Shown in pieces: positions 1 to 64,000 of a DNA stretch of 64,000 nt. The stretch covers positions 1 to 64,000 of the forward strand of contig NW_021825821.1 of NCBI RefSeq assembly GCF_006345805.1. Direction: 5' to 3'. Under the pieces are notes generated by a model. It was not told the DNA's origin. It did no database searches and saw only the letters and a program-made list of their open reading frames with translations. The DNA comes from Octopus sinensis (taxonomy: Eukaryota). Within the stretch, counting starts at the first letter, position 1, and each line of letters begins with the position of its first letter. Both the position numbers and the translations under genes were made by a program.

Positions 1-293
1 CATAAAAAATAGTATAGTTCTTTAACGGTTAGACACCAGGTCTCCGCGTTCGACAGAGGAGTTGTACAATCAAATTCGAAGACGGGTTCCTAATTCACTT
101 ACGTCTCATTCAGATTGTCTACATTTTTTATTTCACAAATAAAATGCAATAATTAATTGTTAAAATCAATGAAAAGACGTTGAAGTTCATCTAAGTCGAC
201 CCCTTCAATCAAATTAGGAATCCCCAGTTTACGTGTTAAAAGCTTTTTATTCTTTTCGACCAAACTTGCGATTTCATCAGTTTCACTAACCAT
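1..293 (-). other. Possible 5' part of an unidentified gene running off the window start
   Basis: Open stretches MVSETDEIASLVEKNKKLLTRKLGIPNLIEG... and EPVFEFDCTTPLSNAETWCLTVKELYYFL. I found no convincing splice model joining them and no recognised family. Confidence 0.25.
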
Positions 294-371
294 ACAAAAT
301 CAAGACTTGCAACCACAATAAGAAAATTCAAATAATGATAAAAAGTCGATTGAAAAAACTAATAAATTATA

Positions 372-4031
<3,660 letters not shown>

Positions 4032-4306
4032 TATAATCCAACAGAGTAACTCTACAAAATTGTAAATTTTACAATTTTCAATAACATTTTTAATTAGAAA
4101 AATATTCAAAAATAATAAATTAATACAATCCTATTTTTATACTAAATTTTTTTCTACTTTCTTATTTTAGGTCATGTTTAGTGCTGTCAATCAAAAGAAA
4201 TTTAAGTATTTAGAAATGTTGCAATTAATAATAAAGATGATTTTACAAATTAAAAAATGATTTTTTTGATATTCAATAATATTTCCAAGACACTAACAGT
4301 TGCTTT

Positions 4307-5070
4307 ATGATTGAAAACGAATTTGACGATTTTATAAGCAAAGTGGACAATATTTGTATATAAATAATCCATAAATTAGCCAAATTAATAAAAGAAATGA
4401 ACTCGTCTGATCAGGAAATTCAAAATAAGGCTCTAAAGGCAGCGGACGACTATTGCTGCACAAACAGTAGACTAAATTAAAATATCATCTTGTTAGAACC
4501 CAACGGAGTCGACAAAACAATTTTTAATACAAAAGAAGTAACAAAAAATTCGGAATTTGGTAAAATTAAAAAATTTTATTAAACAAAGACACGTTCAAGT
4601 CACTAATTGAACAAGACGCAAAACAAAGAAGCCTGGATCGTCAAAAGAGATACGAAGAAGCAAATCAACTCAAAGAAAAAGGCACTGAACACTATAAAAA
4701 CCAAAAATATGATTTATCGTGCGAATATTTTACAAAAGTTGCGCTTTTGGTTGATTGAGAACAGGCAATTGCCAAGGCAAAGGATTATTCCCAAGTGTAT
4801 GGACTGCGTGCACAAGTCTACCTGATACTTAAACAATATAAAAATGCTTTAAAAGACTGTGAAACATGCTTTCAAGTTTTGCGAAATTACTCACCATAGT
4901 TAGAAGACTGGAATAAAAAAGTATGCGTTAGAAAGCTGAAATGTCTGCTGGCTCTACGGGAAAACGAAGAAGCTGCTGAATTTTTGCATATCTGCGTGAA
5001 CAAATATCCCGATTATAAGGAAATTTTTAATCTTAAATACGACCAATTTCGGAACACTCTTAACAAATAA
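4307..5070 (+). CDS. TTC12: TTC12-like TPR protein, short form without the ARM region (copy 1)
   Basis: Spliced translation MIENEFDDFISKVDNISKLIKEMNSSDQEIQNKA...ANQLKEKGTEHYKNQKYDLSCEYFTK|AIAKAKDYSQVYGLRAQVYL matches the TTC12 N-terminus and TPRs. Introns of 24-27 nt; stop TAA at 5068-5070. Confidence 0.8.
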
Positions 5071-5201
5071 TTTAAAATTTTCTCTTAATTAATAAAATTA
5101 AAAATGATATAAGTTTAAAATAATAGCAATAATATAAATGTTTAAAATATTTGGACATAACGTGGCAGCTATATTGTCTTTAGTGCAGTTTACAATAACA
5201 A

Positions 5202-7409
5202 ATGCAAACTACAATATTCAAAGAACTAACTTATTACAATTTATCTACAGTAAAAGCACTCCCTGATGTACTTTGAATATAATAATAATCACAGTGGCTC
5301 CCCGACAGGCAACGAAGGAGGCTGAACAGAGACAACGCAGGTTTTGAAAATAATATTAACGTAAAGACATTCGAGAACGGATACAACTCGTGCAAGATCT
5401 GAATATGCCTTCAACTTGCCACAACCTGGTGATTACCCCCGACAATTCATATTTGTGGGCCACTGGTTTGTTCTGCTATAATATTCCAGGCAGTTATAAA
5501 CCTGTGGTTAAGTGTTTTGACCTGAAAGGAATGGTTCTTAAATTTGAGCGTGGAGTCGACCACGTAGTCAAACGTGTGTGCTCCCTTTCAGACGACTACT
5601 CAAAAGTGCTGGTTATTTTACGCATTTCAGCCTGCCTTTTTGATGGCTGATCGTTTTGTTGAATTCCACAACAGCAATGGTCTTCACTATCGGCTGAGGA
5701 CTCCACGGCAAGGATATGACCTGTCTTTTTATCAGCGGGGAGGAGAACTGTACATACCCTCGGGGTCTCCTCAAATTTATCGTGTCAATCTCCATTTGGG
5801 AAGATTTATGACACCCTTGGAGACTTCTGCTCGGTATTTAAATTTTTATTAACTAATTTATAAAATAGTTATGTTAATTGTTCTGACATATCTCCCCACC
5901 ACAATCTTCTACTTTGTGCCACTGTGGATGGATTCGTGGAAGCATGCGATCCCAGAAGTGCGAAATTCGTAAGCAGACTAAACATCAAGGAGGGACTGTC
6001 TCTAACAACAGTAAAATGGCTCGACGAACTACATTTTGGCGTCGGAACTTCTTCTGGCCTTGTACAGATTAGATTTGATGTACTTTAGGTTTATCTGTAT
6101 GACGTAAGGTCGAGTGTGCCCGTCCAGGTGAAGGACCACCATTATGGGCATTCCATAGTCAGTATGTCGTACCATTCTCAACAACGACTTGTTTTCTCTA
6201 TGGATTCCAAATCTTTGAGAGTTTGGAACGAAATTGGAGTATGTGATTTTTTTAAACTGTGTAGGGGGATACTGTCTGTAATATCGAGGGGGATGTTCCT
6301 TACAATTGTTTTTGTCGGTATCCAGACTCCGGACTTGTTTTGATTGGGTCAGACCAACCTGATATAGAGACGATATTCGTTCCTGTTTTTTGTTTCTCAT
6401 TTAATTCTGAATTAGTCATTCGGGACAGCTCCAAAGTGGTGTTCTTATCTCGACCAAGTCGTAGACACCATTGAAGCTTCCAACAAGGAAAATTCGAGTA
6501 ATTCTTTATTATTAATGGCTAGTCTACGACGACTATAAATTCATGACGAGGAACGATCTCGATTCTGCTGGACTCGGTCATCTCATCGGGACTCGGTATT
6601 TGCGTGCGTACATGCATGGGTTCTTCATCACGACCAAGCTATACGAGAAGGTAGTCTATTCGCGATATTAAAGTTGTCCAAAATTTCCGATGTTGAACCA
6701 GAGTCTCCTCCTTCAGAAGAAATCGTTGAACCAGTCCCACAAAAGCCCCTTTCAAAGGAATCATTTGTCCTCGTGAACAGTCACATTGCAGAGAGAATTG
6801 AGAATGTTGACATTGACGAGTCTAATCGCGTTTGTTCTCAGTATTTGACTAATTTAGTTATTACGTGTATATAAAGACGAACGTTTCTCTTCTCTGTTCA
6901 CCGACCCAGATATGAAAATCGAAAGAGAAAACCCCGATTACGTCATGCATGAAAAGTTGTACTCTAAAGTGTTCAAAATTTCTCAAGTTTTATTTTTTAT
7001 AACCTTAGGATGACCCTGGTGACCGTTTAATGGAGAAGGACGACAGGAATCAACGGTATCATGAGACTTTGAACAGGATGAAGTCAGGAGTTGTTGACCA
7101 CGTCGAGTCACAGTCAAAGTCGTTGATTGTCTGCACTTCTGCACATCTTGATGACGTCTCAGCTGAGAATGCACTAACCTCAAAAGAGTGTGGATATTTT
7201 TTAATGTTTGTAGGCAAGCTATATCCAAGAGGCTCGCAATTTCAAAGCCTGGTGTTTCCCGTGTCAATGGAGGCTTAGCTAAAACATTCAGACCACTAGC
7301 CTCCGTAATATTAAGCTTATTGCTCGCGACGTCATGCACTGTCCTCCAGTTTATAAATTTACAATCATTTCGTCCTGGACTATTCCTTGCTCTGCATTGC
7401 CTGTTCTAA
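5202..7409 (+). CDS. NOL10: Nucleolar protein 10 (copy 1); native C-terminus replaced after 7297
   Basis: MQTTIFKELTYYNLSTVKALPD|WLPDRQRRRLNRDNA|DIRERIQLVQDLNMPSTC; also VKDHHYG, LGPAPKWCSYLDQV and LRAYMHGFF. The read-through past the duplication breakpoint ends at 7409. Confidence 0.85.
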
Positions 7410-7852
7410 CTTATAAGTTTGTCCTTTTGGTTGCTCATTGAAATAGGAAGCGGTTGCCAAACGGTCATGTTGAACAAGGCAAACGCATCAAACGGGCTCG
7501 ATTTTATAATTCCTTTGTTCGTTGATTTGTCTCAATTTTTTTCAAAATTAGATTAAGTAGTTGTTAGTTATTATTTCCTTTGCCGACCAAATTATGGAAT
7601 GCTTGAAGTTAGTAAAGATCAATAAATGATGTGCATTAATTAATGAATTGAGTTGCTTGTGGTCGTTTTATATTCATCGGTTTTTTCAAGATTAGAAATA
7701 ATAATTATTAGTCATAGTTGCTACATTCAACTTAGTGATCTTTTTGCATGTGTTTTTATTACCGACTTAGCATGGTTGACAAAATTGTTAGACAGTCTTG
7801 CAACAATAGTAACTGAATATTGTACAGTTATTCAAACCTTGTTAATCTAAAA

Positions 7853-8374
7853 CAGTGATTCTCAAGCTTCTTTACTCAGGGGCCGCAAATTAAAAAAAAT
7901 TACAGGGGCCGCAAATAATTTTTAACAAACATTCCGATGCAAATATTTCGATTGCCGTTTTATATAATTCGCCATCAGAATAAGGCTTCATATTTTTAGC
8001 CAATAGGTAACTAATTTTGTATGATGCCAGGTTAGTATTAGACGAATATGTGCCACTTTAAAAGTGGATCATCGCTTTAAATAATCTTCTTTCATTTGTT
8101 TTAGTTTTTTCGTCCGAGAAACACCACTAAATTTGTCATAAAGAATAGAGTGGGAACGGTAGTGCCGTTCGATTGTATACGTTTTTAAAGTTACAATAAT
8201 AGAATTGCATATTAGGTAACAAGCCTTTCCATTGATTTTAATAATGAAATATTTTTCTTCCCAGCTGTGTTGAAAAATCCTATTTTCCTCGGAAATTTTC
8301 CGAAAACGTTTAGAATTCGACATCACAACAACAAATAAAAAATAAATCCTAGGGGCCGCAGTTGAGAATCACTG
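7853..8374 (-). mobile_element. Non-autonomous hAT (Buster/SPIN-like) internal-deletion derivative
   Basis: 13-bp TIRs CAGTGATTCTCAA / TTGAGAATCACTG. 8-bp TSD ATCTAAAA / ATCTAAGA. The ORF at 8069-8326 resembles a SPIN/GTF2IRD2 transposase N-terminus (ENRIFQHSWEEKYF...LIC...RHY). Confidence 0.88.
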
Positions 8375-9801
8375 ATCTAAGAGAAGGGCATGTCCCATAA
8401 TCTTTTTGAATGTGAGCCTTTTAAGTCATCAAAAATAGAATACAATGCCTTCAACATTTAATCATATTAACATCTAAAAAGGACCAACAATTATACAATA
8501 TCCCCGTCCATTTCATTTCCAATTTTATTCAAAAAATTTTTTGTAACAGCATATTTGGAAAAATATCAACAACTGAAAACAACCAAAAAAATGATTATTT
8601 TGATAACATAAAAACTTTCAGACCTGGATTTTTGTTAAGGATTATGAAGAGTAAAACTTACCGAAATTCGTCTCTTAGACATGAAAAAAATTTTCATTTT
8701 TATTGGCGGAAAAATATGTGTGGGAAATACTAGTCGACTTCACAAGCTTGTTATTGCATTAAAAAGCACGAAGAGACATGCCCTTCTGGAGAGCCATCCA
8801 GAACTCTCTTCCACATCGGACAAAACCTCCATTGCTATGGTCTGGGATCACTTAGTTAGCTAGGATTTTTCTCTTTTTTTCTTTATAACCCGGTGATTTT
8901 GGGATAACAATAAATATAGCACGAAGAAATGAAAATTATTTCTAAAAATCTATCAAAAAACGATTGTGGACAAAATGCTTTAGATGCAGTTGGCAGAGGA
9001 GAGTTTATGTAATCAAGCGAAAGTGAACTATCATCAAGCGAGTTTATCCAAAATCATGAGCTTAAATTTAAATAATAAATAAAACAAATGAGAAAGTCTG
9101 TTTTTATACAATAAAACGCCTCACTTATCCATTGATAAATTGTTTGTTTTATTTTTTTGTTGACGTTATTCCGTTTGAGAGATATCGAGTAATTCTTAGA
9201 TTCAATAATGTTGCACAAAATACGGAAGTAGACGCAGCAGAAGTTCAATACAATCTCGAAACATGAAATTTTAGTTTTATTTCCCAAAAGTTAATTTGGA
9301 TTCTCTGTATTATGGAACAGAAAGATGGGAGTGAATAGATCAAAATATGAAATAAACATTGAAAATATTTTATTTATTTTATAATTAGCTAGAAGGTTTG
9401 TATTCAGAAAGATTATGAAACGAATCCTCTCCTTATTTACTAAAGTTTCAACAACCATACCGAAAAAATCTAACTACTGTTAAAAATAGTTAAAAGTGAT
9501 TAATTTGTCAGTATTTTTCTATTAAACAATCGTTAATTTTTGAATTAACATTGATGATAGCTGTCATGGTTTTACTCTCGGCGCGAATTCAATAGCGTTT
9601 CGCAACATATCATTAACAATATTTTGTTACTTTTATTGTTTAGTCTCATTTTAAGTATACAGATTGGAATATTTTCGTCTATTTACAGTCTCTTTTAGTG
9701 TTGCTCTTAAACTTTTAATTTGTACTTGTAGTATTATTAGATAATGCCTCCAAAAAAATCAATGTGGGAATATATATAAGCAATTAGTAGTACAACTGCA
9801 A

Positions 9802-11092
9802 ATGGGTTGGACTAAGTGCTTAATGATGGTTTGATCATATTATTTTATTTTCGAGATTCTCGTGGCGGGTCTCATGACAGCAAACATTAACATATTTTGC
9901 ATTTACAACAATTGGGTTCAGGATAGGCCAGGGAGAGCAAAATTTGTCCCAGAAAACATAGATCCATTGCTATGCACACACATAATTTACCAACACGCAA
10001 TTATCGAGAATTATACCATCTCCCCCTCTCGAGATAACGATGAGTCTACCGATTCTGGTTGTGCCTTCAACAGACACTCGCAGTTAAGGGAATGTACGAA
10101 CGAGTTCTGGACTTGAAATTGATAAATAAGGACCTTAAGGTCATTTTATCTATCGGTGGGTGTGGGGAAAAGAGCAACGGTTATTCCAAAGTCGTCAAGA
10201 ATTTATCGACTACGGAGTCATTCGTGCAGGAAGCGTTACTGTATCTTGACAAACATAATTTCGATGGCATTAATATAGACTGGGAGTATCCTTCATCCAA
10301 ACTTGCTTTTCTTACTTTAATTAGAGTAATCAATACGTCCACACTTTTAGACGTTGAGAAATAAAATTCAAATACTTGGCAAGAAAACGATACTTAGCGC
10401 CTCCCTAGCAGGGTATTTTGAAATTTTACAAAAATCGTATGATTTGTCCAACCTAAATAAGTACAATCATGTTGACATGCCTGTAGATACCTCGACTTTA
10501 TCAATCTGCTCACGCACGATTTTTATAACGTCTCGTCCAATAAAACGCACTTGCACAGTCCGTTGTATTCGAATTGGCTACACAATCAGGTCTTTTGTTC
10601 ATTTCACGGCAGAGGATTCCCGCACATTACTTGAAATACCAGATGATTCCCGCTGACAAAATTAATGTGGGAATTTCATTTTTTGGACGGACATTCACGT
10701 TGTTGAATATTAATCATGCGGGTGTCGATGCACCAACAATAGGAGAAGGGCGGTTTGGTAAATACACTCTCGTTCCTGGATATTTGTCCTACTTCGAGGT
10801 CAGTCGTTCTGTGACGTCACAGATTTGCACTAAAAGTTTGTCAACTTCCTACGACACGAGTGGTAAATCGGCATTTGGAGTGGAGGGACACCAGTGGGTC
10901 AGTTATGATGACCCGACTACTCTCCGAACGAAAGTATACTCACTCTCCAGATAGTAGATAAATTTCATAAAGGACAACAAGTTTGGAATTTTTGTGCATG
11001 CACTCGATTCTGATGATTTTAGTGGGCACTTTTGTGGGGAGGGCAAATACCCACTTCTCAATTCGATATTTCAGAGCATTAATCAAGTATAG
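9802..11092 (+). CDS. Secreted GH18 chitinase-like protein without a CBM14 domain
   Basis: Signal-like MGWTKCLMM|ILVAGLMTA; CIYNNWVQDRPGRAKFVPENIDPLLCTHIIY; KVILSIGG; FDGINIDWEYP; QWVSYDDPTTLRTK; ALDSDDFSGHFCGEGKYPLL. Confidence 0.9.
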
Positions 11093-11966
11093 TCAATTAA
11101 TTCCTTATTATTTAATTCCTTTTCCACCTAAGTAAAATATGAATCTTTAAATAACCGCCATTCCCTCAAATCGAACTGTCTGAAATAAGCTTTAAGATCA
11201 ACTGCGCTGATGACGAGTGGAATGCTCACCATAACCTAAAAAACGTTCATTGAGGCAAGAATAATGAGGAATATAATTGTCGCGTGTTGAAAGGATCGGA
11301 AAGGCGTAGAGTAGTTGTGCATGAGAGGGACGTTGTAGAGGTGCAAAATAAGCCGAGGAAACAACAAAATCCTAAAAAATCTTTAGAGTTATGTTAAATA
11401 GTTACCAAAAAATGAGAAATGGTGAATAGCAAATTTTGTTGAAAATATAGAGCAAGACCAACGTGCAAAGCACAATTATCTAGTATAGATAAATATGACA
11501 ATGTTTGGTGAGATTATGCAAAATAGACGTTGAGTCGTGCATAAAGAGAAGCACCATTTCAACCAAATGGGTTCTAGTCTATATATCTACCAAAAACTGA
11601 ATCAAGTCGGAAATATAGAGCAAGGCCAACGTGCAAAAGTGGTGGAAAATTAAAATGTAGCAATCAGAAATAATAGTCTTAAAAACACGCCTGTACAACA
11701 GGAATTCAGACAAAAGGAAAGATAAATTCCCCACATGTCATGTCAGTTTGACATTGTACAGCAGTTCCCTGCAGGGTTGTGGGTCTTTGATAATAGATTA
11801 TTATTATTTGATGATAGATTGCATTCAGCTTAGGGAACTAAACGACAGATTCATCAAAATAGTATTTTTGTTTGAATTTGTATTAAAGCCATCAAACGAT
11901 TATGTGAACATAATAAGATATTTGTTAATTTGTTAGTCTAAACTAACGGTGCTCACGCCTTAATTA

Positions 11967-13847
11967 TTACTTTTTGAATATAGGATGCTTTTTCCTACCA
12001 CTAACACAATCTATCACAACCTTTCCCTTTTTGTTTATGAGTGCAGTCACCACTTTATTTCCCATCCCAAGTCTCTGTCGATTTTTCCAAACCAAATCTC
12101 CGTCTCTCAAGGGACCGGACCCCTCAGCCCAAATATTGATCGATTGTCCCGCAACCAATTCGTAATATGGAAAGGTGAAAGTGTAGTTTTCCACATTATC
12201 AATCTTCTGAACAATTTGCCACCCTTCCAGGTTTTCATCCTGGATCTTATTAAAGCTTAAACTTTGTATTCGTTCGTGTTTTCGATGCTGATGAATAATC
12301 CCTCGGAATTCACATCGACTATTGAAATCGGACCTTTTTCATTCCTCTGGTAGCTGATTTGTCTTTCGAGAACATTTTGCGAATTAGAATAAGTGGCGTT
12401 CTCTATAAACTGTTGGTTGAAATTCTCTAGAGAAGCTGGAAATCCAAAACAACAGAAAACCTTCTATATTTGCTGCCTTGACGTTTTCATTCGTATTTTC
12501 CGATATTATTTTCTGGATTCCAAATCTACGTGACTATACCGTTCCAACCTGCCTTCCTCCGATTCGAGGAGTTTCCTATAGGACATTATTTCCATCTGCA
12601 GCGACACGTTGTCATCCACAATCGCTTGTACCTCTGCCAACTTATCCTGAAGAGTCCTTTGAATTTCTATTAGTTCGTTATCCTTTTCGGCAGAGATTTG
12701 AGCCATCCCCATTTTCAATTCGAGTATGTTTTTTCTTAACTTCTCGTTTTTTTCTCTCAAAATGTCGTTCTGCAGGCTAAGTCTTATCGAACCTAACCTT
12801 CTGTGTCAATTCGGAAGTCTGATTTTTAACTTCCATATTTGTGTCGTTTATACCATCAAGCTGTCCTATCATTCCGGGAGATATGTTGGAACTTTGGAGG
12901 CAAGCGGACTGCATCTCATCGACCTGGTGTGCAAGTTATTCCCAACCTTGCAGTCATACAAACACTCCATTTCAAGACGAATGCTTTCGAGTCTATTTTC
13001 GTACTCAGATTGAATTTCCTTAATACAGTTCGAGAATTCCACGTTCCACCATTCTTTGGATTGCGCGAATTGGTCGTCATTTGCGAGAGCTCGCAGATCT
13101 TTCAATTCCTGCTTTCTTGAGAAACATTTGCCTACCTGCTCGTGAATGTCTTTGGAAAATTCGAGCTGCTCATTCAATGACTGACATTTGTTTTGAATGT
13201 CATTGCGAATCAGGCCTTCTCTCATCAGGTCCTATCTTGGTCATACACTACTCATTCACATTTCTAGCTGTGACTAAGTCTTGGTCAAATTTGGCAATTA
13301 ATTCCATGTCTTTTATTTGCTCGGATTTAATTAAACTGAGTTTCTTTTCTGCGTTTTCTATCTTTTGAACAGTCGATTGGATGAGGTCGTCTAACTTGAG
13401 ACTTTGCGCAACATTTTTTTCCTCCAAAATCTCGAGTTTGCCAATTCTGATAAATGAATGTTGGGTACCTATTTCGCAATTCATCACATTCAGTTTCATT
13501 CTGTGCCATTCTCGATTTATATTCATTTTTCTCTCGTTCTGTGTTGTCCAGGATGTCTCTCAGCTGACCTATCTCCGCGTCGTACATTTCTCTTATCGAC
13601 GTGGTTTCTCTTCGAATGGAGTTCTTTAACGTCTCCAATTCTTCTATTAACTGACTGGTCGTTGAATATTTCTCGCGTGATACGTCCATGTATTCAGAGA
13701 GGCGGGTGTTGAGGTCTTGCATTTCGAATGCTTCTTTTATTCTTGTGTCTTTCAGATATTCGACATCTGAACAGACGTTTTAAAATTAATTGAACCTATA
13801 ATGGTGTTTCCGAGAGTCTTTAGTGTAAATGTCGCTTCTCTTCTCAT
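11967..13847 (-). CDS. Cytoplasmic intermediate filament protein (protostome type with lamin-tail domain)
   Basis: Coil 1A EMQDLNTRLSEYM; rod end LQMEIMSYRKLLESEEGR; linker FGIQKIISE...SYQRNEKGPISIVDVNSEG; tail domain WQIVQKID...FTFP...INIWA. No CaaX box. Confidence 0.88.
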
Positions 13848-14486
13848 TTAGTAATCCTGCGCCATTCACTGCTTTATAATGCGAAAAAACGCCGAATAGC
13901 CACGCACTTATTTTCGTGCACCTAAATCTCAAAGACAATATCGATATTCGACAGGCAAAATGGTCATATCCCCATCATTTCAATAAAATCCAAAACCATA
14001 TTCAAAGCTCTACATATACCATGGGCAATAAAAAAATAACAATGGATTTTGTGGGAAACATTTTTAAATGAAATTCTTCATCGATTAAGCCAATAAAATT
14101 TCGACAAGTAAAAAAATCGTTGAGTTTAATTTAAGTTAATTTTGATTTTTAAATTAATTCTGGTTCTTCACTATTATGGAATCTCTTTCTATAAAGTTGA
14201 AACTGACCTTGCAGTGAGTTGGCAAAAAACGCAATGCCTAAAATTGAAAGTCACATTTTCCTAAAAATTTTAGTGACTTGATTCAAAAAAATGAATTCAG
14301 GTCATGAAAATTTATTTCAAAATTATTTTATCTGTTTAGTACAATACTGAATTAATATAAGCTTAGACTAGTTAGAATCTAACTGTTAGATTGTATAGAA
14401 AAGAGGAATGTAACCGGACATATTAATAAATTTAATATCTTTATTTTGAATAAATGCTATTTTTGAGTGGAAGTTAATTTATGGCT

Positions 14487-15635
14487 TTAATTGTCGAGTG
14501 CGGTTTTCAATCTTAATACTTTAAAAAGAAAACCTTTTTTCACTGGAATCGACATAAACCGACATTTCCTCAATTATACTTGGACTGATGAACTGCTAAA
14601 ATATAAAATTGTATTAAAATATATAAATTAATTAAATAACCTGCACGACTGGCACTTGTCGGTCGCAAGCTTCCTAAACTGAGTATAAATTATGCGCACC
14701 TTTGCTGCCAAGAAAAATTTTTTGAACTCTTGTTGGTTTTCAGCAAAGACAGAGAACATTTGAAAGATACTCTTGGCTGTTTCCTGTTCGCACGTATAGA
14801 ATTCTTCTGAAAAAATAACAAGGACTGAGGACGCAATATAATGTCGAGCGTATGCCCATATGAGTTGTACACGCCAGTGGCGTCGACAAGAAGAAGGTCG
14901 AAAATTCTCCATAATAGTCGCGAGGAAAAGGAATATTGGTGTAACTGATTAGTAAATCGAGTTACCTTGACTTTGAAAATTCCGCAGGCCAATTGCCCCA
15001 GATAGTGGCATAGTTCTAAATGCTGCAACAATACAGACCACAATATAATTACTTGTGATGTGCTCTTGGTGATGTTAGACCGGAATCTGGAATTGATTTG
15101 GGCATTTATACATCTACTTGGTGTATGTGGGATCCTCCTGCAGTCGATCCACGACCCTCAACCTCTTCTTCAAATACGCCGCGTATGCTCTGAATGCACT
15201 ACGAATGTTATGACCTACCAACGTGGGTCCTCAAATATACCCATCCCAGTGTCGAATGCTGTCATATTGTCCAGTATGTGCGAGTTGTGAGCAACATTGA
15301 GAGTGAACCCCTAACAGATTAACCGTTCTTAAAACTGGGTAGCCATATATAGTGAGGTAGTGAAGAGTAATTAGACTTTTAACGACTACAATCATATTTG
15401 AACTGTGCAGACGGTTAGAAATAGAGGTAAGAAATGATTCGATTTGTTGAACTTTCATATCCTGAGAATGCTCCTCTAACCCTACTAGGTTTTCTATTTT
15501 TAAAACACCTTTTAAATGCTTATTTTTGGGGGGAAGTTTCTCTTCAGTCGTAGCTTTATAAATTAGAAAAGAAATTTCATTTCTCCTATGAAGAACGGAA
15601 TTCATGCGGTCATTAATTGATTGCCCTCCTAGCAT
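14487..15635 (-). CDS. PICALM: ANTH-domain clathrin adaptor (PICALM/AP180-like) ending just after the ANTH domain
   Basis: MLGGQSINDRM...KATTEEKLPPKNKHL; VVVKSLITLHYLTIYG; spliced C-terminus FLAAK|EACDRQVPVVQ|QFISPSIIEEMSVYV...RLKTALDN*. Confidence 0.8.
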
Positions 15636-15796
15636 TCTCCGCCTTATTGTTTATGGATGTTCTTTTTAAATTACTGATATTTTATTCAATATTTTCAAAT
15701 ATAAAATCACATAAACGTATAAATAATATTATTTTAAAGCTGCTCTGAGCATTATTTTGATTATTTTTAATTTCATAAATTAAAGTACCTTTTTTT

Positions 15797-16986
15797 ATGA
15801 ATAGCATATGGAAAGTTCCTGCAATCATTACGCTAGAAAGGATAAAACCTCGCACCGAACTATTTATATCCGCTTTTCACAGCGGATTTCGGGAGGGAAG
15901 ATCGACTTCTGACATCGTATGGACCCATAGATGGCATTGTTCCGCCATTCAAAGGTTAAAAAATGCGACATACATTCTTGGAATCGATATGTCAAGAGCT
16001 TTTGACTCGATTAATCGTCAGAAATTAATGGCAATCCTCGCAGGATTCCTTGATAAATCTTCTATTCGGATGATCAGGGCACTCTTATCAGAAACCTATC
16101 TATCGGTCAGGGTACGAGACAAGTGCTCTAAACCATTTGAAACAACATCTGGAACACCTCAAGGGGATCCGTTATCTCCTATACTGTTTGTCATATATCT
16201 GGAAGCTGCATTGAGAGAACTAAAACCATACTATGAAGGAAAGATCAATGTGGTGGCATACGCGGATGACGTGAATTTTATTTCTTCTGACAGAAACGCT
16301 CTGGAAAGCCTACTGGAGGTGATGCCAAATAGACTTGCTGAGTGGTTCCTCAATGTAAATGTGGAGAAAACAGAATTTACTGAACTAGCAAGACAGAAGT
16401 CTAAGCTGGACAAACATTGGAGAAAAGTAAGGAAACTCGGATCTCTATTGGGAGACGAACAAGACGTGATTATGCGAAAACACATGCAAACAGTGCACTA
16501 CGCAGCTTGAAGGAAATTTGGCTAAAACGCAAAGGACTCAGCACAAAAACACGGATACGACTATAAAATTCACTAGTGAAGCCAATACTCCTATATAACG
16601 CCGGAACTTGGGAACTTTCCGCTACAGACAATGACAACCTAGACTCTTTCCATAGAGATCACCTCCGATGTACTCTAGCCTCCAAGTGGCATTCAAGGCT
16701 GAGTAGCAGAAGAGTTTATGCCAGAACATCAAGCAAACGAATCTCACTCGAAATTACCGAATGCAGATGGAGGCTGTTTGGACACATTCTAAGGATGGAT
16801 TTGGATGCTCCGGCAAACGCCGCTATGGAGGACTATTTCGAAGCTGGGGGCCATCGTTTCCGTGGGCGACCAAGAAATACTCTCCCGGGTACGCTGGATA
16901 GAGACCTAATAAGGGCTGGTAAAGAATTGAAGGACGGGGACGATCTCGATGCACTACGGGACGTCGCTCAAGATCGCGGGAAATAA
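15797..16986 (+). mobile_element. RTE-like non-LTR retrotransposon RT region, frameshifted
   Basis: SGFREGRST, GIDMSRAFD, GTPQGDPLSP, YADD and RWRLFGHILRM motifs split across two frames. Confidence 0.9.
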
Positions 16987-17099
16987 ACTAATTACTCGTA
17001 TTGTTTCCTGTGCTGCACAAGCTTTGTCATGATCCATGGCATCGCGAAAGTGCCTATAATAATCGGCCATAAAAGATCTAAGACCATATTATAAAGGTG

Positions 17100-18130
17100 G
17101 AACCGAGGAAAGAATTTATGCCGATGACGTGGACTTGATATCCGAAGCCAAATCCTCATTAATAGAACTTCTCGAACTTGCACCGTAGCAATTAAAAAAA
17201 TGGTTCCTTTATGTAAACAAAGAAAAAACTGATCTTGTGGGAGTAACAAGATCAAATGACAAAATCGATGAAAGATGGCGCCATGTACAAAAACTTGGCT
17301 CTCTTCTGGGAGACAGTGAGGATATTGCAAGGAGAAAAATGCTGGTATCTACAGCAATGCACAAACTCTGGAAGGAATGGCTATCATATGGATCAGCGAA
17401 TGTTGACCCGTGTTAATGTATAACTCCTCCACTTGGAGTTGCACAGATACGGAACTGACACGTCTTAACAGTTTCCACAGAGGACAATTGAGAAAACTGC
17501 TCAAAATGCAGTGGTCCTATAGAATATCCCGGGAGTCGTTATACAGAAAGTGTTCTACAAGACCACTTTGCATTGACATTGCTGAATCCCGCTGGAAGCT
17601 ATTTGAACACATACTGAGAATGGACCACTCCGCACCCGCAAATACGGTGATGGAAGATTACTTCCAATGCGACAAACCACGGTTCCGGGGACGCCTACGC
17701 ACTACGTTACTTGTCGTTCTGAACGCGGACCTTGCCCAAATCAAATCCTGTCTCAAGACCTATGATGACTTGGACAGGCTGTGGCTCACAACGCTTTACC
17801 GAGGAAAATGCAGATGTGATATGGGGACATAGCTGGATCTGGTCAGAAATTTAAAATAGCGAATAAAATGTTTGGCGCTGATATGAGCAAAACATTTGAA
17901 ACGCTCCTCAGAGACAAGCTAATAGAAGTTTTCAAAACTATTCTTGACGATGACTTGATAAGAATGGTTTAAGCACTTTCTATGGACACTGAGTTGATAG
18001 TAAAAGTCGGGTCCGTAGAATAAAAGTCTTTCAAAACAAATATTGGAACACTCCAAGGTGATTCTGTATTATTCATCGTTTATTTTGAAGAGGAACTAAG
18101 AAATCTAAGAAAACAATTAATATTCAGCTA
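17100..18130 (+). mobile_element. Further degenerate RTE-like fragments
   Basis: YADDVDL-like segment, KLGSLLG, RWKLFEHILRM (ORF 17410-17832) and a GTPQGDS remnant near 18050. Confidence 0.75.
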
Positions 18131-18184
18131 AAAATATTGAAAAAGAGTCATTTAAAAAGGTTGAAATAATTAGGATTCGCGAGT

Positions 18185-18545
18185 GGCTGCACCGCAAATA
18201 GCAAACGAGTTACCTCTCAATATTGCTATAGATATTCTCTGGTACAGCCAGCTGGTTTCACGGTGGTCAAAGGTCTTCTTTCCGATCAGTTTTCTGATTA
18301 TAGACATAAGCCTCTTTTCAGCCGGCCCAATCACACCACTTGTCTCCACGGCAATTGGGACAAAGTTGTATGCGTCAGGAAGAAACGAAAACTACTGAAG
18401 ACTGAGTCAATAACAAAAGTCCAGAGTTCTTTCAAATCAAAACGCTGGTGTACTCTTCCCAAAGCTGCCTTTTGATCCATGACCAAACTATCATGTCCGA
18501 ATGCGGTATTCAGCAGGATAACCCACTGGGCCCATTGCTGTTTAA
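18185..18545. mobile_element. CRE-like restriction-endonuclease non-LTR remnant, rearranged
   Basis: Minus strand FVPIAVETSGVIGP...WLYQRISIAILRGNS (endonuclease C-terminus). Plus strand GIQQDNPLGPLLF (degenerate GVQQGDPLGPLLF RT motif). Confidence 0.7.
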
Positions 18546-19891
18546 ACAATAAAGAATTTGTTAAAATTAAGCGTCTATGTTTTTTTACTTGATTCATATT
18601 AATTATTTTAGATTTTGGAGAACTTTCTTAATCTGATATACAGTCCGACCCCCCAATAAAACCCCGGCCTTGAGACACCCTCTGTATATGGGGCACTTTT
18701 ATTTCTAAAGTCCATTTTATAGCAAATTATTCAATTTTCTACCAATAGAATACTTTTTTAAAAAATTATCGACCCCGCTTATTGGGGTATTTTTTTAATA
18801 ATTTTAAATAATTCAATATCAGATTTAAATATCTATTGCAGATTTATTTTTAACTGCTTTACAGATGCCATACTTAATGTAAACATCAATGACGGTAAAT
18901 ACCAATCATCTGAATTGTTAAATTTTTTAACGACTGTAAGATCTGCATGGAATCTTTCATTTGGTCTTTTGGCATTTACATAGAGTCGAAACCTGTTATT
19001 AATTTTTTAATTTTATACTTTGTGGAATCGAAAACTTGCAAATTGAGCATTCTTTGACAACTCGTTCTATAATTTTCCACTTTATTGTAAAATAAGAGTG
19101 TAAATAACTAGTTTGTGCTTTTGAAATCTTTAAAAAGATTGGGATATGTTGATAATAATTATGAAACCCATGAAGACAAGGCTAACGTGATCATTAGTGA
19201 TACATTGTCGATTATGTTTGAAACAAAATGCAGGACCCCTAAAGAAGGTCCATTATTCCATATTCTACTTTTTATCTACTTTGAGGCGATTTTTCGAGAC
19301 TGAAAACTGATTATTGGAATAGAAACAACTATGATAGCCTATGAAAATGATATCGACTTCATCTCCGATAATAAAAAACTAAAAGTCTTTTGTCAGACTG
19401 GTCAATAAAAGTGAAAATGGATATCAAGCAACTGGAAACTTAGATTGCCTATAGAAAAGTAGATAATAGCTGAAACAAAAAATGTTACCGGGTCTCTGAA
19501 ATTTTTAGCAGAGATTACGGTTTAACACAAAAAAGAGTTATTTTAAAATTTCCACAAGAAAATATTACTATCTCAAAAATAAAGATGCATATTTTAACAA
19601 GAGAAGCTTTTTTGACACAAAAAAGATTGAAGGAAAGAGTCTTAATAACTTTTTGTGACAGGTGCACTAGGTAACTATTATAATACTCTGAAAGAATCAT
19701 CAACCCTTTTTCTAAAATTTCGAAAAAAAATTCAAATGACAAAATATAAAAGAATTATTTCAATTTGTGAAATTACATAGAAAAAATAATTTCGGTAAAC
19801 CTGGTTATTAATATTTTTCTAAAATAATATATTTATTTCAGTAAATAATGTTATGACGAGCTATTTAAATAGCAGAATATTTAAAAATTGA

Positions 19892-21067
19892 ATGGAAATC
19901 GGTCAGTTAGCGGGAGCGTCGTTTTACTATGAAAAGACTAAATCCGGCGACACTCGAGTTTTCATAATCCAAAGCAATTCAATATGCTCGACTGTTGGGA
20001 TAAATGCAGTCTTTACTATCTTTCGTGTTTATTTATTATTAGTCAGGTTTAGAGCATGTGTTTGCACGGTACTTATGTGCCAGTTGCCTTATATAGCACT
20101 CACACTGGTAATATTCCTTTTTATTAGATTATAAGCATACAAGAATTATTTTGGAGTAGTTGAGCGCAAGGGATTTGTCAAAAAGAACTGTTACGTACTT
20201 GAATCCTATCCTACATACGAATACCATTACATACTGACCGGTATTCCTATTATGTAAACACAGGATATCTTTTCAATTGCATTTTTCTGGAGGAAAGTGC
20301 TTATGTCATAAAAAATTTCAAACTAAACGACAAAAAAATCAAATACAGTTAGTTCAATTAAAGTTTCTATTTTAGTATGTGACCCCGTATTTGGTGACTG
20401 CGATCGTTTTGTAATTTTTTGTCTCTTACTATAAAGTACGTCGATGAAGATTTGGCCAATGCATATAGAACAGATCTGATCCCACTTGCGGACGTGGTGA
20501 CTCCGAACTGCTTTGAATTAGAGTATTCACATTTTCATTATTTTTAATAAGGAAACTTACCAACAATAAGGTTTTGAATTGTCAGGATGGGTTCGAGATG
20601 ATGTATTTGCTACATAAAATTGGGCCAAAAGTCGTTATTTTGACAAGTATTCCAACATCAGACAATACCAAATTAAAAAGTCTACTTTCGGTTGAAAACA
20701 ACGGTATTTAACAAAATTTCTTAATTAGAGGGAAATTAAGTCGTTTCTATATCGAATTTTCCAAATTTGACGCTCCTTTCTATGGATCCGGCGATTGCTT
20801 TGCAGCGTTGTTCTTAGTGTGGCTCGATAGGACGAAAGGAAATATTATTGTAATTAAAATCTAATCACTTCAGGAATCATTTGAGATTAGCATAAACGTG
20901 ATGAACTCGATAATTAAATCTACATATTCTCACGCGAAAGGTGACTAATTATTGTGATTTTCACAGAGGCTGGGCTTTCTTGTCAATCGCTAAATCTGCG
21001 TTTATTGGATTCTGTTGATAAAATTAGGTGTCCGGAAATTATTTTTAAAGTACATGAATATAATTGA
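19892..21067 (+). CDS. PDXK: Pyridoxal kinase-like paralog B (divergent)
   Basis: RVFIIQSNSICSTVGINA; LYSTHT; YHYILTG; VCDPVFGD; VVTPNCFE; FYGSGDCFAAL; stop TGA at 21065-21067. The frame is restored by 20-30 nt introns. Confidence 0.82.
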
Positions 21068-21429
21068 TTATTTTGTTATTTGAAGGAGAGTTATTTGAAT
21101 TACTTAGGTTTTTAATAAAAGAATGTTCATTGAAAACTAGCAATCAAATAATTCAAAAATTTCACTTCTAATTTGTCTAGAAATGTGGAAGGTAAGTTAG
21201 TATTTCCCTAATTTCATATAAAAATTATACAAACTACAGACCGTCCATAGTTCCACGAGTAAGAGGATCACGAAAGGTGATGGCGCTGTTCAGGGAGGCC
21301 CAAGACCAGTAAATTGAAAAATTTAATTAATCTAACTTTTAATTCACGCTTTAATATGTTTCTCGTTTTACTAATATTACTAATTTTATTCGAATATTTA
21401 TGTTAACAAAAGAGTGATGTGAATTATTT

Positions 21430-22560
21430 TTCTTCTTCCCTATTATTAGATATTCTTTTTAAAACAATCTTCGTCTCTTATGCCCAACTATCATAGTCGG
21501 TACATAGAGGTCCTCGTCCATTCGTATTCCTGATTCAGAAGAATGTTTCGGTTGACACTCAATCACTGCTTGCTCCTTTTTGGGAACCGATATTCCATGT
21601 CTTGTCTCCACCTGCATAATCTCCAATGTTTTTCTTAAAACGAGTGTTTGGATATATGCCTTCACTCTGTCTTCCACTGCGATAGAATCCAGATGACTTT
21701 TGAAGAATCTTGAGACAATTCCATCCCAAGTAAGTACAACAGGGATTATCTTCCCTTTGCCCGATGAATCGCCCCTAATTCATTTGCCAAAAGGTCATAT
21801 TTGTGGAAATTTACCACTTCAACTTGCTTTAGGCAATTTTGTGAGGTAATCCCAACATCAATGAGTGTAATTGTATTCCTCATCTTGTCATGGACAAAAA
21901 TATCTGGTTTATTGTTTGAAACAGCCGTATCCGTAGAAATAGTTGTGTCCACTCGAATTTCCACAACTTCATTGGCGACAACAGATTGAACTGAGTGAGT
22001 TTTTAATTTCTTCGTTTCTCTTATCCCGTATTGGCGGCATAAATGCAAATGTAGACATTTGACAACTTTATTATGCCCTCTTAGGTAAGAGCTGTTCAGC
22101 ATTCGTCCACATCTGGTAGCAAGGTGATCAACGGTCTTCTTTGCTGAGTTGCAGTGATTGCATTTATTTTCTCCGTTATCAAAAAACAAATTTCGATTCT
22201 GTAGTAGAAAACACATTCCTTCAGTTTTTGCAGAGTTGTTTCCATGAACTAGCCACTCTGCAGATTCATTAACATTAACTTCACTGTCCTTCAAACACTG
22301 GAAAAGAATAGAATGCAGTGGGTTAGTTTCAATCTGCCTCATTAGATATTCCCTCATTAGATAATCTGCCTCATTAGATAATCTGCCTTATGTTGAATTT
22401 CCACCAATTTCGTTATTGTCAGTTCATTTATATTTTCGATATTGTACTTTCGGGATATGAATTCTACGATAGTGGCCATATGAGTTTTCTTTGAATTAAC
22501 GACTCGTACGATAGTGGCCTCTCTTCTTAGGCAGTAATCGGTTTTATGCTTCAAGTCATG
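21430..22560 (-). mobile_element. RLE-type (R4/NeSL-like) non-LTR retrotransposon, 3' half
   Basis: CCHC knuckle CNHCNSAKKTVDHLATRC; PD-(D/E)xK core NKPDIFVHDK...LIDVGIT; KYDLLANEL. Confidence 0.88.
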
Positions 22561-22854
22561 ATAAAATTGGAATAGCCTAGAGGGGCCATTCCCCCCCGGT
22601 TGAGAACACCTGACCTAAAGAATGCTGGATTCCTACTAGAAAATGCAGACGATCTAGATAGCTTTCAAAAAATCGCAATCACAAGAAAAGCGTTAAGGTG
22701 TCTAACAGACAAAATTTTCCAGGGTGTGGCACAAGCGACAAAAGGACTATGACTTTCTTATTGTCACTGATGTGATAATGATAATATAACTGAAAAATGA
22801 CAGATGGTTTGAGATAGAAAATAAAATAAAAATATACCATATCAATGACCACCT

Positions 22855-24861
22855 GGAACCATTCGAAGGAACACCCAGAGGACTTAATAAAGACATCACC
22901 CGCTATGAAGTCCTTTCAGCCTTGAGCAAGCTGAAAAATGGCAGAGCTTCGGGACCAGACAACGTGACTGCAGAGTTATTAAAATACGCGCCGGACAGAG
23001 TGGTTGAGTTGATCTGCACAGTCCTGAACAGGACGTTCAACTACGTTACCTGGGAGTAACTATAGACCCCTCCGGGTCATACAAACCCCATGTGCATGCA
23101 AAGCGGAAACAAGGAGCGAAAATCCTAAAAGGACTGAAGCGTTTTTGTCTAAGCGCAGAAACGTTTCTACACATCTACCAGACTTGTGTTCAGCCACTAA
23201 TAATCTATGGCTCGGAGGGCTGGTACCAAACTGATGAAAGGGACCTTCTAATCGCCAAACTCGAAAAAACCAGACGATTTGCCATCAAACTGGCATTCGG
23301 CCTGGAGCTCAGCAGTCCGCTGGAAGACCTGCATGAGCGGAGTGTTGACACGATTGACGCGATCCTGGCAAAAACTCGAACTCGCTAAGGGAGATAAGAC
23401 AGTCTCCTGGGGCAAAACCGAAGTTGAGACCTTCGTGGCTCTCGTTATCGAGCCCCCTAAGCTCTAATTCCTCGGCCACTTTTCTTTTGGACCTATTGTA
23501 ATAAATAAACCATATTCATTCAAACCTGGAAAGGAGAAAGGAAATCTAAACAGCCTACGCCCGGTTACGCTAATGAATACGCTAAGGAAAATACTTTCCC
23601 TTGTTGTGCTGGATCGTATTTCAGGACCTGTAAATAAGTTCCTAAACCCGAGTCAAAGTGGATTCAGACCTGGAAGGTCGACAGCAGACGTAGTATGGAG
23701 CCACAGATGGCTGTGTGCAATGTGCCAGAAACACAAAGAAAAAATCTCAATCCTTGGAATTGATCTATCCCGTGCTTTCGATACAATCAACCGCAAAAAG
23801 CTGATGCATGTATTGGAAGGCATCCTAGATGGGGATGCATTACGTATGATCAGATTCTTACTCGCCAACACATCGCTATCCGTGCGTGTGGGAAACTATA
23901 CCTCGATGAAGTTTAAAACCGACACTGGCGTACCTCAGGGCGACTCGTTATCTCCGGTTCTATTCATAATCTACCTGGAGGCAGCCCTAAGACCTCTTCG
24001 GAGGAATAAATGCTTTACCAACGTGATGGAAGTAACTTACGCCGACGATATTGATTTCGTCTCCCGAGATCAGGACTCACTGGAAAACTTATTAAAAGTG
24101 ATCCCTCATTCGTTGGAGGACTGGTCCCTTGTAATAAACCCGGACAAAACGGAAAGAACTACCATATCCCGCCTGGGGACGAGAAACGAGGAGAAGTGGA
24201 GAACATGCAAGAAAGTTGGATCTCTCCTTGGGGACTCGGAGAACGTTATTCGTAGGAAAGTGCTGGCTGTTGCATCCTTCAAAAAAATGTGGACGATCTG
24301 GATGAGGCGCAAGTACATAAGAACTCTCCTTCGAATTCGGCTGTACAACTCCTTTGTCGAACCAATCTTGCTTTACAACGCGGGGACCTGGGGCCTAACC
24401 GCTAAAGAACTGGAGCAGCTCAACTCTTTCCACAGAAAACAACTACGACTACTCCTGGGAATTCACTGGCCAAAAAAGATGACCAATAATGAACTCTACA
24501 GAATCACCCATACATCCGAGATTGCAAAGAAAGTGATGTTCACGAAGTGGATGCTCTTTGGACATGTCCTAAGAGCCTCGGAAATGACGCCGGTCAATCA
24601 GAACATGGAATCCTACTTCTGCTCATTAAATAAAACGGCATATAGGGGCCGACAAAGAACAACATTACCGACTACGCTCGACCATGATCTCACGTCGATT
24701 GGAAGGAAACTGAAATCGGCCGATGATCTGGACGAACTGAGATACCTCGCACCTAACAGGGGAGCGTGGATACGACTAACAGAGCGTATCCTGAGTCGGA
24801 TGGCAAAAGTGGAATCTTAATTAACTTTTTGATTTCGCGAGATTGCTTTAATAATAATAAT
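22855..24861 (+). mobile_element. RTE-like LINE copy B1, interrupted at ~23042-23520; RT ORF 23573-24820 open; (TAA)n tail
   Basis: LKNGRASGPD linker; 415-aa RT with GVPQGDSLSP and YADD; AAT-repeat tail ending at 24861. Confidence 0.92.
23042..23520 (+). mobile_element. 5'-truncated 3' end of the APE LINE family, forming an inverted repeat with ~24885-25362
   Basis: Near-identical to the reverse complement of the LINE 3' end. Replaces ~48 bp that are present in RTE copy B2. Confidence 0.9.
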
Positions 24862-27604
24862 AGAGAATAGAAGAAGAATAGAATATGGTTTATTTAATAC
24901 AATAGGTCCAAAAGAAAAGTGGCCGAGGAATTAGAGCTTAGGGGGCTTGATAACGAGAGCCACGAAGGTCTCAACTTCGGTTTTGCCCCAGGAGACTGTC
25001 TTATCTCCCTCAGCGAGTTCGAATTTTTGCCAGGATTGCGTCAATCGTGTCAACACTCCGCTCATGCAGGTCTTCCACCGGACTGCTGAGCTCCAGGCCG
25101 AATGCCAGTTTGATGGCAAATCGTCTGGTTTTTTCGAGTTTGGCGATTAGAAGGTCCCTTTCATCAGTTTGGTACCAGCCCTCCGAGCCATAGATTATTA
25201 GTGGCTGAACACAAGTCTGGTAGATGTGTAGAAACGTTTCTGCGCTTAGACAAAAACGCCTCAGTCCTTTTAGGATTTTCGCTCCTTGTTTCCGCTTTGC
25301 ATGCACATGGGGTTTGTATGACCCGGTGGGGTCTATAGTTACTCCCAGGTAACGTAGGTTCTTCGATATAATCAGGTTCCCATAATCCTCGAAAGTCGGT
25401 TTTTTGTCACGACCCATTGAAATCCAACAAATGGTACTTTTGTCTAGAGCGAGATTCAAGCCTTTACCATTGCACCAGATTTCAAGTTCCTCCAAGTACG
25501 GTTCTAGTCTGCTCCAGGACAGCCTTCTTCTGTGTCGGGGTCCCCACATCGAGACATCCGTAACCAAGATATCGTCCGCGTAGATAATTAGTCTGCTCGT
25601 AGGAAAATGTGGTTTCGGGACGTCAGCCAGAAATATATTAAAGAACAAGGGGCTGAGAACCGATCCCTGAGGAACACCTCTCCTCAGATTCACGGCCTTC
25701 GATAGCAAATTTCCACAACGAATGAACGATTTTCTCTCACACAAGAAGTCCTTAAGCCATCTGACAGTTTTTCGCCCAGCACCCAACTCCGCTACTTTAT
25801 CTAACAACCCCAAGTGCCAGACACTGTCAAAGGCCTTGCAGACGTCCAGGCAGACCGCCGTTAGGCAGGCTTTATGTTGTTTGGCCCGAGTCAGTTCTTC
25901 CTCAAGAAGCGAGAAACAGTGACCGGTTGATCGACCAGGTCTAAAACCCCACTGTTCCTCCGCGAGTATATTATTTTGTTCCACGTAAGCCGATAAACGA
26001 TTGAAAATAATTCTTTCCATTATCCTCGACGTTGTGCAGATAAGGCTAATTGGCCTATAACTTCCTGCCTGCGTATTTGGTTTTCCAGGTTTTGGGATCA
26101 TTCGGACGATTGTTCGTTTCCAGCTAGGTGGGACGTGACCATTGTCCCAACTGGCATTGAATAGTTTTACCAGAATACGAAGCAAGCATCCAGGTGCCTT
26201 CTTGAAAACCTCCATAGGGATGAAGTCAAATCCAGGAGCGTTGTTCTTGCAACCTCTGATTGCTTCGAACGTCTCTTCCGTGGTTATTTCTCTGCACAAG
26301 GGTCCATCCAAAACAAGTTTTGAGAGGGAATTTCGGGTCGACTCCTCGAATATTTTCAGAGGCAGGATAGACGAAGGGTCTACCTCCTGAATCCCTGCTA
26401 GCTGCTGGTGGAAGACCTCCGGGACTTCCTCAGTAGGAACAAAGCCTCCATCACCGATTTAAGAATGATTTCTTCTCCTTTCGCTTCCGTCCCGTTCATT
26501 ATTTTGTATAGTTTCCAGAATTTAGGATTTTTCATGTTGAGTTTTAAGCATTCTCTCTTCCATGCCTCATCTGTGTTAGCTTTAATCAGCTCGTCGATCC
26601 GACTCTTCAGGGTGTTGATTCGGGCCTTTAGACTTCCAGAGTCCTCCGATTCAAAACACCTCCTTCTTTTGCTTTCCAGTCGCGCCTTGTCTCTGACTAG
26701 CTCAGATAGTCTAGTTTCGGACCTCTTCGCGCAAGATCCCTGGGATTTCATATGTTTTTTAGAAGCGAATCTGTCCAGAAAGGCCACCACATGCTTTCGT
26801 ATGGCCATATCGAGATGATCAATACTTTCACTCGTGGACAGATGCATGTGGGAGAGAGGTTCCAAAGCTGCACCCATGAATATGGCGAACATGGGCCATT
26901 GCACAGGGGACAAGTCGTATCCCGTGAAGAGATCTGATACCAACTCCGTAGATGTCCGCAACAACATTGATTGGGTCAGATGGTCACTCCCAGTCCGCAT
27001 TTCTATCCGGGGCCTGTCGCAAAAAGGGCTCACAGACGCGGAAGAAAGAAATAGTCCGAGGCGACCTCCACTGAAGCAGAAATGATTAAGTTCCTCAGAA
27101 GTCCAGACATTAAGGTCATATTTCCTCGCGATCCTCAGTAAAGCCCGACCATCTTGGTTAGAGGTCTCGCATCCATAAGCGGTATTTTTGGCGTTGAGAT
27201 CTCCCGCAAGAATGGCCATCTCATTATCCTCAAAGAACTTCCTGATCACTTCAGGGTAGTTTCTGAGGTCCTTCGAGTACATTCCACCGATTGTTATCCA
27301 TCCAATGGAAGTTAGGAGTTCTAGTGCGATCAGTTCGCATCGGTTCTCTTCAAGGATCCTCAAGTTCTTTACAACAATGTCGGCTTTGTAGTAAAGCGAG
27401 GATCCCGTTCCCGCAATCGCCCCCGACCTCCATGGAATGTGGAGGGATCTATAGCCTTCGAATTTGATCTGCCGAGGCCCCTTCATTTTGGTTTCGTTCA
27501 CAATTAGGACATCTGTCTTTGCCAAGGTCAGAAGGGACCTCAGCTCCGTTGCCCGTCTCGTGAGAGACCGGGCATTGATAAGCGTTATCACGCTCACACT
27601 TGAT
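24862..27604 (-). mobile_element. Near-complete ORF2 of an APE-RT LINE (Jockey/I/CR1-like) with one frameshift near 26458
   Basis: APE motifs NARSL, NETK, GDLNAK and SDH; RT motifs EQWGFRPGRST, GVPQGSVLSP and YADD; TTC/TTCTA-type 3' tail. Inserted in the RTE (TAA)n tail, with the empty site at 32414-32431. Confidence 0.92.
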
Positions 27605-27610
27605 TTGGTA

Positions 27611-27717
27611 ATAAACAACTTGCTGGGCAAACCAGAGAATTCGGGATTCTTCGTTCTCGACAAAAACCCCGTACTTCGGATCAGTCAGTTCGTGGAACAA
27701 CAACATGAAAAATTCCT
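27611..27717 (-). other. Captured 107-bp HERC fragment (one HECT exon plus 9 nt of the following intron) at the LINE 5' end
   Basis: 103/107 identical to 1358-1464 and to its copy near 34413-34519. Confidence 0.92.
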
Positions 27718-27833
27718 CACACTTGATAATATCATGGGTTGGATAATACCCTCTCGAAGGTGCACCGTTGCTGCGAAAGGTTCAAAAGGTGCTAATATTC
27801 ACATGATTGAGTGTATTGGTTCGGGTAGATTAA

Positions 27834-29739
27834 TCTTAATAATAAAATGGTATGGTGTGTGTGTGTCTGTCTGTCTGTCGTTCTGTCTGTCTGTCTGTGT
27901 GTGCACACCAACTTCAAATTGGCAATACGATGTCCTCGACTTACATGATGAGGTCCTTAAAACCTTCCCTCCAAAAAAAAATTAAAAAAAATTTTCTGCA
28001 TTTTCGTTAAAATGAACAACTACGATGTCCTCGACTTACATGATGAGGTCCTTAAAACCTTCCCCCTAAAAAAAAATTAAAAAAAATTTTTCTGCATTTT
28101 GGTCAAAATGAACAACTACGATGTCCTCGACTTACATGATGAGGTCCTTAAAACCTCCCCCCCAAAAAAAATTAAAAAAAAATTTTCTGCATTTTGGTTA
28201 AAATGAACAACTACGATGTCCTCGACTTACATGATGAGGTCCTTAAAACCTTCCCCCCAAAAAATTAAAAAAAAATTTTCAGCATTTTGGTTAAAATGAA
28301 CAACTACGATGTCCTCGACTTACATGATGAGGTCCTTAAAACCTTCTCCCCAAAAAAAATTAAAAAAAAATTTTCTGCATTTTGGTTAAAATGAACAACT
28401 ACGATGTCCTCGACTTACATGATGAGGTCCTTAAAACCTTCTCCCCAAAAAAAATTAAAAAAAAATTTTCTGCATTTTGGTTAAAATGAACAACTACGAT
28501 GTCCTCGACTTACATGATGAGGTCCTTAAAACCTTCCCGCCAAAAAATCAAAAAATTATTTTCTGCATTTGATTAAAATGAACAACGTTAATGTCCTCGA
28601 CATTCATGATGAGGTCCATTAAAACCTTCGAGGCAAAAATCTCACGTATTAAGAATATCCTTGATGAAAACGACAGCAAGAATATTAACAATGCCACTGC
28701 TGACTCTTAATTAGCTATTTTGGTTAAGTTTTTTTTTCGATAAAAAAATTAAAGCTATTATCATATTTGACTTTGAATAGAGTGTGCAATTAACAGATTT
28801 TGAAAAACCACTTTGATAGTTGAAACCACATTAGCACAATCATTAAGACAATTTACCACCAATTGACAGCGCAATCTGAAGAATTTGCGTAAAAATATTC
28901 ACTATTTAGTTAAGTTTTTCGTAAAGATAAAATTTATTTTCGGTATGTCTCTTTTCCTAAACTTTTTTATTATTCAAAAATAATTTTTTCAATAGATAAC
29001 CGAAGGAGGGAAGACGACCTTAAGAAAATAAGTTTTTCGTAAAGATAGAATTTATTTTCTGTATGCCTCTTTTTTCCTAATATTTTTTATTATTCAAAAA
29101 TAATTTTTTAAATAGATAACCGAAGGAAGAAAAACGAAGCTGAAGAAAAAACGGGCACCTTAAGGTAATTAATTAAATCTTTTTTGTGTGTCGCTTTTTT
29201 GGCTGCTGCTACTCTGCCTGCCCCATTTCCGCCAGTGGTTTTATTACGAAATCTTGCGCCACCTAAATTATGCAACGGAACGAGGTTAGTTATCAAAAAT
29301 TTAATGGCTAACGTAATAGAGGCGACGATATTAACAGGTAAGTATAGAGGTGAGGATGTATATATTCCACGAATTCCGATAATTTCTGATGAATTACCAT
29401 TTAGATTTAAAAGGCTGCAATTTCCTTTGAGGATGAGTTTTGCAATGACAATAAACAAGGCCCAGGGACAGTCATTAAAGGTAGTTGGGTTATTTTTAGA
29501 GAATGAGTGCTTTTCACATGGACAGCTGTATGTGGGATGCTCGAGGGTAGGCAGAAGAGAAAATTTATTCATATATGCCAAGGAAGGACGGACGACAAAC
29601 ATCGTTTATCAACAGGCGATAGAATAGGGTTACATTAAATCAGGTAGTTTTATACATCTACATAAACTTATAGTTGTTTGATGAAACAGGCCCTCCGCAG
29701 GAGCTAGGTCGCGGTGAGCGAAGCGAGCTGCCGAGCTAG
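27834..29739 (+). mobile_element. Non-autonomous Helitron
   Basis: 5' TC and 3' CTAG, inserted between A and T with no TSD (empty site GATTAA|TACATT at 32533/32534). PIF1 helicase C-terminus at 29184-29627 (LCNGTRL, FAMTINKAQGQS, FSHGQLYVGCSRV). GC-rich subterminal motif. Confidence 0.95.
27920..28625. repeat. ~95-bp minisatellite, about 8 units, inside the Helitron
   Basis: TACGATGTCCTCGACTTACATGATGAGGTCC recurs at 27926, 28021, 28117, 28212, 28305, 28400, 28495 and, degenerate, near 28587. Units differ mainly in homopolymer lengths. Confidence 0.97.
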
Positions 29740-30260
29740 TACATTATAATGCTAAAAAAAAGCAATTTGTCGATGCAATTGAATGGATGAGCTCATGTTT
29801 AAGAAATGCTTACAATACCGACAAAAAAACATGTTGCAGTTATCTTGGATAAGGCCCCCTGCCATTCTTGTATTGAAGAAATTTTATTAGAAAAGGAATT
29901 TAAAATTCATAAATTTTTAAGAATAGCTCCTTACAGTTCAATGGTTAATCCTATTAAACATATTTGGTCTGTAGTAAAAGCCGATATAAAAAACCTTGCT
30001 GAAAAAAGAGCAGATTTATTAAGTGATGAAGTTCGTGAAAATTTATCATTAAGAGAATATTCTCTTGAATTTTTAGAAAAATTTATTGAAAAAGGCAAAC
30101 TTTTAATCGTTCCTAATTTGTCTTGTGTTAATTGTTTGCCCATATACAAGGAAAAGTACCGGCGGCATTAGCTTTAAAAAACATGCAATTTTAATGATTT
30201 TTTTAAAGTTTTAAAAATTTACTAACTTTTTTTCCATTTAGTTTGAAACTATTATAATAT

Positions 30261-30862
30261 GTCGCGAGCGCAGCGAGCGACCGAGCGCAGCGAGCGACCA
30301 CTCAATTTCTAGATCCGATCAATCAAAAAATCTATAAATTGACAAATACCCAGGCTTGTATTTGGGATTAAATATATTCGATAACAAAAATTAAAATCGA
30401 TGCCAAAGCAGAATGAGCTTTAAAACCGATTCATAAATAAAAATAATATTTTAAAATTTATAATTGATATTTTAGAATAATGAGAAAAAATCTAAATGCT
30501 TCATAATTTATAAAATGTCAAACAAACGAATCTTCTGAAGGAGCAAGCTGTCTGCACAGTTCATTTTTGATTAGAAGACCTAATTTTAGAGATTAAAACG
30601 AAAAAATAGCAATGAGATCTGTCAAATTATTACCCCCTCACAACCTAAACCAATTAGCGTTCAGTATTCATTGATTTTACTTTTTCTATTAAGGTCTACT
30701 TATAAATTATTTTATGGGATTCAATGGAAAACTTAAGTTATTTCAATTTTAATTTTAAATCATGTTAAAATTTTAAATAATTTAATAAATATATTTGTTG
30801 ATGATAGGCTTGTTAGGTGTCAAAGTCGCGTCTAGCGCTCGGTCGCGCGCTGCGCTCGCGAC
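30261..30862. mobile_element. MITE with GC-rich TIRs, superfamily unassigned
   Basis: TIR GTCGCGAGCGCAGCG(A/C)GCGACCGAGCGC. Flanked by ATAATAT direct repeats (30254-30260 and 30863-30869). Empty site ATAATGT in copy B2 near 33049. Confidence 0.88.
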
Positions 30863-30931
30863 ATAATATATCATAAAAAATAGTATAGTTCTTTAACGGT
30901 TAGACACCAGGTCTCCGCGTTCGACAGAGGA

Positions 30932-32430
30932 TTGAGCAAGCTGAAAAATGGCAGAGCTTCGGGACCAGACAACGTGACTGCAGAGTATTAAATACGCGCC
31001 GGACAGAGTGGTTGAGTTGATCTGACAGTCCTGAACAGGACGTTCAAATGTCACAGCCCATTTGATGCGGGGAATGCCACTTTAATCCCATCCAGAACCT
31101 GGAAAGGAGAAAGGAAATCTAAACAGCCTACGCCCGGTTACGCTAATGAATACGCTAAGGAAAATACTTTTCCTTGTTGTGCTGGATCGTATTTCAGGAC
31201 CTGTAAATAAGTTCCTAAACCCGAGTCAAAGTGGATTCAGACCTGGAAGGTCGACAGCAGACGTAGTATGGAGCCACAGATGGCTGTGTGCAATGTGCCA
31301 GAAACACAAAGAAGAAATCTCAATCCTTGGAATTGATCTATCCCGTGCTTTCGATACAATCAACCGCAAAAAGCTGATGCATGTATTGGAAGGCATCCTA
31401 GATGGGGATGCATTACGTATGATCAGATTCTTACTCGCCAACACATCGCTATCCGTGCGTGTGGGAAACTATACCTCGATGAAGTTTAAAACCGACACTG
31501 GCGTACCTCAGGGCGACTCGTTATCTCCGGTTCTATTCATAATCTACCTGGAGGCAGCCCTAAGACCTCTTCGGAGAAACAAATGCTTTACCAACGTGAT
31601 GGAAGTAATTTACGCCGACGATATTAATTTCGTCTCCCGAGATCAGGACTCACTGGAAAACTTATTAAAAGTGATCCCTCATTCGTTGAAGGACTGGTCC
31701 CTTGTAATAAACCCGGACAAAACGGAAAGAACTACCATATCCCGCCTGGGGACGAGAAACGAGGAGAAGTGGAGAACATGCAAGAAAGTTGGATCTCTCC
31801 TTGGGGACTCGGAAAACGTTATTCGAAGGAAAGTGCTGGCTGTTGCATCCTTCAAAAAAATGTGGACGATCTGGATGAGGCGCAGGTACATAGGAACCCG
31901 CCTTCGAATTCGGCTGTACAACTCCTTTGTCGAACCAATCTTGCTTTACAACGCGGGGACCTGGGGCCTAACCGCTAAAGAACTGGAGCAGCTCAACTCT
32001 TTCCACAGAAAACAACTACGACTACTCCTGGGAATTCACTGGCCAAAAAAGATGACCAATAACAATGAACTCTACAGAATCACCCATACATCCGAGATTG
32101 CAAAGAAAGTGATGTTCACGAAGTGGATGCTCTTTGGACATGTGGAGCTCTTGACGCCGGTCCAATCAGAACATGGAATCCTACTTCTGCTCATTATAAA
32201 ACGGCATATAGGGGCCGACAAAGAACAACATTACCGACTACGCTCGACCATGATCTCACGTCGATTGGAAGGAAACTGAAATCGGCCGATGATCTAAACG
32301 AACTGAGATACCTCGCACGTAACAGGGGAGCGTGGATACGACTAACAGAGCGTATCCTGAGTCGGATGGCAAAAGTGGAATCTTAATTAACTTTTTGATT
32401 TCGCGAGATTGCTTTAATAATAATAATAAT
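30932..32430 (+). mobile_element. RTE-like LINE copy B2 (5'-truncated, frameshifted)
   Basis: Near-identical to B1 without its insertions; ORF 31146-32279; (TAA)n tail. Confidence 0.92.
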
Positions 32431-32965
32431 ATCATGGGTTGGATAATACCCTCTCGAAGGTGCACCGTTGCTGCGAAAGGTTCAAAAGGTGCTAATATTC
32501 ACATGATTGAGTGTATTGGTTCGGGTAGATTAATACATTATAATGCTAAAAGAAAAGCAATTTGTCGATGCAATTGAATGGATGAGCTCATGTTTAAGAA
32601 ATGCTTACAATACCGACAAAAAAACATGTTGCAGTTATCTTGGATAAGGCCCCCTGCCATTCTTGTATTGAAGAAATTTTATTAGAAAAGGAATTTAAAA
32701 TTCATAAATTTTAAGAATAGCTCCTTACAGTTCAATGGTTAATCCTATTAAACATATTTGGTCTGTAGTAAAAGCCGATATAAAAAACCTTGCTGAAAAA
32801 AGAGCAGATTTATTAAGTGATGAAGTTCGTGAAAATTTATCATTAAGAGAATATTCTCTTGAATTTTTAGAAAAATTTATTGAAAAAGGCAAAATTTTAA
32901 TCGTTCCTAATTTGTCTTGTGTTAATTGTTTGCCCATATACAAGGAAAAGTACCGGCGGCATTAG
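32431..32965 (+). mobile_element. IS630-Tc1 remnant copy B2 (no Helitron)
   Basis: Near-identical to 27728-27833 joined to 29740-30171. Confidence 0.85.
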
Positions 32966-33429
32966 CTTTAAAAAACATGCAATTTTAATGATTTTTTTAA
33001 AGTTTTAAAAATTTACTAACTTTTTTTTCCATTTAGTTTGAAACTATTATAATGTATCATAAAAAATAGTATAGTTCTTTAACGGTTAGACACCAGGTCT
33101 CCGCGTTCGACAGAGGAGTTGTACAATCAAATTCGAAGACGGGTTCCTAATTCACTTACGTCTCATTCAGATTGTCCACATTTTTTATTTTACAAATAAA
33201 ATGCAATAATTAATTGTTAAAATCAATGAAAAGACGTTGAAGCTCATCTAAGTCGACCCCTTCAATCAAATTAGGAATCCCCAGTTTACGTGTTAAAAGC
33301 TTTTTATTCTTTTCGACCAAACTTGCGATTTCATCAGTTTCACCAACCATAAAAAAATCAAGACTTGCAACCACAATAAGAAAATTCAAATAATGATAAA
33401 AAGTCGATTGAAAAAAGTAATAAATTATA

Positions 33430-37086
<3,657 letters not shown>

Positions 37087-37361
37087 TATAATCCAACAGA
37101 GTAACTCTACAAAATTGTAAATTTTACAATTTTCAATAACATTTTTAATTAGAAAAATATTCAAAAATAATAAATTAATACAATCCTATTTTTATACTAA
37201 ATTTTTTTCTACTTTCTTATTTTAGGTCATGTTTAGTGCTGTCAATCAAAAGAAATTTAAGTATTTAGAAATGTTGCAATTAATAATAAAGATGATTTTA
37301 CAAATTAAAAAATGATTTTTTTGATATTCAATAATATTTCCAAGACACTAACAGTTGCTTT

Positions 37362-38125
37362 ATGATTGAAAACGAATTTGACGATTTTATAAGCAAAGTG
37401 GACAATATTTGTATATAAATAATCCATAAATTAGCCAAATTAATAAAAGAAATGAACTCGTCTGATCAGGAAATTCAAAATAAGGCTCTAAAGGCAGCGG
37501 ACGACTATTGCTGCACAAACAGTAGACTAAATTAAAATATCATCTTGTTAGAACCCAACGGAGTCGACAAAACAATTTTTAATACAAAAGAAGTAACAAA
37601 AAATTCGGAATTTGGTAAAATTAAAAAATTTTATTAAACAAAGACACGTTCAAGTCACTAATTGAACAAGACGCAAAACAAAGAAGCCTGGATCGTCAAA
37701 AGAGATACGAAGAAGCAAATCAACTCAAAGAAAAAGGCACTGAACACTATAAAAACCAAAAATATGATTTATCGTGCGAATATTTTACAAAAGTTGCGCT
37801 TTTGGTTGATTGAGAACAGGCAATTGCCAAGGCAAAGGATTATTCCCAAGTGTATGGACTGCGTGCACAAGTCTACCTGATACTTAAACAATATAAAAAT
37901 GCTTTAAAAGACTGTGAAACATGCTTTCAAGTTTTGCGAAATTACTCACCATAGTTAGAAGACTGGAATAAAAAAGTATGCGTTAGAAAGCTGAAATGTC
38001 TGCTGGCTCTACGGGAAAACGAAGAAGCTGCTGAATTTTTGCATATCTGCGTGAACAAATATCCCGATTATAAGGAAATTTTTAATCTTAAATACGACCA
38101 ATTTCGGAACACTCTTAACAAATAA
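37362..38125 (+). CDS. TTC12: TTC12-like TPR protein, short form (copy 2)
   Basis: Same sequence as 4307-5070. Confidence 0.8.
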
Positions 38126-38256
38126 TTTAAAATTTTCTCTTAATTAATAAAATTAAAAATGATATAAGTTTAAAATAATAGCAATAATATAAATGTTTAA
38201 AATATTTGGACATAACGTGGCAGCTATATTGTCTTTAGTGCAGTTTACAATAACAA

Positions 38257-40447
38257 ATGCAAACTACAATATTCAAAGAACTAACTTATTACAATTTATC
38301 TACAGTAAAAGCACTCCCTGATGTACTTTGAATATAATAATAATCACAGTGGCTCCCCGACAGGCAACGAAGGAGGCTGAACAGAGACAACGCAGGTTTT
38401 GAAAATAATATTAACGTAAAGACATTCGAGAACGGATACAACTCGTGCAAGATCTGAATATGCCTTCAACTTGCCACAACCTGGTGATTACCCCCGACAA
38501 TTCATATTTGTGGGCCACTGGTTTGTTCTGCTATAATATTCCAGGCAGTTATAAACCTGTGGTTAAGTGTTTCGACCTGAAAGGAATGGTTCTTAAATTT
38601 GAGCGTGGAGTCGACCACGTAGTCAAACGTGTGTGCTCCCTTTCAGACGACTACTCAAAAGTGCTCATTATTTTACGCATTTCAGCCTGCCTTTTTGATG
38701 GCTGATCGTTTTGTTGAATTCCACAACAGCAATGGTCTTCACTATCGGCTGAGGACTCCACGGCAAGGATATGACCTGTCTTTTTATCAGCGGGGAGGAG
38801 AACTGTACATACCCTCGGGGTCTCCTCAAATTTATCGTGTCAATCTCCATCTGGGAAGATTTATGACACCGCTGGAGACTTCTGCTCGGTATTTAAATTT
38901 TTATTAAAATAGTTATGTTAATTGTTCTGACATATCTCCCCACCACAATCTTCTACTTTGTGCCACTGTGGATGGATTCGTGGAAGCATGCGATCCCAGA
39001 AGTGCCAAATTCGTAAGCAGACTAAACATCAAGGAGGGACTGTCTCTAACAACAGTAAAATGGCTCGACGAACTACATTTTGGCGTCGGAACTTCTTCTG
39101 GCCTTGTACAGATTAGATTTGATGTACTTTAGGTTTATCTGTATGACGTAAGGTCGAGTGTGCCCGTCCAAGTGAAGGACCACCATTATGGGCATTCCAT
39201 AGTCAGTATGTCGTACCATTCTCAACAACGACTTGTTTTCTCTATGGATTCCAAATCTTTGAGAGTTTGGAACGAAATTGGAGTATGTGATTTTTTTAAA
39301 CTGTGTAGGGGGATACTGTCTGTAATATCGAGGGGGATGTTCCTTACAATTGTTTTTGTCGGTATCCAGACTCCGGACTTGTTTTGATTGGGTCAGACCA
39401 ACCTGATATAGAGACGATATTCGTTCCTGTTTTTTGTTTCTCATTTAATTCTGAATTAGTCATTCGGGACAGCTCCAAAGTGGTGTTCTTATCTCGACCA
39501 AGTCGTAGACACCATTGAAGCTTCCAACAAGGAAAATTCGAGTAATTCTTTATTATTAATGGCTAGTCTACGACGACTATAAATTCATGACGAGGAACGA
39601 TCTCGATTCTGCTGGACTCGGTCATCTCATCGGGACTCGGTATTTGCGGGCGTACATGCATGGGTTCTTCATCACGACCAAGCTATACGAGAAGGTAGTC
39701 TATTCGCGATATTAAAGTTGTCCAAAATTTCCGATGTTGAACCAGACTCTTCTCCTTCAGAAGAAATCGTTGAACCAGTCCCACAGAAGCCCCTTTCAAA
39801 GGAATCATTTGTCCTCGTGAACAGTCACATTGCAGAGAGAATTGAGAATGTTGACATTGACGAGTCTAATCGCGTTTGTTCTCAGTATTTGACTAATTTA
39901 GTTATTACGTGTATATAAAGACGAACGTTTCTCTTCTCTGTTCACCGACCCAGATATGAAAATCGAAAGAGAAAACCCCGATTACGTCATGCATGAAAAG
40001 TTGTACTCTAAAGTGTTCAAAATTTCTCAAGTTTTATTTTTTATAACCTTAGGATGACCCTGGTGACCGTTTAATGGAGAAGGACGACAGGAATCAACGG
40101 TATCATGAGACTTTGAACAGGATGAAGTCAGGAGTTGTTGACCACGTCGAGTCACAGTCAAAGTCGTTGATTGTCTGCACTTCTGCACATCTTGATGACG
40201 TCTCAGCTGAGAATGCACTAACCTCAAAAGAGTGTGGATATTTTTTAATGTTTGTAGGCAAGCTATATCCAAGAGGCTCGCAATTTCAAAGCCTGGTGTT
40301 TCCCGTGTCAATGGAGGCTTAGCTAAAACATTCAGACCACTTAAAAGACATGAGTCACGAGTAGAGAAGCGTGACAAATATCACAGACAAGAACGGAAGA
40401 ATATACGTCGATCTGCCTCTACGCTTTTTACTAAGAAACGTAAATAA
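38257..40447 (+). CDS. NOL10: Nucleolar protein 10 (copy 2, native C-terminus)
   Basis: As copy 1, but ends HESRVEKRDKYHRQERKNIRRSASTLFTKKRK*, matching the conserved basic NOL10 tail (HRQERKxxRRSA). Confidence 0.92.
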
Positions 40448-40779
40448 TATGACATTTTTATAATATTTTATTTTTCAAGTTCCTCCAATTTCCAAGGGAT
40501 AAACCTCTTTTTGTCAAATTTGTTTATTCCAATAAAATACTCTTTATTCTCATGTTTAAATCGACGGTATAGTTTTAATTACATTTTAATAAAGATTAAA
40601 ATTTAAAAACTTGTCATTTAGTAATCATTAAAGAGGGGAAAATTCTTTTTAAACATTTCCGCAAAAATAATATAAAAAATTGAGGACATATAAGTCTTCT
40701 CCTTGAAAAAAATTATGTATTTGATATTGGCAGAGATGGCTAATGGCACTTCTAAACTTTCAAAACCGGAAAATTACAT

Positions 40780-42330
40780 TGTTATGACGATGCTGATTTT
40801 ATCGTTGTTGACAATGATTTCTTTCTTGAATATATTGTATAAAAAACGATAGAATCAAACTCGAATTCAGTAATTCTCCTTCTCTTCAAGTCTGAGGTCA
40901 TATCTTCAACGGACACAGTTATCCATTTTACAAGGCAGGCCACTTTTGTGGTTGTTCTCGAGTCCGATTCTATGGCCTCACTCCAAGAAGCTTCCTCAGC
41001 CGTTGCCTTTGTAAATCGGATCATTTGACGATCTTCGGGTGGATACATCCAAAACTTATATTCTGTACGCATGCTCTCCAATGTTTTCCGGATGATCACA
41101 GTTTTCGTTGTGGATTACTCCCAGTTCACTGGCAAGAAAATCGTACTTATGAAGCTTTTCCACCTCAACTTACTTTAGGTTTTTTGAGAGGTGATCCCAA
41201 TCTCAATAAGAGCGATTGTGTTCCTCATTTAGTCAAGTACAAAGATGTCCGGCCTGTTATTTTCGACCCTCAGATCCGCACTTATTGTCGTGTCAAAACG
41301 AATCTTCAAAGAGTTATTCCCAACCACCGATTGAAGAGAATGAGTTTTCAACCTCCTGGATTTCTTAATCCCATACTTCGTGCATAAATGCAGATGTATA
41401 CATTTCACTATTTCATTTTGTCTTCTTAAATAGTCACTATTTAGCATTCAACACACTTCATTGCTAAGTGATTGTGGCTGAGTTACGGTGACTGCACAAT
41501 GCTTCAACATTGTCAAAAAATAGGTTACAGTCCTGTATTAGACACACAAGCCTCTCGGTTCTTGAGGAGTTATTTCCATGAGATAACCAATGAGAGAATT
41601 CACCAATATCGACGCTGAGATCATTTAAACCCCTTGAAAAAAATGGTTTTTTCCTTATTTTCTTAATCAAGCGGTTCCTCTGCACTTCACTTACCATGTT
41701 CAAATCAAGGTCCCCAGTTTCTTGGATGCTGTATTTGCGCTCGAAGTATTCCGCGATTGTGGCCAAATGTGTTTTCTTTGGACGAGTGACCCTGAGAATC
41801 CCATCTTTTCTTAGGCAGTAACGAGACTTTTTCTCAAGATCACAGAGGAATTGGAAAAGTATTTGTTCACTTTCGTGGACAGTGGATATGATTCCTCTAC
41901 CAAGTTGGCCTTTTGGAAGGTAAAGCCTTCTTTGTTATCAGGTTTCAAGTGAATTCAGTGTTCTACAAAGATATTGCACACATTTTTGTCAATCTGTTCA
42001 AATTCAGTTGGCTCAATATTTACGACCCCAATGTAGTAGTTGTAGAAGAATAATGAGTGCTCATTAATGGCTTCAAATAAGTTACAAGAGTTAAATTTTG
42101 TCTTTGATAGATTGTCCATCCTCTTTGTTAATTCACTAAAATGTGTGTTCAGTACTTCGTTTTTTAATACTGCACTTCTTATATTTTCTAGGACTCCAAG
42201 GTATCGGTAACCATCCATCCAATCAAGCATTTTTGTAAATCTGTTTAAATTCAGTTGGCTCAATATTGACGAGCCCAATGTAGTAGTTGTAGAGTGATAA
42301 TGCGTGCTCATTTATGGCTTTAAATAAGTT
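40780..42330 (-). mobile_element. Degenerate RLE-type LINE of the same family as 21430-22560
   Basis: GYRYLGVLE, SHWLSHGN, YLRRQNEIVKCIHLHLC and NRPDIFVLD. Confidence 0.85.
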
Positions 42331-42609
42331 GCAAGAGTTTAGCAAAAAGAGGGGTATTTCCGAGGAATCAACAGTGATACGCGTGAATCCTAACAATAAT
42401 TAGGATGGACAATATTTTCTTGTTTTTGGAGTCTTATTGATTATATTCCAATTATTTTGACTATTTGAACCGTTGTTAAAATCTTTAATATTCGTGAATT
42501 TTCTTTTGCTACCACTCAAGAATTTATCAATGTTCTTGAACTTATTTAAATTTTGTTTATTAATTTTATTTTATCGATCAAAAGTGTTAAATAGTTAGAA
42601 AAAAAACAA

Positions 42610-42820
42610 AGGCTAGTTGAGAAAGCCTGCTGCCTAAATCGAAATCGAGTTCCCTCTTAGTATGGCTATGTCGATCCTTTGTCTAAGACATAATCCTTCT
42701 CGTTGATCCCTCTTCTTTACAGCAAGCATTCCTCCGAGTTCGTGCAAGAACTTGGTAATCTTTGGGCCAATGACTCATGATGACTCAACCGCCACGTGGT
42801 TAACGAAATTAGGGTATTAA
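42610..42820 (-). mobile_element. CRE-like RLE C-terminal remnant
   Basis: HVAVESS...IGPKITKFLHELG and LRQRIDIAILRGNS across a frameshift. Confidence 0.6.
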
Positions 42821-43427
42821 ATTGATTTTTGTAAAAATAGAATTTGTAAATTAATAACTATTATTAAGATTATTATATAAATATAATTTTTTTAATATTT
42901 CTTACAACCTTTTCGCGCCACTTTTGACACGAGTCAGCGCCTCCCTAGAGAAACGCGTCTCAACATTTGGAAAATTCTACCCTTTAAACTAATCAACATT
43001 TTTGAGACGAATAAACTGGCAAAGAATTGTACTCAATAACCATTATAATGTTCGTGCACCTAAATAATGCTTTCGCTTGACCGACTATTTCTTATATGCT
43101 TTTAAGCAATGGACTATACATAATTAACATTTTCAATGCGTCTAAATTTTGATCATTTGAATAACAATATGACTGTTTTTTTCTTTGATTTCATCGAATT
43201 AAAGAACCGATTTCCTATCAATTTTTCATAAATTCACACAAATTTCATTTTTTCTCCCAAAGTGTTTCATGGTTTTCGATTTGTGGTCTATGTTTTCTAA
43301 AAATTTATTTTTTATAAATCTAAGAAAAATTTATTTAGTGTTATTTAAAAATATAAAAATAATTTTATTCGACCCATTTATCTGCAGAACGTACATTGCA
43401 TAAATATTAGATCAAAAAATAGATTAA

Positions 43428-44597
43428 ATGACGCTATATTCGGATAAGGTTTTGTCGATAAGCAGTCACGTTGTTTCCGGTATTGTGGGGAACAGAGCTA
43501 TCTCATTTCCAATTCGAGTAATCATTTAGTTTTTCAATTTCAAAAATAGTTGATGGGGATATTAGTGGACGAAATTAATACAGTCCAGTTCAGCAACCCA
43601 ACAAGTGTCATAAATGATAATCTAACGATTCTAGATTACACAAAATACGTTGGCTCAGAACTAGGGGAGAATATGTTAGAAGAAATTTACGAAACACTGA
43701 AATTTAATGATTTGAATAACTACACAAATCTTTTGACAGGTAGAGAACTAAAAAAATGTAGGCTACGCTCGAAATAATAAAATTTTAATGGAAATTAAGC
43801 AAGTAGCCAAAGATTTACGAAATCAGTCAAATTTTAGAACATTCTGTATTGATTGTGCCATAAATCCACATAGATTGCGATCCTATACTTGGAGATAATG
43901 GGAAATTCGTTTGTCATTACAATTTAATTCTTAGTATCTTCCTGAAGAATTAGTGACAACATATAAAAACCACATTTTCCCATTGGCTGACGTTATTTTT
44001 CCCAATGATTTTGAAGCAGAGTATATAAAGGAATGGTTAAAATCAAATAGAAAATTATCTGGGGTAAAAATAACCAACGACCCAAGCTCAATTAGAACAG
44101 TTGTGGCCAAGTTGCACGAACTGGGCCCTTCCGTAGTTATTATAAGCAGTGTCCCCTGCGATTCTGGTTTAATGACTGTGGCTTCTGAAAGAAAATCTGG
44201 TAAGCTTTAATGATTTTATTTATTCGGAAATTTTTTGATTATTTATAAAATTAAAATTAGATGGAACATTTAATTTATTCAAAATATGCTACCAAAAATC
44301 AGAAATACGATTAATCGGGACTGGGGATTTATTTTCGTCCCTTTTTGCGTCTTATCACATTAAGAATAATGGAAATTTAGAGGTAACCAACCTAATGGTC
44401 GATTTTATAGAAAACACTTTTGCTCACAATTTCAGTCATTCAGGATATTATCATTGGCTCCAAACAACAACAAAATAGTTCTCCATTGGTTGGCTGTTAT
44501 TTTAGAGGAGAGTAAACAGTGCTGGATAAAAATAGAATATTTTGTATCTAATATTCTAAATCCGGACATTCGCTTTAAAACAGAGCCCTTTGACTAA
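43428..44597 (+). CDS. PDXK: Pyridoxal kinase paralog A (more canonical)
   Basis: KVLSISSHVVSGIVGNRAISFP; INTVQFSN; LLTG|YAR; CDPILGDNG; FPNDFEAE; IGTGDLF; stop TAA at 44595-44597. Confidence 0.9.
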
Positions 44598-45719
44598 TTT
44601 TCTTTTAAGAAATGTTTTTTGGTTAAAAATATTTTCAGTTATATTTAGTTGGTAGATTCTCGCTGTTTCGCCTTTCTGTTACAGCATTTTGTAGTTTCAT
44701 TCAACTATCTTAGGGTTGTAATTCATGTAGACCTTTTTTAATATAACTTGAATTTTGGAAAAAAATAAGAGATATAAAAATAACAATATAGCATTAAACG
44801 TCACAAACGACATTTGCCTCTGGCTTTTCGAGGTTGCGCCAGGCCAGCTTGTTCTTAATGATTACCGCAAAAACTAATGTTACAGAATTCATACAAATGG
44901 ACTTGTAAAAACACAAAAAGAGGAAAACCAGGAAATTTGAGCGCGTCAGTTCAAAGAGGACAATTTAAGAAGGATAAGTTGAGGAAAACAGAAAGCGAAT
45001 TTGTTGATTGCTTTTAACAAATTTACTGAGTGTTGTTTCGTGGTGAGGCTTCTTCGATGATTTTGTTTATAAAATTTTGTTTCAATACGCAACTGTTATT
45101 ATTTTTGAGCACATCCAAATTTCTTAGTCCTCGAGTGAATCAATGAGTGAATCAATTTTCAGATTTTCCCCGCTGAAAGCTGCAATTCTGCGATTTTGGC
45201 AAAGTGCCATTTTTTGTTTTAATTACTCGCAGAATACCCGACCTCCTTGAACAGTTAGTCGATTGTTTTTGCAAACTTTTAAGAAATTGAAGGAGTATTA
45301 ATTCGTTTTTGAAAGAAATTGAGGCAAGTCCTCTTCCAAGAGTTTTGCGATCCAAATACAACTTCTTATTTGCAACTTTTTCTATAAATAAAATAGCATT
45401 TAAAAGTCAAAAAATTTATTTTATTTATCAATTAAAAAAATTAATAGCTAATTTTCCCTCCAATATTACATTTTTGCCTCAATTTCTTCCAGAAGTTCAT
45501 TTTATAAACATAATATTGATTAAGTACTTCGGGACATAGACTGAATAATATATTTTCTAGAATATTTATTATATTCATCGTGTCTTTGATGTTGTGATTC
45601 ACAATTTCATTGAAAAAATCCTAGAACAAAATAGTCTCATTTCTACAACTAGGTTTTCAATATTTAATTTTTTAATGAATGAATTTTTGTTTTGTTTATA
45701 TTTATCAAGAACAAATAAA

Positions 45720-46600
45720 TAGTTCGTCTTCCTCGCCTTCGAAACCTCTGAAATCGTCGGCAAGGCGGCGACTCAGCTCCTATCGTTGGTAGGATCAAAG
45801 ATCTCGTCGAAAAAACAACCGGATGGAGACGAGCTGGCTTTGGGTCGCTTTGCTCCGCAGAAACTGCCAGGTGTTAGAGAGGTGATCCCTATGCTCGTGA
45901 CAAACACCTTTGATTTACTTTTGTATTTCTTTGTATTATTCATTAAAAATAAATAGTTTTACAAGTATAAAATAGTTTCATAAATAGTTCCACAAGTAGG
46001 GGGAATGCTTATTATCGGATAGCAAGGGCTTTACTCCTGACTATACTTAGGAAGACTCACTCGGCAGTAACCCTGAGTCGCCAGTAACCCTCTTCAACAG
46101 TGACCCGATTTTTCAGAATAGGTTCCGATTAAAAGATCCCTGTATTCCAGACTGCCAGTCTCGACTGTCAGGAAATAAACACTCTGCCATTCCAAAAATA
46201 AGAATCGCGCTTTGGCCTCTTCGGATTGGATTCTGTGACTTTCGAGTAATTCTTTTATGTTCTGGACATCCCAGACCAGACATTTTTTCCTTTGAAAAGA
46301 AAAAATCGTCATCCCATCTGGTCTTCTGCCGTCCTCGGCAAAAATCCTTGTAGGTTCTAGCTTTACGTGGAATCCGGAATTAAGAAGTGACTGAGAAAGC
46401 ATCCAATTCCGTGACGACATGAGGAGTGATAATCAAGCTCATATGTTTGGGCAATACGGGTAAACCAATCATCACAGTGGCAACCAGCTGTTTCAAAAAA
46501 TAAAATTTTGGCCAAGCACGGCATAGAGGCAAACTTCTCATTTTTAAGCATGCCAGCTATCCCTAATCTATGCGTTCGTTCAATTCTTCGTACGCTTTGT
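45720..46600. mobile_element. CRE-like RLE remnants on both strands
   Basis: Plus strand FVFLAFETS...GKAA; minus strand LEPTRIFAEDGRRPDGMT...LVWDV. Confidence 0.65.
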
Positions 46601-46799
46601 CGTTGATGAACGATGTTCATTAAGATTGGCGAGTTGTATTTGATAAAATAAGCAGTGCCGGTTTTTTCCAAATGGTAAGGTTTACTAATTTGAATCTTTA
46701 TGGAATTTTTTTACTAATTTTGTAGACAGATATTTATTTCTTTTTAATTCGTATCCAAAAATTTATTTGAAAAGTCCAGATAAAATTGATTTTTAATTA

Positions 46800-47170
46800 T
46801 TGCGTCTGCTTTCAGTCGATTCTCCTCCTCTTCGAGCCCGGGCAAGTGTCTTCGACGGGTACACTTATCCATTTTACAGGACAGGCCACTTTTGTGGTTG
46901 TTCTCAAGTCCGATTTAACTGCATGATTCGCCGCTGTAGGAAGGAGTTTATACTCCGGGCGCATGCTTTCCAATGTTCTCTTGATCACGATTGACTGGAT
47001 ATAAGCTCGCGTAGATTCCTGGACTTGTAAAGAGTTCTGGTAGTGTTTATAGAATCTGGATGTTATTCCATCCCACGTAATAACCAACGGTATGACATTC
47101 ACCTTTGCATTATGGATTACCTTCAATTCGTTCGCCAAAAGGTCATATTTATGTAATTTCTCTACTTCTA
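46800..47170 (-). mobile_element. RLE-type LINE 3' end
   Basis: KLHKYDLLANEL...VIPLVITWDGITSRFYKHY. Confidence 0.85.
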
Positions 47171-47356
47171 CATGCTTCCTTTTTAATTCGTATATAGTAA
47201 TACAAATAAATCATATCAATTTTCAGATAAATTGATTATTTATTTTATTAAGAGCTAGATAACTCAAATTACAAATATCAATAACGCAACGCGAGTTCAT
47301 AAAGTATTTAACGAAATCAATAAAACTATTAAAAAGCAGGCAATCAAAAATAAAAA

Positions 47357-47875
47357 TTATTTTTTGAGAAGCCAATCAATGCTGAAATCTGGAGGATCGT
47401 CTAAAAAAGTTTATATTAGTTAAATCACCTTTTTTGACATTTCTTAAATGTCCATCTAATAGAAATGTAAAATTACTTTTAAAAACCATTCAAATTTGGA
47501 ATTACATGATAAATTCGTTTTTCTTCTGGTATTAACGTATTTAACAAATAAGCTGTGTATGTTCGAGATTTATCAAGAACATCTAAATAAAATCATTTTC
47601 AAATAAATCAAACAAATGTTATGGTAGTCAGGATCACTGAAATAGTCGTTTCGTATTACGCAGTAATTATTTCTTTGAAAATCCCAATCATTTTGAAAGT
47701 GATGCTCACTTCGATTAAACCCACTGCGATTCCATCCGCCAAAGTAAGACTGTCTTGAATCATTTCTCAAATTTTTATGGGTACTGAAATAGCTGTGCAT
47801 GTTGCTCTGTTTGTACATATCTGCTTCTGATTTTATCGTTTGGATCTTATACCTGAATTGCCCTCGTTTTGGCAT
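47357..47875 (-). CDS. Hypothetical orphan protein (~140 aa, four exons)
   Basis: The 100-codon ORF extends in frame through three GT-AG introns of ~28-31 nt to ...DDPPDFSIDWLLKK*. Confidence 0.45.
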
Positions 47876-48472
47876 TTACATGGAATTCTCATACAATTAC
47901 AGTTAGGGTTAACTCCTGCCATTTTTGTACGTCAAAGTCTAAATAATGTTGGCAGTATTTATAGTCGGATTGGGCCGTTTCGACTTAATAAAGTCGGCAT
48001 TTCAAACAAAGTCTAGAATTTTCTTACTCTGAATGAAAAATCAAAGGAAAAAGACTGGCATTGACGGCTAGCTTAATTTTATTGTAAGAAAACATCTTTT
48101 TAAATAATCTTTTTTTGAAGGAAGCGGACTTTAGTTTATTTTATTGTTTATTTGGGAAAACTGGTGAATAAATAAACAAAAAAATTAGATTTTAGACTAA
48201 ATTGAAATAATAATTAATGATTTTATAAAATGATAATAAATCTGATACTTTTACATCGTTTAAAACGCGTGTTTATATTATTAGCAATACCCAATGTCAT
48301 TGGTCATGAACAAACATGGTTTTGAGGTCCTAATCAAGGACAACCGGCAATATTAAAAATGCTGGAATGGTATTTATTGACTGTTTGCATTCATTACACT
48401 AATTTTAATATTATTTATTGAATCGCTGCCAATTTGGTTATGTTTGATGAAATAAATAGCTAGTGAATTTGA

Positions 48473-48625
48473 ACCAGCCTCAGCCAAGCATGACTACCCG
48501 CTGAACTAAGCATATCATTAAGCTGAGGAAAAGAAACCAACCGGGATTCTCGTAGTAATGGCGAATGAATTGAGAATAGTCCATCGCTGAATCGTAGTTC
48601 AACTACGAACTGTGGAGTTTGTGGT
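48473..48625 (+). pseudogene. 28S rDNA pseudogene, 5' terminal segment
   Basis: GACTACCCGCTGAAC-TAAGCATATCATTAAGCTGAGGAAAAGAAAC...GTAGTAATGGCGAATGAA is the LSU 5' core. Confidence 0.9.
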
Positions 48626-48629
48626 GCTA

Positions 48630-49620
48630 TTAGGAAATGTATACAGTACCAAATTCTATCAAACGGGACTTCCCAGAAAAAATGAAATGGCTGTAGTAAC
48701 TGTCCATATAACACATCTAACAACCTTAACTCAATTTATTGCAGATAGTTTCAACAACTTCAAAAGAACTATACTTGTGTCGGTTGATTTCACTAAGGCC
48801 TTTGATCGCACTTCGAGCCCGTTCTGAGTAACAAAATTGCAATGACCGATATCCCAGGAACCCTAAAACGCTGGCTAACAACTTTTTTATTGGGCCGCTT
48901 AGGCCAAACAGGAATCAAGTCGAATTTTCGATACCTACTCAATAGAGTTTTCCAAGGCTCAGTGCTATCACCAGCTCTCTTCAACCTCCACTTAAGTGAC
49001 GCACCAGTCACCAAGAACACCTTACTACTTTCATACGCAGACGACATAATCATTGCATCAAGAGATACCAATCTATCAACGGCCACAAACCATTCACAGT
49101 CTCATCTGGATTCCAATGCTGTCTGGTTTACCATTAACTACATCTCACCATCTAAATCGACTGCAACGCTTTTCACGACGAAAAAACGTGAACTCAGTCA
49201 TGAACCCTCACCCTTAAGACAAAAAAAGATCGGCTCTAATATACAATTTTATCTCTACGAGGGCCATCTGGAGACTATCTCCAAACCGAATACTCTAAGA
49301 ACCTTCCCCAGAAATCGCTGAATCAGAATCAATACTGCCAAGAAAGAAACGTGTGACTCTCGCAAGACTTCGCTGCGGACATCACCCCTGCTTTGGACGC
49401 GATTTCATGGGAAAAACCAGACATAAGGCCCTGACACGTGTATAATCTCTACCCGATCTCAGTCCACCACTTTTTTTCATATCCCGGACTACCGGAAATT
49501 TTGCTATCTCGCGCAGCGCTTCGGAATCTCTGGGAGCAATCAGCCCAGGCTGTGTGTCGCTTAATAGCCGCCAGGTTCCTGCATGTCGGGAAGTTCAGGG
49601 CTACTAACTAATTAACTAAC
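48630..49620 (+). mobile_element. Degenerate 5'-truncated I/Jockey-group LINE inserted in the 28S D1 region
   Basis: VDFTKAFD, QGSVLSPALFN, YADD, a C-terminal LW..AQA remnant and a TAAC-repeat tail. Confidence 0.8.
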
Positions 49621-50210
49621 TGTGTACGGATTCCTGAAAGCATCTTTAGAGTCGGTTTGCTTGTGAGTGCAGGTTTAAATGGATGGAAAGCTTCACTAAT
49701 AAATGCACGAGTTCAATAGCAAACAAGTACTGTGAGGGAAAGTTGAAAAGAATTTTTAAGAAAAGGGTTAAAAGTGCGTGAAACAGGAAACTATCAGCAT
49801 TCTATCAAAACCACAAACGGGGTAACGGGCCCATAACAATCAGCGGGGAAAGAAGACCATGTTGAGCTTGGACTCTAGATTGGCATTATTGTAGGATATT
49901 GGAATATAGTAATTGGTGGGAGCTGTTCTGCAGTGTCAATGTAAAATTACTCAGTCATCTTCTTATTGATTCAGTAATACCGTGTTTCCTTAATGGGAAA
50001 GTTTGCAGTTTAAGGCCCGTTTTTGGTCGATCGGATTAATACAGCGTCATTTGGGGAGTATTGCTGGGCAGCAAATCTGCTAAACAATAACGCAGATGTC
50101 CAAAGGTGAGCTCAGGTGGAACAGAAATCTACCATAGCGCGAAAGAATAAAAGCTCGCCTTATTTGCATGTTCAGTACGCATGCAAGGCACGAAAGCGTA
50201 ACAGGTTGTT
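49621..50210 (+). pseudogene. 28S rDNA pseudogene continued, with a large internal deletion near 49788
   Basis: AACAAGTACTGTGAGGGAAAGTTGAAAAG (after D1) joined to AAACCAC...ATCAGCGGGGAAAGAAGACC.TGTTGAGCTTG and TAACGCAGATGTCCAAAGGTGAGCTCAG (3' half core). Confidence 0.9.
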
Positions 50211-50521
50211 AGCTTTTGCAATTTTTTTGAATGATGACCAAAACTATGATATATTGCATTATTTCCAAGTGGTCACTTTTTTTCTGCATTTTAAATAAAA
50301 ATTTGTAATCAATTTATCGTTGTTGCATTTTCCTACATCTTATCTAGAAAATAAATAATACGTGACATACAAATATTTTTTATCTTAAATATTTATATGT
50401 ATATTTTAATAAATGTGATTTATTATTTATTTTATATCACGTGTTTGTTGTGTTATGTCCGTCCCGTTAGTTCCTTTTTCATTATATCTGAATATAAATT
50501 ATTTTTATCTCGCTATATTAA

Positions 50522-51028
50522 TTGAAATACTAAATTAAATTAATTATATATACTTTTAGAACTCAAGCCTGTACATTTTCTGGTTTCAAGATTTATCCAG
50601 GACATGGGCGAACGAATATTCGCCGTGACGGAAAAACTCTTCATTTTATCACTGCAAAGACATTTGGAACTTACAAGCAGAATTCCAAGCCTCATAACAT
50701 TCGTTGGACCGTGTTCTACCGCAGGAAACACAATAAGACAAAAATAAAATCTGAAAGTAGGAACAAGTCGAGAAAAACTACGAAATTTACACGTCCGATA
50801 CTGGGGATGGGGCTGGCTGAGATTTTAGCCAAAACGCAGAAGAGAACGCAAATCAAAGAAGCAGCCAACGCTAAGGCCGCAAAGTAATATTTTATTCTTT
50901 GATTTAGAATTGCCACTGAACGTAAAAAACTTAGGGAGACTTCTCGTCCGAAGGTCCAAAGTCATCCGATGAAGACTCAGAATATGCCAAAGGCTGCCAA
51001 GGTTCCAACTAAGAAAAAATTTCATTAA
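50522..51028 (+). pseudogene. RPL24: Ribosomal protein eL24, probable pseudogene
   Basis: CTFSGFKIYPGHG...RDGKLF, then a 1-nt frameshift near 50640, then IRWTVFYRRKH...LAEILAK. One 24-nt intron is retained; no intact ATG or first donor was found. Confidence 0.75.
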
Positions 51029-51893
51029 TAAATTAATCATTTTTTCCTTGTAATACAATTTTTTTCTTTTAAATGGGAAATTCCTTGTTAATTAATTATC
51101 AAAAACTTATGAAATAATAATTTTTTCCGTTAGTATCGAAATTACAAAATCTTTATGATCTTGTTTCCTCTTTTTTCCTATTTTTCATTTAAATGTTGGA
51201 CATTTTTGTCGTTTTGCCAAAAAATGAGCAAGTCTTCTTAAAAAATATGTTTCATGTGATTTATGGGAACTGTATGACCTGGAAGCCTTCAATATCGTTG
51301 ATCCGTGCAATGGCAATTAACCTCGAGTCTTTCAATCTGATTTGAAAACTGTCTTCAAATCTCTTTTTTTCTATCGGAAAATTCATAACAAGGCTTTCCT
51401 AAAGAAAACCCTCTAAATTTCCTAAAACCTGCCCATAGAAGTCGTGAATCGTTCTCAGTTTTTGTTCTAGGAATACCTAATCAGATTTCTGATAATAAAA
51501 ATAGCTCGAGAAGTTCAAAAACATTAATAAATGCATATTTTCCAAATTGATTTATAATATTCATTGAGATCGAAGTCAAATTTTTTAATGTATTTGATCC
51601 AACATACTATAAAAAGGTAATATAGTTAATCTGGTTTGAATTTTGTCTAAAAATCGATTCTAATATAATTGAAAAGTTACATTGATAAAAATGGAAAGAA
51701 ATGCACTCTGAATAACAGTTACTTTTAAAATACCAATCTTTCAGCGAAATTGCCATATATTACATTTAAAATTTGGTAAAAATGAATTCAATTTGATTAT
51801 TGTCATACATAATGTCGGAAAAAGGAAAGAGTATAGTAATTATTAGATGTAGCCAAAATATATAATAATAACATAAATAAGTATAATACGATG

Positions 51894-54331
51894 TTAAAAA
51901 ATATCCGGGCACATCGACCAATCCTGATTCATTTTGGCATTCCAATATCCTCCTTTGTAGAGAAACATAAATTCATCAGTGATTTTATTTCTCCTTCTCG
52001 AAAACCAAACGGGCTGGTATGCACGCTTATCGGATTCTTCCCTTTTCTTCTGAGCAGCTCTCTGCTTGTCCTCCAAAGCCATTTTGATTTCATTGGCCAA
52101 TCTCCACTCGCCTACCTCAAGGTGGCGCTGATCAGGTCTATTCCTACTGTCCGTAGTTGCAACCAAATCGTCTGGCTCATTCAACTCAGCGGTGAAGCGA
52201 GAATAATTATAACACTTGGAGTTCTCCTCCCTGCCAACATTGTAAACTAGACTAAACGGTATTGGTTGACATTTCCACAGTAGGGAAGGAGAGGATAGCG
52301 TTCCATTCTCATGATGAACAGTAGCATTCAGGAAATTGTCCCAACTCCCATGCAGTGAAGTCTTTAACTTTCCTTCCGAATCACATATTGCTCCCGTAAC
52401 CTATTACATAATCAAACTAGCACACCAGTCGAGGACTTTTGGGGGAAAAGTAGCTGTAACTGTGAAAGTTGACTTTGCAATAATCTCCCGTCGTGTGGTT
52501 CCTGACTTCGATAGCTCCGTGGTTATCAACCCAAAGCTTCCCAACCACAATATTATGGATTGTAGTAGCCACGCGACACCACGAGTATTGATTTCCACTT
52601 GTCTTGACTGTGAGTAGGCATTTCCCTGAGATGACAGTCAGTGACTATACCAGTTGGGACTATCCTTATGTACTTTCCACGGAATTTACTGGTCACTGTC
52701 ATCTCATGTTCATACCTCCACTTTACCGAATCCGTTTGCTGAGCCATCGTGGGCGGATGGTGACTCACCTAAACACTTCAATGTAATTAAACCTGTTCGG
52801 CGATAGTCCGCCAGCCTCGATCGCTCAAAGAATCGAATTCAAATGTCTCTCCCAACATGGGATTAAATGGCTTGGCAATTCTATGTTTGGTTGTCGAATA
52901 TGCCGAGATGATGAAGGCGCAAACGTAGGCCATCTCATCAAACCGATTTTCGCTATTGGCAGCCAAGTCAAGAAGGTGGTAATTCTCCATTTCCTCCGTG
53001 ATTCTCTGCAAAAACGAGAGTGGTTCACTAAAATTGACCTTTTACTGTTAGCTAAATTTAAATTACAGGAACTGGCATTTTTGTAAGTTCTCTTCCCAAA
53101 CACTTTTTTAAAATCCCCCACAAATCAATCGAAATGTCCGGCCTGTCTGGAATCCGGGACCTCCTTTTGTAATTTACGAGATTTCCTGCTGCAATAACTT
53201 GGTGAATGTCTTCTTGATTTGTTTTAGCAGTTTCAACGGGTATCACTGTATTTGTGGAAATGGTCGATTTTGCTGACATAGAAAAAAATACATCTTCAGA
53301 GTCTTCCTTGGCACTGAAATATTCTTCATCGTTCGACACCTCCTCTTCATCGTCACTTTGGACAATTTTGACACAACTCAAATGATTCGGGGTCGACATC
53401 TTTTGACCTAAATTCCTTAGTAAATCATTATCAACCAGAAATTGCCAATCTTTCTTCCAATATGTTCTGACGTTGGGCAAATCTGTCGATTACGTCGGAT
53501 AAATGACTTGTGTACTCCTTTTCTTTCTTTACTAATTCCTTACACTCATTTGTCACACGTTCCATTAGTTCTGAACAACCTTTCACTAACTAAAAAATTA
53601 AATCAAAAATCAATATAAAAATACAGAAATCATTTTTTCAACCGAAACTTGCAACTGACGTCCATTGTTGGCTACTGCTTCAGACTGTGCCGTCGCAGAG
53701 AGCGGAATTCCCCTGTAAATGACTCAATTCGACTACATTGAAATAGTAGGGAGTCGGGGACTCAGGATAGCCCAGCCAATTATTATGTTGGCGTACTTGT
53801 CCACCTCATCTCTGCACTTTTTCAGGTCAAAGAGAACTGACGAGACTTCTTTGAGGTCTTTGGTAAAATTTAGGCAGTCTTCGCCACCCAAACTTGACTG
53901 TTGAGAAATATTGTCAGTTTTTTGGTCAGTATCACCTGCTAAGTTTTTGGTGTTTTTTTACTTTCAAATGAAGGATGTTTTGATATTTGGAGAGCTTTAT
54001 GCCAGCAATCTCGGTCTTTGGTGGAGAAAGCCTTGAGCCAAATCGGGTTAAGTCCTGGAGAAACGATTTTTAGCGAATGTGTCCCTTCGGCAGTGATAAA
54101 GCAGTCGAAATGTTCACAGAACCCCGACACATGTGAAAAGTGTCTGCTTCATTGCTGTAAATGTGAGTTTTGGGTTGGTTCTAACAGGTAATAGTAGAAA
54201 TATCCGTTCTTCAGTACAAACCAACGAAGCTGATATCCTCGAACGTAATTAGTCCACTTAAATAACCATCCCTTCTCAGTAATAGAGTCCACTGGCAAAC
54301 GAGTGACAATATTTTGATTATTTTTTGCCAT
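51894..54331 (-). CDS. OSBP: Oxysterol-binding protein (PH domain, FFAT-like motif, ORD)
   Basis: KGWLFKWTNYVRGYQLRWFVL; DEEYFSAKE; KPFNPMLGETFE; EQV-SHHPP; WSMCPDIF*. Confidence 0.92.
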
Positions 54332-56482
54332 TTTAACTTAATTCTGTAAGAATTAACTTTACTATTTAATGCGCACACACTGGATGACTATATCTTGAAA
54401 TGAATATTTATTTATAATTTATCGAAAAAACAAAAAAATAAAAATATCTAAAACATATTATTGTCTAACCATGTTTCAAATAGTGTCCCTAGGGTTGTTT
54501 GGAATTTCATACTAGAGAATTTAAATTCTAAATTTGGAGATAAAATCTCTTTGTCCGAATATAGAAAGTTGGAATATTCCCTTAAAAGGCAACTATTTTC
54601 TGCTAATGTAGATGAGCCTAACAAAACGGGTGATTTCTCATCTAGTGGGTGTGATGCAGAACCGTTCGCTTGCTGCAAGCTAATGTTTGTGCAACAATTA
54701 AAGGAAATATTGTCTATCGATCATTCCCTCCAACCGTGTACAAAAAGATTCCACATTCCAAATTGAACCTCTCTTTATTGGAGTGTCTTAATCGTGTGGT
54801 AGATGTGTATATTAATGAGAATCCATTTAATTCACTGGACCAAATTTCGACATTAGTCTATGTTGGACAAGTGTGGTATCAAATATTGAGTATAAAAATT
54901 CTAAAAAGTCCAATTAGACTATTAATATGGAGGGAAAAATTAAGCAGTGAAGAATGAGGCTAGGTCATATCGAAAAGTTCTTTGCAAAATTACTCACGAC
55001 TGAAAAAAACCACTTGCTTGCCATGCATTATCCCTCGTTGGATATAAAAAGAAAAATTCTGGAGAAAGGGCAAGAATAATTTGCTTAATAAAGGAAAAAA
55101 TCATGATGATTGAAAATAGGTTATCTACGCACGAGACAAGAAATGAATTCCGACTAGATAATCAAAAATTTGAGCTTAATCGGAAGCATTTTACAGCTGA
55201 TTGAAGGGAGGCAAGACTGAAAACTTTATCCAAGTGGATAGTGAAGAGTGTGGAACATATTCAAAGAATTTGTTGCGGAAAAAACAGTTGAGTGGTCAGA
55301 TTATAGAGATTGAGAAGAGAATGACTTGAATAGAAGGCGTAACAGTCCAAGTCTCGAAATGTTTGTTAGAAGATCGTTAAATATTTGCCAAATCGGAAAG
55401 CTCCAGGCTGCGATGGTATGTATAATTTCTTTTTGAAGAAGTTCACATCACTTCATGAGTCAAATTCGAACAGATGCTGAATTTCATAAATGGAGAAACC
55501 ACTACAGGAGATTGTTTTTACACAGGGGTGACACATCTTATTCCGAAGTGTGAAAATCCGGTGTCCCTAAAAGAGTTACGGCCTATAACATGTATGCCGT
55601 GTCTCTATAACATGGGGATCCTGCAGGGGGATAGTTTGTCCCCCATGCTATTTGTCCTTGTATTAGACCCGCAGGTCTCTATAGTGCAAGGAAATCAGGG
55701 CACGTTATTTATGATAAATCACCTTCTCTATCGATGACTTGAAACTTGTCTCGAAAAGTGAGGATGTGGAGCAAATCTGGAAAAATCAGCCACGAATACC
55801 CCATTTTTATCAGCTGAAACAAAAGTTATTGATGAACTTGATGGATATAAGTATCTAGGAGTACTTGAGAGTTCAGCTAGAAAAATTCAAAAATCGGACA
55901 TGCTGAAAATAATTCTTGGAGATATAACCACGCAAATTGAAAGGTTGACAAATACAAAATTGAATGGAGTGAACCTGTTAAAACCAATTAATGAACACAC
56001 TCTCTCATTGTACAACTATTACATTGGATTAGTCGATATTGATTCATTTGAATATGAAATGGTGGACGATACAACCCGGGCAAAATTAATAGAATACAAG
56101 ATGCACCTTCGACCGGCGAACATGCAGAGATTATATCTCCCCGTAACAGTTTTGGAAAAGAATTGATTTCTCTCTAAGTGAACATATGCTTTTTAGATTC
56201 CTTACGGACCTAAAAAACCAAAGTAATGTCTGCAAAAGAAGCTTTTCGATTCTTCAGGCCGAAGTACGGGAAAAACTCATCTGGCCACTATTGAAGAATA
56301 ATTGAAGCATAAATATTTACTTGGAGAATCAGTTTTACTTAACAAAAACCAGTGGTTGGTGCTCAGAACAGGTAACTACTGAACCAGATTTTTTAAATGT
56401 CTTTATTCCATCCTACAAAAAAAGAATTTTAATAATTCTAGTCACTGGCTAGCCAAAGACAATAACTTCCTACTGTCTGGAG

Positions 56483-58409
56483 CAGCGGTTCTCAAATGCG
56501 GCCCCCGGGGCCGCATGTGGCCCCCAGGATTTTTTTGCGGCCCCTCTAGAGTAACTAACTTTTTTAATTTTTTAGTAATGTTTAAATTTAATTATTCATT
56601 CTTAAGGTTAAACATATCCATAATTGGTGATTTCATTAATCAATCTGAAGCACGTTTTGGGATACATTTATATAAATTTAATTTTTAGAATTTTAAGAAT
56701 TCCTTCCTTAATGAAAATATTCGCAACTCCATTCAGCGTGAAATTAAGATGCGCCTGCAAAGTTTCAACTAGAACTCAATAATTTACAACATATATAGAA
56801 CTGCGCGCGGCATTGTTCAAAAATGCGTCATTATTAATTTTTTACCCGGGTTGTTAGATTTAAATCATTTGATTTTAATCAACAATAAAAATCAATGATT
56901 TAAATCATTAAAAAAAACAAAAAAATCATTTAAATTTTTTTAAATGTCTGGAAGAAAGCGTGATTCTTTGTGGGCTTATTTTGATAAACGTATTATTCCT
57001 GGAAAGACCGGAAGCCGTGCCAGATGTCGTAATTGTGGGAAGGACATACAAGGTCTTGTATCTCGGATGAGGCAGCATCATTTTTATGTCGAAGTAATAT
57101 TGATATCCCTGAAAATATGCCGAGACCTGAAAGCGAATTTCCTCCAAGGATGAAGGACCATTCATTAATCAATTTCGTAACTACGACGACTTCATCTAAG
57201 AAAGATTTGATGGATCTGCAACTCGCTAGATACATATTTTCTACAAACACTCCGTTTGCTGCTGTAGAACATCCCGAAGGTCCAAAATATTTCCCTAAAA
57301 CGACGCGTTGAAGAATATCTGATGCTTATTAAACCAATTGCTGTCGCTTTAGATAAAATTCAGAATGATTCTACCACGATTAGTCATGCTGTAGAAATTT
57401 GGAAAGAACTTGAACAGACATATATTGACAATGGATGTACGAATATTTTAGGAAAAGTGAGAATTCGAGCAAAACAAGCATTAACACCTTTCCACTTACT
57501 TGCGAATTTGATCGACCCGACATGTAGTGGGAAATCTCTTTCAAATGTTGAGATTGACATTGCATTGAGTTATTGTGCTCAAAATTATGAATATGCACTT
57601 CCGACTCTGATTAATTTCAGAGCAAAAGCTGATCCATTTAAACAATACATGTTTGCTCCGAATTTATTGAGTAAAGTATCACCTATAGCTGGGTGGGAGT
57701 CGAATTCATACCAGTTACCTTCACAAGTAATTTCACTATGCAAAAAAATTCTTGGAGCAGTTGCTTCGACAGGTGGAATAGAAAGAATCTTTTCAACATT
57801 CGGATTTCTACATTCAAATGTACGCAATAGGCTGGGGATCGAAAAAGCAGCCAAACTTGTTTCCATTTCAAGCTTTAAATAAATAAAAACGATTTCCATT
57901 GTTTTGTTTTTATTTTAGTTCGCTTTGAAATATTTATTTATTATTAACCCAAGAAGACCACAAAGAAAGAAAGCGTAATGCAACTAGTTAAGTGATCCCG
58001 GTGGACATAAGGAACTACGATAGATCGTTCTGCGTGGCCGTTTTTCAGTTTTATGTACAAAGAGAGAGGTTCTCTGATAAGCCAGGTGAAAGGGTCGTTT
58101 TGAAATAAAGATCATTTAATTCAAAAAAATCTGATTTAAATCAAAAAAAAATCGTGATTAAATCAAAAAATCAGATTTTTTTGATTTTTTTGAAAAATCT
58201 GATTTTTAACAACCCTGATTTTTACGAATTAATTCCTCAAGACAAATTCAAAAATATAACACACAATGCATATATGAATCTCATATTTATGTGAATCAAT
58301 ATTTATTAAAATGGAAAATATAAAAATATATAAAATATTTTTTGTGCGGCCCGCGAAGCTAATCTTAATTATCGATTTGGCCTTGAGCTAAAAAGGCTGA
58401 GAACCCCTG
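56483..58409. mobile_element. Outer hAT (Buster-like) non-autonomous element
   Basis: TIRs CAGCGGTTCTCAA / CTGAGAACCCCTG; perfect 8-bp TSD GTCTGGAG; GGCCCGC/GGCCGC subterminal repeats. Confidence 0.92.
56846..58217 (+). mobile_element. Inner hAT with BED finger and hATC domain, internally deleted
   Basis: TIRs CCGGGTTGTTA / TAACAACCCTG; TSD TTTTTTAC / ATTTTTAC; LWAYF...CRNC...H and ASTGGIERIFS...RNRLG. Confidence 0.88.
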
Positions 58410-59295
58410 GTCTGGAGTCTTATTCCGCCTCGTGTAAAATAGGAATTTATTCTTTGAGAACAAAATTCAATGTGTATTCTCTGCATCAGATGAGAGGAGA
58501 CCGTCGACCACGGTGCTATTAGATGTGAGAGGATGTTACATGGAGGATTATGTCAGAAGGCACGATGAAATAGTGAGATGCATACACTTTCATTTTTGTT
58601 GAGAACTTTGACTCAAGAATGATAAAAAACTGAAAACACATTCGGTAGAATCAGTATCGGCGAATGAGGAGGTTGAAATCACAGTGAACACATTTATAAA
58701 GATCGACATTGTCGTGGAACATAACAAACCCGATTTGTTTGTTTTAGACAAGTTAAAGAATCAAATTTTGTTGATGGAAGTTGGGATAACATCTTATCAA
58801 AACTTTCAGCAAATGAAGATCAATAAAATGAGAAAATATGACCTCCTATCCAAAAAGTTGGACTTAATCTATCATGCGAGAGTGAAAATAGTACCTATTG
58901 TATTAACATGAAATGAACTGGCTACTCAAAAATTCCCACAATATGCACGTTGGCTTAACATCAGTGAGAGAACGTACGCATACATTTAATCACTCACTAT
59001 AAAGAAAACCCTTGAGAGCATGATTGTTTCTTATAGAAACAGAGACGAAACATGGCAAAGAACGCTTAAATTGGACCAAAGAATAAGCGAGATTCATCAC
59101 CAAATAAGTGTGTCTTCAACATCGTCAGTTCCTGTCAGTACCTTGAAGGAAAAGAAACGGTCTTGCCTACCTAAATCACTTTGCGAATAGAGGATGTAGC
59201 GACCAGAAGTTTAATTAATTAATACTTACTTAAAATTCAATCAATGTCACTTTTAAAATGTTGATATGCACATATTTATATTTGATTATTTTATT

Positions 59296-61900
59296 CTAAA
59301 ATGTGTTTATTTTAATGCACTCGTCAAGCAATTTAATTTTCATTTTGCATTTTAAAAGGATCGAACTATCCATTTCGTTATAGGCTTTGATGTAGCTATC
59401 GATATTAAATTTACGTTTGTCTACAAATAAAAAATCATTCAAAATCGACCTTCCCTTTCATAAAAGAATACATAGGCTTTTGGATCATCCGAATCAGGAA
59501 CTTGTTCGACGACCTTACTGTCCGATGTACAATACCATTTTTGATCTTTCATATTTTTTATGTATGCCATATAATGTCCAAATTCACTGTCTTAACATTA
59601 ATTAAAAATCAATACTTCCAGTGTGACAAATGAAAGAACTCAGTTTGTAAACGACTTGTTTGGTGCCATGAGTTCGAAGGATGATTTCTTTTTTCAAATA
59701 ATTAATTCTTTTGTTTAACTTGATGACTTTTTCGTTTATCGTGACATATCTTTATTGACAAAAGAGAAATACCGTTTGAGATTTACTATCAACAAAGGAG
59801 GTGCGTCAACGACGGTCATTAAACGACAGGCAAATAACCCAGAACACTTATTACATTTTCGATCAATGATTTCTCGACTATTTTTATTATCCAAAACTAT
59901 ACCATCCAAACTCATTGCTAAAGCAATCTGAAATATGATTTGTCTCATCTATTCGGTCGTAGTCTGGACGTTTGTTAATTTTTACGATTTCAGAAAAAGG
60001 AATAACGGAATTGATCAATTTTATTCCGAGACCTTCAATACAAATATTTTCGTTTTTCAGTAAAGAAGCGTCACATCCACGGCATATTCGATTTATGCAT
60101 TTATTACAATCGCCCTTGAATTAAAGAAATCAAAAAACAGTTTTTTGGATTGAATGAATAGTATATTTCTCCAACTTTAATATAAATTCGAATATATTCT
60201 GACTTAACTCGTCGTGGTTAATATTCTTTTTTAGTCGAATTAGTCGCGGATATGTATCAGTTTGGCTTTCTTTTTTCCAAACATAAATCGGAATATCAAC
60301 AGTCAACTCTGATTTAAAAATACCTCAAATTTACTATACCTGATATATTATCATTTTGGTCCTTTTTTTCTTGATTTGAGGGTATAAATACATCAAAGAC
60401 TATTAAAGTGTATGATTCTTTGGTTTCTGATATTATTTGAAATGTATTGTTCTATTACTTAAAATTAAAATATTACTTTGAACTCGATTTTTTTGCTGTT
60501 ATTGTCCGCATACTCGATTGCGAATTTAATGTTTTTTGAGGCTCCAGTTACATATCTGATCAGAGTTGACAATTCTCCAATCTTTGAATACTCGGGAGCC
60601 CAAAATTCAAAGAACTTTCTTTCATAAGTAATATTGCTTGATATAAATATAATATCTTCAAAAAATCAAAAAAACATACTAAGTTTGATTGATCTATTTA
60701 CAACTGGTAAGGGAATAATGGTCATTTTCTCTTTGGTGGTGGACTTAGTCGAGCAGCTTTTGCATGTGATCTAGTTATTATTAAAATAAATAATACTTCT
60801 TGGTTGACGGTAACCGTATAAACTTCATCCCACAAAATCTTTGTTACATTTTTTGAATATCGTTCTCCCTGTGGACGAAACTCTCTACTTATCGAGGAAA
60901 TAAGGAGCCGAATAAATTCTTCTACATCTTGCTATTTGGTTAATTTGGGTCAAAACTTGTTGGTTGTTGAGCATCCCAGGGTTGTTAGCGGCAATCACAA
61001 TCTTGAAAAGTTTGATTGCCTTCTGTGATACTGGAGAATCCCATGCCTAAAGTAGAGTAACAAAACTGACTTCTGATGCTATATTAAGAAATGAAAGTAA
61101 AGTTAAAATAGATTTCGTGCTAGACTTCGACATGAATTTAACTGTTTCTTTACAAAAAATAAATTCCATTATTGAAGGAGATGCAAGTAGGCATTGAATG
61201 CCTGAGTTTATGTAGCAAGTGTTCAATACATTGGGAAATTTGAGTAAGCCTTAAACAATTAAAAGCATTATACCCGTTTTTTTACCAGGATCAGTTTCTA
61301 ATGTTATTAGTGAAGGGTAAGTTATAGAATTTTTAGATTCTGCTTGTTTGGTCTCGGTGGCTACAATTTTTTCGTGAGTACCGTTTTCCGAAAAATCTTT
61401 TATGACTGTGTGTATTGGGGTAGTTTTTATTTCGCAAGTATATTCAGAGTTTTTCTCTTGGTCATTTACACTATCTGTTGTTTCAACAGCCATATTTTAC
61501 CGAATCCGGAATGCTGTCTTTTTATAGTCTCATTACATAATAACGGAAAGTTGTTACAGTTACATAATTTTTCACTAATAAGAGTTTTATTACCACAGAG
61601 TCTGTATGAGTGAAATATGCTGACAGAATTGATATAATTTCTGTTTGGTGATTTTTCGTGACTATTAAAGTATTTTTTATGGAAAAGTAGTCGCTTGTAA
61701 TATAAAATAAACATTTTCGAGCTTCCCAAACCGATTCAAATATTCTTGGAACTAATAGGTACAAATACTAGCGTGTAGAAAAATATTAATTCCTTTATAG
61801 TGGTTATTTCAATAACATGGGAGTGACCAAAATACGGCCCGTTCTCCATATGTCGTCAGCAGTGATATTTATCCGGGTCGCAAGAAGGTTTATGCAAACT
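59296..61900 (-). CDS. USP-family (peptidase C19) deubiquitinase; 5' end uncertain
   Basis: Cys box GLLKFPNVLNTCYINSGIQCL; QQ|QDVEEFI; PPLLIVNLKR; His box GHYMAYIKN...WYCTSDSKV...AYVFFYER. Confidence 0.78.
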
Positions 61901-62399
61901 GGTTTAAAATTTTATTCATGTAATAAATCCTGTAACTAGAGTTATGTTTAAAACAATGTTCGGATTGGCTATGTGATTTTATGTTCATTACTAATATGTT
62001 TAAGAGGCTCAATTTTTAAATTTAAAGTTACAGCAAAAAATTCTTTGCGCACAATATGTAAACCAAAATAAAAGCTTCTAAAGAAAAGCTTATATTTTGC
62101 CAGAAAATTATCTGAATGTAATTTTCCCCATTTCCCTTTATTTAAAAAAGCAAAAGTCAATAGTACGCTTATTGCAAACAAATAGCATTCAACTGTATTT
62201 ATTGAGTCAAAATTTAAACAAGATTTTCAGACTTTAGAATGATAGATTCATCATTAATATACTGACTTTGTTTTCAATACAGACAGTTCCAACTAAGAAT
62301 TTTATTCCTAATTAAAAAAAACTTGTACAGAACTGTGAGCAGCTGCATTTATCACATTGATGTCCAAAACTTTAATAAAAGTTTGAATGTTTTTATTCA

Positions 62400-63030
62400 A
62401 CTATTTCTGTTTAAACAATAAAGCGTGAATTAAAAGTTAGATTAATTAAATTTTTTCAATTTACTGGTCTTGGGGCTCCCTGAACAGCGTCATCATCTTT
62501 CGTGATCCTCTTGCTATTATTTTGTCCTTCCTCAGAGTATTCGTTTTCTGTTACCTCATCATGTCTCTTCTTCATCGAGTTAGCTCCTCTTTGATGAGTG
62601 TTCCATACTGCATAATCTTTGTTGAGAATTAATGCTTTAGTCATTACGTCTTCAAAACCATGTTTATATTCTACGAACATTCCTTCCAACGTCTTCTTTA
62701 ATGCAATCGTATGGATGTATGCCAGAACACTGTCTTTAATGCCAATCAAATCCATGTATATTTTAAAATACTTGGAGGTGATCGCATCCCAGGTAATGAC
62801 AATCGGAAGTATTCTGACTTTGGCTTTGTAAATGATTTCTAATTCACTTCCAGGATATCATATTTATGAAGTTTTTCAACTTTAACTGCTTTTAAATTAT
62901 CCACACACGTCACTCCAATCTCTATTAACCATATGTGGTTTAATTTTTGTCGTATAGGAAAATGTCCGGCTTGTTATATTGAATTTTTGATTCGGTAGCG
63001 ATAGTAGTGTCAACTCGTAATTCAGCACGA
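62400..63030 (-). mobile_element. RLE-type LINE 3' end (a ~90-bp copy of the same terminus lies at ~21265-21350, plus strand)
   Basis: KPDIFL...IEIGVT...KLHKYD...VITWDAI; shared terminus GTTCAGGGAG.CCCAAGACCAGTAAATTGAAAAA. Confidence 0.82.
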
Positions 63031-63044
63031 TCATTGGTAATTAC

Positions 63045-64000
63045 TAGGGCAACCAGAAATATGACCTTAAAAAAGTTAAATATGACCATAAAAAATATGA
63101 CTTTATGACTTTAAAATTCTAAAATATAACTTAAAAATATTAAAATATGACCTAAAAAATCAAAATATGACCTATCGAATTTTGATTTTTAGATATTCTG
63201 AATTTGAAAATATGAAAAAATTAAACATTTCAATCAATGAATTTATTATAATATTGCATCATATAATATTTAATATTTTCTGGCTTGAAGTTTCTATCCT
63301 TTTCGAGCAATTTATTCAGCATAGAAAAGCTTCTTTCTGCAGATATTGATGTTGAAGGACATTTCCATAAGTAAATAAATGTTTCTGGAGAAATACTAGA
63401 AATTCTAGCATTTTTAATATTCGTCCATGGTAACATACTTATCCGCTTAAAAAATACTTGTTGATGTCACAATTATCCTCACCAAAATTAACGGAATCAA
63501 TGAATTCAATTGCATCTTTAATTGTATAAAATTTTTCTTAGCATTTTCTGATTTCATCAATAATAGGGTTGTATGAAGCCATTAACTCTGCCAGATTTTT
63601 CTCCAAATTTTCAGAGCTAACAGCATTTTTCGCATTCATCACAATCTTTCCACAATTTGGATAGGATAAGACAATTTCGCGAACTCTTGAAAGATGTCGA
63701 CTATAATATTTTGCTGCGTCCAACCAGTTGCCCCATCTTGTTAGAACAACATCAGGTGGAAGTCCAATAACTGTAAAAAGTCTCCTCCGGGAGGGATTTT
63801 TACAATCGACATTTTGATAGACGAGATTAAGTCGTCAATATATTTATAATGTGCTCTAATCTTTAATGCAAAATTGTGCAGAAGATGAGCAAAACAAGTT
63901 ATATGAATCATTTTAATATACATAACCTTCAATGTACTCGCTGCTAAAGTCATATAACGGGCAGCATCAGCAATAAATAATAAAAAATTTTCCATTTTTA
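63045..64000 (-). mobile_element. hAT-superfamily transposase remnant running off the window end
   Basis: DAARYM, HITCFAHLLH, LTRWGNWLDAA and STSISAERSFS. TAGGG-starting terminus at 63045 followed by AATATGACC subterminal repeats. Confidence 0.8.

What the first reader, a model, noticed from the sequence alone, without database searches (positions are those of the whole stretch)
22922..33117. Tandem ~2.2-kb unit: one copy took four insertions, the other preserves the uninterrupted sites
Seen: the unit is an RTE 3' part, its TAA tail, a Tc1 remnant and 60 bp identical to window positions 1-60. B2 (30932-33117) is uninterrupted. B1 (22922-30931) carries a LINE fragment, a 2.9-kb LINE, a 1.9-kb Helitron and a 0.6-kb MITE, growing to 8 kb while the shared sequence stays near-identical. 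Inference: a 4-versus-0 split over so little divergence implies a very recent transposition burst into a hotspot, or two distinct haplotypes joined in tandem by unequal recombination or by the assembler.
Basis: partly seen in the sequence, partly recalled or inferred. Interest (0 to 1): 0.7.

Follow-up and report, generated by a model that had tools for sequence, protein, structure and literature searches.

The report
Filled and empty copies, octopus repeat block
In a transposon-rich stretch of octopus DNA, a 2.2-kb block sits twice in tandem, one copy carrying four ordinary mobile-element insertions and the other showing the untouched sites; this is routine, and the tandem join may be an assembly error that stacked the two parental versions of a single locus.

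Summary
B2 (30932-33117) is uninterrupted. B1 (22922-30931) is the same 2,186 bp plus four insertions, each with textbook ends:
- a 481-bp LINE 3' fragment;
- a 2,863-bp near-intact LINE of the same family;
- a 1,906-bp Helitron;
- a 602-bp MITE.

- Window 1-7297 repeats 33058-40341, so the "60 bp" is the tip of a 7.3-kb second duplication.
- B1 and B2 differ by 0.9% in substitutions. That equals X/X' outside a 5.2-kb tract with no substitutions, and is close to the 1.22% heterozygosity reported for Octopus vulgaris.
- The differences are patchy: 1.25% in the RTE part and 0.15% in the rest.
- B2 alone carries about 7-8 small indels, three of them within 95 bp of the junction.
- The block's edges lie 116 and 64 bp outside the outermost insertions (P about 0.02-0.04).
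- A 4:0 split is itself not significant (P=0.125).

No burst or hotspot need be invoked for the split. I cannot decide between two alleles stacked by the assembler (0.48) and a real tandem duplication (0.42). Reads would settle it. The finding is ordinary either way.

The parts
1..60 (+). Last 60 bp of a further copy of the unit (B0), cut by the window start
   Evidence: 100% identical to 33058-33117, and the match continues into X.
61..7297 (+). X: first copy of the 7.2-kb segment that follows the unit
   Evidence: Window 1-7297 matches 33058-40341 at 99.55%. There are 18 substitutions and none between 360 and 5517.
22839..22921 (+). L: 83 bp of the same LINE lying 5' of the duplicated block, present only before B1
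   Evidence: Continuous with O. sinensis copies of the LINE family across 22921|22922, so L-B1 is the ancestral continuity.
22922..30931 (+). B1: the filled copy of the 2,186-bp unit (8,010 bp)
   Evidence: Five collinear pieces match B2. Its RT ORF 23573-24820 is intact at 415 aa.
23041..23521 (+). ins1: 5'-truncated LINE 3' fragment with a 41-bp target deletion
   Evidence: 98% identical to the reverse complement of 24876-25357. It ends in an ATTC-type short repeat. B2 and both O. sinensis copies keep the 41 bp.
24863..27725 (-). ins2: near-full-length APE+RT LINE (RTE-like) inserted in the (TAA)n tail
   Evidence: Pfam Exo_endo_phos and RVT_1 hits. One frameshift separates the two ORF halves. 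About 3 bp of extra TAA repeat compared with the empty site.
27834..29739 (+). ins3: non-autonomous Helitron carrying a 95-bp satellite and a helicase remnant
   Evidence: 5'-TC and 3'-CTAG ends between host A and T, with no target duplication. Empty site in B2. The Pif1 2B hit is just below cut-off.
30261..30862 (.). ins4: 602-bp MITE
   Evidence: Inverted ends GTCGCGAGCGCAGCG... (0.1 matches expected by chance). 7-bp ATAATAT duplication at 30254-30260 and 30863-30869.
30931..30932 (.). The only novel junction, GAGGA|TTGAGC: blunt, no microhomology, no gap
   Evidence: Sequence read directly. The window contains no N.
30932..33117 (+). B2: the uninterrupted copy, preserving all four empty sites (31047|31048, within 32415-32430, 32533|32534, 33049-33055)
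   Evidence: Its RT frame is broken by B2-private small indels.
33073..33186 (-). Old inverted LINE fragment spanning the unit/X' boundary
   Evidence: 74% match to 31855-31984. It shows that B-X continuity is ancestral and that B1's right end is a breakpoint.
33118..40341 (+). X': second copy of the 7.2-kb segment, contiguous with B2
   Evidence: Homology to X stops sharply at 40341 / 7297.

Best explanation
B1 and B2 are the filled and empty states of one ancestral 2.19-kb segment of octopus DNA. That segment is a 5'-truncated RTE-like LINE, its (TAA)n tail, and 687 bp of flank holding a Tc1-type remnant.

Four independent, canonical transposon insertions turned the empty state into the filled one. 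This step is shown directly by the sequence.

My preferred reading of the tandem arrangement is inferred. The two states are the two parental alleles of a single-copy block, heterozygous for a cluster of insertions. The assembler failed to merge them and laid them end to end, which is a heterotype false duplication. On this reading the real locus is U-L-B-X'-R. The separate 7.3-kb B-X copy 33 kb upstream is a true older segmental duplication with a gene-conversion tract.
For: - The duplicated block begins 116 bp before the first insertion site and ends 64 bp after the last. Four random sites in 2,186 bp do this with P=0.017-0.036. This is expected if the block is defined by where two haplotypes stop aligning.
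- Substitution divergence is 0.90%, close to the 1.22% heterozygosity reported for O. vulgaris (PMC10700109).
- Against two O. sinensis outgroup copies, B2 alone has about 7 small indel events for about 11 substitutions. The other three sequences together have 4 for 38 (P=0.012). Three one-base deletions lie within 95 bp of the junction.
- Ko et al. 2022 (PMC9516828) list raised heterozygosity, boundaries at homozygous/heterozygous transitions and more erroneous k-mers as marks of false duplications.
- At 9-10 sites B2 keeps the family state where B1 is derived. B2 is therefore a distinct haplotype and not a miscopy of B1.
Against: - The junction is seamless, with no N anywhere in the window. 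False duplications are most often separated by a gap.
- Overlap-based long-read assemblers need a read that contains a junction before they write it.
- B1, which would also be at half depth, shows no excess of small indels.
- The neighbourhood certainly holds a further copy of the unit's end plus X. Two haplotypes cannot explain three copies, so real duplication has happened here.
- The statistical oddities were noticed after the fact.
- No read, depth or independent-assembly evidence could be obtained.
Confidence: 0.48

Rival explanations
1. This is a real tandem duplication of the 2.19-kb block, joined bluntly by end-joining. The left copy later received four independent insertions. A separate duplication carried B+X 33 kb upstream. 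Gene conversion among the copies produced the patchy divergence, so the copies may be older than they look.
For: - The structure is that of a classic tandem duplication. The left copy is continuous with the left flank, the right copy with the right flank, and there is one novel junction.
- The junction has no gap.
- A second duplicate, X/X', lies in the same place.
- Divergence is mosaic: 1.25% in the RTE part, 0.15% in the rest, and a 5.2-kb tract without substitutions in X. This fits conversion.
- A 4:0 split is not significant (P=0.125).
Against: - The block edges hugging the outermost insertions (P about 0.02-0.04) have no explanation under this model.
- Neither does the B2-private indel excess (P about 0.01).
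- Four young insertions in 2.2 kb, with none in the 7.3-kb X pair, needs a local hotspot, a much older age masked by conversion, or luck.
Confidence: 0.3
2. One complex replicative event (template switching of the MMBIR/FoSTeS type) copied L+B from an upstream source locus, jumped back to the start of B, copied B+X, and then rejoined at R. This would create B1, B2 and X' together.
For: - B1/B2 divergence (0.90%) and X/X' divergence outside the conversion tract (0.84%) are indistinguishable (Fisher P=0.87).
- The junction is blunt.
- Three small deletions cluster within 95 bp of the junction, as seen near replicative breakpoints (my own knowledge of Carvalho et al. 2013, not checked here).
Against: - It needs a source with L+B upstream of window position 1, which cannot be seen.
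- Equal divergence could be coincidence.
- It does not explain the hugging of the insertion sites.
- It does not explain the B2 indels that lie far from the junction.
Confidence: 0.12
3. The copies were made through RNA. A read-through transcript of the LINE carried its downstream flank (3' transduction), and reverse-transcriptase template jumping produced two 5'-truncated copies head to tail.
For: - The unit has exactly the composition of a 3'-transduced LINE copy: an internal LINE start, the LINE's own tail, then flank.
- Both left ends lie inside the LINE.
- The four-way alignment is a star. Only 2 sites unite B1 with B2, so the split dates to the family's period of activity.
Against: - There is no new tail or target-site duplication at 30931 or 40341.
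- X' would need a 7.9-kb transduction.
- The copy would sit exactly next to its relative.
- The LINE part and the flank differ 8-fold in divergence, which a single copying event does not predict.
- There is no A-to-G bias in the private changes.
Confidence: 0.04

Closest known systems
Heterotype false duplication in a pseudo-haploid assembly (Ko et al. 2022, PMC9516828; purge_dups targets)
   Same: Two adjacent copies at heterozygosity-level divergence. The block is bounded by where the haplotypes differ structurally. One copy is richer in small errors.
   Different: There is no assembly gap between the copies. Read depth and k-mer evidence are unavailable.
Young tandem or segmental duplication with paralog-specific transposon insertions, where the paralogous empty site defines element ends
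   Same: Direct adjacent copies, one novel blunt junction, a mosaic identity pattern typical of gene conversion, and a second duplicate nearby.
   Different: The edges of the duplicated block track the insertion sites. All four insertions fall in one copy, and none in the 7.3-kb companion duplicate.
Recently active octopus TE families (RTE and other LINEs, Helitrons, MITEs; PMC13282606, PMC9115989)
   Same: ins2 is a near-intact APE+RT LINE about 1.7% from a second copy. The Helitron and MITE have clean ends. The unit's LINE family has 96-98.5% identical copies in O. sinensis.
   Different: None of these is shown to be the published RTE-2_OV, which has a 1,109-aa ORF with a zinc finger. ins2 encodes about 880 aa and no zinc finger was detected.
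LINE 3' transduction
   Same: The unit is a truncated LINE plus its own tail plus downstream flank.
   Different: There is no terminal tail or target-site duplication, and the copies are adjacent rather than dispersed.

Membership tests
Heterotype false duplication | Haploid-level read depth over both copies and haplotype-specific k-mers | not testable with these tools
   No reads are available. Exact-protein and DNA look-ups found no independent assembly of the locus.
Heterotype false duplication | Assembly gap or unsupported filler between the two copies | tested here: not met
   The window has no N and the junction is seamless. Three 1-bp deletions within 95 bp of the junction could mark weakly supported sequence, but that is not proof.
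Heterotype false duplication | Divergence at the level of heterozygosity, boundaries at homozygous/heterozygous transitions, more errors in the duplicate | tested here: met
   Divergence is 0.90% against a reported 1.22%. Edges lie 116 and 64 bp outside the outermost insertions, P=0.017-0.036. B2 has a private indel excess, P=0.012.
True tandem duplication | Left copy continuous with the left flank, right copy continuous with the right flank, one novel junction | tested here: met
   The LINE is continuous over 22921|22922. An old inverted LINE fragment spans 33117|33118.
True tandem duplication | Single molecules or independent genomes containing both copies | not testable with these tools
   Only non-orthologous O. 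sinensis copies of the LINE (L001, L002) could be fetched.
Helitron | 5'-TC and 3'-CTRR ends, inserted between host A and T with no target-site duplication | tested here: met
   TCTTAAT...GAGCTAG lies between GATTAA and TACATT. The uninterrupted site is in B2.
Helitron | Hairpin a few bases upstream of the 3' end | tested here: inconclusive
   The DNA fold of the last 45 nt is no better than shuffles (z=0.03).
Helitron | Rep/helicase coding capacity or a remnant of it | tested here: inconclusive
   ORF 29184-29627 hits Pif1_2B at 23.7 bits against a cut-off of 23.9. No Rep domain was found.
RTE-clade non-LTR retrotransposon (ins2/ins1 family) | Single ORF with an N-terminal APE endonuclease then RT, about 3 kb, no ORF1, short 3' repeat instead of poly(A) | tested here: met
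   Exo_endo_phos and RVT_1 hits in one 2,863-bp element, with one frameshift. The tail is of ATTC/TTC type.
RTE-clade non-LTR retrotransposon (both LINE families) | Placement of the RT inside the RTE clade by phylogeny | not tested
   No reference set was available. The label rests on architecture and on the sources' names for homologues, 'endonuclease-reverse transcriptase'.
RTE-clade non-LTR retrotransposon (the unit's LINE) | APE domain upstream of the RT | not testable with these tools
   The copies in the window and both O. sinensis copies are 5'-truncated. No APE domain was found upstream in L001, the copy scanned.
MITE | Terminal inverted repeats, target-site duplication, small size, no coding capacity | tested here: met
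   28-36-nt inverted ends, a 7-bp ATAATAT duplication, 602 bp, AT-rich interior. The superfamily was not determined.
Tc1/mariner | DDE transposase domain | tested here: inconclusive
   DDE_3 scores 27.9 bits against a cut-off of 28.6 on ORF 29806-30171. Inverted ends and a TA duplication were not examined.
LINE 3' transduction | New tail and target-site duplication at the end of the transduced flank; copy dispersed from its source | tested here: not met
   No tail or duplication at 30931 or 40341, and the copies abut.

The most novel reading that the evidence does not exclude
The tandem is real and the left copy is a genuine local trap for mobile elements. Four families (two LINE events, a Helitron and a MITE) entered 2.2 kb within roughly 0.2-1.7 My. 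That is more than 100 times the genome-wide density of young insertions, while 7.3 kb next door took none. This would point to a small insertion hotspot created or exposed by the duplication, for example AT-rich or (TAA)n targets or an altered chromatin state.
Probability: 0.1. Interest if true: 0.4.

Novelty: already known. Interest (0 to 1): 0.18.

Why it matters
There are two modest practical values.
- If the two copies are alleles, this locus gives four ready-made filled/empty markers for genotyping: a near-intact RTE-like LINE, a LINE fragment, a Helitron and a MITE. Those markers bear on the current debate about how active transposons are in Octopus germline and soma (PMC9115989, PMC12988792, PMC13282606).
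- It is also a clean example of how a heterozygous cluster of insertions can inflate an assembly.

If the tandem is real, it is one more young duplication with nested insertions. Neither reading changes how these elements or duplications are thought to work.

Tried and rejected
**Finding the orthologous locus or an independent assembly**
- The best homologue of the B1 ORF (P0001) and its cluster mate (P0233) are O. sinensis proteins. Both loci (L001, L002) are unlinked copies of the LINE family with unrelated flanks. They served as outgroups only.
- Exact-protein look-ups of nine window ORFs, including one that crosses the junction, found nothing.
- A scan for the unit's last 25 bases in metagenome and prokaryote collections found nothing.
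- A search with the RCC1-like peptide in X gave only distant HERC4-like hits.
- A concatenated query of the other pseudogene-like peptides gave no hit.

**Other ideas tested and dropped**
- CpG decay as the cause of the higher divergence in the LINE part: rejected. Only 2 of 19 differences are CpG-associated and CpG observed/expected is about 1.
- An RNA-editing (A-to-G) signature in the private changes: not seen.
- ins1 and ins2 as one twin-priming event: rejected. Host DNA (1.34 kb) lies between them and they differ at 8 of about 470 sites.
- A MITE-like end at the X|U boundary: no match to the inverted-repeat motif elsewhere in the window.
- A target-site duplication flanking 22839...40341: none.
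- tRNA or SINE content in the region: none.
Full report
**What is there.**
The window is octopus DNA. The best protein match to the unit's reverse-transcriptase ORF is an Octopus sinensis protein at 96% identity. Two O. sinensis loci carry copies of the same LINE family at 96-98.5% identity, in unrelated flanks.

BLAST of 30932-33117 (B2) against the window returns five collinear pieces inside 22922-30931 (B1) and a 60-bp perfect match at window 1-60.

The unit is 2,186 bp and consists of:
- a 5'-truncated RT-encoding LINE (Pfam RVT_1);
- its (TAA)5 tail at 32415-32429;
- 687 bp of flank with a DDE_3 transposase remnant.

**The four insertions are canonical, and B2 shows each empty site.**
- ins1 (23041-23521, plus strand) is the last ~480 bp of a LINE. 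It ends in a short ATTC-type repeat. It replaces 41 bp that B2 and both O. sinensis copies retain.
- ins2 (24863-27725, minus strand, 2,863 bp) belongs to the same family. It has APE endonuclease and RT domains in one reading frame broken by a single frameshift. It sits in the (TAA)n tail. ins1 and ins2 differ at 8 of about 470 sites, so they are separate events.
- ins3 (27834-29739) starts TC, ends CTAG, and lies between A and T of GATTAA|TACATT with no target duplication. It carries a 95-bp satellite and a helicase remnant just under the Pfam threshold. Its 3' hairpin is not better than chance.
- ins4 (30261-30862) has 28-36-nt inverted ends and a 7-bp ATAATAT duplication. B2 has a single ATAATGT at that site.

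- Window 1-7297 matches 33058-40341 at 99.55%. The "60 bp" is therefore the cut end of a further copy of the unit (B0), followed by a 7.2-kb segment X that recurs as X' after B2.
- The LINE runs 83 bp further left of B1 (22839-22921) and is continuous with the O. sinensis copies across 22921|22922.
- An old inverted LINE fragment (33073-33186) spans the B2|X' boundary.
- So L-B1 and B-X are ancestral continuities. The only novel junction is 30931|30932, which is blunt, without microhomology and without a gap.

**Divergence.**
- B1 and B2 differ by 19 substitutions in 2,120 aligned bases (0.90%), plus about a dozen small indels. CpG decay is not the cause.
- The differences are uneven: 18 in 1,440 bases of the LINE part and 1 in 680 bases of the flank (P=0.011).
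- X and X' differ by 18 substitutions, but none lies between 360 and 5517 (simulated P about 0). Outside that tract the divergence is 0.84%, indistinguishable from B1/B2 (P=0.87).
- On the published scale for O. vulgaris (JC distance 0.09 = 25 My, PMC13282606), these values mean a split between 0.2 and 1.75 My ago, depending on the segment.
- O. vulgaris heterozygosity is reported as 1.22% (PMC10700109).

**Polarising the changes.**
I used the two O. sinensis copies as outgroups.
- B1 has 9 private substitutions and no small indel, apart from the 41-bp deletion at ins1.
- B2 has 13 private substitutions by the pattern count (about 9 outside the garbled stretch) and about 7 small indel events. 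Three are one-base deletions within 95 bp of the junction, and there is a garbled 17-to-8-nt stretch.
- B2's indel-to-substitution ratio is an outlier against the other three sequences (P=0.012).
- Only two sites unite B1 with B2. B1 is as close to an unlinked O. sinensis copy (1.58%) as to B2 (1.66%). The B1/B2 split therefore dates to about the time the LINE inserted.
- B2 keeps the family state at the sites where B1 is derived. It is a distinct sequence and not a miscopy of B1.

**Is 4:0 remarkable?**
The split is not (P=0.125). The density is.
- O. vulgaris has 10,988 near-full-length insertions at or below 2% divergence in 2.8 Gb. That is about 0.009 per 2.2 kb.
- Under uniformity, only about 0.13 segments of this size in the whole genome would hold three or more.
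- All four fall in B and none in the X pair. The probability is 0.003 using all of X, or 0.065 using only its diverged part.
- This clustering is equally unexplained whether the copies are paralogs or alleles. It does not by itself argue for a burst.

**Paralogs or alleles?**
Three features point to two alleles stacked by the assembler:
- The block begins 116 bp before the first insertion site and ends 64 bp after the last (P=0.017-0.036).
- Divergence is close to heterozygosity.
- One copy is error-rich, especially next to the junction.

Ko et al. (PMC9516828) describe exactly these properties for false duplications.

Against this reading:
- The same paper finds that false duplicates are most often separated by a gap, and there is none here.
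- An overlap-based assembler should not write a junction that no read contains.
- B1, which would also be at half depth, is clean.
- The X/X' pair shows that real duplication has occurred at this spot.

I put the artefact at 0.48. A real tandem duplication is at 0.42: 0.30 as two separate events, and 0.12 as one template-switching event that made B1, B2 and X' together, which the equal divergences would fit. An RNA-mediated origin is at 0.04. It fits the unit's composition and the star-like tree but lacks a tail, a target duplication and uniform divergence.

**Verdict.**
The biology is ordinary nested transposition on a duplicated or falsely duplicated block. Reads across 30931|30932 and depth over the two copies would decide the matter in minutes, but were not available here.

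Noticed in passing
window 48474-50306 (+), ORF 48842-49321: This stretch scores 260 bits to eukaryotic large-subunit rRNA (Rfam RF02543). It encloses a reverse-transcriptase ORF. It looks like an rDNA-derived fragment with a LINE, lying outside any rDNA array.
   Followed up: no
window 3289-4109(-) and its copy 36344-37164(-); 10059-10954(+); 12869-13722(-); 15231-15635(-); 51894-53480(-): Intron-less, frameshifted fragments of unrelated genes are packed into 64 kb: RCC1/HERC4-like, GH18 chitinase-like, intermediate-filament rod, ANTH/ENTH and oxysterol-binding protein. They are probably processed pseudogenes. No close parent protein was found.
   Followed up: partly
window 1358-1464 and 34413-34519 versus 27611-27717: A 107-bp piece 96% identical to the extreme 5' end of the 2.86-kb LINE sits in X and X' with no other part of the element. 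That is unusual for a LINE, which normally leaves 3' fragments.
   Followed up: no
window 27926-28629; L001 8002-8157: The Helitron carries a 95-bp satellite repeated 7.4 times at 93% identity. An array about 82% similar occurs at an unrelated O. sinensis locus.
   Followed up: no
window 22922-24862 and 30932-32428 versus L001, L002: The four LINE copies form a star tree. Only 2 sites unite B1 with B2, and B1 is as close to an unlinked O. sinensis copy as to its tandem partner. The 415-aa ORF is intact in both B1 and L002.
   Followed up: yes
window 15797-18128: Fragments of a second RTE-like family, about 49% amino-acid identity to the unit's LINE, are rearranged in several pieces.
   Followed up: no
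window 21746-22357(-), 41464-41766(-), 46812-47138(-), 62456-62755(-): A repeated ORF family with no Pfam hit, probably the C-terminal part of an unclassified retroelement. One copy lies 480 bp upstream of the unit's LINE.
   Followed up: no
window 7270-7304: A 7-bp inverted repeat, GGAGGCT...AGCCTCC, straddles the point where X stops matching X' (7297|7298). The X' side has no counterpart. This may be chance.
   Followed up: no

Follow-up and report, generated by a model that had tools for sequence, protein, structure and literature searches.

How does a single exon of a protein-coding gene come to lie at the 5' junction of a retrotransposon, enclosed between two copies of the same 12 nucleotides? 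This question is raised by positions 27593-27727 of the window, the whole stretch of 64,000 nucleotides analysed here. The first-pass annotation answered it by proposing that a LINE 5' end had captured an exon of the neighbouring HERC gene, its reverse transcriptase (RT) having switched template onto partly spliced HERC RNA and back through short homologies. Read directly on the minus strand from 27727 to 27593, the order is flank, ATCAAGTGTGAG, a 107-nt match to HERC, TACCAA, ATCAAGTGTGAG again and then the LINE (hereafter LINE-A), and all of the elements described in that annotation were recovered in their places when the sequence was re-read:

27716-27727, minus strand: upstream ATCAAGTGTGAG, an isolated 10-12-nt re-copy of LINE-A sequence and an exact second copy of 27604-27593
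27611-27717, minus strand: HERC-derived segment, in which AG is followed by a 96-nt exon and then by 9 nt from the start of a 28-nt intron
27609-27610, minus strand: junction bases TA at the joint of HERC and LINE, where the window has TATTACCAAATC, the LINE GCGTTCCAAATC and HERC TATGTTCTTTC
27605-27610, minus strand: TACCAA, LINE sequence with one mismatch (TTCCAA in other copies)
27593-27604, minus strand: resident ATCAAGTGTGAG inside the LINE-A body, after which the LINE continues
24863-27608, minus strand: 5'-truncated LINE-A body, 98.6% identical to and colinear with the C9550 copy over 2733 nt

The match of 107 nt is present, but the AG with which it begins is common to the 12-mer, so that 105 nt are exclusively HERC, comprising the exon and the intron part GTTGTTTAT. 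The upstream 12-mer overlaps the flank with its initial AT and the HERC acceptor with its terminal AG, and imperfect microhomology of 2-4 nt is found at all three junctions (AT, AG, and GTTC read as T-A-C). As annotated, the HERC exon fragment at the 5' junction shares the sense of the LINE; both parts have the same transcriptional orientation (minus strand) and are joined directly with one or two unassigned bases (TA) between them, which were perhaps added without a template or else copied imperfectly from the GTTC common to the LINE and HERC templates.

The carrier is a non-LTR retrotransposon that encodes, within one sense-strand unit, a reverse transcriptase (Pfam RVT_1 in 25010-26458) and an APE endonuclease (Exo_endo_phos and Exo_endo_phos_2 in 26398-27684). 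The nearest protein matches of its RT are 28-40% identical, with none closer, and judging from the names that sources give these distant relatives the element may be termed jockey/CR1-like. Its 3' tail is (TATTC/TTC)n, ending near 24863-24866 without poly(A), as in the sister copies, and AATAAA occurs near the 3' end. The family comprises at least 40 3' ends at 92-99% identity. The junction is not the natural 5' end that had been assumed: LINE homology begins at 27608, and about 1177 nt present in the full-length relatives (the C8694 and C8853 copies) are absent, the truncation point being reference position 1729 and the full-length start lying near 552. Such 5' truncation is variable in the family, with truncation points at reference positions 1548, 1637, 1729, 1854, 1859 and 1920. 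The copy is young, as seen directly from its 0.58% private substitutions and its 98.6% identity to the sister copy, and it carries a private 1-nt frameshift near 26448. With no fusion of the HERC frame to the LINE ORF, and with a LINE both truncated and frameshifted, the chimeric copy is non-functional. No inverted LINE segment of the kind left by twin priming or 5' inversion occurs within 24863-27727; one inverted piece lies outside it:

23041-23521: inverted LINE-A piece, a repeat of the same 3' end that was inserted separately and has junctions of its own

The nature of the 12-nt repeat can be read directly from the other copies. The full-length relatives have TTCCAA-ATCAAGTGTGAG and extend upstream by a further 1.18 kb or so, which identifies both TACCAA and the 12-mer as part of the LINE and not as filler or a target-site duplication; five other copies likewise carry the 12-mer internally, reading GCGTTCCAAATCAAGTGTGAGCGTG and continuing upstream. 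A target-site duplication is ruled out, as the 12-mer is LINE-internal in all LINE-A copies examined and is absent from the empty site AATAATAATATCATGGG described below. The supposed bracket therefore stands as an exact repeat at the edges of the insert, but as a re-copy of LINE sequence from 4 nt inside the truncation point and not as a duplication of the target. There are two exact copies of ATCAAGTGTGAG in the window, where 12-nt repeats spaced less than 150 nt apart are not rare; chance leaves unexplained their exact placement at the insert edges. Self re-copying at the 5' junction was not seen in five other truncated LINE-A copies and is thus no habit evident among them. The annotation also pointed out, correctly for the local HERC, that the preceding exon ends in ATCAAG, and took this as homology guiding the switch. 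This role is ruled out, because TGTGAG sits between ATCAAG and the exon: a switch on ATCAAG would yield ATCAAG or CCAA-ATCAAG joined to GAATTT, whereas ATCAAGTGTGAG joined to GAATTT is observed. The resemblance is treated here as a coincidence without explanation.

Whether the HERC piece and the LINE arrived together is answered by the flanks and by a paralogous site that lacks the insertion:

27728-27843, minus strand: 5' flank (target DNA), 97.5% identical to 32426-32544, an uninterrupted paralogous site
23517-24862, plus strand: 3' flank, a fragment of a different LINE (LINE-B, Pfam RVT_1) that ends in (AAT)n
32400-32450, plus strand: empty paralogous site, which reads GCTTTAATAATAATAATAATATCATGGG in a three-way alignment with the left and right junctions

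The 3' flank is 97.4% identical to 31089-32428, and the 5' flank shows no similarity to any LINE-A copy. Since the empty site (at about 32426) lacks the whole block, 24863-27725 was inserted as a single block with precise junctions, and the comparison shows directly that the HERC piece came with the LINE. The target was an (ATT)5 microsatellite, in which 0-3 nt are duplicated relative to the empty site. A direct repeat of 12 nt around an insert does resemble a target-site duplication, and two separate events could be imagined on this basis, either a truncated LINE hit later by a 113-nt insertion with a 12-bp target duplication, or a master element with the duplication and insertion that was truncated at its edge. 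We regard such a history as very improbable. The CCAA before the downstream 12-mer, together with the T two bases further upstream, continues the LINE sequence of other copies, so the insert would have ended by chance in LINE-like bases (about 1/256 or less); moreover, the insert is without transposon features, no master with the insert was found in the assembly, and truncation precisely at the edge of the duplication has a chance of about 18 in 3900. The region is also rich in duplications and the contig is unplaced, but an assembly or consensus artefact at this repeat-rich locus has hardly any probability at all, since artefacts do not yield a 107-nt stretch bearing four substitutions of its own, joints with clean microhomology and the re-copied 12 nt, and the remaining LINE is colinear with its sister copies. 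It is highly probable that a single LINE insertion event produced the structure, together with its templated filler of HERC and its re-copy of the LINE.

The source of the filler is a gene that is present twice in the window:

34413-34519, minus strand: HERC exon match in HERC4-like gene copy B (gene about 33433-37086)
1358-1464, minus strand: HERC exon match in HERC4-like gene copy A (gene about 376-4030)

The gene is about 3.7 kb long, and the captured piece is an internal exon of it with 9 adjoining intron nucleotides. It combines N-terminal RCC1 repeats with a C-terminal HECT domain (E3 ligase; profile positions 25-305 at 33436-34417 in copy B), and its best matches are HERC4 proteins; against HERC4 of many animals the gene model gives E = 4e-133 with 100% query coverage, although identity is just 31-35%. 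The limits of exon and intron were borne out when the spliced peptide aligned without gaps to HERC4 proteins, and verification of introns by homology covers only the three around the captured exon. Automatic gene models that minimize intron number or intron length were partly wrong and were set aside. Along the direction of transcription, the stop codon of copy B precedes the LINE 5' junction by about 5.7 kb, and copy A is part of a 7.3-kb duplicate (1-7297 against 33058-40341, 99.5% identical). Because this duplicated array runs off the start of the contig, further HERC copies may be unassembled.

Against each of the two local copies, 103 of 107 positions of the fragment are identical (E = 3.8e-42), and alignment bore out the reported four differences, three of them synonymous: CTG>TTG twice and CTT>CTG (all Leu), and CTT>ATT (Leu>Ile). 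The fragment thereby shows the haplotype T/T/G/A at 27703, 27700, 27686 and 27640. Four in 107 is an observed excess over the 0.58% private divergence of the LINE body (Poisson P = 0.004-0.02), and three synonymous changes in four exceed the 20.5% expected (P = 0.029). In so young a LINE copy, these differences indicate a distinct functional donor, as the first-pass annotation had suspected: probably neither of the assembled copies but a HERC allele or copy missing from the assembly. Judged from the same comparison, post-insertion decay or polymerase error is an unlikely source of the four differences, and A-to-I RNA editing is ruled out because none of the four is an A>G change.

The HERC piece could have been part of the LINE family consensus, an alternative that the annotation had itself named and that its absence from every other copy rules out. 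In a search of the whole assembly no other LINE had HERC sequence beside it, and five other 5'-truncated copies have plain junctions; a 135-nt query bearing the junction gave only three matches in 2.72 Gb, the locus at 27.7 kb and two plain HERC exons. This last result weighs on a 5' transduction, in which a truncated LINE-A lying at +9 of the 28-nt intron of another HERC copy was carried along in a HERC-driven transcript, retrotransposed in trans and truncated at the start of the exon, the 12-mer being added by one intramolecular back-jump. Such a course would account for the sense orientation, the genomic colinearity and the different HERC haplotype, the LINE AATAAA near the 3' end could terminate such a transcript, and 5' transduction of exons by L1 is documented (bioRxiv 10.1101/2025.02.02.635956). 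Nevertheless, it is quite improbable here: no progenitor with a HERC-LINE junction exists in the assembly, and it needs an extra jump for the 12-mer as well as the coincidence of landing beside HERC.

What kind of template supplied the exon is a separate matter. The fragment is colinear with genomic DNA from the acceptor AG through the exon into the intron, and neither a splice junction nor poly(A) nor any other mark of an RNA intermediate is found in it. Partly spliced RNA as the template is thus not borne out, RNA having been deduced solely from the sense orientation. We give about an even chance to an RNA template copied by serial, microhomology-guided RT switches (LINE to HERC to LINE to target) within a single retrotransposition event; the order of the switches, the enzyme and the RNA nature of the template are what we infer from the anatomy. 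A young LINE would have inserted into the (ATT)n tract downstream of the HERC4-like gene, and its first-strand cDNA would have stopped about 1.18 kb before the 5' end of the element, at CCAA. Instead of joining the target, the polymerase would then have moved to HERC as a sense-strand template, for which the simplest candidate is the unspliced transcript of an allele or tandem copy of HERC absent from the assembly, and copied it from intron position +9 back across the 96-nt exon to the acceptor AG. Through the AG microhomology it may have returned to LINE sequence 4 nt inside the earlier stop and copied 10-12 nt (ATCAAGTGTGAG), whereupon the AT microhomology would have allowed joining to the upstream target end. 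The product would be a tripartite chimera of 12 nt of LINE, 105 nt of HERC and 2.75 kb of LINE.

The agreement in sense between HERC piece and LINE favors the RT-switch reading, as it is found in template-switch chimeras (PMC2104539; bioRxiv 10.1101/2025.02.02.635956), but with regard to an RNA template it is a mere 2:1 argument. Several observations stand against a switch of this kind. The piece is internal and the duplication is 0-3 nt, whereas classical chimeras have full-length cellular RNAs and duplications of 10-20 bp. The LINE was rejoined 4 nt from the point of departure and copied for 10-12 nt, which is more typical of abortive microhomology-primed DNA synthesis. A switch in trans could draw on any abundant RNA and gives no reason to expect the adjacent gene as donor; to account for it, a DNA template is needed or else some local effect, such as nascent or read-through RNA. 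An RNA hairpin may have acted as a roadblock, but the fold predicted around the stop improves only mildly on shuffled sequences (z = -2.85), with about 10 nt between the stop and the nearest stable stem. A template switch onto HERC and back via the short homologies AG, AT and the imperfect GTTC is plausible, but DNA-templated repair may also have given rise to the structure.

The 5' ends of truncated LINEs are known to be attached by microhomology with extra or templated nucleotides (MMEJ and synthesis-dependent MMEJ; L1, polymerase-theta), and the microhomology of 2-4 nt at each junction and the short re-copy from a few nucleotides off the cDNA end fit this pattern. A tentative alternative, which we hold to be rather unlikely, is accordingly a DNA-templated filler formed during 5'-end joining, whether by MMEJ, a polymerase-theta-like activity, an MMBIR-type insertion or the LINE RT acting on DNA. 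Once the cDNA had stopped at CCAA, the 3' end of the upstream target would prime second-strand synthesis on it through AT 4 nt inside its end, extend by 10 nt and dissociate, then invade the antisense strand of a nearby HERC copy through AG, copy 105 nt and re-anneal at the LINE cDNA end. It would explain why the choice of donor, with a whole genome available, fell on the neighbouring gene, 6.7 kb off on the same contig, why the fragment is colinear with genomic DNA down to its intron bases, why the 12-mer was re-copied at a distance of 4 nt from the end of the cDNA (a hallmark of abortive priming close to a break), and why short microhomology occurs at every junction. Its difficulties are that the four differences, with their synonymous lean, separate the piece from both assembled copies, so that a local DNA template must be an unassembled third copy or another allele, and that neither the sense orientation nor the near-match to one exon (acceptor to intron +9) is predicted. 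Also, for the MMEJ/polymerase-theta pathway it is unusual to template inserts of about 100 nt at a distance of kilobases, and this filler, with about 105 nt taken from a gene of another haplotype at least 6.7 kb off, far exceeds typical ones in both length and distance.

Among RT-based processes, the non-LTR RTs of R2 type jump end to end: having reached the 5' end of one template, they continue at the 3' end of another. Serial jumps with zero to few extra nucleotides at the joints are seen here too, but unlike in R2 jumping the HERC boundaries do not correspond to any known RNA ends.

Chimeric retrogenes of two or three parts, products of template switching by LINE RTs, are known from mammals (U6/L1-type) and from Magnaporthe (MGL/WEIRD/Mg-SINE), and double switches giving tripartite chimeras have been documented (Gogvadze et al., 2007, PMC2104539). 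They are recognized by a 5'-truncated LINE as the 3' part, a full-length cellular RNA as the 5' part, a shared orientation, copying of the foreign part from RNA and direct repeats of target DNA, 10-20 bp long, around the whole (PMC2104539). The present structure likewise has a 5'-truncated LINE as its 3' part, a foreign part fused in the orientation of the LINE, two switches with three parts, and a block that is entirely missing from the empty site. It departs from them in its 5' piece, which is 105 nt long, unspliced and from the interior of a protein-coding gene where the known cases have a small or abundant RNA at full length; in its third part, 12 nt re-copied from its own LINE; in a duplication of 0-3 nt at the target; and in having the adjacent gene as donor. 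Chimeras of L1 with mRNA fragments show a sense bias (Law and Burns, 2025, bioRxiv 10.1101/2025.02.02.635956), and these L1-mRNA chimeras or 5' transductions similarly have exonic host sequence in sense on the 5' side of the insertion. Most of them, however, carry spliced first exons ending at splice donors, joined to L1 of full or almost full length, and were attributed to trans-splicing or upstream promoters (bioRxiv 10.1101/2025.02.02.635956), unlike the internal exon with 9 retained intron bases, the truncated element and the lack of a progenitor in the assembly recorded here. Chimeric LINE insertions are thus a kind already known in mammals and fungi, of which this is a clean example.

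The contig itself, whose introns measure 24-28 nt, looks like part of the genome of a parasite contained in the assembly of a mollusc-type host, and thousands of unplaced contigs in that assembly seem, probably, to derive from the second organism with ultra-short introns as well. As a practical by-product, the recognition of these contigs may matter more than the chimera.

No function is expected of the copy, because it is dead and intergenic. Its value is that of a well-resolved natural tripartite LINE chimera for which the empty site, the sister copies and the donor gene are all at hand, from a jockey/CR1-like element distant from mammalian L1 and in a very poorly sampled, fast-evolving animal lineage. 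If the RT-switch reading is right, serial template switching at the 5' end would not be peculiar to L1. Unspliced, exon-sized pieces of a neighbouring gene can travel with a LINE as raw material for exon shuffling. It can further be speculated, though we think it unlikely, that the capture was coupled to the locus, a stalled LINE polymerase having copied nascent, unspliced HERC pre-mRNA a few kilobases upstream on the same strand. If true, retrotransposition would take up RNA that is being transcribed next door, and with introns of about 24-28 nt, single exons could readily be carried to new places together with their splice sites.

A HERC exon and a 12-nt repeat do stand at the 5' junction of the LINE, as the first-pass annotation had it. 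On the minus strand the flank, ending in ...CCCATGATATT, is followed by the 12-mer ATCAAGTGTGAG (27727-27716) and by GAATTT...CAGCAA GTTGTTTAT, which ends at 27611; then come TA and CCAA ATCAAGTGTGAG CGTGATAACG..., the 12-mer having exactly two occurrences in the window. Downstream of the second 12-mer lie the APE endonuclease and RVT_1 reverse transcriptase of LINE-A, a young LINE. The HERC-like stretch, in which an acceptor AG and a 96-nt exon are followed by the opening 9 nt of the downstream intron, is identical at 103/107 bases (E = 3.8e-42) to 34413-34519 and 1358-1464, and the 2.72-Gb assembly contains no further match. The reported length of 107 nt is right, but its AG is shared with the 12-mer and the two overlap. 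The HERC frame (ORF 27449-27781) differs from that of the LINE ORF (26398-27684).

Both HERC matches fall inside a 7.3-kb duplicate (1-7297 versus 33058-40341, 99.5% identical) that includes the entire gene:

33433-37086 and 376-4030, minus strand: HERC4-like gene, compact, ~3.7 kb per copy, with RCC1 repeats and a HECT domain.

The gene packs ~1000 codons and roughly 18 introns of ~19-29 nt each into this length, and its model aligns over the full length with HERC4 of many animals (E = 4e-133) at only 31-35% identity. The captured exon lies between an intron of 24 nt on its 5' side and one of 28 nt on its 3' side. Ungapped alignments to HERC4 proteins confirm three introns (24, 24 and 28 nt); the spliced peptide (16 residues/EFFMLLF...WFAQQ/ACDNMEIFW) aligns in this way to five such proteins. 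The duplicate copy 1-7297 begins at contig base 1; either the HERC tandem array extends past this end, or the assembly has a break or a collapse at this point.

At least 40 LINE-A 3' ends, 92-99% identical, are present in the assembly, and the 5' part of the element has 37 matches. Since five other copies run through the 12-mer and extend upstream of it (...GGCAGCCGCGTTCCAA ATCAAGTGTGAG CGTG...), the 12-mer is internal LINE sequence; these copies read LINE sequence where the window carries the HERC piece, which is therefore no part of the family consensus. They also show that TACCAA, earlier set apart from the LINE, is LINE sequence, differing by a single base from TTCCAA. Upstream of the start of the window copy, two long copies have another 1177 nt in common; the full element is ~3.9 kb, and the window copy is 5'-truncated at 27608. 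The latter is colinear with a copy on another contig, C9550 (98.6% identical over 2733 nt). Its private changes are 16 substitutions in 2745 sites (0.58%) and a 1-nt deletion near 26448 that breaks the ORF. The 3' end reads ...AATAAACCATATTC, after which comes a variable (TATTC/TTC)n tail and no poly(A). The best identities of the reverse transcriptase in the protein collection are only 28-40%, and the few named matches are to jockey or X-element.

An older local duplication (22922-30258 versus 30932-33053, ~97.4% identical) provides the empty site:

22922-23040 / 30932-31047 and 23517-24862 / 31089-32428: duplication pairs.
27726-27843 / 32426-32544 and 29737-30258 / 32531-33053: duplication pairs.
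23468-24820 and 31089-32428, plus strand: fragment of a different LINE (LINE-B), the insertion target, with an RVT_1 ORF of 450 aa and an (AAT)n tail.
23041-23521, plus strand: second LINE-A insertion, a 481-nt 3' end opposite to the main copy and 97-98% identical to it.
27926-28629: tandem repeat, 95-bp unit, 7.4 copies, 93% matches.
29169-29627, plus strand: Pif1/helicase-like ORF (Helitron-like) remnant.
29803-30171, plus strand: DDE_3 transposase fragment.

The second locus is uninterrupted (...GCTTTAATAATAATAATAATATCATGGGTTGG...), which shows that 24863-27725, comprising LINE, HERC piece and upstream 12-mer, is a single inserted block. It lies within an (ATT)5 tract, at the tail of another LINE's fragment, with 0-3 bases duplicated. 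One-block insertion excludes the 12-mers as a target duplication; it also excludes a HERC piece inserted mid-way into an intact LINE, as comparison with the LINE-A copies finds no LINE-like sequence upstream of 27727. After the duplication, two LINE-A insertions entered the 22922-30258 copy, which also acquired ~1.9 kb of additional DNA (27844-29736), including two tandem-repeat arrays. The second LINE-A is an independent insertion at the opposite edge of this LINE-B fragment, replacing ~41 nt kept in the paralogue (31048-31088). A (TGTC)n microsatellite (27856-27902) adjoins the 95-bp repeat, which also borders another LINE-A copy, in opposite orientation, on contig C3092.

Short microhomology is present at all three junctions of the block. 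Where the flank meets the upstream 12-mer, AT is common to the flank ...GATATTAT and LINE ...AAATCAAG; where the 12-mer meets HERC, AG is common to LINE GTGTGAG and HERC TTTTTAG. At the HERC/LINE junction both templates have GTTC (HERC intron +10 to +13; LINE GC-GTTC-CAAATC) where the window has T-A-C, so this crossover was imperfect or involved 1-2 extra bases. ATCAAG does end the preceding HERC exon (34542-34547), and the same six bases start the LINE 12-mer (27722-27727). As a switch guide it was rejected, because no mechanism that we could construct from it gives the observed junction, and the match is taken as a coincidence without explanation.

The most likely history of the block is a single event in which templates were switched serially at the 5' end. 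The LINE would have been copied up to CCAA; synthesis would then have switched to HERC, run from intron +9 back as far as the acceptor AG, resumed on the LINE at a point 4 nt inside the first stop, continued there for 10-12 nt, and ended with joining to the target. Bipartite and tripartite chimeras of mammalian L1 and a fungal LINE have been ascribed to single or double RT template switches (PMC2104539), and L1 chimeras bearing exons are documented in human (bioRxiv 10.1101/2025.02.02.635956). Template switching is retained from the first-pass annotation; "partly spliced" HERC RNA is not, the piece containing no splice junction. Given the shared sense orientation and the near coincidence of the piece with one exon, an RNA template is tentatively favoured, at roughly even odds. 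DNA-templated repair as the origin of the HERC filler is a weaker candidate, although it better explains why a neighbouring gene served as donor and why the 12 re-copied nt lie immediately at the end of the cDNA. An origin by 5' transduction, with a LINE located in a HERC intron as source, appears improbable, as the assembly contains no progenitor. In the predicted LINE RNA fold the region of the stop point is mildly structured, the closest stable stem being ~10 nt away.

Compared with the local copies, the HERC piece carries three leucine-preserving changes (CTG>TTG twice, CTT>CTG) and one Leu>Ile (CTT>ATT). RNA editing is not their cause, since none of the four is A>G. The private LINE rate predicts only ~0.6-1.0 differences over 107 nt (P(>=4) = 0.004-0.02), and synonymous changes make up 20.5% of possible substitutions in the captured exon (P(>=3/4 synonymous) = 0.029). 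The simplest reading of these differences is that some other functional HERC, an allele or a tandem copy, was the template, and on this point the first-pass annotation holds up; HERC copies may be missing from the assembly, because the array runs off the contig start.

Five other truncated LINE-A copies have plain 5' junctions, so that the capture is an accident and not a habit of the family. The window copy, truncated, frameshifted and lying between two HERC copies ~5.7 kb downstream of copy B (33433-37086), is expected to have no function.

Unplaced contigs carry all 77 of the LINE-A matches listed and every compact HECT gene; the HECT genes of chromosome-scale scaffolds have widely spaced exons. 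One of these is a spread-out HERC4 at C5:45.74-45.81 Mb (G000:C5:45741234-45805300), with exon identities to oyster HERC4 of 45-72%, versus 38-56% for the gene of the present contig (C2292). Octopuses are hosts of dicyemids. Animal introns below 30 nt have been reported only in myxobolid myxozoans and the dicyemid Dicyema japonicum (PMC13644364), and repeats make up 49% of the Dicyema genome, LINE ORF2 being present in many copies (PMC6736024). The 24-28-nt introns and 31-35% HERC4 identity fit a dicyemid-like (or myxobolid-like) parasite, and this contig and other unplaced ones seem to derive from a second organism represented in the assembly. Given the restriction to unplaced contigs, the more oyster-like chromosomal HERC4, the tiny introns and the hosting of dicyemids by octopuses, we infer that the source of the window is probably a dicyemid-like parasite whose DNA was assembled together with that of its host.
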